A stretch of 64,000 nt of DNA from Escherichia coli (GTDB lineage: Bacteria > Pseudomonadota > Gammaproteobacteria > Enterobacterales > Enterobacteriaceae), in NCBI RefSeq assembly GCF_044324875.1, contig NZ_CP172185.1; one strand, 5' to 3'. The notes under the pieces are model-generated. The model made no database searches. It saw nothing but the letters and a program-made list of their open reading frames with translations, and had not been told where the DNA came from. Positions 1 through 64,000 of the stretch are shown piece by piece; within the stretch, counting starts at the first letter, position 1; each line of letters opens with the position of its first letter. Made by a program: the position numbers and the translations under genes.

Positions 1-984
<984 letters not shown>

Positions 985-985
985 A

Positions 986-1720
986 TCAGTCGCGCACTTT
1001 GTCCGCTTTCTCCCGGGCTTCCCGCTCGAGAGAGAAAATAATCCGCTGTAATTGCCGCTCCACCGTCGGGCTGACGTTAAGAAAACGGAAGCTCAGACGG
1101 GGAGTGGTGATGGTTTCATTCTTGCCATCAATCACTTTGCGCTCGCTGATTGAGATTAACTGGGCGTCAAAGTGAAAAACACCCCATTGCCCCATGTTGA
1201 CTTCAATCTGAGCGAAGCGCATGCCTTCGTGCAATCCGGCAGGCTTTGCTGTTTCCAGTAATGCGCCCATGCCGCCTAACGACAAATCATACAGGCGGAA
1301 ACGTAACGTACTGTTATCCGCCAGTTTGGTCTGGCAAAAATAAGGCGGATGGAGTGGGGCGGAGATGCGGAAATATCGGCGTCGTTGTACAAACCACAAG
1401 GTGGGAGGCGGTACGGTAATAAATGCCGGAAGCTGCAAGTATTCACTCTGCTGTAGTTGTTCAACAGTAAATTCGACTTTCGCGCCCTGGGTTTCGGCGG
1501 TAATGGTAATGTGCTGCGCCTTTAACACAGCGTTGTTATCTTCGGCTTGACTGCCGAAATCCAGCACCAGTTTATCCGGGGTTATTGCCAGTATTTTGCT
1601 GATCAGCTGCCCGCCATTCCAACTGATACGCAAAGGAATTGCGGCTTTGTGCAAATCGCGTAACACGCCCAGGACGGCTAACGGATTTTGTTTCAGGAAC
1701 TGCTCATGGTAATGACTCAC
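986..1720 (-). CDS. ycgR: Flagellar brake protein YcgR (c-di-GMP binding, PilZ domain)
   Basis: 244-aa ORF recognised as YcgR (MSHYHEQFLKQNPLAVLGVLRDL...); convergent with emtA with a 1-bp gap. Confidence 0.92.
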   Translation of the reverse strand: MSHYHEQFLKQNPLAVLGVLRDLHKAAIPLRISWNGGQLISKILAITPDKLVLDFGSQAEDNNAVLKAQHITITAETQGAKVEFTVEQLQQSEYLQLPAFITVPPPTLWFVQRRRYFRISAPLHPPYFCQTKLADNSTLRFRLYDLSLGGMGALLETAKPAGLHEGMRFAQIEVNMGQWGVFHFDAQLISISERKVIDGKNETITTPRLSFRFLNVSPTVERQLQRIIFSLEREAREKADKVRD

Positions 1721-1755
1721 GCGGAAAAACTCCTGACTGACAAACTGTCTTTGGT

Positions 1756-1781
1756 TTATCGGTCACAGTTAACAAAACTTA
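1756..1781 (-). promoter_or_regulatory. Sigma-28 (FliA) type promoter upstream of ycgR
   Basis: Reverse complement reads TAAGTTTT-(11 nt)-CCGATAA, close to the FliA consensus TAAAGTTT-N11-GCCGATAA, about 35-60 nt upstream of the ycgR start; fits ycgR being a late flagellar gene. Confidence 0.7.
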
Positions 1782-1920
1782 ATACAAATGCGTGAATATT
1801 TTTTACATGTTGTTCTTAAATCAGCCGACATACGCCCAGCATCGATTCCGCCCTTGCCTATACTTAGAGCGTTGACGTAAGCATTTCTTGCGTCCGATTC
1901 ATCGAAACGAGGGCCTGAAC

Positions 1921-2175
1921 ATGGGAATTATTGCCTGGATTATTTTTGGCCTGATAGCCGGCATTATCGCCAAGCTAATCATGCCGGGGCGTGATGGTGG
2001 TGGATTTTTCCTGACCTGTATTCTCGGGATAGTCGGTGCGGTGGTCGGCGGCTGGCTGGCGACCATGTTTGGCATTGGCGGCTCCATCAGCGGTTTTAAT
2101 TTGCACAGCTTCCTGGTGGCGGTAGTGGGCGCTATTCTGGTGCTGGGCGTATTCCGCCTCCTGCGAAGAGAATAA
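1921..2175 (+). CDS. ymgE: Small inner-membrane protein, transglycosylase-associated (GlsB/YeaQ/YmgE) family
   Basis: ORF 1888..2175; the ATG at 1921 is preceded by GAGGG and gives an 84-aa glycine-rich two-helix membrane protein (MGIIAWIIFGLIAGIIAKLIMPG...). Confidence 0.85.
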   Translation: MGIIAWIIFGLIAGIIAKLIMPGRDGGGFFLTCILGIVGAVVGGWLATMFGIGGSISGFNLHSFLVAVVGAILVLGVFRLLRRE

Positions 2176-2187
2176 GATTTTCATAAG

Positions 2188-2220
2188 GCGGATAGCGATA
2201 CAGATGCCGCTATCCGCTTT
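2188..2220. terminator. Hairpin between convergent ymgE and the TonB-receptor gene (possible bidirectional terminator)
   Basis: GCGGATAGC (2188-2196) pairs with GCTATCCGC (2209-2217), followed by TTT; A/T-rich on the opposite strand. Confidence 0.55.
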
Positions 2221-2224
2221 CACA

Positions 2225-4195
2225 TCAGAACGTATACTCGATACCTGCCCAGAAATTGCGACCTTCTTCAATAAACCCTTCACTGTAGGCATATTTGGTA
2301 TCAAACAGGTTATTGACCGACGCATTGACGCTGAAGCCATGACCTAAGGTGTAATCGGCTCGAATGTGGGTCACCGCAAAACCGGCGGCTTTTTGTGAAC
2401 CGTCACTGTTGCTGTAGCTGGAGGAACGCGCCTCTTCCGACAGCGTTACGCTTAACGGCTCCCACGGTTTGAGAGTCATCCATGCGGTCATTGTCTGCGT
2501 TGGCAGATCGGTTATCTTGCCGATGTCTTTGCGTTTGGCGTCAGCGTGGATCAGGGCGTAGCTCAATCCTACATCCAGTATATTGCTGATTTTCCCCTTA
2601 ATACCGGCATCCAGACCGCTGTAATCCACCGTGCCGCTGTTCTGATTTTGAATGGTATCGGCATCGATATTGTGCGAGAGGATGGCATCACTCACCCGGT
2701 TATAGTAAACGCTGACCTCAAACCCCCAGTCGTGCGTGAAGGCACCATTCCAGGTTAAATCCACCCCGCGCGCGCGTTCCGGTTTGAGCTGCGGGTTAAC
2801 AATCGCTATCTGGTTATACGCAGGTTTGGACGTGGTATAGCGTTCTTTCAGCGTCGGAAAGCGTGTGCGGTCATAGTACGAAAGCGCCAGCGTGTCTTCA
2901 TTGGCAAAGTGGTATTTCCCCATCACCTGCCAGTTAAAAGCTGACTGATTGTTGTCGTCATAATGGGTGATGCTTCCATCTTTCTCATGTTTTTTCGCTT
3001 CTACGCTATCGCGCCAGTCATAGCTGATTCCAGCCACGACATCGACATTATCGGCAGCAGCCCATTGATATTCACTGGCGAGCGACCAGGTACGATCTTC
3101 ATAGCGATCGTAAGCGGCGTGCGGCGCACCTTTTTCCCGGTGTACGTCATCTTTCCAGTTAACGGCAAACGACAACAGATCGTTTTCACGCACATCGGCT
3201 GCCAGTTGTAACCCGGCACCGTCGCTGTAATCGGAATAATGGCTGTAGCTGCCTTTTTTATTTTTCAAATCAGCCAGCGAGTTGTACATCATTAGCGTAT
3301 TTTCAAAGGTGTCGCGATACAGCCGACTTTTCAGGGTAAAACGATCGTTTAGTTGGGTCGTTCCCTGATAATAAAAACTTTCTTTGTCATACTCTGGCCA
3401 CTGCCAGTAGCGTGATTTCTGACCACTATTTCCACTGTATGGCGGGTTATCTTTTTCACCATCCTGCTTAATGTAAGTCAATGTGTATTCATCGTTTTCG
3501 CGTGGTGTAAAACCGAGCTTCACAATGCCGCGTTTATCATCAGCCGATGAATTAATCATCTTGCCGTGTTTGCCTGCAATATCATTATTTACACCATGCG
3601 GCAGGCCGAGAAAATCCTGCTTTAGCTGGCTACCGCTGACTTGCAAATACCCCAGATCGCTGCTGGCGGCAAATGAAGCATGCATATCGTAGGCATTGTC
3701 CTGGCTACGGCTCCATCCCTGGCGATATCCCAGATTTGCTTCCAGAGGTTTTGTTGGCTTCTGGGTGGTGATATTAATGGCTCCGCCCATCTGATTAGGC
3801 CCCTGAAGCAGCGACGAATACCCTTTGGAAACTTCAACTGCCCCCAAATTGTTGGTCAGAATCCGCGCCAGATCGAGGTTGCCGTCATAGGGAACATAAA
3901 TGGGCACACCGTCGAAATAGACCGGCACCTGACGACTATCAAAGCCACGAACTTTGACCTGTTCTTCGTTGCGGCTACCTGACTTTTGCAGCACCACGCC
4001 GGGGACGACACTTAATGCCTGAGCGACATTCTGTTTATCCAGGGCCTTCATGGTGGGTTGATCGAGAACGGTGGTCGTCGTCGATGATACCGGACTGGAC
4101 CATACGGTCAGCGTGTCACTCTCCTGAGCCGCTACGGCCTGCTGGGTAAAGGCAAGTGATAATGCTGTGCAGAGATAACGTTTTTTGAGTCTCAT
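2225..4195 (-). CDS. TonB-dependent outer-membrane receptor (substrate unknown)
   Basis: ORF 2225..4216; the likely start is the ATG at 4195 (the 4216 start is TTG). It has a signal peptide (MRLKKRYLCTALSLAFTQQAVAAQ), a TonB-box-like DTLTVW, a plug and long beta-barrel, and a C-terminal aromatic residue (…AGIEYTF). No counterpart at this position in K-12 as I remember it. Confidence 0.85.
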   Translation of the reverse strand: MRLKKRYLCTALSLAFTQQAVAAQESDTLTVWSSPVSSTTTTVLDQPTMKALDKQNVAQALSVVPGVVLQKSGSRNEEQVKVRGFDSRQVPVYFDGVPIYVPYDGNLDLARILTNNLGAVEVSKGYSSLLQGPNQMGGAINITTQKPTKPLEANLGYRQGWSRSQDNAYDMHASFAASSDLGYLQVSGSQLKQDFLGLPHGVNNDIAGKHGKMINSSADDKRGIVKLGFTPRENDEYTLTYIKQDGEKDNPPYSGNSGQKSRYWQWPEYDKESFYYQGTTQLNDRFTLKSRLYRDTFENTLMMYNSLADLKNKKGSYSHYSDYSDGAGLQLAADVRENDLLSFAVNWKDDVHREKGAPHAAYDRYEDRTWSLASEYQWAAADNVDVVAGISYDWRDSVEAKKHEKDGSITHYDDNNQSAFNWQVMGKYHFANEDTLALSYYDRTRFPTLKERYTTSKPAYNQIAIVNPQLKPERARGVDLTWNGAFTHDWGFEVSVYYNRVSDAILSHNIDADTIQNQNSGTVDYSGLDAGIKGKISNILDVGLSYALIHADAKRKDIGKITDLPTQTMTAWMTLKPWEPLSVTLSEEARSSSYSNSDGSQKAAGFAVTHIRADYTLGHGFSVNASVNNLFDTKYAYSEGFIEEGRNFWAGIEYTF

Positions 4196-4220
4196 AGAAT
4201 AAATTCCGTTTAACAAAGAA

Positions 4221-5075
4221 TTAAATAGAGGCTGCGGGTTGCAGACTGACTTTAATGTCAGCTGGTGTCGCGTAATAAGGCGCGGAGGTAATAAAAAGGC
4301 GAATGCCGCAGTCGAGGTAATTTTTGAGTGTTGTCAGATTAATTCCACCGGTCAGAGCCAGCGTGCAGTGAGGAGCCAGCGACGGTGCTATTTGCGCAAT
4401 TTCAGTTGCCTGTTGCGGACTAAATTTGTCGAGCTGAAGTACGTCTGGTTGCGCGCGTAACGCGGCGATTGCCTCTTTCGGCGTGTCGGCTTCAACAACT
4501 ATTTTCTTCTCGGGTGCGTGGCGACGTAACTGATTGATTGCGCCTGACCAGTCCTGATTGTCATGAAGAAAATGACGGTGGTTGGCAAACAATAATATGG
4601 TTTCCGCACATCCGGCACGATGAATCAGTCCTCCGGCAGCCAGAATTGCCTGCGAGGCCAGTAAGCGGGTGCCCGGAATCGCTTTTCGGGTGCAGGCGAT
4701 ATTGCCATCAGGGTAACGTTCACGAAGTAACGCCAGCATTTGAGCGAGATAATCAGAAACACCGCAACTCCACTCCAGCACATTCTGGACTGCCTTCCAT
4801 CCCTGATGAAGTGCTGCGGCATTACCCTGCGCACGGATTAGCCGCTGACGCGCGTTCGCTTGTGAACCGTCGCTGACCGCGTCATCAATAGTTAATCCCA
4901 GCGTAGTTAACATCTTACACGCGACAGAAATTCCGCTGACGCAGCCGCCCTGACGGTGAAAAAACTCTATATAGCCATGCTGGTGTCCAATATTTAATGC
5001 TCGCGTGGTCAGGTCACCGCCCTGGATATCTTCCAGAAGTAACGCATCGATTTGTGCCTGAGAAAGGAAAATCAT
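4221..5075 (-). CDS. ModD-like protein (NadC / quinolinate phosphoribosyltransferase fold family)
   Basis: 284-aa ORF with blocks alignable by eye to NadC (…TRKAIPGTRLLASQAILAAGG…, …VVEADTPKEAIAALRAQPDVLQLDKF…). Family assignment is from motif recognition only, with no profile search. Confidence 0.6.
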   Translation of the reverse strand: MIFLSQAQIDALLLEDIQGGDLTTRALNIGHQHGYIEFFHRQGGCVSGISVACKMLTTLGLTIDDAVSDGSQANARQRLIRAQGNAAALHQGWKAVQNVLEWSCGVSDYLAQMLALLRERYPDGNIACTRKAIPGTRLLASQAILAAGGLIHRAGCAETILLFANHRHFLHDNQDWSGAINQLRRHAPEKKIVVEADTPKEAIAALRAQPDVLQLDKFSPQQATEIAQIAPSLAPHCTLALTGGINLTTLKNYLDCGIRLFITSAPYYATPADIKVSLQPAASI

Positions 5076-5884
5076 CGCAGTGCCTCTTGCGGTACGCTAT
5101 CCCACCAGATGAGCGCCCAGTCGCGGCTGGCAGGGGCGAGGGCACGAGCATCTTGTTGTTGATACCAGCGATATAACCGCTCACGCTCATCGTCGTTAAG
5201 TGCGCCCAGACTCCAGCTGACGTTCTGCTCAAAACGTTCCCAGGTGCTGTTATCCTGTTGGCAATTTTGTCCACGGATAAAATCAACGTGAGCATAAATT
5301 CCCATCTGATACAGGACGTTGAGCGCAAAGATATAGTTGGGTAATTCGATCACTTCCCGACCAGCCGCCCGCTGAATGGCTGGAGAGACGAACGAGGTGC
5401 TGACCAGATGAGTCGTATAGACGCGAAGCCGTGCCTGATTATTCAGTTTGCTCATTGCCTGGCGCATATCAGCCACCAGAGTGGAGCGGGAAGCCACGGC
5501 AATATCGCAGCGTGGCAGGTCACTCCAGTCCTCTTCCCAGGCGCGCTGGATCCAGTGGACATTGTCTGCCTTTAGCGCGGCGGCGCGACGGGCGGCAACC
5601 TTCAGCATCCCCTGACTGTAATCAACGCCATAAATCGTCGTGAGTTTGTCAGCCAGCGCCAGCGATACGGTACCCGGTCCGCAGCCCATATCGAATAAGG
5701 TCTGCGCGCCTTGCAGATCAATTTTAGCGGTCAGTTGTTGCAGGTAGCTGTCCGTAGGCGAGGCGCAATTTTCCGCCATTTTTTCCGCCCGTTGATCCCA
5801 GTGATCCGGCGTTTTTTCTGTGCGGTGGGCCAGTTTGAGTTGCTGCAGGTAAAGGTCCGCAAAATCAATATCATCAATGAGCAT
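5072..5884 (-). CDS. Class I SAM-dependent methyltransferase
   Basis: 270-aa ORF with the Rossmann motif I LFDMGCGPG and acidic motif II (IYGVDYS); start overlaps the ModD-like stop by 4 bp (ATGA), indicating translational coupling. Confidence 0.7.
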   Translation of the reverse strand: MLIDDIDFADLYLQQLKLAHRTEKTPDHWDQRAEKMAENCASPTDSYLQQLTAKIDLQGAQTLFDMGCGPGTVSLALADKLTTIYGVDYSQGMLKVAARRAAALKADNVHWIQRAWEEDWSDLPRCDIAVASRSTLVADMRQAMSKLNNQARLRVYTTHLVSTSFVSPAIQRAAGREVIELPNYIFALNVLYQMGIYAHVDFIRGQNCQQDNSTWERFEQNVSWSLGALNDDERERLYRWYQQQDARALAPASRDWALIWWDSVPQEALR

Positions 5885-5893
5885 GATTGTTCC

Positions 5894-6652
5894 TTAGTGG
5901 CTAATTGCAGAGAGGTGATGATGAATCTGGTCGGCAGAAACCCGATACAGGGCAGCCAGTTTGTTCGTTGTTAACTGTTCGGTCGGTAAGCCTTGTGTTA
6001 CTCGTCCATCTGGCTCTACCTGGATAATGCTGTCGGCAATGGCGTTGGCATGGAGCGGATGATGAGTCGACATTAGCATTGTCATGCCGTTATTTTTGAG
6101 CTGCGCCAGCGTGTCCAGTAGTTGGATCTGATGACCGAAATCGAGGCTGGAGGCAGGCTCATCCAGTAATAACAAGCGCGGTTGCTGGACGAGTGCACGG
6201 GCGATTAAAGCCAGCTGACGTTCACCGCCGCTAAGCGTATTCCAGCGTCGTGTCGCCAGATGCAAAATGCCCAGCTTTTCCAGTTGCTCCGTTGCTTTCA
6301 GGCGTTCTTGCTTACCGGGAACGGAAAAAGCGCCTATGGTGGGGGCCAGGCCCATCAACACCATATCCAGCACACTAAAAGCAAAAACGCCGTCGTGCGC
6401 CTGCGGCACCCAGGCAATAGCCTGCGCGCGTTGGCGATGGCTGAGTGTCTGCACAGGGAGGCTATCCAGTAAGATCTCGCCTTTTCATAACGGTATAACG
6501 CCAAGAATGGAGCGCATGAGTGTGGTTTTGCCGCAACCATTGGCTCCTAACAGACAACAAATTGTTCCTTGCGACAGGGTGAAGGACACGTCGCGTAGCA
6601 CCGGATGGCGGGAGTAACCCAGAGACGCATGACGGACGGCAAGCAAAGTCAC
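5894..6652 (-). pseudogene. ABC transporter ATP-binding protein (FecE/BtuD-like) interrupted by an in-frame TGA
   Basis: Track ORFs 6485..6790 (Walker A GANGCGKTTLMRSILGVIPL) and 5894..6454 (LSGGERQ signature, Walker B LLLLDEP) are in the same frame, separated only by TGA at 6485-6487 (complement). Read through, the sequence is contiguous (…ILGVIPL*KGEILLDSLPVQTLSHRQRAQAIAWVPQ…). The proposed GTG start at 6652 overlaps the permease stop (GTGA). Confidence 0.8.
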
Positions 6653-7629
6653 TGGCGACCTCCGCGTAACAACAAAAACAGGAAAAACGGTGCACCAACA
6701 AAAGCGGTCAGAATGCCAAGTGGGATTTCTGTTGTTCCAATGCTGCGTGCCAGCGTATCGGTAAGCAGGAGCAGAATCGCGCCAGTACACATTGCCATGG
6801 GCAACAGCTGCTGATGGTTATGACCGGTCAACAAGCGAGCAATGTGCGGAACGACCAGGCCGACCCAACCAATTATGCCCGCTATTGCTACCGTGCTGGC
6901 GGTGATTAGTGTGGCGCAGACAATTAATCCAAAGCGCAGACGTGTCACGTTCAGTCCCAGCGAACGGGCTTCGTCGTCGGAAAGCGTGAGTAAATTCATG
7001 CGCCAGCGGAGAAAAAACAGGGGCAAGGAGCCTATGAGAATGATCGGTGCAGCATAGCAGAGATCGCGTAAGGTCACGGTGGACAGCCCCCCCAGCAACC
7101 AGAAGGTAATTGACGGTAACTGGGTGTAAGGATCGGCCAGCGTTTTTATTAGCGATATCCCCGCTCCGCACAACGTTCCTAACGCAATGCCTACCAGCAC
7201 CAGGGTTAAGATCGGATCGTGGCGGGTCACCCGACGCGTAATCAACCAGACGCCCGCGACCACCATCAGCCCGCCGCAAAATGCGTACAGCTGGATGTAA
7301 ACAATGGATAATCCCCACAGGATTGCCGCGCAGGCACCAAGTCCGGCACCGGCGGAGACGCCTAAAATATCCGGTGACACTAAGGGATTACGGAACATTC
7401 CCTGATAGGTGGTTCCGGCCCCTGCCAGCGCCGCGCCCAGAAACAGCGCAGCAAGAATACGCGGCACGCGGATTTGCCAGAAGACAATTTGTTCCTGCAC
7501 AGGAACATTTTCTTGACGAAGAATGAGCGCCAGCAGTTGCTGTATATCGAGATGATAAGCCCCACTTACGGCGGCAAAAGTGATACTGATAGCTGCCAGC
7601 AGCAAAATACATCCGTTTACGGTTCTCAT
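6649..7629 (-). CDS. ABC transporter permease, FecCD/BtuC family
   Basis: 326-aa multi-helix membrane ORF typical of iron-siderophore/cobalamin-type permeases; start overlaps the binding-protein stop (ATGA). Confidence 0.85.
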   Translation of the reverse strand: MRTVNGCILLLAAISITFAAVSGAYHLDIQQLLALILRQENVPVQEQIVFWQIRVPRILAALFLGAALAGAGTTYQGMFRNPLVSPDILGVSAGAGLGACAAILWGLSIVYIQLYAFCGGLMVVAGVWLITRRVTRHDPILTLVLVGIALGTLCGAGISLIKTLADPYTQLPSITFWLLGGLSTVTLRDLCYAAPIILIGSLPLFFLRWRMNLLTLSDDEARSLGLNVTRLRFGLIVCATLITASTVAIAGIIGWVGLVVPHIARLLTGHNHQQLLPMAMCTGAILLLLTDTLARSIGTTEIPLGILTAFVGAPFFLFLLLRGGRQ

Positions 7630-8651
7630 TAGCTCGTCACCAATTTTTGATAGTCGGCGTCACTTAATGGGCAATGCCAGAACAGTTGGGCGTAATGCTG
7701 CATGTCACTTTTAAACTGGCGATTGATGGCGGGATCCAGCCAGGCGTGAAGTCTGCGTAATCCCAGAAGACGGTTGATTCCCGGCGGGGCATCCAGCCAG
7801 CCAAAGGGCAGGCCACTTAAAAATAAGATGCGTTGTTCCGCAACCGCTTTCACGCCCTGCCAGAGAGGATCACGACGAATAAAATCTGCAGTAACGGCCT
7901 CCTGAACCAGAATAATATCCGGCTGCCAGCGCAGGAGATTTTCCATGGAAACCTGTGTCAGACCGTGGCGATCGGCTATTTGCGCGACGTTATGCAAACC
8001 TAATAATTCCGCCGCCTCGGTATGCAACGAACCCTGTAAGCCCGTTTCCAGCCCTCGAGGACCGCGCGCAGCATAAAAGCTGAGGTTAGCGGCGGGTGAG
8101 GTGGCGAATGCCTGAGCTTCACCAACGAAGCGGCTGGCGAGATTGGCTTGTTCTGCGGCGCGGTGCTCTTCGCCTAACGTTTTGCCAAGCGTTGTTAACT
8201 GTTCTGCTGATTGTTCCAGTTTCCCGTTAAGCAATAACCAGGGTATTTGTGTCTGTTCGCTAACCTGCCGTGCCTGGGAGATCCAGGTTTCATCCGTATT
8301 GCCGCAATCAACGACCAAATCGGGATGTAACGCCATAAGCCCTTCCAGCGAGAGTGTGCTGGCGCGCCCGGCGAGTCGTCCCAGCCTGGGTAACTGGCGA
8401 ATGTGCTCTGGCAATGGAATTAATGCCTGACGGGCAAAATCAAAAGAGGAAAAACCGACCATTTTTTCTGGCGCGACAGCCAGCAATAGCAAATCGGCGG
8501 GCGCACCTGCGCTGACGATGCGTGTAATGTTTTGGGCTTCGGGAAGCGTCAGTGAGGCCCAGAATTTGACTGATTGTGCAAAAGAAGGCAGATGATGCAG
8601 GAACAACGTCGACGCAAGAATCTGTGTAAACCTCCGTCTGGTTAGTGACAT
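7629..8651 (-). CDS. Periplasmic substrate-binding protein of the ABC importer, with a twin-arginine-like signal
   Basis: 340-aa ORF; N-terminus MSLTRRRFTQILASTLFLHHLPSFAQS has T-R-R-x-F, a hydrophobic core and an AxA-like site; first gene of a six-gene minus-strand operon. Confidence 0.75.
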   Translation of the reverse strand: MSLTRRRFTQILASTLFLHHLPSFAQSVKFWASLTLPEAQNITRIVSAGAPADLLLLAVAPEKMVGFSSFDFARQALIPLPEHIRQLPRLGRLAGRASTLSLEGLMALHPDLVVDCGNTDETWISQARQVSEQTQIPWLLLNGKLEQSAEQLTTLGKTLGEEHRAAEQANLASRFVGEAQAFATSPAANLSFYAARGPRGLETGLQGSLHTEAAELLGLHNVAQIADRHGLTQVSMENLLRWQPDIILVQEAVTADFIRRDPLWQGVKAVAEQRILFLSGLPFGWLDAPPGINRLLGLRRLHAWLDPAINRQFKSDMQHYAQLFWHCPLSDADYQKLVTS

Positions 8652-8920
8652 AAGTTATATCCTGATAATTAAAACCGCTATATATTTACATATATATCGA
8701 AAAAAATCATGTTTGATGTCAAAATTTGTCTAAAGAGACAGAATGATTTGCTTGTTGCTTAAATAACACTTTGTTCCACAAGAAAATTGTCAGGGAGAAT
8801 GGCGGAGTGGCAAAAAATATAAATAGAGGTGTAATGATTAACAAATTGATAAAATAAAATTAAAATCTTCTCTGATAAAAGAAAATAAAGGCATAGACCG
8901 TAGAATGGGGGGCATTTCGT

Positions 8921-8967
8921 GGCGAAAAAAGAGCAATGCCAATTTTATGCACATAATGGCATTGCTC
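8921..8967 (-). terminator. Candidate intrinsic terminator downstream of treA
   Basis: Perfect 11-bp inverted repeat GAGCAATGCCA (8931-8941) / TGGCATTGCTC (8957-8967) with a 15-nt loop, followed on the minus strand by a T-tract (complement of GGCGAAAAAAGA). Confidence 0.6.
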
Positions 8968-8981
8968 GATATACAGCAAAG

Positions 8982-10679
8982 TTAAGGCGTAGGTTCCGCC
9001 TCTTTTTGTTTTACCGGCTGTGTTGTTGATTCACTGAGTGGACGCGTCGCCGGAACATTGTCACACGGTTGCTCTTTCGGGCAGAGCAAATCCAGCATTT
9101 TCAGCGTCACGCCATTGGTCCAGCCAAAGCCATCCTGTAATGGATATTCGCCACCGCCGCCCCCTGTTCCGGTGGTGCTGACATCATATTTCTCGACCAG
9201 CTTCTTCTCCCGGTCATAAGTGTGCTGAACATTGGTCAGGAAGTGCCAGCTAATGTCCATCGCCACCTCGTTCTGCCCGTAGTTTTGCAACCCTTCTGTC
9301 GCCACCCATTGCAGGGGAGCCCAGCCATTTGGCGCATCCCATTGCTGTCCACTTTTCACCGACGTGGTGTTCAGGCCGCCTGGTTGCAGCAGATGTGTTT
9401 TCGTCGCCGTCGCCATTTTGTTGGCGCGATCTTTCGCTGCCGCATTGACGTACAGCGGGAACAGGGCGGCAGCGGTTAACTGATTGCGCACTTTATGACT
9501 TTTCAGGTCGTAATCGGCATACCAGCCTTGTTGATCGTTCCACAGGTATTTTTCGATCCCTTTTTGACGGGCATTCGCCAGCGTTTCGTACTGGTTTGCC
9601 ATCGCGTTATCTCCGGAAGCTTTGCTGGCGCGGGCGAGGATTTTTTCCATTTTAAACATCAGGCTGTTCAGATCGACCGGTACGATGCTGGTGGTGCGTA
9701 AGGTATTTAACTGCTGCGGATTGTCCATCCAGCGCGAGCTGAAATCCCAGCCAGACGCAGCGGCAGAGCGCAGGTCGCGGTAAATTTCAGTGGCAGGTCG
9801 ATTCGGATTGCTTTTGGCGGTGGCAATATCTTCCACCCATGACTCTGGTCGTGGCGTATCGCGATCGTCCCAGTAGCGGTTGAGAAGGGTACCATCCTGA
9901 AGTTTTACAACGCGTTTTTCCTGTTGTCCGGCTTGCAGGTTTTCAACACCGTCCATCCAGTAAGCATATTCTTTTTGCATTTGCGGCAGGTATTGCTTCA
10001 ACGCGGCATCGCCTTCATGCTGCGCCAGTAACTCTACCATCAGGGCAAAGAAGGGCGGCTGCGAGCGACTTAAATAGTAACTGCGGTTGCCGTTGGGAAT
10101 ATGACCGTAAGTGTCTATTTCATGAGCAAAATTGGCCACCATATCCGCGACTTTATCCCAGTGACCGCTTTCGGCAAGCCCCAGCATGGTGAAGTAACTG
10201 TCCCAGTAATACACTTCGCGAAAACGTCCTCCCGGCACGACATAGGGTTCCGGTAACGGCAACAGAGAATCCCATTTCTCGGTACTTTCGGTAGAACGGG
10301 TTAACACCGGCCAAAGTCCGTCTATATGTTCGCGTAGTGATTGCCCCTCTGGCGGAACATATTTCTCGCCCTCTTTCGGCAGGGTGAAATTGACGTTAAC
10401 GAAATGGCGCAGATCAAATCCGCTCTGGTTTTGCTGCATCCGATAATCAGCAAGGATCATCAGCGGATCGCTGTTCGGCACGGCATCGGCAAAGGTTTTT
10501 TGGTCCGGAAAAAGTTTGGCGTTTTGCACATCATTAAACAGCGGCCCTAATAAAATATCAGGCGGCTGTGGCGTTACCGGTGTTTCTTCTGCCTGCACCG
10601 ATAGCGCAGCGAAACACAAAAAGATGCAGGTTGGAATTAACGCCATTTTTAGCGGGCGAGAAGCTGCGGGGGATTTCAT
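8982..10679 (-). CDS. treA: Periplasmic trehalase
   Basis: ORF 8982..10682; the protein ([32 protein letters not shown]…) is recognised as TreA with signal peptide. The start is placed at the second Met to match the remembered 565-aa protein. Confidence 0.93.
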
Positions 10680-10997
10680 CAATCATTCTCCTTTGGCGAA
10701 ACCGAATAAAACGGTATTCAAGTATCAGAAAACCTTAGTTCAGGATCGCACTAGCTGCATGATCGAAATCTCATTCTGCGAACGGTCAGGCATTTTAGAA
10801 AAGGGAATTAAAGGGATAAATAACGTCGAAATAGAGTGAACAAATAACGTCTGTTTGTTAGCCAGCCAGCGGCGTTGGGTTCGCGATTAGCGAAGAAAAA
10901 TCATCACAAATTGGTGAAAAATATAACAGGTAGTTAAAAACATCCGTGCAGAGTAAATAGCCGGATGACATCAGAACGATGCCATCCTAACTGTGGT

Positions 10998-12416
10998 TTA
11001 ACCCTGACGGCTGAAACGTTGCGTTTTAACGTCCAGCGTTAGCGTTTCTTCTGGTTGTATCGCATACAGTTTCTCACCCTGCTGGCAAATCCAGCCAATC
11101 CCCAGTTCACGGGCGATCAGGGCGCTGTGGGATAGCGGACTTCCGGCGCTAAGGCAGATACCTTTTACAACCGCCGGATCCAGTTGCAGTATTGTGGAGG
11201 GATAGATGTTCTCCGCCAGTAGAATAGTTGGCGAGTTAAACTGCGGGAGTTCTTCTTTCGTTTGGGTCAGGTGGACCAGGGTGCGATGCAGAAGATCGTC
11301 CACATCAATATAGCGAGCCTGTAGATATTCATCATCCAGTTGCTGGTATTGCTGGCTAAGTTCTTTAAGAACTTGCTGCCAGGCATATTCTGCCGTGCAA
11401 TGTTCATGCTGAAGGAGTTCGCTTGCCGCTGCCAGCAGTTCCGGATCATCTAACAGTGTATGGTGACCAGAAAAGATTGCGGCAATATCGTCAAGCCCGC
11501 TGGCTTCTGCTTTCGCTGTTAACGTCATCAGATCTAATAACGTGAAGTCAATGGCCTGGCGTAATCGTTCTTGTTCTTCATCCACGGTCAGGGTTGATTT
11601 TGCCTGTACCGTACATAAAACCGGTTGATAATAAAAGGTTTTACCCGAAACAGGCGGAACGGGACGCAGAATAGGTGGAGCAACTTCCTCCGTTTCACCA
11701 AAGTTATCTTCAGCCAGCTGACGGAAAGCGATCAGTGCCTCTTCAGCTTCTGGCCCTTTCGCAATCAGGCGCAGCGTATCGTTATAGCGAACTTGTAGTA
11801 ACGCAATCTGGTTAATACTCTCCGGTGTGACGCATTTGCCGTTTTTCTCCAGCAACATATCGGCATTAAATGTCGATAAGGTATAAACCAGCCGGGAGGC
11901 CGGACGTACATGCAGGCCGTTACGGTTTTTAATGACCACCGCCAGAGAACGGGCTTCTTCATCGTAGGCAGGACATGACTCAGAGATTTCAGTGTCGGAG
12001 GAGGGTAAACCCAGTTGTTCACGTTTGGCTTCCAGCGCATGCATGGCGTCAAAGATAACTTTGTCGATATCCGCCCCCGAGGCCGCGCTGACCGTTGCTG
12101 CCAGTGTACCTTCGACCAACGGCGCAGCACACAAACGTACTTTTGCGGCGATCTCGGGAGCCAGCAATTCCAGCGCAGTTTCAGCACTCAATAATGCGCT
12201 ACCCATATCCATCATGACCAGCACATGGTCGGCATCGGCAACAGATTCGATGGCCTCCATCACTTTGACGGCATCGGTACCAATGGGATTTTGTGGATCG
12301 TCAATTCCCGCGGCAATGGCGATTTTACAACTATCACTCATTAACATCTGACGGGCTAATTCACCGACACCTTCTCCCAGTCGGCTGCTATGTGAAACTA
12401 TGACCAGGTTTACCAT
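10998..12416 (-). CDS. dhaM: Dihydroxyacetone kinase phosphotransferase subunit DhaM (PTS EIIA-HPr-EI fusion)
   Basis: ORF 10998..12422; the sequence from MVNLVIVSHSSRLGEGVGELARQ… is recognised as DhaM. Confidence 0.92.
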   Translation of the reverse strand: MVNLVIVSHSSRLGEGVGELARQMLMSDSCKIAIAAGIDDPQNPIGTDAVKVMEAIESVADADHVLVMMDMGSALLSAETALELLAPEIAAKVRLCAAPLVEGTLAATVSAASGADIDKVIFDAMHALEAKREQLGLPSSDTEISESCPAYDEEARSLAVVIKNRNGLHVRPASRLVYTLSTFNADMLLEKNGKCVTPESINQIALLQVRYNDTLRLIAKGPEAEEALIAFRQLAEDNFGETEEVAPPILRPVPPVSGKTFYYQPVLCTVQAKSTLTVDEEQERLRQAIDFTLLDLMTLTAKAEASGLDDIAAIFSGHHTLLDDPELLAAASELLQHEHCTAEYAWQQVLKELSQQYQQLDDEYLQARYIDVDDLLHRTLVHLTQTKEELPQFNSPTILLAENIYPSTILQLDPAVVKGICLSAGSPLSHSALIARELGIGWICQQGEKLYAIQPEETLTLDVKTQRFSRQG

Positions 12417-12426
12417 CACCAATTCC

Positions 12427-13059
12427 TTACTCTTTTGCGGCTAACGCCAACATTTGCATCATAAACATCACCGAGGTCGCACCGGGGTCCTGGTGACCAA
12501 TACTGCGTTCACCGAGATAACTGGCGCGGCCTTTGCGGGCTTGCATCGTAATCGTACTTTGTGCAGCGGATTCGGCGATGCTACTGGCAGCTTCGAGCGC
12601 CGCCGGAACAGAGAGATTTTGCTCGCTGGACTGACGTAACGATTCCACCACCGGCACCCACACATCACACATGGTTTTATCGCCAGGTTCGGCTTTACCG
12701 CGACTGATTACGCCGTCCGCGCCATCGCGGAACATCTGATAAAGCTCTTCCAGCGTCAGGCTTTGCCGTGCCTGGGTCGCCTGTGCGGCGCGGATAAAGA
12801 AGGTACCGAAAAGCGGACCACTGGCACCACCGACGCTGGAAAGTAGCGTCATACCGGTATTCTTGAGAATGAAACCGATATCTTTATCTGCGATAGCAGG
12901 GAGTTTTTCCACCACTTTGCTAAAGCCTCGGTTCATATTTAGCCCGTGGTCAGCGTCGCCAATTTCGCGATCCAGTCCGGTAAGATACTCGCTCTCGGTG
13001 TTGAAAATATCGCCACAACGAGTGAGCCAGTTAACAATTTGAGTTCTGCTCAGTGACAT
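12427..13059 (-). CDS. dhaL: Dihydroxyacetone kinase ADP-binding subunit DhaL
   Basis: ORF 12427..13137; the internal Met start MSLSRTQIVNWLTRCGDIFN… gives a 210-aa DhaL. Confidence 0.92.
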   Translation of the reverse strand: MSLSRTQIVNWLTRCGDIFNTESEYLTGLDREIGDADHGLNMNRGFSKVVEKLPAIADKDIGFILKNTGMTLLSSVGGASGPLFGTFFIRAAQATQARQSLTLEELYQMFRDGADGVISRGKAEPGDKTMCDVWVPVVESLRQSSEQNLSVPAALEAASSIAESAAQSTITMQARKGRASYLGERSIGHQDPGATSVMFMMQMLALAAKE

Positions 13060-13069
13060 TGCTTTCTCC

Positions 13070-14140
13070 TTATTTACCCCAGTTAAGGGCCGGGGTGTGG
13101 ACCGGGGCGTCCCAGAGTGCCAGCGTTTCGTCATCAACTTTCAGTAAGGTGATTGAGAAACCGGTCATATCCAGTGAGGTGCAGTACGCGCCAATTAAAT
13201 TACGTTCGATAGTCAATCCTGCTTGCTGGCAACGTGTGGTCAGGCGGTTATAGACGCCGTATAGCTCAGAAAGCGGAGTTGCGCCAAGATTGTTAACCAG
13301 CGCAATCACCCGATCGCCAGACTGGAGCGGTTGCTTAGTTTGTGGTTCTTCCTGCCAGCTGCCTTGTTGATAATCCCAGAAACGCAAAGTGCGATGGTAT
13401 GAGCCATTTTCCAGCAGGGTGTCGAACATTTCATCGACGGTTTGATCAAGGGAAGAGAAGGGACGGCGGTCAATACCTGGCTCACCATGAATGCCGACGC
13501 CAAACTCCATCTCATTGTCCGCCAGGGTAAAAGAAGGTTTGCCCGCGGCAGGAACGGTACAGGCACCGAGAGCAATACCTATTGAGTGGCCTTGATTATT
13601 CAACTTACGCCCCAGTTCCGCACAGGCGTCCAGTGAGTCGCCACGCTCCGCCGCTGCGCCTACGAGTTTTTCAATTAATACGGTGTTGGCAACGCCGCGC
13701 CGCCCGGCGGTATAAAGACTGTCTTTTACTGCAACGTCGTCATCAATGACCACAGTGGTCACTTTTACGCCGCTATCGTGCAGTAACTCGGTTGCTGTTT
13801 CGAAGTTAAGAATATCGCCGGTGTAATTTTTGATAATCAACAGTACACCTTCGCCGCCATCAATTTGCATGGCGCATTCAAAGATTTTATCGGGCGTCGG
13901 TGAGGTGAAAATTTCGCCCGGACAGGCCCCCGAAAGCATCCCCTGACCGATATAACCACAATGCATCGGCTCGTGTCCGCTACCGCCACCCGACAGCAGG
14001 GCGACTTTTCCTGCAACGGGGGCATCAGCTCGGGTGACATACACCGGATCCTGGTGCAGTATCAGCGATGGATGCGCTTTCGCCAGTCCTGCCAGTTGTT
14101 CGTCCAGTACGTCTTGCACATCATTGATCAATTTTTTCAT
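13070..14140 (-). CDS. dhaK: Dihydroxyacetone kinase dihydroxyacetone-binding subunit DhaK
   Basis: ORF 13070..14170; the start at MKKLINDVQDVLDEQLAGL… gives a 356-aa DhaK. Confidence 0.92.
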   Translation of the reverse strand: MKKLINDVQDVLDEQLAGLAKAHPSLILHQDPVYVTRADAPVAGKVALLSGGGSGHEPMHCGYIGQGMLSGACPGEIFTSPTPDKIFECAMQIDGGEGVLLIIKNYTGDILNFETATELLHDSGVKVTTVVIDDDVAVKDSLYTAGRRGVANTVLIEKLVGAAAERGDSLDACAELGRKLNNQGHSIGIALGACTVPAAGKPSFTLADNEMEFGVGIHGEPGIDRRPFSSLDQTVDEMFDTLLENGSYHRTLRFWDYQQGSWQEEPQTKQPLQSGDRVIALVNNLGATPLSELYGVYNRLTTRCQQAGLTIERNLIGAYCTSLDMTGFSITLLKVDDETLALWDAPVHTPALNWGK

Positions 14141-14367
14141 TATTTTGCTCCAGCAATTACGGTAGGGCATGGATGATGTTCAACGACACGGCGACCACTG
14201 ACTGCCGATGAATCCATTGTGCATCAGGCAAGGGAAAAGAAAATTAGCCCAAATTATGTTTCATAGTGAAACATATTCTTTAATGAATGTTCCATATTGA
14301 AACTTTTACGTGTATTAATACTTAAAATTGCGAGCCGGAACACCTTTTGTCATAAGGGATGCGGGAT

Positions 14368-16287
14368 ATGAGTAGCGCTTTTAACAACGATGGTCGGGAC
14401 ATATCTCCCTTAATTGCAACCTCCTGGGAGCGATGCATTAAGCTGATGAAACGGGAGACATGGAACGTACCACACCAGGCCCAGGGCGTGACATTTGCGT
14501 CTATTTATCGGCGTAAGAAAGCGATGCTGACGCTCGGGCAGGCTGCGCTGGAAGATGCCTGGGAATATATGGCACCGCGAGAGTGTGCGCTGTTTATCCT
14601 CGATGAAACCGCCTGCATTCTCAGCCGTAATGGCGATCCGCAAACCTTGCAGCAGCTAAGTGCACTGGGATTCAATGACGGCACGTATTGCGCCGAGGGA
14701 ATTATTGGTACTTGTGCGCTATCGTTAGCGGCTATCTCTGGTCAGGCCGTGAAAACGATGGCCGATCAACATTTCAAACAGGCACTCTGGAACTGGGCCT
14801 TTTGTGCAACGCCGTTGTTTGACAGCAAGGGCCGATTGACGGGAACAATAGCGCTGGCGTGTCCGGTTGAGCAAACTACCGCAGCTGATTTGCCGTTGAC
14901 GTTGGCAATCGCCCGAGAGGTCGGTAATTTACTGCTGACGGACAGTTTGCTCGCTGAAACTAACCGTCATTTAAATCAACTTAATGCCCTGTTAGAAAGT
15001 ATGGATGATGGCGTGATTAGCTGGGACGAGCAGGGTAATTTGCAATTTATCAACGCCCAGGCGGCGCGGGTCTTGCGCCTTGACGCGACGGCAAGTCAGG
15101 GAAGGGCAATCACTGAACTCTTAACGTTACCCGCCGTATTGCAACAAGCAATAAAACAGGCACATCCGCTCAAACACGTAGAAGCAACCTTTGAAAGTCA
15201 GCACCAGTTTATTGATGCGGTGATAACCCTTAAACCGATAATAGAAACGCAGGGAACCAGCTTTATTTTGTTGCTCCATCCTGTGGAACAGATGCGGCAG
15301 TTAATGACCAGTCAATTAGGAAAAGTCAGCCATACTTTCGCTCATATGCCACAAGAGGATCCGCAAACCCGCCGCTTGATTCATTTTGGTCGCCAGGCGG
15401 CGCGCAGTAGCTTTCCTGTCCTGCTTTGTGGAGAGGAGGGCGTGGGCAAGGCACTGCTAAGTCAGGCAATTCATAATGAAAGCGAGCGTGCAGCGGGGCC
15501 TTATATTGCCGTCAATTGTGAGTTATATGGTGATGCGGCGCTGGCGGAAGAATTTATTGGTGGCGATCGCACGGATAATGAAAATGGCCGTCTGAGTCGG
15601 CTGGAACTGGCGCACGGCGGCACGCTGTTTCTTGAAAAGATTGAATATCTGGCGGTGGAGTTACAGTCTGCTTTGCTTCAGGTTATCAAGCAGGGTGTTA
15701 TCACGCGACTGGATGCGCGGCGATTAATACCCATTGATGTCAAAGTGATTGCCACAACGACCGCGGACCTCGCAATGCTGGTGGAACAAAATCGCTTTAG
15801 TCGCCAGCTGTATTACGCGCTGCATGCATTTGAAATTACCATCCCGCCTCTGCGTATGCGGCGTGGCAGCATTCCGGCGCTGGTGAATAACAAATTACAC
15901 AGTCTTGAAAAACGCTTCTCTACGCGGCTGAAAATTGATGACGATGCCCTCGCTCGCCTGGTTTCCTGTGCATGGCCTGGCAACGATTTTGAACTTTACA
16001 GCGTCATCGAGAATCTTGCTCTGAGTAGTGATAACGGGCGCATTCGCGTCAGTGATTTACCTGAACATCTGTTTACCGAGCAGGCGACAGATGATGTCAG
16101 CGCCACCCGCCTTTCCACCAGTCTGTCATTTGCGGAAGTTGAAAAAGAGGCAATTATTAACGCAGCCCAGGTCACAGGCGGTCGCATTCAGGAAATGTCG
16201 GCTTTACTTGGAATCGGCCGCACTACGCTGTGGCGGAAAATGAAGCAACATGGCATTGATGCAGGGCAGTTTAAGCGCCGGGTATGA
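14368..16287 (+). CDS. dhaR: Sigma-54-type transcriptional activator of the dha operon (GAF-PAS-AAA+-HTH)
   Basis: ORF 14359..16287; the ATG at 14368 has the better-spaced RBS; AAA+ motifs (GEEGVGKALLSQAIH, GAFTGA-like region) and a C-terminal HTH; divergent from dhaK. Confidence 0.92.
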   Translation: MSSAFNNDGRDISPLIATSWERCIKLMKRETWNVPHQAQGVTFASIYRRKKAMLTLGQAALEDAWEYMAPRECALFILDETACILSRNGDPQTLQQLSALGFNDGTYCAEGIIGTCALSLAAISGQAVKTMADQHFKQALWNWAFCATPLFDSKGRLTGTIALACPVEQTTAADLPLTLAIAREVGNLLLTDSLLAETNRHLNQLNALLESMDDGVISWDEQGNLQFINAQAARVLRLDATASQGRAITELLTLPAVLQQAIKQAHPLKHVEATFESQHQFIDAVITLKPIIETQGTSFILLLHPVEQMRQLMTSQLGKVSHTFAHMPQEDPQTRRLIHFGRQAARSSFPVLLCGEEGVGKALLSQAIHNESERAAGPYIAVNCELYGDAALAEEFIGGDRTDNENGRLSRLELAHGGTLFLEKIEYLAVELQSALLQVIKQGVITRLDARRLIPIDVKVIATTTADLAMLVEQNRFSRQLYYALHAFEITIPPLRMRRGSIPALVNNKLHSLEKRFSTRLKIDDDALARLVSCAWPGNDFELYSVIENLALSSDNGRIRVSDLPEHLFTEQATDDVSATRLSTSLSFAEVEKEAIINAAQVTGGRIQEMSALLGIGRTTLWRKMKQHGIDAGQFKRRV

Positions 16288-16386
16288 AAGACAGAAACGA
16301 TTTCTGATACATCAGAGTGATCTGTATTTCATTCCGGCGCACGCTAACAATTTTCAGCATCGTTTAAGGGCTTGTCTATCCCGCAC

Positions 16387-19254
16387 TTAAAAGCTGAATC
16401 GATATCCTCCGTTGACTTGCTTCTGATCAAAGAGGTTACCCTGCGTGTAATCCGCTTCGAGATAGAATGTGTGCTGTTTGTTATACTGTGCACTGACTCC
16501 CACGCCGTTATTCCAGCCATTACCTTTGAAACTGTACTTCTCCCGGGAGTTGTTCAACAGATATTCGGTATCCCCTGAAAACTCGCGGATAGCGCCAGTC
16601 TTCACATAGACATTCAGCTGGCTGTTGCCTGCGGTGATGTCATATCCCAGTATCATGCTGGCACGCCCCAGCAGCGATTCGTAGTGATTCAGATGTATAT
16701 TGAGGCCATTACTCGCCTTCATAGCCATCTCATTCTGGTGGCTGTATGTGAGCTGGGTTTGCGGCTCTATATAGAACCCATAACCAGTAGGGGTCAGGTT
16801 GAACCTCTGCCCGGCTTCCAGGGCGATACTCATTCCATTCGCAGTGCCGTTGGCATTAACGCCGTTGTTCTGACTGTCCAGTACGTGGAAACTATTTTTC
16901 TGGCGTGATGCTTTTACAACGAGATCGCTGTAAAAACCGCTGTGTGCCATGTAACTGGCGTACATTCCCATGTAGTCTGAACGTGCGGTACCGTCGCCTC
17001 CGCTATAGTCCGGCGATGCATGTGTTGAGCCAATATACAGACCGACATACAACGGCATTTCATCAGAGAGACGTTTATCCCCACCAAACTGGATACCGCT
17101 GTAACCCATGTCAAAGCCGCTCAGTTTGCCACTGGCAAAGGAGTCCAGGCTTCCCCCATAACTGCGCAACCAGATATTACCGTCTTTACTCTGATTTCGC
17201 AGGTCACCCATCCGTTGCATCAGCGTACGGTTTTCAACATAGTTCAATAAGTAACCGACATTGAGATAATTGCCGCCAGCATCTGCAGTCGTGGTGGGTT
17301 TAGGCGTGGGAGCGGGGGCAGGCGTAGGATCGGGGTTGACTATGGGAGGCTGAGCGGGAGCTGGTGTGGGTTCAGGATTAGGAGTCGGTTCCGGAACTGT
17401 CCCGGAAGCGTAAAGCTCCCAGTTAGTGCCATTTTTACGCACATCGTACAGATATCCCCCCAACTCAACCTGAGAAGACGCGCTGAACGAGGCCGCACCG
17501 TCAGTGGTTTTTACCACTGTCAGAACTTCATTTCCCGTTGTGGCCTCGCTGCCCTGGTTGCGGATAGCCAATACGTGATTACCAGCACTACTCCCGCTGA
17601 TATTCAATAAATCCCCTTTATTATTAACGCCATTACCCTCGCCAACAACATCAGCACGCATAATAAAGGTACTGTTACCGCTCAGGTTCTCTACGTTTAA
17701 TGTGGTAAATGTGCCGGCAGTTGACCCGTGGCTGGCAAAATCGACAGTTGAATGGCTCAGCGCCAGCGTGTCGAGATTAGAATTACTTGTTACGTTCCAG
17801 ACGCTGTTATTCATTGCAACGTCCAGTTTCCCGCCATTGACATTATCGCTGAGGGAAGAACCTGTCCAAACCGACCCAGGGTGCATATCCAGATTGATTA
17901 GCCCACCTTTGGAAAGAACGCTACCGTTGATAAGCATACGACCCGAGGCGTTGATGCGGCTGGCGGCATAACCATCGTCATGTTGCGTTGCGATGGCCAT
18001 CTGGTCGGGTGTACTCATATCAATGACCAGATCGCTCGTGAGGTCGATCTGGCTGTTGGTCATGGCATAAATTCCCCTGGCTCCTGCCGCGCCGGTGATA
18101 GCCAAACTGTCTCCGGTTATTCTACCGCCGCTGAGCGCCCACAAACCCAGCGCCAGACTGCCATTACGATCAACCGTAATATCGGTATTTTGCATGTTGA
18201 CAACAGCCGTTGCCGTCTGGGCTGAGGCACCATAAGAACCGCTGGAAAAGATGCTGTTTCGTTGCGCTGCCGTGCCAGAAAAATTGATTGTCGCGTCTGA
18301 ACCACTGGTTACGAGGCCACCGCCCTGCGCGGAAGAAATATGGCTATCAGCACCGATAGTGGTTGTACCACCACGAACTTCGACGCCATTTGCCGCGGCT
18401 CCAGTTACATCAACAGTGAGTGCATTCGCGCTCACCTGGCCAAAGCTCCAGAGGCCGTGTGCATTATCGCCATTGGTTTTAATGGTACTGTTTGTTCCGA
18501 GATCGACAACAGAGTTTTTCTGTACGTTTATCCCCATGGCGCTGTAGCCCTGAACATCGATTGTCAGGTCTGTCGCCGTAAAACGCGCAGCACCATTGGC
18601 GTTATTGCCGTTGAGACCACCGATATAAACACCTGTACTTCCATCGGTCTTGATTTTACTTCCGCTTCCAAGATCGACACTGGTGCCATAGTCATTGATT
18701 GTTAGGCCTATACCGTTCGAGTTTTCAATGGTGAATTGAGTGGCTGTTAGTGTTGAGCTATGTCTAATAATGATGCCGTCATCGTTACTCTTAATGGTGC
18801 TGCCTGTGCCTAAGTCAGCATGGGTATAGTCACCAATTAAATTAATGCCGATGGCAGAGGTTTGACCAACAACATCTACTGTAAGTCGGTTAGCTGTCAG
18901 GGAGCTGTTCTTGCCCTGAATAATGATTCCCTTTGCATATCCAGAGGCGTCGTTGACATTGACGGTGACATCATTACCCAGGTTGATATTGCCAGGCGTG
19001 TTTCCTGCTGGGGTCATTACACCATAGAGGTTTCCTGATGGATCGGCGGTATCTCCTGTAATTCTGTCACCATCATTAATAGTAATATTGGTGCCATTTT
19101 GACTTCCTAAATCAGCAGCTATCAGCAGGGGGGAAAAGATAATTGCATTCAAACCAATAGCGCCATATTTTATCAGTTGAATGGAGGGCGAACGGATTTT
19201 TAATTCAGCGAGACGATCGGCTTTGGTATTCCCATTGTGTTGTTTGATGCCCAT
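16387..19254 (-). CDS. ycgV: Autotransporter (type Va) adhesin-like protein
   Basis: 955-aa ORF with a signal region, a long Gly/Thr/Asn-rich beta-helical passenger, a Pro/Thr-rich linker (PEPTPNPEPTPAPAQPPIVNPDPTPAPAPTPKPTTT) and a C-terminal beta-barrel ending …GGYRFSF. Confidence 0.88.
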   Translation of the reverse strand: MGIKQHNGNTKADRLAELKIRSPSIQLIKYGAIGLNAIIFSPLLIAADLGSQNGTNITINDGDRITGDTADPSGNLYGVMTPAGNTPGNINLGNDVTVNVNDASGYAKGIIIQGKNSSLTANRLTVDVVGQTSAIGINLIGDYTHADLGTGSTIKSNDDGIIIRHSSTLTATQFTIENSNGIGLTINDYGTSVDLGSGSKIKTDGSTGVYIGGLNGNNANGAARFTATDLTIDVQGYSAMGINVQKNSVVDLGTNSTIKTNGDNAHGLWSFGQVSANALTVDVTGAAANGVEVRGGTTTIGADSHISSAQGGGLVTSGSDATINFSGTAAQRNSIFSSGSYGASAQTATAVVNMQNTDITVDRNGSLALGLWALSGGRITGDSLAITGAAGARGIYAMTNSQIDLTSDLVIDMSTPDQMAIATQHDDGYAASRINASGRMLINGSVLSKGGLINLDMHPGSVWTGSSLSDNVNGGKLDVAMNNSVWNVTSNSNLDTLALSHSTVDFASHGSTAGTFTTLNVENLSGNSTFIMRADVVGEGNGVNNKGDLLNISGSSAGNHVLAIRNQGSEATTGNEVLTVVKTTDGAASFSASSQVELGGYLYDVRKNGTNWELYASGTVPEPTPNPEPTPAPAQPPIVNPDPTPAPAPTPKPTTTADAGGNYLNVGYLLNYVENRTLMQRMGDLRNQSKDGNIWLRSYGGSLDSFASGKLSGFDMGYSGIQFGGDKRLSDEMPLYVGLYIGSTHASPDYSGGDGTARSDYMGMYASYMAHSGFYSDLVVKASRQKNSFHVLDSQNNGVNANGTANGMSIALEAGQRFNLTPTGYGFYIEPQTQLTYSHQNEMAMKASNGLNIHLNHYESLLGRASMILGYDITAGNSQLNVYVKTGAIREFSGDTEYLLNNSREKYSFKGNGWNNGVGVSAQYNKQHTFYLEADYTQGNLFDQKQVNGGYRFSF

Positions 19255-19547
19255 ACCACTCCTATATAGTACCCAGGCTATGGGTCTATGGATTTTGTCA
19301 TTTTGTTTAAGTCAATGAATAATATCCTCTTATCATCATGATATTTGTATGGTGCTATCATGATGAGCTGCTCTGAGAATAATTCTCTATTACCGGGCAA
19401 AATCAGGAACACAGGAATTAATATATATTTAACATCCCCCTTACAAAGGTGAGTTTAGATCGAGTTATTCCCTAAGTTGTCGTTACTTATTCCAATTCGT
19501 TACAATGAATATGACAAAAACATTACAACAAACAGCGGTTAAATAAT

Positions 19548-19802
19548 TTGGTGAATATTTTTGGTAATAATCCTAATTGGTTATGGGATTTTCGCTTGAT
19601 GTATCTGCATAACAAAAACAATATGAGCCATTTTTGCATTACTAATAAGAAAAAGCAAAAAACATCGATATTCATTTTTGATCAATGGATTTTCTGGCAT
19701 ATCGTTATTATCGTGATACTGGTTATCATTTTCATCTTGCCAGGATCGCACGTAATCACGTTATTCGGGGATTTTATCTGCGGGATATTACCCTTCAGGT
19801 AA
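19548..19802 (+). CDS. Hypothetical small hydrophobic protein (84 aa) in the AT-rich ycgV-ychF intergenic region
   Basis: ORF-track entry only; the product has a long hydrophobic stretch (IFWHIVIIVILVIIFILPG). No obvious RBS and a very AT-rich context, so it may not be expressed. Confidence 0.2.
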   Translation: MVNIFGNNPNWLWDFRLMYLHNKNNMSHFCITNKKKQKTSIFIFDQWIFWHIVIIVILVIIFILPGSHVITLFGDFICGILPFR

Positions 19803-20014
19803 GTCCTTTTCTCGCCAGCATATTGGAGCGTGATCAATATTGATCAGCTGTAAAAAGGTGTCTGATGTGCAGTGGAACACAAACTTACGTTATCTCATTG
19901 CTAATGAGATATCCCTCATCTGAACACTTATGTCTTTAATTATTCTCGTGGTTCACTATAGGCAATAAGCACAAAAGTGTAGGATGTTATAAGAATGGTT
20001 AGGACTCGGTGAAA

Positions 20015-20045
20015 TGAAAAATCCACGCAATTGCGTGGATTTTAT
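20015..20045 (-). terminator. Intrinsic terminator downstream of ychF
   Basis: Perfect hairpin ATCCACGC-AATT-GCGTGGAT (20021-20040) flanked by an A-run and a T-run; lies ~55 nt past the ychF stop. Confidence 0.75.
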
Positions 20046-20099
20046 ATACTTTTGCGCTCTTCATGAGATTTAGCGAAACCTCTTGAGACAACAAATTAA

Positions 20100-21191
20100 T
20101 TAGACGTTGAACAGGAAGTTCATTACATCGCCATCTTTAACGATGTAATCTTTGCCTTCTGCACGCATTTTGCCTGCTTCTTTCGCGCCTTGTTCACCTT
20201 TGTAAGTGATGAAATCTTCAAACGAGATGGTTTGTGCACGGATAAAGCCTTTTTCAAAATCAGTATGGATTTTGCCAGCGGCCTGCGGCGCGGTTGCACC
20301 AACCGGAATGGTCCATGCACGTACTTCTTTCACCCCAGCGGTGAAGTAAGTTTGCAGGTTCAGCAGCTTATAACCGGCACGGATCACACGGTTCAGGCCC
20401 GGCTCTTCCAGCCCAAGCTCCTGCATAAACTCGTCACGTTCTTCGTCGTCCAGTTCGGCAATGTCTGCTTCAACAGCAGCACAAACCGGAACCACAACAG
20501 AACCTTCTTTCGCCGCGATTTCACGCACCTGGTCAAGATACGGGTTGTTTTCAAAACCGTCTTCGTTGACGTTGGCGATGTACATTGTTGGTTTCAGCGT
20601 CAGGAAGCTCAGGTAACGAATAGCCGCTTTCTCTTCAGCGCTTAAATCCAGCGCGCGCAGCATACCTGCGTTTTCCAGCTGCGGCAGGCATTTTTCCAGT
20701 ACCGCCAGCTCGGCTTTCGCGTCTTTATCGCCACCTTTGGCTTTCTTCTGTACGCGATGAATCGCACGTTCGCAGGTGTCGAGGTCTGCCAGCGCCAGTT
20801 CGGTGTTGATAACTTCAATATCATCCGCCGGGTTAACTTTGCCGGAAACGTGAATGATGTTGTCATTTTCAAAGCAGCGAACAACGTGACCGATCGCTTC
20901 AGTTTCACGGATGTTGGTCAGGAACTGGTTACCCAGACCTTCGCCTTTCGATGCGCCTTTTACCAGACCGGCGATATCGACAAATTCCATGGTCGTGGGA
21001 AGCGTACGCTGCGGTTTTACGATTTCAGCCAGTTGATCCAGGCGAGGGTCAGGCATTGGTACGACGCCTGTGTTCGGCTCGATGGTACAGAATGGAAAGT
21101 TGGCCGCTTCAATACCGGCTTTGGTCAGCGCGTTGAACAGGGTAGATTTCCCGACGTTGGGCAAACCGACGATACCGCATTTGAATCCCAT
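20100..21191 (-). CDS. ychF: Ribosome-binding ATPase YchF (Obg-family GTPase fold)
   Basis: 363-aa [26 protein letters not shown]… with the G1 motif and TGS domain. Confidence 0.95.
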
Positions 21192-21307
21192 GATTTAAAT
21201 CACCTTAATATCTTAATAATCAAGCTGTTATTGCTAACAGATTGCAGAAATGGAAATAACTTTGCCTATTATACACGGCACTCGGCAAAAATGCCGCAGA
21301 CAACGAC

Positions 21308-21892
21308 TTATTGCGCTTTAAAGGCGTGCAATCGGTTCGTTGCTTTGGTCAAGCCATCTGTAAACCACATTTCAGTACAACGCGCCGCTTCGTCGATGGC
21401 TTCATCAATTAACTTCTGTTCACTAACAGGCGGTTTGCCTAATACAAAACCAACAACTTTATTTTTATCGCCCGGATGACCGATTCCGATGCGTAAACGG
21501 TGAAAGTTAGGGTTATTACCCAATTTACTGATGATGTCTTTCAATCCATTGTGACCACCATGGCCACCGCCCAACTTAAATTTGGCGACGCCAGGAGGCA
21601 GATCCAGTTCGTCGTGGGCCACCAGAATTTCGTCCGGATTAATGCGGAAAAAACTGGCCATCGCCGCAACGGCTTTGCCGCTGAGATTCATAAATGTAGT
21701 CGGGACTAACAGGCGGACATCTTCGCCTCCAAGGGTGACTCGCGAAGTATAACCAAAGAATTTAGCCTCTTCGCGCAGCGGAGCGCGCAATCGCTCTGCC
21801 AGTAAGTCAACGAACCAGGCACCAGCATTATGTCGCGTTGCGGCGTATTCAGCGCCGGGGTTCGCCAGGCCGACAATCAATTTAATCGTCAC
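21308..21892 (-). CDS. pth: Peptidyl-tRNA hydrolase
   Basis: 194-aa [32 protein letters not shown]… recognised as Pth. Confidence 0.95.
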
Positions 21893-22169
21893 GTTTTTTT
21901 GTCCTGAGTGTGTACATAACTGGCGCGTAGTTTACTGGTTGCGGCCCCGCTTGACAAAAAACTGCGTATCAAATGCAGATAACGCAATAATTGCCTGAGT
22001 GGACTATTAGAAAGTCAAGGTGTTCAGGCGTTTATTTGTAAAGTTTTGTTGAAATAAGGGTTGTAATTGTGATCACGCCCGCACATAACCCACAGGGTGT
22101 TGTCTATACTTTACACATAAGGAAGAGGGGTATTCCCTGTTACAACCCAGAAAGTTCCGGAGGTGACAT

Positions 22170-22448
22170 ATGAAACGCAAAAACGCTTCGTTACTCGGTA
22201 ACGTGCTCATGGGGTTGGGTCTGGTGGTAATGGTGGTCGGCGTGGGGTATTCAATCCTCAACCAGTTACCACAGTTTAATATGCCCCAGTATTTCGCACA
22301 TGGTGCAGTGCTAAGTATTTTCGTCGGTGCCATTCTCTGGCTGGCGGGTGCCCGTGTTGGCGGGCATGAACAGGTGTGCGACCGTTACTGGTGGGTTCGC
22401 CACTATGACAAACGTTGCCGCCGTAGCGATAATCGCCGTCATAGCTAA
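22170..22448 (+). CDS. ychH: Small inner-membrane stress-induced protein YchH
   Basis: 92-aa ORF, MKRKNASLLGNVLMGLGLVVMVVGVGYSILNQL…. Confidence 0.85.
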   Translation: MKRKNASLLGNVLMGLGLVVMVVGVGYSILNQLPQFNMPQYFAHGAVLSIFVGAILWLAGARVGGHEQVCDRYWWVRHYDKRCRRSDNRRHS

Positions 22449-22502
22449 CAAATAATGCAGTTTGCTGACCAGTCAGTTTGCGCTGACTGGTCAATCTCGT
22501 AC

Positions 22503-24182
22503 TTATAAATCCGCCATCGCCGCGCGACGATTCGGGAAGAAAGCAAGGCGGCCCGGGATCGGTTGAATGCCTGCGCGAGCCATAGTGCGCAGTGGCTGGA
22601 ATTCCAGGTTGCACACGCGCAGTTCACATCCTTCGGGCAGACGCTTCACAAAACGCTGGAACGCATCAAGACCACCAGCATCAAGTACCGGAACGGCATC
22701 CCACTTCAGAATCACAATCCGTTTGCCTTCAAGACGTGACTCCAGGTCCGTGAACAAGCCTTCAGCGGCAGCAAAAAACAGCGGACCAATAACGCGCAGA
22801 ACCAGAACATCGTCTGGAACGTCTACGACTACCGGTGCCAGGCGAGTCATACGTGCGATACGACGCATAAACAGTAGCGATGCCAGCACGATCCCCACGC
22901 TGATGGCAATAACCATATCAAACAGCACAGTCAGCGACATGCACAGCAGCATGACGATGATGTCATCTTTCGGCGCATGACGCAGCAAGTCGACCACTTT
23001 GTGCGCTTCACTCATGTTCCACGCCACCATCAACAGCAGGGCAGCCATGGCGGAAAGCGGCAGCCAGGAGAGCAGCGGTGCCAGTACCAGCAGGGCAAGA
23101 ATAACCAGAATAGAGTGGATCACCGCCGAGATAGGGGAAGTTGCCCCGGCACGGACGTTAGCGGCAGAACGCGCGATGGCAGCTGTAGCGGTAATACCAC
23201 CAAAGAACGGGGCGATGATATTCCCCAGTCCCTGTCCAACCAGTTCGCTGTTCGCTTTGTGTTTCGTTCCGGTCATACCATCCAGTACCACGGCGCAGAG
23301 CAGAGATTCGATTGCGCCGAGCATTGCCATTGAGAATGCCGCAGGCAGCAGTGTGCGAATAGAATCCCAGGTGAGGGTAAATTCTGAATTGGGCAGGTCC
23401 CACGGTAGTACCAGTTGCGGCAGCAGTTGCGGAATACCGTTACCCTGAGAACCATCTGCCAGAACGTAGTGGAATTGCGATCCGATGGTAGCAACATGCC
23501 CGCCGAGCAGGTTAACAATCCCCATCACCGCGCAACCAGCCAGCAAGGCCGGAAGGTGACCAGGCAAACGAATGCCCAGACGCGGCCAGAAAACCAGAAT
23601 GCCAAGCGTCACAATGCCAATGGCAGCATCACCCACATTAATGGTCGGCAACGCCATAAATAATGCGCCGACTTTTTGTAGATAATGCTCCGGGACATGG
23701 GCCATTTGCAGACCGAGAAAATCTTTAATCTGCATGGTACCGATGGTGATCCCGATACCCGAGGTGAAACCTAAGGTCACGGAAACCGGAATATATTCAA
23801 TCAAGCGTCCAAAACGTGCCAGCCCCATCAGGATCAAAAAGACACCTGACATGAGTGTCGCGACCAGCAGTCCTGCCAGTCCAAACTGTTGCGAAACGGG
23901 ATAGAGAATTACCACAAATGCCGCAGTCGGACCGGAAACGCTAAAGCGTGACCCACCCGTCAGAGCAATGACAATCCCCGCAACAGCTGCGGTATATAAA
24001 CCGTACTGGGGTGCCACACCACTACCAATAGCCAACGCCATTGCCAGCGGGATAGCAATAATCCCGACGGTTATCCCGGCAATCAGGTCACGGGTAAACC
24101 GTGCGGCAGTATATTTTTCTTTCCAGCAAGCGTCGATCAGAGCGCGGAAAGGCATCACATGTGAGGAAAATATTTTGTTCAC
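22503..24182 (-). CDS. dauA: C4-dicarboxylate (succinate) transporter, SulP family with STAS domain
   Basis: 559-aa ORF; multi-helix SulP core plus C-terminal STAS domain; position and sequence match DauA (YchM). Confidence 0.9.
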
Positions 24183-24271
24183 AATAATGTTTCATCCGTG
24201 AGCGCATCATCTGTCAACTAAATGGCAGGTGAAGGAGGCATAGGTCATACAAATGGATATTACAGACAAAA

Positions 24272-24295
24272 AAACCCGCCGCAGCGGGTCTTTGA
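24272..24295 (-). terminator. Intrinsic terminator downstream of prs
   Basis: Plus strand AAAAAAACCCGCCGCAGCGGGTCTTTGA: stem CCCGC/GCGGG with a T-run on the minus strand just past the prs stop. Confidence 0.7.
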
Positions 24296-24306
24296 GCCGG
24301 GTTCGA

Positions 24307-25380
<1,074 letters not shown>

Positions 25381-25404
25381 TCACCGAAACTCAGCTTGCC
25401 CGGC

Positions 25405-26255
25405 TTAAAGCATGGCTCTGTGCAATGGGGAAAGATTAACGCCTTTCGCCACAAAGCCATTGAGCCATTCCGGGGCTTGCTCTAGCACCTGGCGGGCTTC
25501 AGACTCTGTATCAAATTCAGCAAAGACACAGGCCCCTGTCCCAGTCAGGCGCGACGGGGCGTATTCTAACAGCCAGGAAAGCACCGCATCAACCTCGCGA
25601 AAACGTTTTCTTGCGATAACCTCGCAATCATTGCTGAATTCACATTTTAGCAACGTTTCTATTGACCTTTTTGGCGTATTGCGCGGGAGTTCAGGATCTT
25701 TAAAAATCACTGGTGTCGGAATACTTACACCAGGGTGCGCCACCAGATACCACTTCTCTGGCGGATCCACCGGCGTTAGTATTTCACCAACGCCTTCGGC
25801 AAACGCGGCATGCCCCCGAACAAAGACAGGAACATCTGCGCCCAGCGTCAGCCCCATTTCCGCCAGCTCATCCATGCTTAGCCCGCATTGCCAGAGATGA
25901 TTTAATGCCACCAGGACCGTCGCGGCATTGGATGAACCACCGCCGAGACCGCCGCCCATCGGCAAACGCTTGTCAATGCTGATATCCGCACCGCTTCCCG
26001 TCGGAAGACGCCCGCTGTCTGCCGCAGTTTTCATCAACAATCGTGCTGCGCGAACGATCAGGTTATCTTCATGTTCCACGCCTTCAACGGGCGTTAACAG
26101 ACGAATATCCCCATCGTCACGAAGCTCAATGCTGATGGTGTCGCCGTAATCAAGAAACTGAAACAGCGTTTGCAGCGTGTGGTAACCATCCGCACGCTGA
26201 CCGGTAATGTATAAAAACAGATTAAGTTTTGCCGGAGAGGGCCACTGTGTCCGCA

Positions 26256-26256
<1 letters not shown>
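25405..26256 (-). CDS. ispE: 4-diphosphocytidyl-2-C-methyl-D-erythritol kinase
   Basis: 283-aa GHMP-kinase ORF ([26 protein letters not shown]…). Confidence 0.95.
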
Positions 26257-26948
<692 letters not shown>

Positions 26949-27092
26949 CTATGTTCAAGTTGTCTTAATTGCCAGAATCTAACGGCTTTCGGCAATTACT
27001 CCAAAAGGGGGCGCTCTCTTTTATTGATCTTACGCATCCTGTATGATGCAAGCAGACTAACCCTATCAACGTTGGTATTATTTCCCGCAGAC

Positions 27093-28349
27093 ATGACCCT
27101 TTTAGCACTCGGTATCAACCATAAAACGGCACCTGTATCGCTGCGAGAACGTGTATCGTTTTCGCCGGATAAGCTCGATCAGGCGCTTGACAGCCTGCTT
27201 GCGCAGCCGATGGTGCAGGGCGGCGTGGTGCTGTCGACGTGCAATCGCACGGAACTTTATCTTAGCGTTGAAGAGCAGGATAACCTGCAAGAGGCGTTAA
27301 TCCGCTGGCTATGCGATTATCATAATCTTAATGAAGAAGATCTGCGTAAAAGCCTCTACTGGCATCAGGATAACGATGCGGTCAGTCATTTAATGCGCGT
27401 TGCCAGTGGGCTTGATTCTCTCGTCCTTGGCGAGCCGCAGATCCTCGGTCAGGTTAAAAAAGCGTTTGCCGATTCGCAAAAAGGTCATATGAAGGCCAGC
27501 GAACTGGAACGCATGTTTCAGAAATCTTTCTCTGTGGCGAAACGCGTTCGCACTGAAACAGATATCGGTGCCAGCGCTGTGTCTGTCGCTTTTGCGGCTT
27601 GTACGCTGGCGCGGCAGATCTTTGAATCGCTCTCTATGGTGACGGTACTGCTGGTTGGCGCGGGCGAAACCATCGAGCTGGTGGCGCGTCATCTGCGCGA
27701 ACACAAAGTACAGAAGATGATTATCGCCAACCGCACTCGCGAACGTGCCCAAATTCTGGCAGATGAGGTTGGCGCGGAAGTGATTGCCCTGAGTGATATC
27801 GACGAACGTCTGCGCGAAGCCGATATTATCATCAGTTCCACCGCCAGCCCGTTACCGATTATCGGGAAAGGCATGGTGGAGCGCGCATTAAAAAGCCGTC
27901 GCAACCAACCGATGCTGCTGGTGGATATTGCCGTTCCGCGCGATGTTGAGCCGGAAGTTGGCAAACTGGCGAATGCCTACCTTTACAGCGTTGACGATCT
28001 GCAAAGCATCATTTCGCATAACCTGGCGCAGCGTAAAGCCGCAGCAGTTGAGGCGGAAACTATTGTCGCCCAGGAAACCAGCGAATTTATGGCGTGGCTG
28101 CGTGCACAAAGCGCCAGCGAAACCATTCGCGAGTATCGCAGCCAGGCAGAGCAAGTTCGCGATGAGTTAACTGCCAAAGCGTTAGCGGCCCTTGAGCAGG
28201 GCGGCGACGCTCAAGCCATTATGCAGGATCTGGCATGGAAACTGACTAACCGCCTGATCCATGCGCCAACGAAATCACTTCAACAGGCCGCCCGTGACGG
28301 GGATAACGAACGCCTGAATATTCTGCGCGACGGCCTCGGGCTGGAGTAG
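27093..28349 (+). CDS. hemA: Glutamyl-tRNA reductase
   Basis: ORF 26895..28349; the ATG at 27093 gives the 418-aa protein [21 protein letters not shown]…. Confidence 0.95.
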
Positions 28350-28390
28350 CAGTACATCATTTTCTTTTTTTACAGGGTGCATTTACGCCT

Positions 28391-29473
28391 ATGAAGCCTT
28401 CTATCGTTGCCAAACTGGAAGCCCTGCATGAACGCCATGAAGAAGTTCAGGCGTTGCTGGGTGACGCGCAAACTATCGCCGACCAGGAACGTTTTCGCGC
28501 ATTCTCACGCGAATATGCGCAGTTAAGTGATGTTTCGCGCTGTTTTACCGACTGGCAACAGGTTCAGGAAGATATCGAAACCGCACAGATGATGCTCGAC
28601 GATCCTGAAATGCGTGAGATGGCGCAGGATGAACTGCGCGAAGCTAAAGAAAAAAGCGAGCAACTGGAGCAGCAATTACAGGTTCTGTTGCTACCAAAAG
28701 ATCCTGATGACGAACGTAACGCCTTCCTCGAAGTCCGTGCCGGAACCGGCGGCGACGAAGCGGCGCTCTTCGCTGGCGATCTGTTCCGTATGTACAGCCG
28801 TTACGCCGAAGCCCGCCGCTGGCGTGTAGAAATCATGAGCGCCAGCGAGGGTGAACATGGTGGTTATAAAGAGATCATCGCCAAAATTAGCGGTGATGGT
28901 GTATATGGTCGTTTGAAATTCGAATCTGGCGGTCATCGCGTGCAGCGTGTGCCTGCTACGGAATCGCAGGGTCGAATTCATACTTCTGCTTGTACCGTTG
29001 CGGTAATGCCAGAACTGCCTGACGCAGAACTGCCGGACATCAACCCAGCAGATTTGCGCATTGATACTTTCCGCTCCTCAGGGGCGGGTGGTCAGCACGT
29101 TAACACCACCGATTCGGCAATTCGTATTACTCACTTGCCGACCGGGATTGTTGTTGAATGTCAGGACGAACGTTCACAACATAAAAACAAAGCTAAAGCA
29201 CTTTCTGTACTCGGTGCTCGCATCCACGCTGCAGAAATGGCAAAACGGCAACAGGCCGAAGCGTCTACCCGTCGTAACCTGCTGGGGAGTGGCGATCGCA
29301 GCGACCGTAACCGTACTTACAATTTCCCGCAGGGGCGCGTTACCGATCACCGCATCAACCTGACGCTCTACCGTCTGGATGAAGTGATGGAAGGTAAGCT
29401 GGATATGCTAATTGAACCGATTATCCAGGAACATCAGGCCGACCAACTGGCGGCGTTGTCCGAGCAGGAATAA
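28391..29473 (+). CDS. prfA: Peptide chain release factor 1
   Basis: 360-aa ORF with the GGQ motif ([11 protein letters not shown]) and PxT-type recognition region. Confidence 0.96.
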
Positions 29474-30306
29474 TGGAATATCAACACTGGTTACGTGAAG
29501 CAATAAGCCAACTTCAGGCGAGCGAAAGCCCGCGGCGTGATGCTGAAATCCTGCTGGAGTATGTTACCGGCAAAGGGCGTACTTTTATTCTCGCCTTTGG
29601 TGAAACGCAGCTGACTGACGAACAATGTCAGCAACTTGATGCGCTACTGACACGTCGTCGCGATGGTGAACCCATTGCTCATTTAACCGGGGTGCGAGAA
29701 TTCTGGTCGTTGCCGTTATTTGTTTCGCCAGCGACCTTAATTCCGCGCCCGGATACGGAGTGTCTGGTGGAGCAGGCACTGGCGCGGTTGCCTGAACAAC
29801 CTTGCCGTATTCTCGATCTCGGGACGGGTACCGGGGCGATTGCGCTTGCGCTTGCCAGCGAGCGTCCGGACTGCGAAATTACCGCTGTAGATCGTATGCC
29901 CGATGCTGTCGCCCTGGCACAACGTAATGCCCAGCATCTGGCGATCAAAAATATCCACATTCTGCAAAGCGACTGGTTTAGCGCGCTAGCCGGGCAGCAG
30001 TTTGCGATGATTGTCAGTAATCCGCCGTATATTGACGAGCAGGACCCACATCTTCAACAAGGCGATGTCCGCTTTGAGCCGCTCACTGCGCTGGTTGCCG
30101 CAGACAGTGGAATGGCAGACATCGTGCATATCATCGAACAGTCGCGTAACGCGCTGGTATCCGGCGGCTTTCTGCTTCTGGAACATGGCTGGCAGCAGGG
30201 CGAAGCGGTGCGACAAGCATTTATCCTCGCGGGGTATCATGACGTCGAAACCTGCCGTGACTATGGTGATAACGAGCGCGTAACGCTCGGCCGCTATTAT
30301 CAATGA
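29473..30306 (+). CDS. prmC: Release-factor glutamine N5-methyltransferase
   Basis: 277-aa ORF with the NPPY motif (VSNPPYIDE) and SAM motif (LDLGTGTGAIALAL); start overlaps the prfA stop. Confidence 0.95.
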   Translation: MEYQHWLREAISQLQASESPRRDAEILLEYVTGKGRTFILAFGETQLTDEQCQQLDALLTRRRDGEPIAHLTGVREFWSLPLFVSPATLIPRPDTECLVEQALARLPEQPCRILDLGTGTGAIALALASERPDCEITAVDRMPDAVALAQRNAQHLAIKNIHILQSDWFSALAGQQFAMIVSNPPYIDEQDPHLQQGDVRFEPLTALVAADSGMADIVHIIEQSRNALVSGGFLLLEHGWQQGEAVRQAFILAGYHDVETCRDYGDNERVTLGRYYQ

Positions 30307-30695
30307 CAAGTTTTTCTACACTGCTTAGTGTTCATCTTATTAGTATCGCGCTTTCTGTTGGGCTATTAACCTTACGTTTCTGGCTACGTTATCAGAAGCA
30401 TCCACAGGTATTTGCGCGCTGGACGCGCATTGTGCCGCCGATTGTCGATACGGTGTTATTGTTAAGTGGCATTGCGTTGATGGCTAAAGCGCACATCCTG
30501 CCATTTTCCGGGCAGGCACAGTGGCTGACTGAAAAGCTGTTTGGAGTTATCATTTATATCGTTTTGGGTTTTATTGCACTCGATTATCGTCGTATGCACA
30601 GTCAGCAGGCGCGCATTATTGCCTTCCCGCTGGCGTTGGTGGTGCTGTACATCATCATTAAACTCGCCACCACAAAAGTACCGTTACTGGGGTAA
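30303..30695 (+). CDS. ychQ: Inner-membrane protein SirB2/YchQ
   Basis: 130-aa four-helix membrane ORF overlapping the prmC stop. Confidence 0.85.
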   Translation: MTSFSTLLSVHLISIALSVGLLTLRFWLRYQKHPQVFARWTRIVPPIVDTVLLLSGIALMAKAHILPFSGQAQWLTEKLFGVIIYIVLGFIALDYRRMHSQQARIIAFPLALVVLYIIIKLATTKVPLLG

Positions 30696-30698
30696 GTC

Positions 30699-31508
30699 AT
30701 GAGATCGTTAGCTGATTTCGAATTTAATAAAGCGCCATTGTGCGAAGGCATGATCCTGGCTTGCGAAGCAATCCGCCGCGATTTTCCCTCGCAAGATGTT
30801 TACGACGAACTGGAGCGTCTCGTTAGTCTGGCGAAGGAAGAAATCAGCCAGCTTCTGCCTTTAGAAGAGCAGCTGGAAAAACTGATCGCGCTGTTTTACG
30901 GCGACTGGGGATTTAAAGCCTCACGCGGCGTTTATCGTCTTTCCGATGCATTATGGCTGGACCAGGTGTTAAAAAATCGGCAGGGCAGTGCGGTATCGTT
31001 AGGTGCCGTTTTATTGTGGGTTGCTAATCGTCTCGATTTGCCGCTATTGCCGGTGATATTCCCGACGCAGCTTATATTGCGCATAGAATGCCCGGACGGA
31101 GAAATCTGGCTGATTAACCCTTTTAACGGTGAATCATTAAGCGAACATATGCTGGATGTGTGGTTAAAGGGAAATATCAGCCCGTCTGCGGAACTGTTTT
31201 ATGAAGACCTTGATGAAGCTGATAACATTGAGGTAATCCGCAAATTGCTGGATACACTCAAAGCTTCATTGATGGAAGAAAATCAGATGGAGCTGGCGTT
31301 ACGCACCAGCGAAGCTTTATTACAATTCAACCCGGAAGATCCCTATGAAATTCGCGATCGCGGGTTGATTTATGCGCAACTGGATTGCGAACACGTTGCG
31401 TTGAACGATTTAAGTTATTTCGTTGAACAGTGTCCGGAAGACCCGATCAGCGAAATGATCCGTGCGCAAATAAATAACATCGCGCATAAACATATTGTGC
31501 TGCATTAA
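30699..31508 (+). CDS. ychA: SirB1/YchA (transglutaminase-like / TPR protein)
   Basis: 269-aa ORF in the expected position between ychQ and kdsA. Confidence 0.85.
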   Translation: MRSLADFEFNKAPLCEGMILACEAIRRDFPSQDVYDELERLVSLAKEEISQLLPLEEQLEKLIALFYGDWGFKASRGVYRLSDALWLDQVLKNRQGSAVSLGAVLLWVANRLDLPLLPVIFPTQLILRIECPDGEIWLINPFNGESLSEHMLDVWLKGNISPSAELFYEDLDEADNIEVIRKLLDTLKASLMEENQMELALRTSEALLQFNPEDPYEIRDRGLIYAQLDCEHVALNDLSYFVEQCPEDPISEMIRAQINNIAHKHIVLH

Positions 31509-31534
31509 TTAATCGACATTTTACTCAAGATTAA

Positions 31535-32398
<864 letters not shown>

Positions 32399-32417
32399 TC
32401 TTTTTTGCCTGAAAACT

Positions 32418-32448
32418 AAAGCCTTAGCGTTCTGCGTTAAGGCTTTTT
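32418..32448 (+). terminator. Candidate intrinsic terminator after kdsA
   Basis: Imperfect stem GCCTTAGCG / CGTTAAGGC followed by TTTTTT. Confidence 0.55.
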
Positions 32449-32459
32449 TCATGGGGGCC

Positions 32460-32994
32460 GGATACAAAAAGGGCCGCAGGCTGTTACCCCTGCGGCCGGT
32501 TTCGGGCGCATATTGCCATCACGGCAGCCTGACGCCCGTTTTCACCTTACTTCCGGTTACGCCACCAGCTGACAATCACTGCGGTAATAATCCCCGCCAG
32601 GATCGGTGCCGCCAGGTCGTGCCAGAAAATCATGGCAAACTGCGCGAGCGTCATATAGCCGCCTTGTTGTAATGACAACAATTTGCGGCTATTCTTGAAT
32701 TGTTCTGGTTCAAGATTAGCCCCCGTTCTGTTGTCAGGTTGTACCTCTCAACGTGCGGGGGTTTTCTCTTTCCAGCAACCAATGCCACCAGGGATAAAGC
32801 CCCCGCAACATTGCGCCTCACCGGATAACGCCGGCTTGGTGTGGATACTACGACTCAATTCATCTTCACTTCATCCCTGAAATGTTTGCAATGAAGAGTG
32901 CATTCCGGTTTTTCAACAGCTGTTACAGTCGTTTCATGAGTGCTCTGAATGATGCTTCCAGCTCGGGTTGCCAATATTTACTTGTGGAAGAGAT
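32460..32994. repeat. Long direct repeat unit 1 (Ldr/Rdl type I toxin-antitoxin module)
   Basis: A ~535-bp unit repeated nearly identically at ~32995-33530 (e.g. AAAAAGGGCCGCAGGCTGTTACCCCTGCGGCCGGTTTCGGGCGCATATTGCC at 32461 and 32996). Each unit contains a 35-codon ldr ORF on the minus strand. Confidence 0.85.
32547..32654 (-). CDS. ldr: Ldr-family small toxic membrane peptide (35 aa)
   Basis: Reverse-strand ORF MTLAQFAMIFWHDLAAPILAGIITAVIVSWWRNRK, recognised as an Ldr toxin; too short for the ORF track. Confidence 0.8.
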   Translation of the reverse strand: MTLAQFAMIFWHDLAAPILAGIITAVIVSWWRNRK

Positions 32995-33530
32995 AAAGAC
33001 AAAAAGGGCCGCAGGCTGTTACCCCTGCGGCCGGTTTCGGGCGCATATTGCCATCACGGCAGCCTGACGCCCGTTTTCACCTTACTTCCGGTTACGCCAC
33101 CAGCTGACAATCGCTGCGGTAATAATTCCCGCCAGGATCGGTGCTGCCAGGTCGTGCCAGAAAATCATGGCAAACTGCGCGAGCGTCATATAGCCGCCTT
33201 GTTGTAATGACAACATTTTGCGGCTATTCTTGAAGTGTCTGGTTTCAAGATTAGCCCCCGTTTTGTTGTCAGGTTTTACCTCTCAACGTGCGGGGGTTTT
33301 CTCTTTCCAGCAACCAATGCCACCAGGGATAAAGCCCCCGCAACATTGCGCCTCACCGGATAACGCCGGCTTGGTGTGGATACTACGTCTCAATTCATCT
33401 TCACTTCATCCCTGAAATGTTTGCAATAAAGAGTACATTCCGGCTTTTCAACAGCTGTTGCAGTGGTTTCGTGCAGGTTCTGGTACAGGCTCGCAATTCT
33501 GATTAACAACCTGTTCAGGTAGTATGAAGA
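32995..33530. repeat. Long direct repeat unit 2 (Ldr/Rdl type I toxin-antitoxin module)
   Basis: Second copy of the ~535-bp unit; a handful of substitutions relative to unit 1. Confidence 0.85.
33082..33189 (-). CDS. ldr: Ldr-family small toxic membrane peptide (35 aa), second copy
   Basis: Reverse-strand ORF MTLAQFAMIFWHDLAAPILAGIITAAIVSWWRNRK; differs from copy 1 by one residue (V to A). Confidence 0.8.
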   Translation of the reverse strand: MTLAQFAMIFWHDLAAPILAGIITAAIVSWWRNRK

Positions 33531-33593
33531 AATACAATAAGCAGAAATTTATATTATCTCCCCCGATTTCAGTCATCGGAGGAGATATAACTG

Positions 33594-34694
33594 TCAGGCA
33601 AATATCGTCATCAAATAGGCGGCAAACAGTGCCAGATGCGCTGCGCCATTGAGCACGTTAGTACGTCCGGTGGAGAAGGAGATATGGCACAGCACTAAAG
33701 AGGCCACCATCACCACCATTTCTGGCGCACCAAGTGCAAACTGCAATTCGTTACCCGTCATAAAGGCAATTAGCGTGACGACAGGTACGGTAAGCGAAAT
33801 GGTTGCTAACACTGAACCAAAGAACAGATTCATCGCGCGCTGGACCTGGTTGTTCAACACTGCTTTTAACGCACCTAAACCTTCCGGCGACAGAATCAAC
33901 AGAGCCACCAGGAAGCCAGTAAAGGCGACAGGGGCATTCATGCTGTCGAGCAATGTCTCCAGCGGTCTGGCGTTCATTTTGGTCACCGCAATAACGGCAA
34001 TCAGATGGACAATCAACCAGATAGCATGCCACAGGCTGCTATGGGCAGACGGTTTACCGTGGTGCGGGTCGTCATCATCACTGTCATCTTCGTGCTCGTA
34101 GACAAATAAACTTTGATGCGTTTTGGTCTGGATCAGCAAAAATACGCCATACATTGCCGCAGAAATTAATGCTACCAGTAACGCCTGACCGGTTGAAAAA
34201 TTCGCCACAGGCAGAGCCATTGGAAATACCAGTACGATTATCGCCAGGGGGAACAGCGCAATTAAATACTGCTTGATACCAAACAGATTCATATATTGGG
34301 TGGCAAACTTGCGTCCGCCCAACAATAATGAAAAGCCAACCAGCCCACCGGTAACAATCATAATGATTGAATAGAGCGTATCACGCATTAGCGTTGGTGC
34401 GGCGTCGCCGGTTGCCATTAAAGCTGAAATCAAACTGACTTCAAGAATAACCACTGAAAGGCTAAGAATAAGCGAACCGTAAGGTTCTCCCAGGCGATGG
34501 GCTAATACGTCCGCATGACGGACAACACTAAAGGCGCTACTTAAAATACCAATAAGAGCAAGAAGATTGATGCCAATGACCACTGGTAGTGTCTGGCTGC
34601 TTCCCCACAGGAACAGCACTACCAGCGCCAGAACCGGGAAAATAAGCGAAGTCTCCTTGTGGCGGGTTTTTACCGCCTCTTGAGCATTTGACAT
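33594..34694 (-). CDS. chaA: Ca2+/H+ (Na+/H+) antiporter
   Basis: ORF 33594..34781; the ATG at 34694 gives the 366-aa MSNAQEAVKTRHKETSLIFPVLALVVLFLWG… with an acidic loop (EHEDDSDDDDPHH). Confidence 0.92.
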   Translation of the reverse strand: MSNAQEAVKTRHKETSLIFPVLALVVLFLWGSSQTLPVVIGINLLALIGILSSAFSVVRHADVLAHRLGEPYGSLILSLSVVILEVSLISALMATGDAAPTLMRDTLYSIIMIVTGGLVGFSLLLGGRKFATQYMNLFGIKQYLIALFPLAIIVLVFPMALPVANFSTGQALLVALISAAMYGVFLLIQTKTHQSLFVYEHEDDSDDDDPHHGKPSAHSSLWHAIWLIVHLIAVIAVTKMNARPLETLLDSMNAPVAFTGFLVALLILSPEGLGALKAVLNNQVQRAMNLFFGSVLATISLTVPVVTLIAFMTGNELQFALGAPEMVVMVASLVLCHISFSTGRTNVLNGAAHLALFAAYLMTIFA

Positions 34695-34963
34695 TATGGT
34701 TATCCCTTTGCAGATGAATTTATCGAAAATGTAAAAAATAGGTAGGAAAAATAACAGAAAGTGTCTGGATATCGGTAACATTTTACGAATTTTTACCCCG
34801 CTGTCGATTTTTTACTCATCGGGCCATAAAAATAAGCAATGCGTTTAGACAATGTTTGTTTTAGCGTTTCTTAAGAAGAGTCTGACATGAAAATTCTTAT
34901 GTTTTGGCAAGAGTGGATATTGTTGACCACACTTAATGTTCAACTTTGTAAAAGGAGTCAACG

Positions 34964-35194
34964 ATGCCGTATAAAACGAAAAGCGATCTGCCGGAAAGCG
35001 TAAAGCACGTGCTACCGTCTCATGCTCAGGATATCTATAAAGAAGCGTTCAACAGCGCATGGGATCAATATAAAGATAAAGAAGATCGGCGTGATGACGC
35101 CAGTCGCGAAGAAACCGCGCATAAAGTGGCCTGGGCTGCTGTGAAGCATGAATATGCCAAAGGGGATGATGATAAATGGCATAAAAAATCGTAA
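34964..35194 (+). CDS. chaB: Cation transport regulator ChaB
   Basis: 76-aa ORF, MPYKTKSDLPESVKHVLPSHAQDIYKEAFNSAWDQYKD…. Confidence 0.92.
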   Translation: MPYKTKSDLPESVKHVLPSHAQDIYKEAFNSAWDQYKDKEDRRDDASREETAHKVAWAAVKHEYAKGDDDKWHKKS

Positions 35195-35351
35195 AACCGG
35201 TAGCTTAGTTAAAGCTATTCGTGCGGTGTTGCCTTGCAAGTGGTCCGTGGATTGCATATTGTCCCGTTAGTGGTTTCAAAATGAGCAGTAAAAATGTCCG
35301 GAAGACACCAAAAAGTTGTCGCAGGGAAGTATGCAGTGGCGGAGGTGTAAG

Positions 35352-36047
35352 GTGATAACGCGTGATTTCTTGATGAATGCCGATTGTAAAACGGCATTTG
35401 GTGCCATTGAAGAATCACTCTTATGGTCAGCAGAGCAACGGGCGGCTTCGCTGGCGGCGACGCTGGCTTGTCGACCTGATGAGGGACCGGTGTGGATCTT
35501 CGGTTATGGATCGTTGATGTGGAATCCGGCACTGGAGTTTACCGAGTCGTGCACCGGTACACTGGTTGGATGGCATCGCGCGTTTTGCCTGCGTCTGACC
35601 GCCGGGCGCGGGACTGCGCACCAGCCGGGACGAATGCTTGCACTGAAAGAGGGCGGACGCACCACAGGCGTCGCCTATCGACTGCCAGAAGAGACGCTGG
35701 AGCAGGAACTAACCCTGTTGTGGAAGCGCGAGATGATTACCGGCTGTTATCTGCCAACCTGGTGTCAGCTTGATCTTGATGATGGACGCACAGTAAACGC
35801 CATTGTGTTTATTATGGACCCGCGACATCCAGAATATGAATCTGACACTCGCGCTCAGGTCATCGCGCCGTTGATTGCGGCGGCGAGCGGTCCACTGGGA
35901 ACCAACGCACAATACCTGTTTTCACTGGAACAGGAGCTTATCAAACTGGGAATGCAGGACGATGGGCTGAATGATTTGCTGGTATCGGTAAAAAAACTGC
36001 TGGCGGAGAATTATCCGGATGGTGTGTTACGGCCGGGATTCGCCTGA
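35352..36047 (+). CDS. chaC: Glutathione-specific gamma-glutamylcyclotransferase ChaC
   Basis: ORF 35316..36047; a GTG start at 35352 gives the 231-aa MITRDFLMNADCKTAFGAIEES… with the YGSL motif (IFGYGSLMWNP). Confidence 0.9.
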   Translation: MITRDFLMNADCKTAFGAIEESLLWSAEQRAASLAATLACRPDEGPVWIFGYGSLMWNPALEFTESCTGTLVGWHRAFCLRLTAGRGTAHQPGRMLALKEGGRTTGVAYRLPEETLEQELTLLWKREMITGCYLPTWCQLDLDDGRTVNAIVFIMDPRHPEYESDTRAQVIAPLIAAASGPLGTNAQYLFSLEQELIKLGMQDDGLNDLLVSVKKLLAENYPDGVLRPGFA

Positions 36048-36090
36048 GTAAACTTCCCTCATAGTGGGGCGTCAGACGCCCCCTCAAACA

Positions 36091-36444
36091 CTAAAATGTG
36101 AGCACTTTATCGGCTGACAGCGTCCATTGCGCCAGTTCCACAAGCGTACCGATTTCCACCCCATCAATCAGAGGAAGTGTGCTAATCCCGCGTCCGTCAG
36201 TACAGGTTTTGCACAATTTCACCGGTACATTCTGAGCGGTAAGGATCTCCAGCATTTGCTGAATGTTGTAGCCTTCCCCTGGTTTTTGCCCGCGCAACCC
36301 GGCTGTGACCGCATCAGACATCAGGAACAGGCGCAGATCCAGATTGCTCTCCTGCTCTCGTAACGCAATGGCCAGCCGCAAGCTGTTAAACAAGGATTCG
36401 CTCCCGTAAGGTGCGCCATTGGCAACGATCACGATTTTTTGCAT
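36091..36444 (-). CDS. ychN: DsrE/TusD-family protein YchN
   Basis: 117-aa ORF, MQKIVIVANGAPYGSESLFNSLRLAIAL…. Confidence 0.9.
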   Translation of the reverse strand: MQKIVIVANGAPYGSESLFNSLRLAIALREQESNLDLRLFLMSDAVTAGLRGQKPGEGYNIQQMLEILTAQNVPVKLCKTCTDGRGISTLPLIDGVEIGTLVELAQWTLSADKVLTF

Positions 36445-36461
36445 TATTTACTCCTGTATTC

Positions 36462-36565
<104 letters not shown>

Positions 36566-36593
36566 TTGCCAGTAATCGTTATTCTTTAGGGCT

Positions 36594-38024
36594 ATGGTTT
36601 TTCATTTTTTACCGGAAGTTACCGACGTTTTGAGCCGTTTCGTTCCTCGCATTATTCCGTTTTATTTACTCTTGCTGGCGGCAGGCGGTACAGCTAACGC
36701 ACAATCTACCTTCGAGCAAAAAGCGGCAAATCCCTTTGATAATAACAATGATGGTCTGCCGGATTTAGGCATGGCACCTGAAAATCATGATGGGGAAAAA
36801 CACTTTGCTGAAATTGTGAAAGATTTCGGCGAAACCAGTATGAATGATAACGGGCTGGATACTGGCGAGCAGGCAAAAGCTTTCGCATTGGGAAAAGTCC
36901 GCGATGCGCTTAGTCAACAGGTTAATCAGCACGTAGAGTCCTGGCTATCACCGTGGGGAAATGCCAGTGTTGACGTCAAAGTGGATAACGAAGGACATTT
37001 CACCGGCAGTCGTGGAAGCTGGTTTGTGCCGTTACAAGATAATGATCGTTATCTCACCTGGAGCCAGCTTGGTCTTACTCAGCAGGATGATGGGCTGGTG
37101 AGCAATGTGGGCGTTGGGCAACGCTGGGCGCGCGGCAGCTGGCTGGTGGGTTATAACACTTTTTATGACAACTTGCTGGACGAAAATCTTCAGCGAGCGG
37201 GCTTCGGTGCCGAAGCGTGGGGCGAATATTTGCGACTATCGGCAAACTTTTATCAGCCGTTTGCTGCATGGCATGAACAGACAGCCACGCAGGAACAACG
37301 GATGGCGCGCGGGTACGACCTGACAGCCCGGATGCGCATGCCGTTTTATCAACACCTCAATACCAGTGTCAGCGTAGAACAGTATTTTGGTGATCGTGTT
37401 GATTTGTTTAACTCTGGTACGGGTTATCACAATCCCGTCGCGTTGAGTCTGGGATTAAATTATACCCCAGTGCCATTAGTCACTGTGACGGCCCAGCATA
37501 AACAGGGTGAAAGTGGCGAGAATCAAAATAACCTCGGGCTGAATCTTAATTACCGCTTTGGTGTACCGCTCAAAAAACAACTTTCTGCGGGCGAGGTTGC
37601 CGAAAGTCAGTCGTTACGTGGTAGTCGCTATGACAATCCGCAGCGAAATAATCTTCCGACTCTTGAGTACCGACAGCGAAAAACGTTAACGGTGTTTCTG
37701 GCGACACCGCCGTGGGATCTAAAACCTGGCGAAACAGTGCCGCTGAAATTACAAATCCGCAGTCGTTATGGTATTCGGCAACTGATTTGGCAGGGCGATA
37801 CGCAGATATTAAGTTTAACGCCAGGCGCACAAGCCAACAGCGCGGAGGGCTGGACGCTGATCATGCCTGACTGGCAAAACGGGGAAGGGGCAAGCAATCA
37901 CTGGCGATTGTCGGTGGTGGTGGAAGATAACCAGGGGCAGCGTGTCTCCTCCAATGAGATCACGCTAACGCTTGTCGAACCGTTCGACGCATTGTCAAAC
38001 GACGAACTGCGCTGGGAACCGTAA
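36594..38024 (+). CDS. ychO: Invasin/intimin-like outer-membrane protein YchO
   Basis: 476-aa ORF with an N-terminal signal-like region and beta-barrel-like middle; position between ychN and narL; start codon not verified. Confidence 0.8.
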   Translation: MVFHFLPEVTDVLSRFVPRIIPFYLLLLAAGGTANAQSTFEQKAANPFDNNNDGLPDLGMAPENHDGEKHFAEIVKDFGETSMNDNGLDTGEQAKAFALGKVRDALSQQVNQHVESWLSPWGNASVDVKVDNEGHFTGSRGSWFVPLQDNDRYLTWSQLGLTQQDDGLVSNVGVGQRWARGSWLVGYNTFYDNLLDENLQRAGFGAEAWGEYLRLSANFYQPFAAWHEQTATQEQRMARGYDLTARMRMPFYQHLNTSVSVEQYFGDRVDLFNSGTGYHNPVALSLGLNYTPVPLVTVTAQHKQGESGENQNNLGLNLNYRFGVPLKKQLSAGEVAESQSLRGSRYDNPQRNNLPTLEYRQRKTLTVFLATPPWDLKPGETVPLKLQIRSRYGIRQLIWQGDTQILSLTPGAQANSAEGWTLIMPDWQNGEGASNHWRLSVVVEDNQGQRVSSNEITLTLVEPFDALSNDELRWEP

Positions 38025-38675
38025 TCAGAAAATGCGCTCCTGATGCACCCATACCGCTGCTTCCACGCGAGACTTGAGCTTCATTTTCTTCAGCATGTGC
38101 TTGACGTGCACTTTTACTGTGCTTTCGGTGATGTCCAGGCGGCGGGCAATCATCTTGTTCGGCAAACCCTGGGCAATCAGCTTGAGAATATCGCGCTCGC
38201 GTGGGGTTAACTGGTTAACATCGCGCTCAGTAGTGGCACGGTTAGCGCGCAAGCTGGCGGCCAGAACAGGCGTTAATGCTTCGCTTAATACCATTTCGCC
38301 AGCAGCTGCCTGATGCAATGCTTTCAGCAGATCTTCCGGTTCCATATCTTTTAACAGATAGCCATCCGCGCCGCGTTTCAGTGCGGTGACCACATCTTCT
38401 TCATGGTTAGAGACGCTGAATACCACAATGCGCCCTGAGAGGGACTTTTCGCGGAGTTTATCCAGCGTTTCCAGACCATTCATGCCGGGCATATTGAGAT
38501 CTAACAGGATCAGATCGGGATCAAGAGATTCCGCCAGTTCAATACCCTGTTCGCCATTACTCGCTTCGCCAACCACGCTGATATCTGGTGCCATACTGAT
38601 AAGCTGTTTTACGCCAGTTCGCAGCATCGGGTGATCGTCGATCAGCAGGATAGTAGCCGGTTCCTGATTACTCAT
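38025..38675 (-). CDS. narL: Nitrate/nitrite response regulator NarL
   Basis: ORF 38025..38789; the start at [25 protein letters not shown]… gives a 216-aa receiver plus LuxR-type HTH protein. Confidence 0.95.
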
Positions 38676-40464
38676 GGGTATCTCCTTGGACGTCTGTGAA
38701 AGTTTTTTCGGGAATAAAGGTGACAACCACTTCGGTGCCACCTGATTCACGACGGCGGACGCGGCAATCGCCTCGTAAACTTTGCGCACGGTCGCGCATT
38801 ATTATCATGCCGTAGTGATTGCTGCGGATGGCATTTTCAGGCACGCCGCAGCCGTTATCCTGGACGGTCAGTTTGACCTGATTATCGTTTTGCGCCACCG
38901 TCACCAAGACCTCACTCGCTTGCGAATGTTTGAGGGCGTTACTTAATGCCTCACGGGCAATTTGCAACAAGTGGATTGCCTGATGCGAAGGCACCAGACG
39001 AGGTGGCAATTGATAATCCAGCTTCACCGGGAAGCCAAATTTGGCGCTGTACTCTTCGCAACTCGCCTCCAGCGCTGGACGTAATCCAGGCTCGGTGAGC
39101 TGCAAGCGGAATGTGGTGAGCAATTCACGCAACTGCGCCCAGGATGCATTCAGTTCGTTACGGATCTGACTTAACAGTTCGCGGCTGCTTTCTGGCAGCG
39201 CATCGCCCTGCATCTGTAAACAACTCACCTGCATCTTCATGCAAGAGAGAGATTGGGCAATAGAATCATGCAGTTCGCGCGCAATGGTGGCACGCTCTTC
39301 CATCACGATCAACTGTTGCTGACGTTCCTGATGGCGATCCAACGCCAGCGTGGCGGTGAGTTGTTCAACCAGGGTATCCACCAGTTGTTGTTGATCATGG
39401 CTAAGATGACGCCCCTGCGGTAGGGTCGCCAGCAAAATGCCGTACTGCGTATGAGAGTCAGCCAGCCGCCACTTCAGGGTTGTGCCGCGATCGCCAACGG
39501 GTAATACGCCGCGCGGGCAGAGCTGGCAGCCTTTATCATCACAAGTCATATCTGGCTGGCAGGTAAACTCCTGATGATTCTCTTCATCATCAGTGTCATA
39601 CACCCGCAGTTCGATATCACGTAGCAGGGTCAAATTCTGTAAGCCGTTGAGTACAGGTGACAGGCGTTCACACAGCGGGGCGCGGGAATGCAAACGGCGG
39701 TTAGCCTGCCATAAAAAAGAGAGGATCTGATTTTTATGCTCCAGCCCGGCAGTTTTCTCCTGAACCCGCTGCTCAAGTACGGCATAACTTTCGGCCAGTT
39801 CTGCAGACATATTGTTCAATGCAGTTCCAAGCATCGCCATTTCGTTGCGCCCGCTGATGTTTGCGCGTTGGGTAAAATCGCGATGGCTGACGGCACTCGC
39901 CATTGCCAGCAGTTGCCGCCACGGTTGTAGCAATCGCGCCCGCAACCAGATAATAGTGAACACCAGTAAAAGTGCCATAAATACCGCCATTACCCGATGG
40001 ACCAGCACCACTGTCTCAATGCGCATTTCCGTGGTGCGGTCAAAACCAGATACCAGCTGATCAAGCCCGGCAACAAACTGGCTGACATCCGCTGACACCG
40101 TTTCGCGGTTTTGTGCACGCATCAGCGTAGGGATCAGTTCATTACGCCAGTAATCTTGTAAACCCTGTAATTGCGCCAGTTGTCCGTCTCCTTCTGCTGC
40201 TCGGGTTAACTCGGCGCTAAATGCCGTTTGTTCCATTTCTTTAATTAAGGGCTTGTCTTTCTCGCTTAATGGCACTGCTGCCAACAGACGGTAACTTTGC
40301 ATGCGCAGCGATCCCGCTTTGTTGATCGCATGGGCGCTGCCCTGAACGCCTTGCACCAGCCAGCCAGAAACCGCCATCCCTGCCAGTCCAATAGCAGTAG
40401 AAAGCAACACAATAAGCGCAACCTGATTAACCAGGGTGAGCGGAGAGAGACAACGTTTAAGCAT
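38668..40464 (-). CDS. narX: Nitrate/nitrite sensor histidine kinase NarX
   Basis: 598-aa ORF with a periplasmic P-box region, HAMP domain and histidine kinase core (HDSIAQSLS); overlaps narL by 8 bp. Confidence 0.95.
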
Positions 40465-40729
40465 GTAAACCTCTTCCTTCAGGCTTTAAATGAGCAATAA
40501 CCTTAATGAATGTGACGATACATTCTGGAATGGCAGTATTCTCGGCTATTGGCTGAAGTATACCCATACCCGGAAAGAGTTACTCCTTATTTGCCGTGTG
40601 GTTAGTCGCTTTACATCGGTAAGGGTAGGGATTTTACAGCACCGTGAAAAATCTCATAATTTTTATGAAATCACTGTACTCACTATGGGTAATGATAAAT
40701 ATCAATGATAGATAAAGTTATCTTATCGT

Positions 40730-40743
40730 TTGATTTACATCAA
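40730..40743 (+). promoter_or_regulatory. Fnr box upstream of narK
   Basis: TTGATTTACATCAA matches TTGAT-N4-ATCAA, ~60 nt upstream of the narK start. Confidence 0.7.
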
Positions 40744-40802
40744 ATTGCCTTTAGCTACAGACACTAAGGTGGCAGACATCGAAACGAGTATCAGAGGTGT
40801 CT

Positions 40803-42194
40803 ATGAGTCACTCATCCGCCCCCGAAAGGGCTACTGGAGCTGTCATTACAGATTGGCGACCGGAAGATCCTGCGTTCTGGCAACAACGCGGTCAACGTAT
40901 TGCCAGCCGCAACCTGTGGATTTCCGTTCCCTGTCTGCTGCTGGCGTTTTGCGTATGGATGTTGTTCAGCGCTGTTGCGGTGAACTTACCAAAAGTTGGT
41001 TTTAATTTTACGACCGATCAGCTATTTATGTTGACTGCGCTGCCTTCGGTTTCTGGCGCGTTATTACGTGTTCCATACTCCTTTATGGTTCCTATCTTCG
41101 GTGGTCGTCGCTGGACGGCGTTCAGCACCGGTATTCTGATTATTCCTTGCGTCTGGCTGGGTTTTGCCGTGCAGGATACCTCCACGCCTTATAGCGTCTT
41201 CATCATCATCTCTCTGCTGTGCGGCTTTGCTGGCGCGAACTTCGCTTCCAGTATGGCAAACATCAGCTTCTTCTTTCCGAAACAGAAGCAGGGTGGCGCG
41301 CTGGGTCTGAATGGTGGTCTGGGCAACATGGGCGTCAGCGTCATGCAGTTGGTTGCTCCGCTGGTGGTATCACTGTCGATTTTCGCAGTATTTGGTAGCC
41401 AGGGTGTCAAACAGCCGGATGGGACTGAGCTGTATCTGGCGAATGCGTCCTGGGTATGGGTGCCGTTCCTTGCCATCTTCACCATTGCGGCGTGGTTTGG
41501 CATGAACGATCTTGCTACCTCGAAAGCCTCCATCAAGGAGCAGTTGCCGGTACTCAAACGGGGTCATCTGTGGATTATGAGCCTGCTGTATCTGGCAACC
41601 TTCGGCTCCTTCATCGGCTTCTCCGCGGGCTTTGCGATGCTGTCAAAAACGCAGTTCCCGGATGTTCAGATTCTGCAATACGCTTTCTTCGGGCCGTTTA
41701 TTGGTGCGCTGGCGCGTTCTGCAGGTGGTGCATTATCTGACCGTCTGGGCGGAACTCGTGTCACACTGGTGAACTTTATCCTGATGGCGATTTTCAGCGG
41801 CCTGCTGTTCCTGACCTTACCGACTGACGGGCAGGGCGGAAGCTTCATGGCGTTCTTCGCGGTCTTCCTGGCGCTGTTCCTGACAGCTGGGCTGGGTAGT
41901 GGTTCCACTTTCCAGATGATTTCCGTGATCTTCCGTAAACTGACAATGGATCGCGTGAAAGCAGAAGGGGGTTCTGACGAACGTGCGATGCGTGAAGCGG
42001 CAACCGACACGGCGGCGGCGCTGGGTTTCATCTCTGCGATTGGCGCGATTGGTGGCTTCTTTATCCCGAAAGCGTTCGGTAGCTCGCTGGCATTAACGGG
42101 TTCGCCAGTCGGCGCAATGAAAGTATTTTTGATTTTCTATATCGCCTGTGTAGTGATTACCTGGGCGGTATATGGTCGGCATTCTAAAAAATAA
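40803..42194 (+). CDS. narK: Nitrate/nitrite antiporter (MFS)
   Basis: ORF 40797..42194; the start at MSHSSAPERATGAVITDWRPEDPAFWQQ… gives a 463-aa, 12-TM protein. Confidence 0.95.
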   Translation: MSHSSAPERATGAVITDWRPEDPAFWQQRGQRIASRNLWISVPCLLLAFCVWMLFSAVAVNLPKVGFNFTTDQLFMLTALPSVSGALLRVPYSFMVPIFGGRRWTAFSTGILIIPCVWLGFAVQDTSTPYSVFIIISLLCGFAGANFASSMANISFFFPKQKQGGALGLNGGLGNMGVSVMQLVAPLVVSLSIFAVFGSQGVKQPDGTELYLANASWVWVPFLAIFTIAAWFGMNDLATSKASIKEQLPVLKRGHLWIMSLLYLATFGSFIGFSAGFAMLSKTQFPDVQILQYAFFGPFIGALARSAGGALSDRLGGTRVTLVNFILMAIFSGLLFLTLPTDGQGGSFMAFFAVFLALFLTAGLGSGSTFQMISVIFRKLTMDRVKAEGGSDERAMREAATDTAAALGFISAIGAIGGFFIPKAFGSSLALTGSPVGAMKVFLIFYIACVVITWAVYGRHSKK

Positions 42195-42319
42195 ATCTTA
42201 ATATTTGATTATCCTTTGCGCGGCATGATGTCGCGCTTTTTTTATCTGTCGTTTAGTTACAACATACTCATGTGTGAGTGGCTTATTTCGCCGGATTTCA
42301 TTAAGAGCCATTAATATGT

Positions 42320-42349
42320 TACCCATGGGGAATACTCCTTAATACCCAT
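42320..42349 (+). promoter_or_regulatory. NarL heptamer cluster in the narG upstream control region
   Basis: TACCCAT (42320-42326), TACTCCT (42334-42340) and TACCCAT (42343-42349) match the NarL heptamer TACYYMT, ~250 nt upstream of narG. Confidence 0.7.
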
Positions 42350-42482
42350 CTGCATAAAAATCTTAATAGTTTAAATAACTACAGGTATAAAACGTCTTAA
42401 TTTACAGTCTGTTATGTTGTGGCTGTTAATTATCCTAAAGGGGTATCTTAGGAATTTACTTTATTTTTCATCCCCATCACTC

Positions 42483-42496
42483 TTGATCGTTATCAA
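42483..42496 (+). promoter_or_regulatory. Fnr box of the narG promoter
   Basis: TTGATCGTTATCAA is a perfect TTGAT-N4-ATCAA, ~95 nt upstream of the narG ATG. Confidence 0.8.
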
Positions 42497-42587
42497 TTCT
42501 CACGCTGTTTCAGAGCGTTACCTTGCCCTTAAACATTAGCAATGTCGATTTATCAGAGGGCCGACAGGCTCCCACAGGAGAAAACCG

Positions 42588-45500
42588 ATGAGTAAATTCC
42601 TGGACCGGTTTCGCTACTTCAAACAGAAGGGTGAAACCTTTGCCGATGGGCATGGCCAGCTTCTCAATACCAACCGTGACTGGGAGGATGGATATCGCCA
42701 GCGTTGGCAGCATGACAAAATCGTCCGCTCTACCCACGGGGTAAACTGCACCGGCTCCTGCAGCTGGAAAATCTACGTCAAAAACGGTCTGGTGACCTGG
42801 GAAACCCAGCAGACTGATTATCCTCGTACCCGTCCGGATCTGCCAAACCATGAACCTCGCGGCTGCCCGCGCGGTGCCAGCTACTCCTGGTATCTTTACA
42901 GTGCCAACCGCCTGAAATACCCGATGATGCGCAAACGCCTGATGAAAATGTGGCGTGAAGCGAAGGCGCTGCATAGCGATCCGATTGAGGCATGGGCTTC
43001 TATCATTGAAGACGCCGATAAAGCGAAAAGCTTTAAGCAGGCGCGTGGACGCGGTGGTTTTGTTCGTTCTTCCTGGCAGGAAGTGAACGAACTGATCGCC
43101 GCATCTAACGTTTACACCATCAAAAACTACGGCCCGGACCGTGTCGCTGGCTTCTCGCCAATTCCGGCAATGTCGATGGTTTCTTACGCGTCGGGTGCGC
43201 GTTATCTCTCGCTGCTTGGCGGTACTTGCTTAAGCTTCTACGACTGGTACTGCGACCTGCCTCCTGCGTCTCCGCAAACCTGGGGCGAGCAGACTGACGT
43301 ACCGGAATCTGCTGACTGGTACAACTCCAGCTACATCATCGCCTGGGGTTCAAACGTGCCGCAGACGCGTACTCCGGATGCTCACTTCTTTACTGAAGTG
43401 CGTTACAAAGGCACCAAAACTGTTGCCGTCACACCGGACTACGCTGAAATCGCCAAACTGTGCGATCTGTGGCTGGCACCGAAACAGGGCACCGACGCAG
43501 CAATGGCGCTGGCGATGGGCCACGTAATGCTGCGTGAATTCCACCTCGACAACCCAAGCCAGTATTTCACCGACTATGTGCGTCGCTACACCGACATGCC
43601 GATGCTGGTGATGCTGGAAGAACGCGACGGTTACTACGCCGCAGGTCGTATGCTGCGTGCTGCTGATCTGGTGGATGCGCTGGGCCAGGAAAACAATCCG
43701 GAATGGAAAACTGTCGCCTTTAATACCAATGGCGAAATGGTTGCGCCGAACGGTTCTATTGGCTTCCGCTGGGGCGAGAAGGGCAAATGGAATCTTGAGC
43801 AGCGCGACGGCAAAACTGGCGAAGAAACCGAGCTGCAACTGAGTCTGCTGGGTAGCCAGGATGAGATCGCTGAGGTGGGCTTCCCGTACTTTGGTGGCGA
43901 CGGCACGGAACACTTCAACAAAGTGGAGCTGGAAAACATTCTGCTGCACAAACTGCCGGTAAAACGCCTGCAACTGGCTGATGGCAGCACCGCACTGGTG
44001 ACCACCGTTTATGATCTGACACTGGCAAACTACGGTCTGGAACGTGGCCTGAACGACGTTAACTGCGCAACCAGCTATGACGATGTGAAAGCTTACACTC
44101 CGGCGTGGGCCGAGCAAATCACTGGCGTTTCTCGTAGCCAGATTATCCGTATTGCCCGTGAATTTGCCGATAACGCTGACAAGACGCACGGTCGTTCGAT
44201 GATTATCGTCGGTGCGGGGCTGAACCACTGGTATCACCTCGATATGAACTATCGTGGTCTGATCAACATGCTGATTTTCTGCGGCTGTGTCGGTCAGAGC
44301 GGGGGTGGCTGGGCGCACTATGTAGGTCAGGAAAAACTGCGTCCGCAAACCGGCTGGCAGCCGCTGGCGTTTGCTCTTGACTGGCAGCGTCCGGCGCGTC
44401 ACATGAACAGCACCTCTTATTTCTATAACCACTCCAGCCAGTGGCGTTATGAAACCGTGACCGCAGAAGAGTTGTTGTCGCCGATGGCGGATAAATCCCG
44501 TTATACCGGACACTTGATCGACTTTAACGTCCGTGCAGAACGTATGGGCTGGCTGCCGTCTGCGCCGCAGTTAGGCACTAACCCGCTAACTATCGCTGGC
44601 GAAGCGAAAAAAGCGGGCATGAATCCGGTGGATTACACCGTGAAATCCCTGAAAGAGGGTTCTATCCGTTTTGCGGCAGAACAACCAGAAAACGGTAAAA
44701 ACCACCCGCGTAACCTGTTCATCTGGCGTTCTAACCTGCTCGGTTCTTCCGGTAAAGGTCATGAGTTTATGCTCAAGTACCTGCTGGGGACGGAGCACGG
44801 TATCCAGGGCAAAGACCTGGGGCAGCAGGGCGGCGTGAAGCCGGAAGAAGTGGACTGGCAGGACAACGGTCTGGAAGGCAAGCTGGATCTGGTGGTGACG
44901 CTGGACTTCCGTCTGTCGAGCACCTGTCTCTATTCCGACATCATTTTGCCGACGGCGACCTGGTACGAAAAAGACGACATGAATACTTCGGATATGCATC
45001 CGTTTATTCACCCGCTGTCTGCGGCGGTCGATCCGGCCTGGGAAGCGAAAAGCGACTGGGAAATCTACAAAGCCATCGCGAAGAAATTCTCCGAAGTGTG
45101 CGTTGGTCATCTGGGTAAAGAAACTGACATCGTCACGCTGCCTATCCAGCACGACTCTGCCGCTGAACTGGCGCAACCGCTGGATGTGAAAGACTGGAAA
45201 AAAGGCGAATGCGATCTGATCCCAGGTAAAACTGCACCGCACATTATGGTCGTAGAGCGCGATTATCCGGCAACTTTCGAACGCTTTACCTCTATCGGCC
45301 CGCTGATGGAGAAAATCGGTAACGGCGGTAAAGGGATTGCCTGGAACACCCAGAGCGAGATGGATCTGCTGCGTAAGCTCAACTACACCAAAGCGGAAGG
45401 TCCGGCAAAAGGTCAGCCGATGCTCAATACCGCAATTGATGCGGCAGAGATGATCCTGACGCTGGCACCGGAAACCAATGGTCAGGTAGCTGTAAAAGCC

Positions 45501-46331
45501 TGGGCTGCCCTGAGCGAGTTTACCGGTCGTGACCATACGCATCTGGCGCTGAATAAAGAAGACGAGAAGATTCGCTTCCGCGATATTCAGGCACAGCCGC
45601 GCAAAATCATCTCCAGCCCGACCTGGTCTGGCCTTGAAGATGAACACGTTTCTTACAACGCCGGTTACACCAACGTTCACGAGCTGATCCCGTGGCGTAC
45701 GCTCTCTGGCCGTCAGCAGCTGTATCAGGATCACCAGTGGATGCGTGATTTCGGTGAAAGCCTGCTGGTTTATCGTCCGCCGATCGACACCCGTTCGGTG
45801 AAAGAAGTGATGGGCCAGAAATCCAACGGCAACCCGGAAAAAGCGCTCAACTTCCTGACGCCGCACCAGAAGTGGGGTATCCACTCCACCTACAGCGACA
45901 ACCTGCTGATGCTGACTTTAGGTCGCGGTGGTCCGGTGGTCTGGCTGAGTGAAGCCGATGCCAAAGAGCTGGGTATCGCCGATAACGACTGGATTGAAGT
46001 CTTCAACAGCAACGGTGCACTGACTGCCCGTGCGGTTGTCAGCCAGCGTGTTCCGGCAGGGATGACCATGATGTACCACGCGCAGGAACGTATCGTTAAC
46101 CTGCCTGGTTCGGAAATTACCCAACAGCGTGGTGGTATCCATAATTCGGTCACCCGTATCACGCCGAAACCGACGCATATGATCGGCGGCTATGCCCATC
46201 TGGCATACGGCTTTAACTACTATGGCACCGTAGGTTCTAACCGCGATGAGTTTGTTGTAGTGCGTAAGATGAAGAACATTGACTGGTTAGATGGCGAAGG
46301 CAATGACCAGGTACAGGAGAGCGTAAAATGA
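42588..46331 (+). CDS. narG: Respiratory nitrate reductase A, alpha subunit
   Basis: 1247-aa ORF with the N-terminal [4Fe-4S] motif (HGVNCTGSCSWKIYVK) and a large molybdopterin oxidoreductase body. Confidence 0.97.
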   Translation: MSKFLDRFRYFKQKGETFADGHGQLLNTNRDWEDGYRQRWQHDKIVRSTHGVNCTGSCSWKIYVKNGLVTWETQQTDYPRTRPDLPNHEPRGCPRGASYSWYLYSANRLKYPMMRKRLMKMWREAKALHSDPIEAWASIIEDADKAKSFKQARGRGGFVRSSWQEVNELIAASNVYTIKNYGPDRVAGFSPIPAMSMVSYASGARYLSLLGGTCLSFYDWYCDLPPASPQTWGEQTDVPESADWYNSSYIIAWGSNVPQTRTPDAHFFTEVRYKGTKTVAVTPDYAEIAKLCDLWLAPKQGTDAAMALAMGHVMLREFHLDNPSQYFTDYVRRYTDMPMLVMLEERDGYYAAGRMLRAADLVDALGQENNPEWKTVAFNTNGEMVAPNGSIGFRWGEKGKWNLEQRDGKTGEETELQLSLLGSQDEIAEVGFPYFGGDGTEHFNKVELENILLHKLPVKRLQLADGSTALVTTVYDLTLANYGLERGLNDVNCATSYDDVKAYTPAWAEQITGVSRSQIIRIAREFADNADKTHGRSMIIVGAGLNHWYHLDMNYRGLINMLIFCGCVGQSGGGWAHYVGQEKLRPQTGWQPLAFALDWQRPARHMNSTSYFYNHSSQWRYETVTAEELLSPMADKSRYTGHLIDFNVRAERMGWLPSAPQLGTNPLTIAGEAKKAGMNPVDYTVKSLKEGSIRFAAEQPENGKNHPRNLFIWRSNLLGSSGKGHEFMLKYLLGTEHGIQGKDLGQQGGVKPEEVDWQDNGLEGKLDLVVTLDFRLSSTCLYSDIILPTATWYEKDDMNTSDMHPFIHPLSAAVDPAWEAKSDWEIYKAIAKKFSEVCVGHLGKETDIVTLPIQHDSAAELAQPLDVKDWKKGECDLIPGKTAPHIMVVERDYPATFERFTSIGPLMEKIGNGGKGIAWNTQSEMDLLRKLNYTKAEGPAKGQPMLNTAIDAAEMILTLAPETNGQVAVKAWAALSEFTGRDHTHLALNKEDEKIRFRDIQAQPRKIISSPTWSGLEDEHVSYNAGYTNVHELIPWRTLSGRQQLYQDHQWMRDFGESLLVYRPPIDTRSVKEVMGQKSNGNPEKALNFLTPHQKWGIHSTYSDNLLMLTLGRGGPVVWLSEADAKELGIADNDWIEVFNSNGALTARAVVSQRVPAGMTMMYHAQERIVNLPGSEITQQRGGIHNSVTRITPKPTHMIGGYAHLAYGFNYYGTVGSNRDEFVVVRKMKNIDWLDGEGNDQVQESVK

Positions 46332-47866
46332 AAATTCGTTCACAAGTCGGCATGGTGCTGAATCTCGATAAGTGCATCGGCTGCCACACCTGTTCAGTTA
46401 CCTGTAAAAACGTCTGGACCAGCCGCGAAGGCGTGGAATACGCGTGGTTCAACAACGTGGAAACCAAGCCGGGCCAGGGCTTCCCGACTGACTGGGAAAA
46501 CCAGGAAAAATACAAAGGCGGCTGGATCCGTAAAATCAATGGCAAACTGCAACCGCGCATGGGTAACCGCGCCATGCTGCTGGGTAAAATCTTCGCTAAC
46601 CCGCATCTGCCGGGGATCGACGATTATTACGAGCCGTTCGATTTTGATTATCAGAATCTGCATACCGCGCCGGAAGGCAGCAAATCGCAGCCGATTGCCC
46701 GTCCGCGTTCGCTGATTACCGGGGAACGGATGGCGAAAATCGAAAAAGGGCCGAACTGGGAAGATGACCTGGGCGGTGAGTTTGACAAGCTGGCGAAAGA
46801 CAAGAACTTCGACAACATCCAGAAGGCGATGTATAGCCAGTTCGAAAACACCTTCATGATGTATTTGCCGCGCCTGTGCGAACACTGCCTGAACCCGGCA
46901 TGTGTGGCGACCTGCCCGAGCGGTGCGATTTACAAGCGTGAAGAAGATGGCATCGTCCTGATCGACCAGGATAAATGCCGTGGCTGGCGTATGTGCATCA
47001 CCGGATGCCCATACAAAAAAATCTACTTCAACTGGAAGAGCGGTAAGTCTGAGAAGTGCATCTTCTGCTATCCGCGTATTGAAGCGGGTCAGCCGACCGT
47101 GTGCTCTGAAACCTGTGTCGGTCGTATCCGTTATCTCGGCGTGCTGTTGTACGATGCCGACGCCATTGAACGTGCAGCCAGCACCGAGAACGAGAAAGAT
47201 CTCTACCAGCGTCAGCTGGAGGTGTTCCTCGATCCGAACGATCCGAAAGTCATCGAGCAGGCAATTAAAGACGGTATTCCGCTGAGCGTTATTGAAGCCG
47301 CACAGCAGTCGCCGGTTTATAAAATGGCGATGGAATGGAAACTGGCGCTGCCGCTGCATCCAGAATATCGCACACTGCCGATGGTCTGGTACGTGCCGCC
47401 TCTGTCTCCGATTCAGTCTGCAGCAGACGCGGGTGAGCTGGGCAGCAACGGCATTCTGCCAGACGTCGAAAGCCTGCGTATTCCGGTACAGTATCTGGCG
47501 AATCTGCTGACCGCCGGTGATACCAAACCGGTACTGCGCGCGCTGAAACGTATGCTGGCGATGCGTCATTACAAACGTGCTGAAACCGTTGACGGTAAAG
47601 TCGATACCCGTGCGCTGGAAGAGGTCGGTCTGACCGAAGCCCAGGCACAGGAGATGTACCGTTATCTGGCGATTGCTAACTACGAAGATCGCTTTGTGGT
47701 GCCGAGCAGTCATCGTGAACTGGCGCGGGAAGCCTTCCCGGAGAAAAATGGCTGCGGCTTTACCTTTGGTGATGGCTGCCACGGTTCAGATACCAAATTC
47801 AATCTGTTCAACAGCCGCCGTATCGATGCCATCGACGTAACCAGCAAAACGGAGCCGCACCCATGA
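46328..47866 (+). CDS. narH: Respiratory nitrate reductase A, beta subunit (Fe-S)
   Basis: 512-aa ORF with multiple Cys clusters (CIGCHTCSVTC, CEHCLNPACVATCP); overlaps the narG stop by 4 bp. Confidence 0.97.
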   Translation: MKIRSQVGMVLNLDKCIGCHTCSVTCKNVWTSREGVEYAWFNNVETKPGQGFPTDWENQEKYKGGWIRKINGKLQPRMGNRAMLLGKIFANPHLPGIDDYYEPFDFDYQNLHTAPEGSKSQPIARPRSLITGERMAKIEKGPNWEDDLGGEFDKLAKDKNFDNIQKAMYSQFENTFMMYLPRLCEHCLNPACVATCPSGAIYKREEDGIVLIDQDKCRGWRMCITGCPYKKIYFNWKSGKSEKCIFCYPRIEAGQPTVCSETCVGRIRYLGVLLYDADAIERAASTENEKDLYQRQLEVFLDPNDPKVIEQAIKDGIPLSVIEAAQQSPVYKMAMEWKLALPLHPEYRTLPMVWYVPPLSPIQSAADAGELGSNGILPDVESLRIPVQYLANLLTAGDTKPVLRALKRMLAMRHYKRAETVDGKVDTRALEEVGLTEAQAQEMYRYLAIANYEDRFVVPSSHRELAREAFPEKNGCGFTFGDGCHGSDTKFNLFNSRRIDAIDVTSKTEPHP

Positions 47867-48573
47867 TCGAACTCGTGATTGTATCGCGTCTCCTTGAATA
47901 TCCGGATGCTGCTTTATGGCAGCATCAACAAGAGATGTTTGAGGCAATTGCTGCGTCGAAAAATCTGTCGAAAGAAGATGCCCATGCGCTGGGCATTTTC
48001 CTGCGCGATTTAACGACGATGGATCCGCTCGATGCCCAGGCGCAGTACAGCGAACTGTTCGATCGTGGTCGCGCCACGTCGCTGTTGCTGTTTGAACACG
48101 TTCACGGGGAATCCCGCGATCGCGGTCAGGCGATGGTGGACCTGCTGGCACAGTACGAGCAGCACGGTTTGCAGTTAAACAGCCGCGAATTGCCCGACCA
48201 TTTGCCGCTGTATCTGGAGTATCTGGCGCAGCTGCCGCAAAGCGAAGCCGTGGAAGGTTTGAAAGATATCGCGCCGATTCTGGCATTGCTCTGCGCGCGT
48301 CTGCAACAGCGTGAAAGCCGTTATGCCGTGCTGTTTGATCTGCTGCTGAAACTGGCGAATACCGCAATCGACAGCGACAAAGTGGCGGAAAAAATTGCCG
48401 ACGAAGCGCGCGACGATACGCCGCAGGCGCTGGATGCTGTCTGGGAAGAAGAGCAGGTTAAATTCTTTGCTGACAAAGGCTGCGGTGATTCAGCCATCAC
48501 TGCTCATCAGCGTCGCTTTGCCGGTGCCGTCGCGCCGCAATATCTGAATATCACCACCGGAGGACAGCACTAA
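47863..48573 (+). CDS. narJ: Nitrate reductase assembly chaperone
   Basis: 236-aa ORF overlapping narH by 4 bp. Confidence 0.95.
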
Positions 48574-49250
48574 TGCAATTCCTGAATATGTTCTTCTTTG
48601 ATATCTACCCGTACATAGCCGGGGCGGTCTTCCTGATTGGTAGCTGGCTGCGTTATGACTACGGGCAGTACACCTGGCGCGCGGCGTCCAGCCAGATGCT
48701 GGATCGCAAAGGGATGAACCTGGCGTCGAACCTGTTCCATATCGGTATTCTGGGGATTTTTGTCGGTCACTTCTTCGGTATGCTGACGCCGCACTGGATG
48801 TATGAAGCCTGGCTGCCGATTGAAGTGAAACAGAAAATGGCGATGTTTGCTGGTGGTGCCAGCGGCGTGCTGTGTCTGATTGGCGGCGTGCTGTTGCTGA
48901 AGCGTCGTCTGTTCAGCCCACGCGTGCGTGCAACCACTACCGGAGCGGATATCCTGATCCTGTCGCTGCTCGTTATCCAGTGCGCGCTGGGCCTGTTGAC
49001 CATTCCGTTCTCCGCCCAACATATGGACGGTAGCGAGATGATGAAACTGGTTGGCTGGGCGCAGTCGGTAGTGACCTTCCACGGTGGCGCTTCTCAACAC
49101 CTTGATGGTGTGGCGTTTATCTTCCGTCTGCACCTGGTGCTGGGGATGACGTTATTCTTGCTGTTCCCGTTCTCACGTCTGGTGCACATCTGGAGCGTAC
49201 CGGTGGAGTATCTGACACGTAAGTATCAGCTGGTGCGCGCTCGTCACTAA
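48573..49250 (+). CDS. narI: Respiratory nitrate reductase A, gamma subunit (cytochrome b)
   Basis: 225-aa five-helix membrane ORF overlapping narJ by 1 bp. Confidence 0.95.
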
Positions 49251-49271
49251 GCGAATTTAAGTTTGCATAGA

Positions 49272-49294
49272 CCCCGCTTCGGCGGGGTTTTTTT
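49272..49294 (+). terminator. Intrinsic terminator of the narGHJI operon
   Basis: CCCCGC-TTCG-GCGGGG followed by TTTTTTT, 22 nt after the narI stop. Confidence 0.85.
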
Positions 49295-49430
49295 ATGGGC
49301 ACGGTACGGGGTGAGTTGTCGGATGCGCTTCGCTTATCCGAACAACAGGGAAGGATATTGTAGGTCCGGTAAACGCGGTGCCATTGGGCAGAATTAGCTC
49401 GGAGTAACAGGTTTTGAGTATTTACAGGAA

Positions 49431-49964
49431 GTGATGGTGGTTGGGGAAGGATTATTCAGCGCTGCGCGCTTCACCCTTCGGGTCGTTGCCTGCGGCAACG
49501 CTCTCTCGCTGGCGCTCGAGTCGAACCTTGGTCGAAGCTTCTCATCCTTCCCCGCTTGGGCAGAATATTTAATTACGGATTCGTTTGAGAGTTCAGGGAC
49601 TTTTGAAAGTGATGGTGGTGGGGGAAGGATTACTCAGCGCTGCGCGCTTCGCCCTTCGGGTCGTTGCCTGCGGCAACGCTCTCTCGCTGGCGCTCGAGTC
49701 GAGCCTTGGTCGAAGCTTCTCATCCTTCCCCGCTTGGGCAGAATATTTAATTACGGATTCGTTTGAGAGTTCAGGGACTTTTGAAAGTGATGGTGGTGGG
49801 GGAAGGATTACTCAGCGCTGCGCGCTTCGCCCTTCGGGTCGTTGCCTGCGGCAACGCTCTCTCGCTGGCGCTCGAGTCGAGCCTTGGTCGAAGCTTCTCA
49901 TCCTTCCCCGCTTGGGCAGAATATTTAATTACGGATTCGTTTGAGAGTTCAGGGACTTTTGAAA
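49431..49964 (-). repeat. Three tandem 178-bp repeats downstream of tRNA-Tyr (rtT-type units)
   Basis: Units begin at 49431, 49609 and 49787 (exact 178-bp period); units 2 and 3 are identical, unit 1 has a few substitutions. Each begins with a copy of the tRNA-Tyr 3' end (TGGTGGTGGGGGAAGGATT). Confidence 0.85.
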
Positions 49965-49968
49965 GTGA

Positions 49969-50053
<85 letters not shown>

Positions 50054-50212
50054 ACGGGGTAATGCTTTTTACTGGCCTGCTCCCTTATCGGGAAGCGGGG
50101 CGCATCATATCAAATGACGCGCCGCTGTAAAGTGTTACGTTGAGAAAAATGAACTGGTTGCGTAATTTTCACCCGTAACGGATTAAAGGTAACCAGTTAT
50201 TTTTGCTGGCGA

Positions 50213-51055
50213 TTAAAGAATAATCGTCCGATTACCGTAAACAAAGACGCGCTGCGCCAGTACTTTGTAGAGTGCGCGACTTAAGACGTTTTTCTCGACG
50301 TCACGACCTGCGCGCATCATATCTTCAGCTGTGTAGGTATGATCGACATGAATAACGTCCTGCATGATGATTGGACCTTCGTCCAGATTGTCATTCACAT
50401 AGTGAGCGGTTGCGCCAATAATCTTCACGCCACGTTCATAGGCCTGGTGATAAGGACGTGCGCCGATAAACGCTGGCAGGAATGAATGGTGAATATTGAT
50501 GATCTTATTCGGGAAGCGTGCCACAAATTCTGGCGTTAATACCCGCATATACTTCGCCAGCACCACGTAGTCAGGCTGATAAGCATCAATGGCATCCGCC
50601 ATCTTTTGATCGTGCTCGTTGCGGCTTAACCCTTCATGGCTTACCAGCTCAAACGGAATATCAAAACGCTCAACCAGAGAACGTAAAGTATCGTGGTTAC
50701 CAATAACTGCCGCGATTTCGACATCCAGGCCGCCGTAATTGGCTTTCATCAACAAATCGCCGAGGCAATGCGCCTCTTTAGTGACCAGAATCACTATCCG
50801 GCGACGACCGGCAGGATTCAGCTCACGTACGGAGCCTTCTGGCAATGCGCTGTCGAGATCCGCCAGCAGGGTGGAATCATTAAAAATTCCTTCCAGTTCC
50901 GTGCGCATAAAAAAGCGCCCGGTACGGTGATCAACAAATTCATTGTTCTGTACGATATTTAACTCGTGCTTGTAGCAAATATTGGTAATACGTGCGATCA
51001 GACCTTTTTGGTCCGGACAAATAGTACGCAGAACTTTACGTTGGAGTGAATGCAT
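50213..51055 (-). CDS. purU: Formyltetrahydrofolate deformylase
   Basis: 280-aa ORF with an N-terminal ACT domain and formyltransferase core (MHSLQRKVLRTICPDQKGLIARIT…). Confidence 0.95.
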   Translation of the reverse strand: MHSLQRKVLRTICPDQKGLIARITNICYKHELNIVQNNEFVDHRTGRFFMRTELEGIFNDSTLLADLDSALPEGSVRELNPAGRRRIVILVTKEAHCLGDLLMKANYGGLDVEIAAVIGNHDTLRSLVERFDIPFELVSHEGLSRNEHDQKMADAIDAYQPDYVVLAKYMRVLTPEFVARFPNKIINIHHSFLPAFIGARPYHQAYERGVKIIGATAHYVNDNLDEGPIIMQDVIHVDHTYTAEDMMRAGRDVEKNVLSRALYKVLAQRVFVYGNRTIIL

Positions 51056-51104
51056 TGCTGGAAAAACCTTGTTGAGAGTGTTTGCTAAACCGTACCGTCA
51101 ACCA

Positions 51105-51563
51105 TTATTGGCCGCAGCACTTTTTAAATTTTTTACCTGAACCACAAGGGCAGGGATCGTTGCGGCCAAACTGCGGACGTGTACCGTCAATATAGTACCA
51201 TTGACCGTTTTCTTTCAAAAATCGCGAACGTTCAATGATTGCACCTGTTTTGCCACCTTCGGTATATCGCGCAACAAAACTGACAAATCCGATATTGTCG
51301 ACGTCCTGCCAACAATGTTCAAATACGGTCAATCCTAACCATTCAGTATGCGCAAATCCGGCAATCAATTCGGCACGTAACGCCGCCGCTCCACAAGATG
51401 GATGCCAGGTCTTTATTAAATAATCTGCGTCTTTCATCACAAAAGCGCAGTAACGCGAACGCATGAGATGTTCTGGATCAGGTGCAACCTTTTCACCAGA
51501 CACATAAGGGTGGCAACATAGGCTATACTCGACAGCACTACCACAGGGACAAAGCTGAGACAC
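51105..51563 (-). CDS. ychJ: UPF0225 / SEC-C-motif protein YchJ
   Basis: ORF 51105..51584; a GTG start at 51563 gives a 152-aa protein with Cys-rich motifs at both ends (CPCGS…, [14 protein letters not shown]). Confidence 0.85.
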
Positions 51564-51675
51564 AAATAATCTCCCTGGAAACAATAACGGCGTATTAACC
51601 GCCTGAGTAGCACTATGTTAACCGAGCAGTAGCGATGTTGCTACGATTGCATTCCAGGGGAATCTTGCGGGAATA

Positions 51676-52581
51676 ATGAGAAAGATAAAAATAGGGCTGG
51701 CGCTGGGATCTGGCGCGGCGAGAGGTTGGTCGCATATTGGCGTTATTAATGCGCTAAAAAAAGTGGGTATTGAAATTGATATCGTTGCAGGATGTTCAAT
51801 TGGTTCGCTGGTGGGCGCTGCCTATGCATGCGATCGACTATCTGCGCTGGAAGATTGGGTGACCTCTTTCAGTTATTGGGATGTTTTACGCCTGATGGAT
51901 CTCTCCTGGCAGCGCGGTGGGTTACTGCGCGGCGAGCGTGTCTTCAATCAATATCGCGAAATAATGCCGGAAACAGAGATCGAAAATTGTTCCCGTCGCT
52001 TCGCGGCTGTTGCCACCAATTTAAGTACTGGGCGCGAATTATGGTTTACTGAAGGCGATCTCCATCTTGCTATTCGTGCATCATGCAGTATTCCAGGACT
52101 AATGGCACCCGTTGCGCATAACGGCTACTGGCTGGTTGATGGCGCTGTAGTTAACCCAATTCCTATTTCGCTCACGCGTGCATTGGGTGCTGATATTGTG
52201 ATAGCGGTCGACCTGCAGCACGATGCTCATTTGATGCAACAAGATCTGCTCTCCTTTAATGTTAGTGAAGAAAATAGCGAGAATGGTGATTCTCTGCCGT
52301 GGCATGCGCGTCTGAAAGAAAGGTTGGGCAGCATAACGACACGTCGGGCGGTGACAGCGCCAACGGCAACAGAGATTATGACCACTTCTATCCAGGTGCT
52401 GGAGAACCGCCTTAAAAGGAACCGCATGGCAGGTGATCCGCCCGATATTCTGATTCAACCTGTTTGCCCGCAAATATCTACGCTTGATTTCCATCGCGCG
52501 CACGCTGCCATTGCGGCTGGGCAGCTGGCAGTGGAAAAGAAAATGGATGAACTTTTGCCGTTGGTACGCACCAACATTTGA
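51676..52581 (+). CDS. rssA: Patatin-like phospholipase family protein RssA
   Basis: 301-aa ORF with the patatin motifs GGAARG and GCSIGS. Confidence 0.9.
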   Translation: MRKIKIGLALGSGAARGWSHIGVINALKKVGIEIDIVAGCSIGSLVGAAYACDRLSALEDWVTSFSYWDVLRLMDLSWQRGGLLRGERVFNQYREIMPETEIENCSRRFAAVATNLSTGRELWFTEGDLHLAIRASCSIPGLMAPVAHNGYWLVDGAVVNPIPISLTRALGADIVIAVDLQHDAHLMQQDLLSFNVSEENSENGDSLPWHARLKERLGSITTRRAVTAPTATEIMTTSIQVLENRLKRNRMAGDPPDILIQPVCPQISTLDFHRAHAAIAAGQLAVEKKMDELLPLVRTNI

Positions 52582-52672
52582 CCAGAATTTTTATCTACAC
52601 TTAAGTTAATTCTGACAGGCGCAGGTGGCAATAGCATGCCACTATTGAGTAAAGCCAGTCAGGGGAGAGAAC

Positions 52673-53686
52673 ATGACGCAGCCATTGGTCGGAAAACAGA
52701 TTCTCATTGTTGAAGATGAGCAGGTATTTCGCTCGCTTCTGGATTCGTGGTTTTCCTCATTGGGAGCGACAACGGTACTGGCGGCTGATGGGGTGGATGC
52801 CCTTGAGTTGCTGGGAGGTTTCACTCCAGACCTGATGATATGTGATATCGCGATGCCACGAATGAACGGGCTTAAACTGCTGGAGCATATACGTAACAGA
52901 GGCGACCAGACACCTGTTCTGGTGATATCTGCCACTGAAAATATGGCAGATATTGCCAAAGCGTTACGTCTGGGCGTTGAAGATGTTTTGCTGAAACCAG
53001 TTAAAGATCTGAATCGCTTGCGCGAGATGGTTTTTGCCTGTCTCTATCCCAGCATGTTTAATTCCCGCGTTGAGGAAGAGGAGAGGCTTTTTCGCGACTG
53101 GGATGCAATGGTTGATAACCCTGCCGCAGCGGCGAAATTATTACAGGAATTGCAACCGCCGGTTCAGCAGGTGATTTCCCATTGCCGGGTTAATTATCGT
53201 CAATTGGTTGCCGCGGACAAACCCGGCCTGGTGCTTGATATTGCCGCACTTTCGGAAAACGATCTGGCATTTTATTGCCTTGATGTCACCCGAGCTGGAC
53301 ATAATGGCGTACTTGCTGCCTTGTTATTACGCGCATTGTTTAACGGATTATTACAGGAACAGCTTGCACATCAAAATCAACGGTTGCCAGAGTTGGGCGC
53401 GTTATTGAAGCAGGTAAACCATTTACTCCGTCAGGCCAATCTACCGGGGCAGTTTCCGCTATTAGTTGGCTATTATCATCGCGAACTGAAAAATCTCATT
53501 CTGGTTTCTGCGGGTCTGAATGCGACATTAAATACTGGCGAACACCAGGTGCAAATCAGTAATGGTGTTCCGTTAGGCACTTTAGGTAACGCTTATTTGA
53601 ATCAATTGAGCCAGCGATGCGATGCCTGGCAATGCCAAATATGGGGAACCGGTGGTCGGCTTCGCTTGATGTTGTCTGCAGAATGA
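52673..53686 (+). CDS. rssB: RpoS proteolysis adaptor / response regulator RssB
   Basis: 337-aa ORF with an N-terminal receiver domain (ILIVEDEQVFRSLL…DLMICDIAMPRMNG) and PP2C-like C-terminal domain. Confidence 0.95.
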   Translation: MTQPLVGKQILIVEDEQVFRSLLDSWFSSLGATTVLAADGVDALELLGGFTPDLMICDIAMPRMNGLKLLEHIRNRGDQTPVLVISATENMADIAKALRLGVEDVLLKPVKDLNRLREMVFACLYPSMFNSRVEEEERLFRDWDAMVDNPAAAAKLLQELQPPVQQVISHCRVNYRQLVAADKPGLVLDIAALSENDLAFYCLDVTRAGHNGVLAALLLRALFNGLLQEQLAHQNQRLPELGALLKQVNHLLRQANLPGQFPLLVGYYHRELKNLILVSAGLNATLNTGEHQVQISNGVPLGTLGNAYLNQLSQRCDAWQCQIWGTGGRLRLMLSAE

Positions 53687-53887
53687 GCAAACGATAACGC
53701 GGGCTAAATTTGCATTACCTGCTAATGTCGGCTGGTGTTACTATCGTCGCCATTCGTATAAGTAATTGTCTTAATTATGCTAACTCGCCTCCTTTTCAGA
53801 ACTTAGCCCCTTCGGGGTGCTGATATACTGGGATGCGATACAGAAATATGAACACGTTCAAAACACGAACAGTCCAGGAGAATTTAA

Positions 53888-54796
53888 ATGGCTGCCATTA
53901 ATACGAAAGTCAAAAAAGCCGTTATCCCCGTTGCGGGATTAGGAACCAGGATGTTGCCGGCGACGAAAGCCATCCCGAAAGAGATGCTGCCACTTGTCGA
54001 TAAGCCATTAATTCAATACGTCGTGAATGAATGTATTGCGGCTGGCATTACTGAAATTGTGCTGGTTACTCACTCATCTAAAAACTCGATTGAAAACCAC
54101 TTTGATACCAGTTTTGAACTGGAAGCAATGCTGGAAAAACGTGTAAAACGTCAACTGCTTGATGAAGTGCAGTCTATTTGTCCGCCGCACGTGACTATTA
54201 TGCAAGTTCGTCAGGGGCTGGCGAAAGGCCTGGGACATGCGGTATTGTGTGCTCACCCGGTAGTGGGTGATGAACCTGTGGCTGTTATTTTGCCTGACGT
54301 TATTCTGGATGAATATGAATCCGATTTGTCACAGGATAACCTGGCAGAGATGATCCGCCGCTTTGATGAAACGGGTCATAGCCAGATCATGGTTGAACCG
54401 GTTGCTGATGTTACCGCATATGGCGTTGTGGATTGCAAAGGCGTTGAATTAGCGCCGGGTGAAAGCGTACCGATGGTTGGTGTGGTAGAAAAACCGAAAG
54501 CGGATGTTGCGCCGTCTAATCTCGCTATTGTGGGTCGTTACGTACTTAGCGCGGATATTTGGCCGTTGCTGGCAAAAACCCCTCCGGGAGCTGGTGATGA
54601 AATTCAGCTCACCGACGCAATTGATATGCTGATCGAAAAAGAAACGGTGGAAGCCTATCATATGAAAGGGAAGAGCCATGACTGCGGTAATAAATTAGGT
54701 TACATGCAGGCCTTCGTTGAATACGGTATTCGTCATAACACCCTTGGCACGGAATTTAAAGCCTGGCTTGAAGAAGAGATGGGCATTAAGAAGTAA
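53888..54796 (+). CDS. galU: UTP-glucose-1-phosphate uridylyltransferase
   Basis: 302-aa ORF with [26 protein letters not shown]. Confidence 0.96.
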
Positions 54797-54820
54797 CATC
54801 CGTATCGGTGTTATCCACGA

Positions 54821-54851
54821 AACGGCGTTGAGCAATCGACGCCGTTTTTTT
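54821..54851 (+). terminator. Intrinsic terminator after galU
   Basis: AACGGCGT … ACGCCGTT stem followed by TTTTTTT. Confidence 0.8.
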
Positions 54852-54889
54852 ATAGCTTATTCTTATTAAATTGTCTTAAACCGGACAAT

Positions 54890-54918
54890 AAAAAATCCCG
54901 CCGATGGCGGGATTTTTA
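54890..54918 (-). terminator. Intrinsic terminator after hns (possibly bidirectional)
   Basis: AAAAATCCCGCC-GAT-GGCGGGATTTTT: a GC stem flanked by an A-run and a T-run. Confidence 0.8.
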
Positions 54919-54940
54919 AGCAAGTGCAATCTACAAAAGA

Positions 54941-55354
54941 TTATTGCTTGATCAGGAAATCGTCGAGGGATTTACCTTGCTCATCCATTGCTTTTTTGAT
55001 TACAGCTGGAGTACGGCCCTGGCCAGTCCAGGTTTTAGTTTCGCCGTTTTCGTCAACGTAGCTATATTTTGCCGGACGCTGAGCACGTTTAGCTTTGGTG
55101 CCAGATTTAACGGCAGCAAGGCTATTCAGCAGTTCGTTCGGGTCAATACCGTCAGCGATCAGCATTTCGCGATATTGCTGCAGTTTACGAGTGCGCTCTT
55201 CAACTTCAGCAGCAGCCGCGCTTTCTTCTTCGCGACGTTCGTTAACAACAACTTCTAATTTTTCCAGCATTTCTTCCAGCGTTTCAAGTGTACATTCTCT
55301 TGCCTGCGCACGAAGAGTACGGATGTTGTTCAGAATTTTAAGTGCTTCGCTCAT
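54941..55354 (-). CDS. hns: Nucleoid-associated protein H-NS
   Basis: 137-aa [47 protein letters not shown]…. Confidence 0.97.
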
Positions 55355-55957
55355 TGTAGTAATCTCAAACTTATATTGGGGTGGTTTGTTGAGGTAATAA
55401 TAGAGCCTTAAATTCAGTTGTGCAATAGCCAGGAATGTAAGGAATTCAAAATTGTTCTTTATTTTGTGCCGCCAATAAATATCTTTTCATAAAATTAGCC
55501 AGAAAAGACGCGGCATATAGCCCTATTTGCGCCGATGATTTCGCAGCACGTGAGGTTAAAACTTCCTGATTCATGTCACATTTTATGGGGAGATTATCGT
55601 AGGCTGACGACCTTTCAGTCTTCTGTATTAGTCGTGTTTACGAGAATTCCCTATTAAGCGAATGATGAAAAGTAGAACAGTCGCAATAAGAGCAGGGACT
55701 TAGTATTGCACTATCTCCAGGAGGTCAACAGAGGGCTATTACTTGCGCAACAGGTTAAAGATTGTGAATAGTTACCAGCAGTCATTTACCCGCTTATAAC
55801 AAGCGAGGCAGTTGTAATGATAGCTCAGAAGGATTATGCAAGGCTTCGTAAGGGAGAACGCATATACCACTTCTGTGCATACTGTTGAGCTGAAAAACTG
55901 ACGAATTATGATAAACTCCAGCCAACTTTAATTCATATCATTGAGGGCCTGTGGCTG

Positions 55958-56575
55958 ATGGCACAGCTATATTTCTACTATTCCGCAATGAATGCGGGTA
56001 AGTCTACAGCATTGTTGCAATCTTCATACAATTACCAGGAACGCGGCATGCGCACTGTCGTATATACGGCAGAAATTGATGATCGCTTTGGTGCCGGGAA
56101 AGTCAGCTCGCGTATAGGTTTGTCATCGCCTGCAAAATTATTTAACCAAAATTCATCATTATTTGATGAGATTCGTGCGGAACATGAACAGCAGGCAATT
56201 CATTGCGTACTGGTTGATGAATGCCAGTTTTTAACCAGACAACAAGTATATGAATTATCGGAGGTTGTCGATCAACTCGATATACCCGTACTTTGTTATG
56301 GTTTACGTACCGATTTTCGAGGTGAGTTATTTATTGGCAGCCAATACTTACTGGCATGGTCCGACAAACTGGTTGAATTAAAAACCATCTGTTTTTGTGG
56401 CCGCAAAGCAAGCATGGTGCTGCGTCTTGATCAAGCAGGCAGACCTTATAACGAAGGTGAGCAGGTGGTTATTGGTGGTAATGAACGCTACGTTTCTGTA
56501 TGCCGTAAACACTATAAAGAAGCGTTAGAAGTCGGCTCATTAACGGCTATTCAGGAAAGGCATCGCCACGATTAA
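55958..56575 (+). CDS. tdk: Thymidine kinase
   Basis: 205-aa [33 protein letters not shown]… with P-loop. Confidence 0.96.
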
Positions 56576-56808
56576 TAAGAATTTCTTTACTGACAGGGTG
56601 AGCAGGGCGCTTTTATCCTGTCAGTTCGTTTTACTCACTTCATCCGGTGTATATACCCTTCTCGACAGTTCTTTAACGCCACTATACCCCTCACAGAGCG
56701 CTTTTACAGTGACGTTGACTTGTGGACCTGTAAAGTACAATATCGCTGTGTGTAGGCGTTATACATCGCCGTAAATATGATGAAGGCAAATGCGGTAATG
56801 ACTCCAAC

Positions 56809-57312
56809 TTATTGATAGTGTTTTATGTTCAGATAATGCCCGATGACTTTGTCATGCAGCTCCACCGATTTTGAGAACGACAGCGACTTCCGTCCCAGCC
56901 GTGCCAGGTGCTGCCTCAGATTCAGGTTATGCCGCTCAATTCGCTGCGTATATCGCTTGCTGATTACGTGCAGCTTTCCCTTCAGGCGGGATTCATACAG
57001 TGGCCAGCCATCCGTCATCCATATCACCACGTCAAAGGGTGACAGCAGGCTCATAAGACGCCCCAGCGTCGCCATAGTGCGTTCACCGAATACGTGCGCA
57101 ACAACCGTCTTCCGGAGCCTGTCATACGCGTAAAACAGCCAGCGCTGGCGCGATTTAGCCCCGACATAGCCCCACTGTTCGTCCATTTCCGCGCAGACGA
57201 TGACGTCACTGCCCGGCTGTATGCGCGAGGTTACCGACTGCGGCCTGAGTTTTTTAAGTGACGTAAAATCGTGTTGAGGCCAACGCCCATAATGCGGGCA
57301 GTTGCCCGGCAT
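56809..57312 (-). CDS. insB: IS1 transposase InsB
   Basis: 167-aa [61 protein letters not shown]…. Confidence 0.92.
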
Positions 57313-57506
57313 CCAACGCCATTCATGGCCATATCAATGATTTTCTGGTGCGTACCGGGTTGAGAAGCGGTGTAAGTGAACTGCAGTTGCCATGTTTTAC
57401 GGCAGTGAGAGCAGAGATAGCGCTGATGTCCGGCGGTGCTTTTGCCGTTACGCACCACCCCGTCAGTAGCTGAACAGGAGGGACAGCTGATAGAAACAGA
57501 AGCCAC
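57231..57506 (-). CDS. insA: IS1 protein InsA
   Basis: 91-aa [46 protein letters not shown]…; overlaps insB in the -1 frame. The A6C slippery run is visible as GTTTTTTAA on the plus strand (~57248-57256). Confidence 0.92.
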
Positions 57507-57602
57507 TGGAGCACCTCAAAAACACCATCATACACTAAATCAGTAAGTTGGCAGCATCACCGGCAAATGCTGTCGGTTTATGGGAAAGTTGCTTTGGGTA
57601 AA

Positions 57603-57632
57603 ACAAAAAAACGGCCCCAGAAGGGACCGTTT
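57603..57632 (-). terminator. Intrinsic terminator downstream of adhE
   Basis: Plus strand AAAAAAACGGCCCCAGAAGGGACCGTTTA: a stem-loop with a T-run on the minus strand, ~25 nt past the adhE stop. Confidence 0.7.
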
Positions 57633-57655
57633 ATGTTGCCAGACAGCGCTACTGA

Positions 57656-60331
57656 TTAAGCGGATTTCTTCGCTTTTTTCTCAGCTTTAGCCGGAGCGGC
57701 TTCCTTTTTCGCTGCAGTTTCACCTTCTACATAATCACGACCGTAGTAGGTATCCAGCAGAATCTGTTTCAGCTCGGAGATCAGCGGGTAACGCGGGTTA
57801 GCGCCGGTGCACTGGTCATCGAATGCATCTTCAGACAGTTTATCCACATTCGCCAGGAAGTCTGCTTCCTGAACGCCAGCTTCACGGATAGATTTCGGAA
57901 TACCCAGTTCAGCTTTCAGCGTTTCCAGCCATGCCAGCAGTTTCTCGATCTTAGCAGCAGTACGGTCGCCCGGTGCGCTCAGACCCAGGTGGTCAGCAAT
58001 TTCAGCATAACGACGGCGAGCTTGCGGACGGTCATACTGGCTGAATGCAGTCTGCTTGGTCGGGTTGTCGTTCGCGTTGTAGCGAATAACGTTACAAATC
58101 AGCAGGGCGTTTGCCAGACCGTGCGGAATATGGAACTGGGAACCCAGTTTGTGCGCCATTGAGTGACATACACCCAGGAAGGCGTTCGCAAACGCGATAC
58201 CCGCGATAGTTGCTGCACTGTGAACACGTTCACGCGCTACCGGATTTTTAGATCCTTCGTGGTAGGACGCTGGCAGATATTCTTTCAGCAGTTTCAGCGC
58301 CTGCAGAGCCTGACCATCAGAGAACTCAGATGCCAGTACAGAAACATAAGCTTCCATGGCGTGAGTTACTGCGTCCAGACCACCGAAAGCACACAGGGAC
58401 TTCGGCATGTCCATAACCAGGTTGGCATCGACAATCGCCATATCCGGGGTCAGCGCATAGTCTGCCAGCGGATATTTCTGACCAGTAGCGTCGTCAGTTA
58501 CAACCGCAAACGGAGTGACTTCAGAACCTGTACCAGAAGTGGTGGTGACAGCGATCATTTTCGCTTTCACGCCCATTTTCGGGAACTTGTAGATACGTTT
58601 ACGGATATCCATAAAGCGCAGCGCCAGTTCTTCGAAGTGAGTTTCCGGATGTTCGTACATGACCCACATGATCTTCGCGGCGTCCATCGGGGAACCACCA
58701 CCCAGCGCGATAATCACGTCTGGTTTAAAGGAGTTTGCCAGTTCTGCACCTTTACGAACGATGCTCAGGGTCGGGTCAGCTTCTACTTCGAAGAAGACTT
58801 CAGTTTCAACGCCTGCTGCTTTCAGTACGGAAGTGATCTGATCAGCATAACCATTGTTGAACAGGAAGCGGTCAGTCACGATGAGCGCACGTTTGTGGCC
58901 ATCAGTAATCACTTCATCCAGCGCGATTGGCAGGGAGCCACGGCGGAAGTAGATAGATTTCGGAAGTTTGTGCCACAACATGTTTTCAGCTCGCTTAGCA
59001 ACGGTTTTCTTGTTGATCAGGTGTTTCGGACCAACGTTTTCAGAGATGGAGTTACCACCCCAGGAACCACAACCCAGAGTCAGGGAAGGTGCGAGTTTGA
59101 AGTTATACAGGTCACCGATACCACCCTGAGAAGCCGGGGTGTTAATCAGGATACGAGCCGTTTTCATTTTCTGACCGAAGTAAGAAACGCGAGCCGGTTG
59201 GTTATCCTGGTCAGTGTACAGGCAAGAGGTATGACCGATACCGCCCATAGCAACCAGTTTCTCTGCTTTTTCTACCGCGTCTTCGAAATCTTTAGCGCGG
59301 TACATTGCCAGAGTAGGGGACAGTTTTTCATGTGCGAACGGTTCGCTTTCATCAACAACGGTCACTTCACCGATCAGAATCTTGGTGTTTTCTGGTACAG
59401 AGAAGCCTGCCAGTTCAGCAATTTTATAGGCTGGCTGACCAACGATAGCCGCGTTCAGCGCACCGTTTTTCAGGATAACGTCCTGAACAGCTTTCAGCTC
59501 TTTACCCTGCAACAGATAGCCGCCGTGGGTTGCGAAACGTTCACGTACTGCGTCATAAACAGAGTCAACAACAACAACAGACTGTTCAGAAGCACAGATT
59601 ACGCCGTTGTCGAAGGTTTTGGACATCAGCACAGATGCAACTGCACGTTTGATATCAGCAGTTTCATCGATAACAACAGGCGTGTTACCCGCGCCTACAC
59701 CGATAGCTGGTTTACCGGAGCTGTATGCGGCTTTAACCATGCCCGGACCACCAGTCGCGAGGATCAGGTTGATGTCTGGGTGGTGCATCAGTGCGTTAGA
59801 CAGTTCAACAGAAGGTTGATCGATCCAGCCGATCAGATCTTTCGGAGCACCGGCAGCGATAGCAGCCTGCAGAACGATATCAGCCGCTTTGTTGGTTGCA
59901 TCTTTTGCACGCGGGTGCGGGGAGAAGATAATGGCGTTACGGGTCTTCAGGCTGATCAGCGATTTGAAGATAGCAGTTGAAGTCGGGTTAGTGGTCGGAA
60001 CGATACCGCAAATAATACCGATTGGTTCAGCGATAGTGATGGTACCAAAAGTGTCGTCTTCAGACAGAACACCACAGGTTTTTTCATCTTTATAGGCGTT
60101 GTAGATATATTCAGAAGCAAAGTGGTTTTTGATCACTTTATCTTCGACGATACCCATGCCGGATTCGGCAACGGCCATTTTCGCGAGTGGGATTCGAGCA
60201 TCTGCAGCAGCCAGAGCGGCGGCGCGGAAGATTTTGTCTACTTGCTCTTGAGTGAAACTGGCATATTCACGCTGGGCTTTTTTTACACGCTCTACGAGTG
60301 CGTTAAGTTCAGCGACATTAGTAACAGCCAT
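57656..60331 (-). CDS. adhE: Bifunctional acetaldehyde-CoA / alcohol dehydrogenase
   Basis: 891-aa [63 protein letters not shown]…. Confidence 0.97.
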
Positions 60332-60807
60332 AATGCTCTCCTGATAATGTTAAACTTTTTTAGTAAATCATCTGCTCGAATACGAGAGTATAGTCAGTGC
60401 GGTGATGATTTGCTTAACCGATGAAAATCAAAAGCTTACTCGCGCTCACACTCACTGTGATTTACTAAAAGAGTTTAAACATTAGAGTTATTATCTCTAA
60501 TGCGTCACTTCCAGGTGGCGTAAGCAAGATTACTCACTTCTGGGTACTGATTACGTGATCCAAATCAAATTTTTGCAAAGCTGACACCTTTCAGCATCGC
60601 TTTTCGCCATTATAGCTAACAGTTAATAAATTGTAGTATGATTTGTTGGCTACATTATCATGTTTTGCACAACCAGATAACAATAACGAATGATAGCAAT
60701 TTTAAGTAGTTAGGAGGTGAAAAATGCTGTCAAAAGGCGTATTGTCAGCGCGTCTTTTTAACCTTATTTATGGCTAACATTATCCGGCTTTTGCTTCGGA
60801 GCTAACC

Positions 60808-61455
60808 GTGATTCAGACCCTTTTTGATTTTCCCGTTTACTTCAAATTTTTCATCGGGTTATTTGCGCTGGTCAACCCGGTAGGGATTATTCCCGTCTTT
60901 ATCAGCATGACCAGTTATCAGACAGCGGCAGCGCGAAACAAAACTAACCTTACAGCCAACCTGTCTGTGGCCATTATCTTGTGGATCTCGCTTTTTCTCG
61001 GCGACACGATTCTGCAACTTTTTGGTATATCAATTGATTCGTTCCGTATCGCCGGGGGCATCCTGGTGGTGACGATAGCGATGTCGATGATCAGCGGCAA
61101 GCTTGGCGAGGATAAACAGAACAAGCAAGAAAAATCAGAAACCGCGGTACGTGAAAGCATTGGTGTGGTGCCACTGGCGTTGCCGTTGATGGCGGGGCCA
61201 GGGGCGATCAGTTCTACCATCGTCTGGGGTACGCGTTATCACAGCATTAGCTATCTGTTTGGTTTCTTTGTGGCTATTGCATTGTTCGCTTTATGTTGCT
61301 GGGGATTGTTCCGCATGGCACCGTGGCTGGTACGGGTTTTACGCCAAACCGGCATCAACGTGATCACGCGTATTATGGGGCTATTGCTGATGGCATTGGG
61401 GATTGAATTTATCGTTACTGGTATTAAGGGGATTTTCCCCGGCTTGCTTAATTAA
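60808..61455 (+). CDS. ychE: MarC-family inner-membrane protein YchE
   Basis: 215-aa six-helix membrane ORF; divergent from adhE. Confidence 0.9.
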   Translation: MIQTLFDFPVYFKFFIGLFALVNPVGIIPVFISMTSYQTAAARNKTNLTANLSVAIILWISLFLGDTILQLFGISIDSFRIAGGILVVTIAMSMISGKLGEDKQNKQEKSETAVRESIGVVPLALPLMAGPGAISSTIVWGTRYHSISYLFGFFVAIALFALCCWGLFRMAPWLVRVLRQTGINVITRIMGLLLMALGIEFIVTGIKGIFPGLLN

Positions 61456-61467
61456 TTCCTTTCAAAT

Positions 61468-61495
61468 GAAACGGAGCTGTCATGCTCCGTTTACT
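61468..61495 (+). terminator. Candidate intrinsic terminator after ychE
   Basis: AAACGGAGC-TGTCAT-GCTCCGTTT followed by a T-rich stretch. Confidence 0.6.
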
Positions 61496-62192
61496 TCGTC
61501 ATTATTTTTACTTTGTTCCGGTGCAGTTATCAAAAGCAAAGGGAATGGGTAAAAATATTCTTCTTGAATTACAGTTGGTTATAAGGATTTCCTTAACTGC
61601 TTCTCCTCACCATCATGTTATTTTCGCCACATCATAATCCTGGGCTTGCTGAAGAATAATTGAAATGATATTAGTTATTCCACTGCCTTTGGTAGAGGAA
61701 AGTGCTAAATAATAATCAATTGTTAAATTATTGTGCATTTCACTACTGGAACTGTAATCAGAAAAGATAGACATGCTTAACCAATCTCTATTTGATTGAA
61801 TTGAAAGATGTTTGTTAAGACATGGATGCAAGCTATAGATTCTGATACGGTCAATAAAAGAGAATTGCTTAACAATTTTGCAAAATGTATTGGCGAGTAA
61901 GAAGCGCATTTGGTACTTTCCGGGCAACCGCCAGACGATTCTTTATTGGTAATGAGAATAATTAACAATTAAAGAGCGTCGCGAAAGAATAATGTGTCTC
62001 GACAGGGGAGACACAGTACGAATCGACATAAGGTGATCGTCTGAATCACCAGAATAAATAAAGTCGGTGATAGTAATACGTAACGATAAAGTAACCTGAC
62101 AGCAGAAAGTCTCCGAGCCTGTGCAGGGTCCCAATCCGGGATTACACATGCTGGTTAATACCAGTAATTATAATGAGGGAGTCCAAAAAACA

Positions 62193-63824
62193 ATGACCAA
62201 CATCACCAAGAGAAGTTTAGTAGCAGCTGGCGTTCTGGCTGCGCTAATGGCAGGGAATGTCGCGCTGGCAGCTGATGTACCCGCAGGCGTCACACTGGCG
62301 GAAAAACAAACGCTGGTACGTAACAATGGTTCAGAAGTTCAGTCATTAGATCCGCACAAAATTGAAGGTGTTCCGGAGTCTAATATCAGCCGAGACCTGT
62401 TTGAAGGCTTACTGGTCAGCGATCTTGACGGCCATCCGGCACCTGGCGTCGCTGAATCCTGGGATAATAAAGACGCGAAAGTCTGGACCTTCCATTTGCG
62501 TAAAGATGCGAAATGGTCTGATGGCACGCCAGTCACAGCCCAAGACTTTGTGTATAGCTGGCAACGTTCTGTTGATCCGAACACCGCTTCTCCGTATGCC
62601 AGTTATCTGCAATATGGGCATATCGCCGGTATTGATGAAATTCTTGAAGGGAAAAAACCGATTACCGATCTCGGCGTGAAAGCTATTGATGATCACACAT
62701 TAGAAGTCACCTTAAGTGAACCTGTTCCGTACTTCTATAAATTACTTGTTCACCCATCAACTTCACCGGTGCCAAAAGCCGCTATCGAGAAATTCGGAGA
62801 AAAATGGACCCAGCCTGGTAATATCGTCACCAACGGTGCCTATACCTTAAAAGATTGGGTCGTAAACGAACGAATCGTTCTTGAACGCAGCCCGACCTAC
62901 TGGAACAACGCGAAAACCGTTATTAACCAGGTAACCTATTTGCCTATTGCTTCTGAAGTTACCGATGTCAATCGCTACCGTAGTGGTGAAATCGACATGA
63001 CTTATAACAACATGCCGATCGAATTGTTCCAGAAGCTGAAAAAAGAGATCCCGGACGAAGTTCACGTTGATCCATACCTGTGCACTTATTATTACGAAAT
63101 TAACAACCAGAAACCGCCATTTAACGATGTACGTGTGCGTACCGCACTGAAACTGGGTATGGACCGCGATATCATTGTTAATAAAGTGAAAGCGCAGGGC
63201 GACATGCCCGCCTATGGTTACACTCCACCGTATACTGATGGCGCAAAATTGACTCAGCCGGAATGGTTTGGCTGGAGCCAGGAAAAACGTAACGAAGAAG
63301 CGAAAAAACTGCTGGCTGAAGCGGGTTATACCGCAGACAAACCGTTAACCATCAACCTGTTGTATAACACCTCCGATCTGCATAAAAAGCTGGCGATTGC
63401 TGCCTCTTCATTGTGGAAGAAAAACATTGGTGTAAACGTCAAACTGGTTAACCAGGAGTGGAAAACATTCCTCGACACCCGTCACCAGGGCACTTTTGAT
63501 GTGGCCCGTGCAGGCTGGTGTGCAGACTACAACGAACCAACTTCCTTCCTGAACACCATGCTGTCGAACAGCTCGATGAATACCGCGCATTATAAGAGCC
63601 CGGCCTTTGACAGCATTATGGCGGAAACGCTGAAAGCGACTGACGAGGCGCAGCGCACAGCTCTGTACACTAAAGCAGAACAACAGCTGGATAAGGATTC
63701 GGCCATTGTTCCTGTTTATTACTACGTGAATGCGCGTCTGGTGAAACCGTGGGTTGGTGGCTATACCGGCAAAGATCCGCTGGATAATACCTACACCCGG
63801 AATATGTACATTGTGAAGCACTAA
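62193..63824 (+). CDS. oppA: Periplasmic oligopeptide-binding protein
   Basis: ORF 62121..63824; the start at MTNITKRSLVAAGVLAALMAGNVALA gives the 543-aa protein. Confidence 0.95.
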   Translation: MTNITKRSLVAAGVLAALMAGNVALAADVPAGVTLAEKQTLVRNNGSEVQSLDPHKIEGVPESNISRDLFEGLLVSDLDGHPAPGVAESWDNKDAKVWTFHLRKDAKWSDGTPVTAQDFVYSWQRSVDPNTASPYASYLQYGHIAGIDEILEGKKPITDLGVKAIDDHTLEVTLSEPVPYFYKLLVHPSTSPVPKAAIEKFGEKWTQPGNIVTNGAYTLKDWVVNERIVLERSPTYWNNAKTVINQVTYLPIASEVTDVNRYRSGEIDMTYNNMPIELFQKLKKEIPDEVHVDPYLCTYYYEINNQKPPFNDVRVRTALKLGMDRDIIVNKVKAQGDMPAYGYTPPYTDGAKLTQPEWFGWSQEKRNEEAKKLLAEAGYTADKPLTINLLYNTSDLHKKLAIAASSLWKKNIGVNVKLVNQEWKTFLDTRHQGTFDVARAGWCADYNEPTSFLNTMLSNSSMNTAHYKSPAFDSIMAETLKATDEAQRTALYTKAEQQLDKDSAIVPVYYYVNARLVKPWVGGYTGKDPLDNTYTRNMYIVKH

Positions 63825-63909
63825 TGGCAATACGTGGGGCAGGCGTGTCCTGCTCCACGGTGTCTGATTTTTATCGCATTACAGAAGGCACAGGCCAGAA
63901 GGTAGGGCA

Positions 63910-64000
63910 ATGTTAAAATTTATTCTACGTCGCTGTCTGGAAGCGATTCCGACGCTATTTATTCTTATTACTATTTCGTTCTTTATGATGCGCCTCGCGC
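63910..64000 (+). CDS. oppB: Oligopeptide ABC transporter permease OppB, N-terminal part (runs off the window end)
   Basis: ATG at 63910 followed by MLKFILRRCLEAIPTLFILITISFFMMRLA; truncated by the window edge. Confidence 0.85.
   Translation, partial: MLKFILRRCLEAIPTLFILITISFFMMRLA

Follow-up and report, generated by a model that had tools for sequence, protein, structure and literature searches.

The tdk–adhE locus and its surroundings

The window, as we call the whole 64-kb stretch of Escherichia coli DNA analysed here, shows ordinary core-genome synteny, running from dha, treA and ychF through nar, tyrT, hns, tdk and adhE to ychE and oppA. Its best identity to any member of a set of 5,426 complete E. 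coli genomes from RefSeq was 99.2–99.7% over stretches of 20–25 kb. Positions 19701–64000 were colinear with strain GTEN_97, except for the IS1 described below and an IS200C found only in GTEN_97, and positions 1–20000 were colinear with ETEC4068. With a single IS in 64 kb and this colinearity with E. coli, a Shigella origin seems unlikely.

A tRNA-Tyr gene (49969–50053), the sole tRNA detected in the window by ARAGORN, is followed by three tandem RtT repeats (49435–49566, 49613–49744 and 49791–49922) on the minus strand. GTEN_97 is likewise single-copy at this locus, where in K-12 tyrT and tyrV stand in tandem. Two rdlD-type antitoxin RNAs (32702–32767 and 33237–33302, plus strand) point to two copies of the ldr/rdl type I toxin–antitoxin system, and the IS200C of GTEN_97 (locus L005, 12893–13351), which the window lacks, lies beside the ldr/rdl array.

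The genes tdk and adhE are convergent, and without the IS1 the non-coding spacer between them measures 303 bp (Table 1). The adhE terminator hairpin has a predicted folding energy of −23.2 kcal/mol (z = −3.4), and the tail after its stem reads TTTTTTTGTTTT. The hairpin after the tdk stop codon, likely the terminator of this gene, has a weak, modestly T-rich tail (CAGTTCGTTTT), and no T-tract is present when it is read in the antisense direction. An Rfam scan of the tdk–adhE spacer found no RNA family. The centre of the spacer (about 56640–56715) differs far more from one phylogroup to the next than the ends do, and near position 56724 the window carries one extra G relative to all four aligned strains (TTGTGGACC versus TTGTGACC).

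Table 1 Features of the tdk–adhE region, in window coordinates unless another locus is named.
Feature	Position	Strand	Basis
tdk (thymidine kinase), intact, 205 aa	55958–56575	+	Pfam TK; annotated homologues
Hairpin after tdk stop codon, likely tdk terminator	56589–56625	+	Fold, −20.5 kcal/mol, z = −3.5
Left target-site duplication copy, GGCAAATGC	56785–56793		9-mer single-copy at the NRZ14408 and GTEN_97 empty sites
IS1 (IS1A family), complete, 768 bp	56794–57561	− (transposase genes)	Length and alignment to K-12 IS1A
IRR, right terminal inverted repeat, tdk side	56794–56816	−	18/23 match to IRL
insB' reading frame	56809–57312	−	Predicted to be frameshift-joined to insA, giving the 232-aa InsAB' transposase
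insA, 91 aa, GTG start	57231–57506	−	Identical to K-12 InsA; Pfam PF03811 and PF12759
A6C (AAAAAAC) programmed −1 frameshift site	57249–57255	−	IS1 positions 307–313
Sigma-70-like site, CTGCCA-16-TATGAT	57554→57527	−	Sequence match, inside IRL
IRL, left terminal inverted repeat, adhE side	57539–57561	−	Overlaps the promoter-like site
Right target-site duplication copy, GGCAAATGC	57562–57570		Direct reading and repeat search
adhE intrinsic terminator, 10-bp G+C-rich stem (57632→57609) and T-tract to about 57599	57599–57632	−	Fold
adhE, intact, 891 aa	57656–60331	−	ORF; annotated homologues
ISZ remnant of other strains	K-12 locus L008 2927–3906; L006 863–1857; L007 4561–5708		Compared with window 57609–57632

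A complete IS1 element in the spacer

The spacer is occupied by a complete IS1. Direct reading and a repeat search of the window gave exactly the length of IS1, the right end (GGTAATGACTCCAACTTATTGATAG...) beginning at 56794 and the complement of the left end (...ATCAGTAAGTTGGCAGCATCACC) closing at 57561. The ends of IS1 elements are imperfect inverted repeats of about 23 bp that start with GGT(A/G)ATG. Both ends found here are of this kind, IRL (GGTGATGCTGCCAACTTACTGAT) and IRR (GGTAATGACTCCAACTTATTGAT) agreeing at 18 of 23 positions as in canonical IS1. Since the transposase genes lie on the minus strand, IRL faces adhE and IRR faces tdk. We take the sigma-70-like site inside IRL to be the insA promoter, which is known at this position of IS1.

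A predicted −1 slip at AAAAAAC would join insA to insB' and yield the 232-aa InsAB' with no stop interrupting it. This product carries the Zn_ribbon_InsA, HTH_Tnp_IS1 and DDE_Tnp_IS1 domains, all with scores well over the curated Pfam cut-offs: 69.9 bits for PF03811, 98.4 bits for PF12759, and 260.7 bits for PF03400, DDE_Tnp_IS1, which was matched over its full profile (1–131). The sequence-only reading had described a 768-bp, untruncated element with insA, insB and the A6C frameshift motif, and this description was confirmed in each part. Together with the 9-bp duplication described below, the length, the ends, the insA/A6C/insB' layout and the three domains are structural characters of the IS1 family.

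Target-site duplication and the empty site

Identical copies of the 9-mer GGCAAATGC abut the two ends of the element, as had been proposed from the sequence, with a start-to-start spacing of 777 (768 + 9). Insertion of IS1 duplicates 9 bp of the target, or sometimes 8. Three occurrences of GGCAAATGC were counted on both strands of the 64-kb window, compared with 1.47 expected by chance, and its mere presence in the window is unremarkable; the chance of identical 9-mers abutting both ends of the element is about 4^-9, or 4e-6. The target has an AT content of 55–60%, compared with 49.7% for the window, in loose and only mild agreement with the known preference of IS1 for AT-rich targets.

The empty site was reconstructed by removing the IS1 and one 9-mer, and the joined flanks were searched against the 5,426 complete E. 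coli genomes. NRZ14408 matched best, with 99.9% identity over 1,019 bp in one unbroken alignment and no gap at the junction. Local alignment of the 384-bp spacer region gave 99.7% identity to NRZ14408, and both NRZ14408 and GTEN_97 have continuous flanks with GGCAAATGC present once, exactly at the junction. More distant strains have GGCTAATGC in place of GGCAAATGC. The IS1 target (between query positions 509 and 510) was crossed unbroken in every match listed except the last, H40, which ends at query position 421. Coverage of the empty-site query reached at least 80% in 4,082 genomes, a number that does not tell how many spacers are free of an IS, because the search joins pieces split by ISZ, the element of about 1 kb treated below.

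The element arrived by simple transposition and nothing was rearranged, as the sequence-only reading held: the empty-site alignment is unbroken, and the 9-mer is single-copy in NRZ14408. Composite transposons, deletions, inversions and recombination between copies are commonly mediated by IS1, and the element might in principle mark one side of a composite transposon or be what one of these events left behind. The probability of such an origin is negligible, given the identical 9-bp repeats at both ends, flanks colinear with relatives to left and right, and a 64-kb window that contains one IS1 and no IS1 fragment. Within the window, both a composite transposon and a rearrangement mediated by IS1 were accordingly rejected, and a second IS1 bracketing foreign DNA is excluded by colinearity, on the right to position 64000 and on the left to position 1. 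In the favoured course of events, a standard IS1 of the IS1A family would have entered the 303-bp tdk–adhE spacer by simple transposition, duplicating the 9-bp target GGCAAATGC and interrupting no gene, promoter or terminator.

Distribution of the insertion

None of the 5,426 complete E. coli genomes carries an IS1 at the exact tdk–adhE site. A query containing the IS1 was covered to at least 80% in two of them, both with the element at other positions, namely between hns and tdk in BE2-5 and inside tdk in B-LamR. No other genome of the set had an IS1 within roughly 1 kb of the spacer, so that among sequenced isolates the region is no hotspot for IS1. Neither genome_contigs, a collection with one genome per species, nor metagenome_contigs contained the 27-nt left junction, and a literature search on IS1, tdk and adhE yielded no insertions other than those on the side of tdk facing hns. 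As far as the searched collections show, the insertion is real, simple and unique, and it is specific to one strain or lineage.

B-LamR is a lamivudine-resistant laboratory derivative of E. coli B in which the IS1 splits tdk in two (locus L004, 1002–1756). A nucleoside kinase was there inactivated by IS1 under nucleoside-analogue selection, in contrast to the probably harmless position of the element in the window.

A distribution of this kind might also arise if the insertion had happened recently, in the laboratory or in culture, or were an artefact of assembly, instead of belonging stably to a natural lineage. No further genome or metagenome contig among those searched showed the insertion, and IS1 is highly mobile, B-LamR having gained its copy in the laboratory. 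However, misassembly would not leave a complete element between perfect 9-bp repeats, and the set of complete genomes includes nothing closely related to the lineage, as the best identities given above indicate, so that absence elsewhere would be expected even for an old insertion. We therefore consider a recent or artefactual origin unlikely, and favour an insertion carried by the natural strain or lineage.

The junction between GAAGGCAAATGC and GGTAATGACTCC is clean and unique, and can be used as a PCR or read-level marker of the strain or lineage; the suggestion that the IS1 might serve as a strain marker is thus supported by the absence of IS1 from this site in the complete genomes. Apart from this use, the insertion is of little significance, being one more IS that landed, probably without harm, between convergent genes, and it raises no new biological question, IS1 ranking with the best-characterised mobile elements.

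Position relative to the two terminators

Both neighbouring genes are undisrupted, in agreement with the earlier placement of the element between intact convergent genes. Because adhE is read on the minus strand, its terminator precedes the IS1 and is situated between adhE and the element. In the direction of adhE transcription, the right-hand 9-mer lies 38 bp past the hairpin, close to the 40 bp first estimated, and about 28 bp past the T-tract. On the opposite side, about 168 bp separate the tdk hairpin from the IS1. With the IS1 beyond both terminators, the tdk and adhE transcripts should stop before reaching the element.

It had also been suggested that the IS1 could affect 3'-end formation. 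This part of the sequence-only reading was weakened: such an effect is unlikely for adhE, since the IS1 lies past its terminator, and weakly possible for tdk. The strong adhE terminator would also shield IRL from read-through, and all that the element could conceivably send to a neighbour is weak antisense transcription that crosses IRR and enters the end of tdk.

A regulatory role for the insertion might involve an effect on the 3' ends or the stability of the tdk or adhE mRNA, antisense transcription into tdk, or a change in the H-NS-bound chromatin around hns–tdk. Consistent with such a role, the IS1 lies close to the adhE hairpin, its IRR end is directed toward tdk, the tdk hairpin offers no T-tract to antisense transcripts, and IS1 or IS3 insertions in the hns–tdk interval altered hns expression in evolved MG1655 (PMC9948715). 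On the other hand, the element is located past a complete adhE terminator, with stem and T-tract, and well past the tdk hairpin, while the hns promoter is more than 1.4 kb away with the whole of tdk in between, and the insertion does not recur in the 5,426 genomes as selection might be expected to make it do. The IRL promoter of IS1, moreover, is weak and repressed by InsA. We regard it as very improbable that the IS1 measurably changes local expression, whether by antisense transcripts that run from insB' through IRR into tdk's 3' end, or through H-NS-bound DNA structure. If it did, the insertion would be adaptive rather than neutral.

The best explanation, to which we assign a probability of roughly 0.93, is thus an ordinary strain- or lineage-specific insertion of an IS1A-family element by simple transposition, past both terminators and most likely neutral. 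What was directly observed is the element's anatomy, the 9-bp duplication, the relatives' empty site and the lack of such an insertion elsewhere in the searched collections; neutrality is judged from position, the IS1 being most likely a neutral passenger because it is located past both terminators. Some points speak against neutrality. The T-rich tail of the tdk hairpin is weak, so that part of the tdk transcription could run on as far as IRR; any IS1 transcript continuing outward past IRR would run antisense to tdk; and IS insertions on the other side of tdk, in the hns–tdk neighbourhood, have measurable effects (PMC9948715).

Comparison with known insertions and IS1 copies

In K-12 and many other strains, the same tdk–adhE spacer contains ISZ (insZ pseudogene, IS4 family), and there too tdk and adhE are intact. 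ISZ differs from the IS1 of the window in belonging to another family, in being a decayed, frameshifted remnant of about 1.0–1.15 kb, and in being widespread rather than unique. It is inserted into the loop of the hairpin that terminates adhE, about 50 bp nearer adhE than the IS1 target, with CCCAGAAGGG duplicated on both sides. In strains with ISZ, the adhE-proximal half-stem is followed by sequence of the IS end, so that the adhE terminator of these strains is a hybrid. The window is without ISZ, and its adhE terminator hairpin is uninterrupted. The carriers of ISZ include K-12-like and B2 strains, and the element is annotated also in IGC_RcoliRes_1.1 and UM146.

A second comparison is provided by IS insertions on the other side of tdk. 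Evolved MG1655 repeatedly acquired IS1 and IS3 between hns and tdk, in association with raised hns expression (PMC9948715). These strains and the natural strain BE2-5 share with the window an IS1 in the same three-gene neighbourhood; in them, however, the insertions are in the divergent promoter region between hns and tdk, whereas the IS1 of the window lies 3' of tdk, past the terminators.

The element itself was compared with IS1A of K-12 MG1655 (NC_000913.3, 19796–20563), to which it is identical at 765 of 768 nucleotides, the two aligning position for position with three substitutions and no indels. They are alike in length, ends and insA/A6C/insB' layout, and their InsA proteins are identical. 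The only difference in InsAB' is at residue 130, an Arg in the window and a Ser in K-12. Arg-130 is the state in the commonest variant of the IS1A family, which matches the window copy at 767 of 768 nucleotides and has an identical transposase, the single differing base (window position 57001) being synonymous. IS1 copies annotated in RefSeq with the transposase WP_103215986.1 likewise encode a protein identical to the InsAB' of the window; as with K-12 IS1A, their genomic location differs. E. coli ET625 and TUM9803, among others, have copies identical over all 768 nucleotides at sites unrelated to this one, and a plasmid also carries an IS1 with 100% DNA identity. Given that the identical sequence thus occurs elsewhere, at differing sites of other strains and also on a plasmid, and that all parts are intact, the copy in the window is apparently competent for transposition. 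In every respect tested it is a canonical element of the IS1A family, in which both the element and the mechanism of its insertion are already known.
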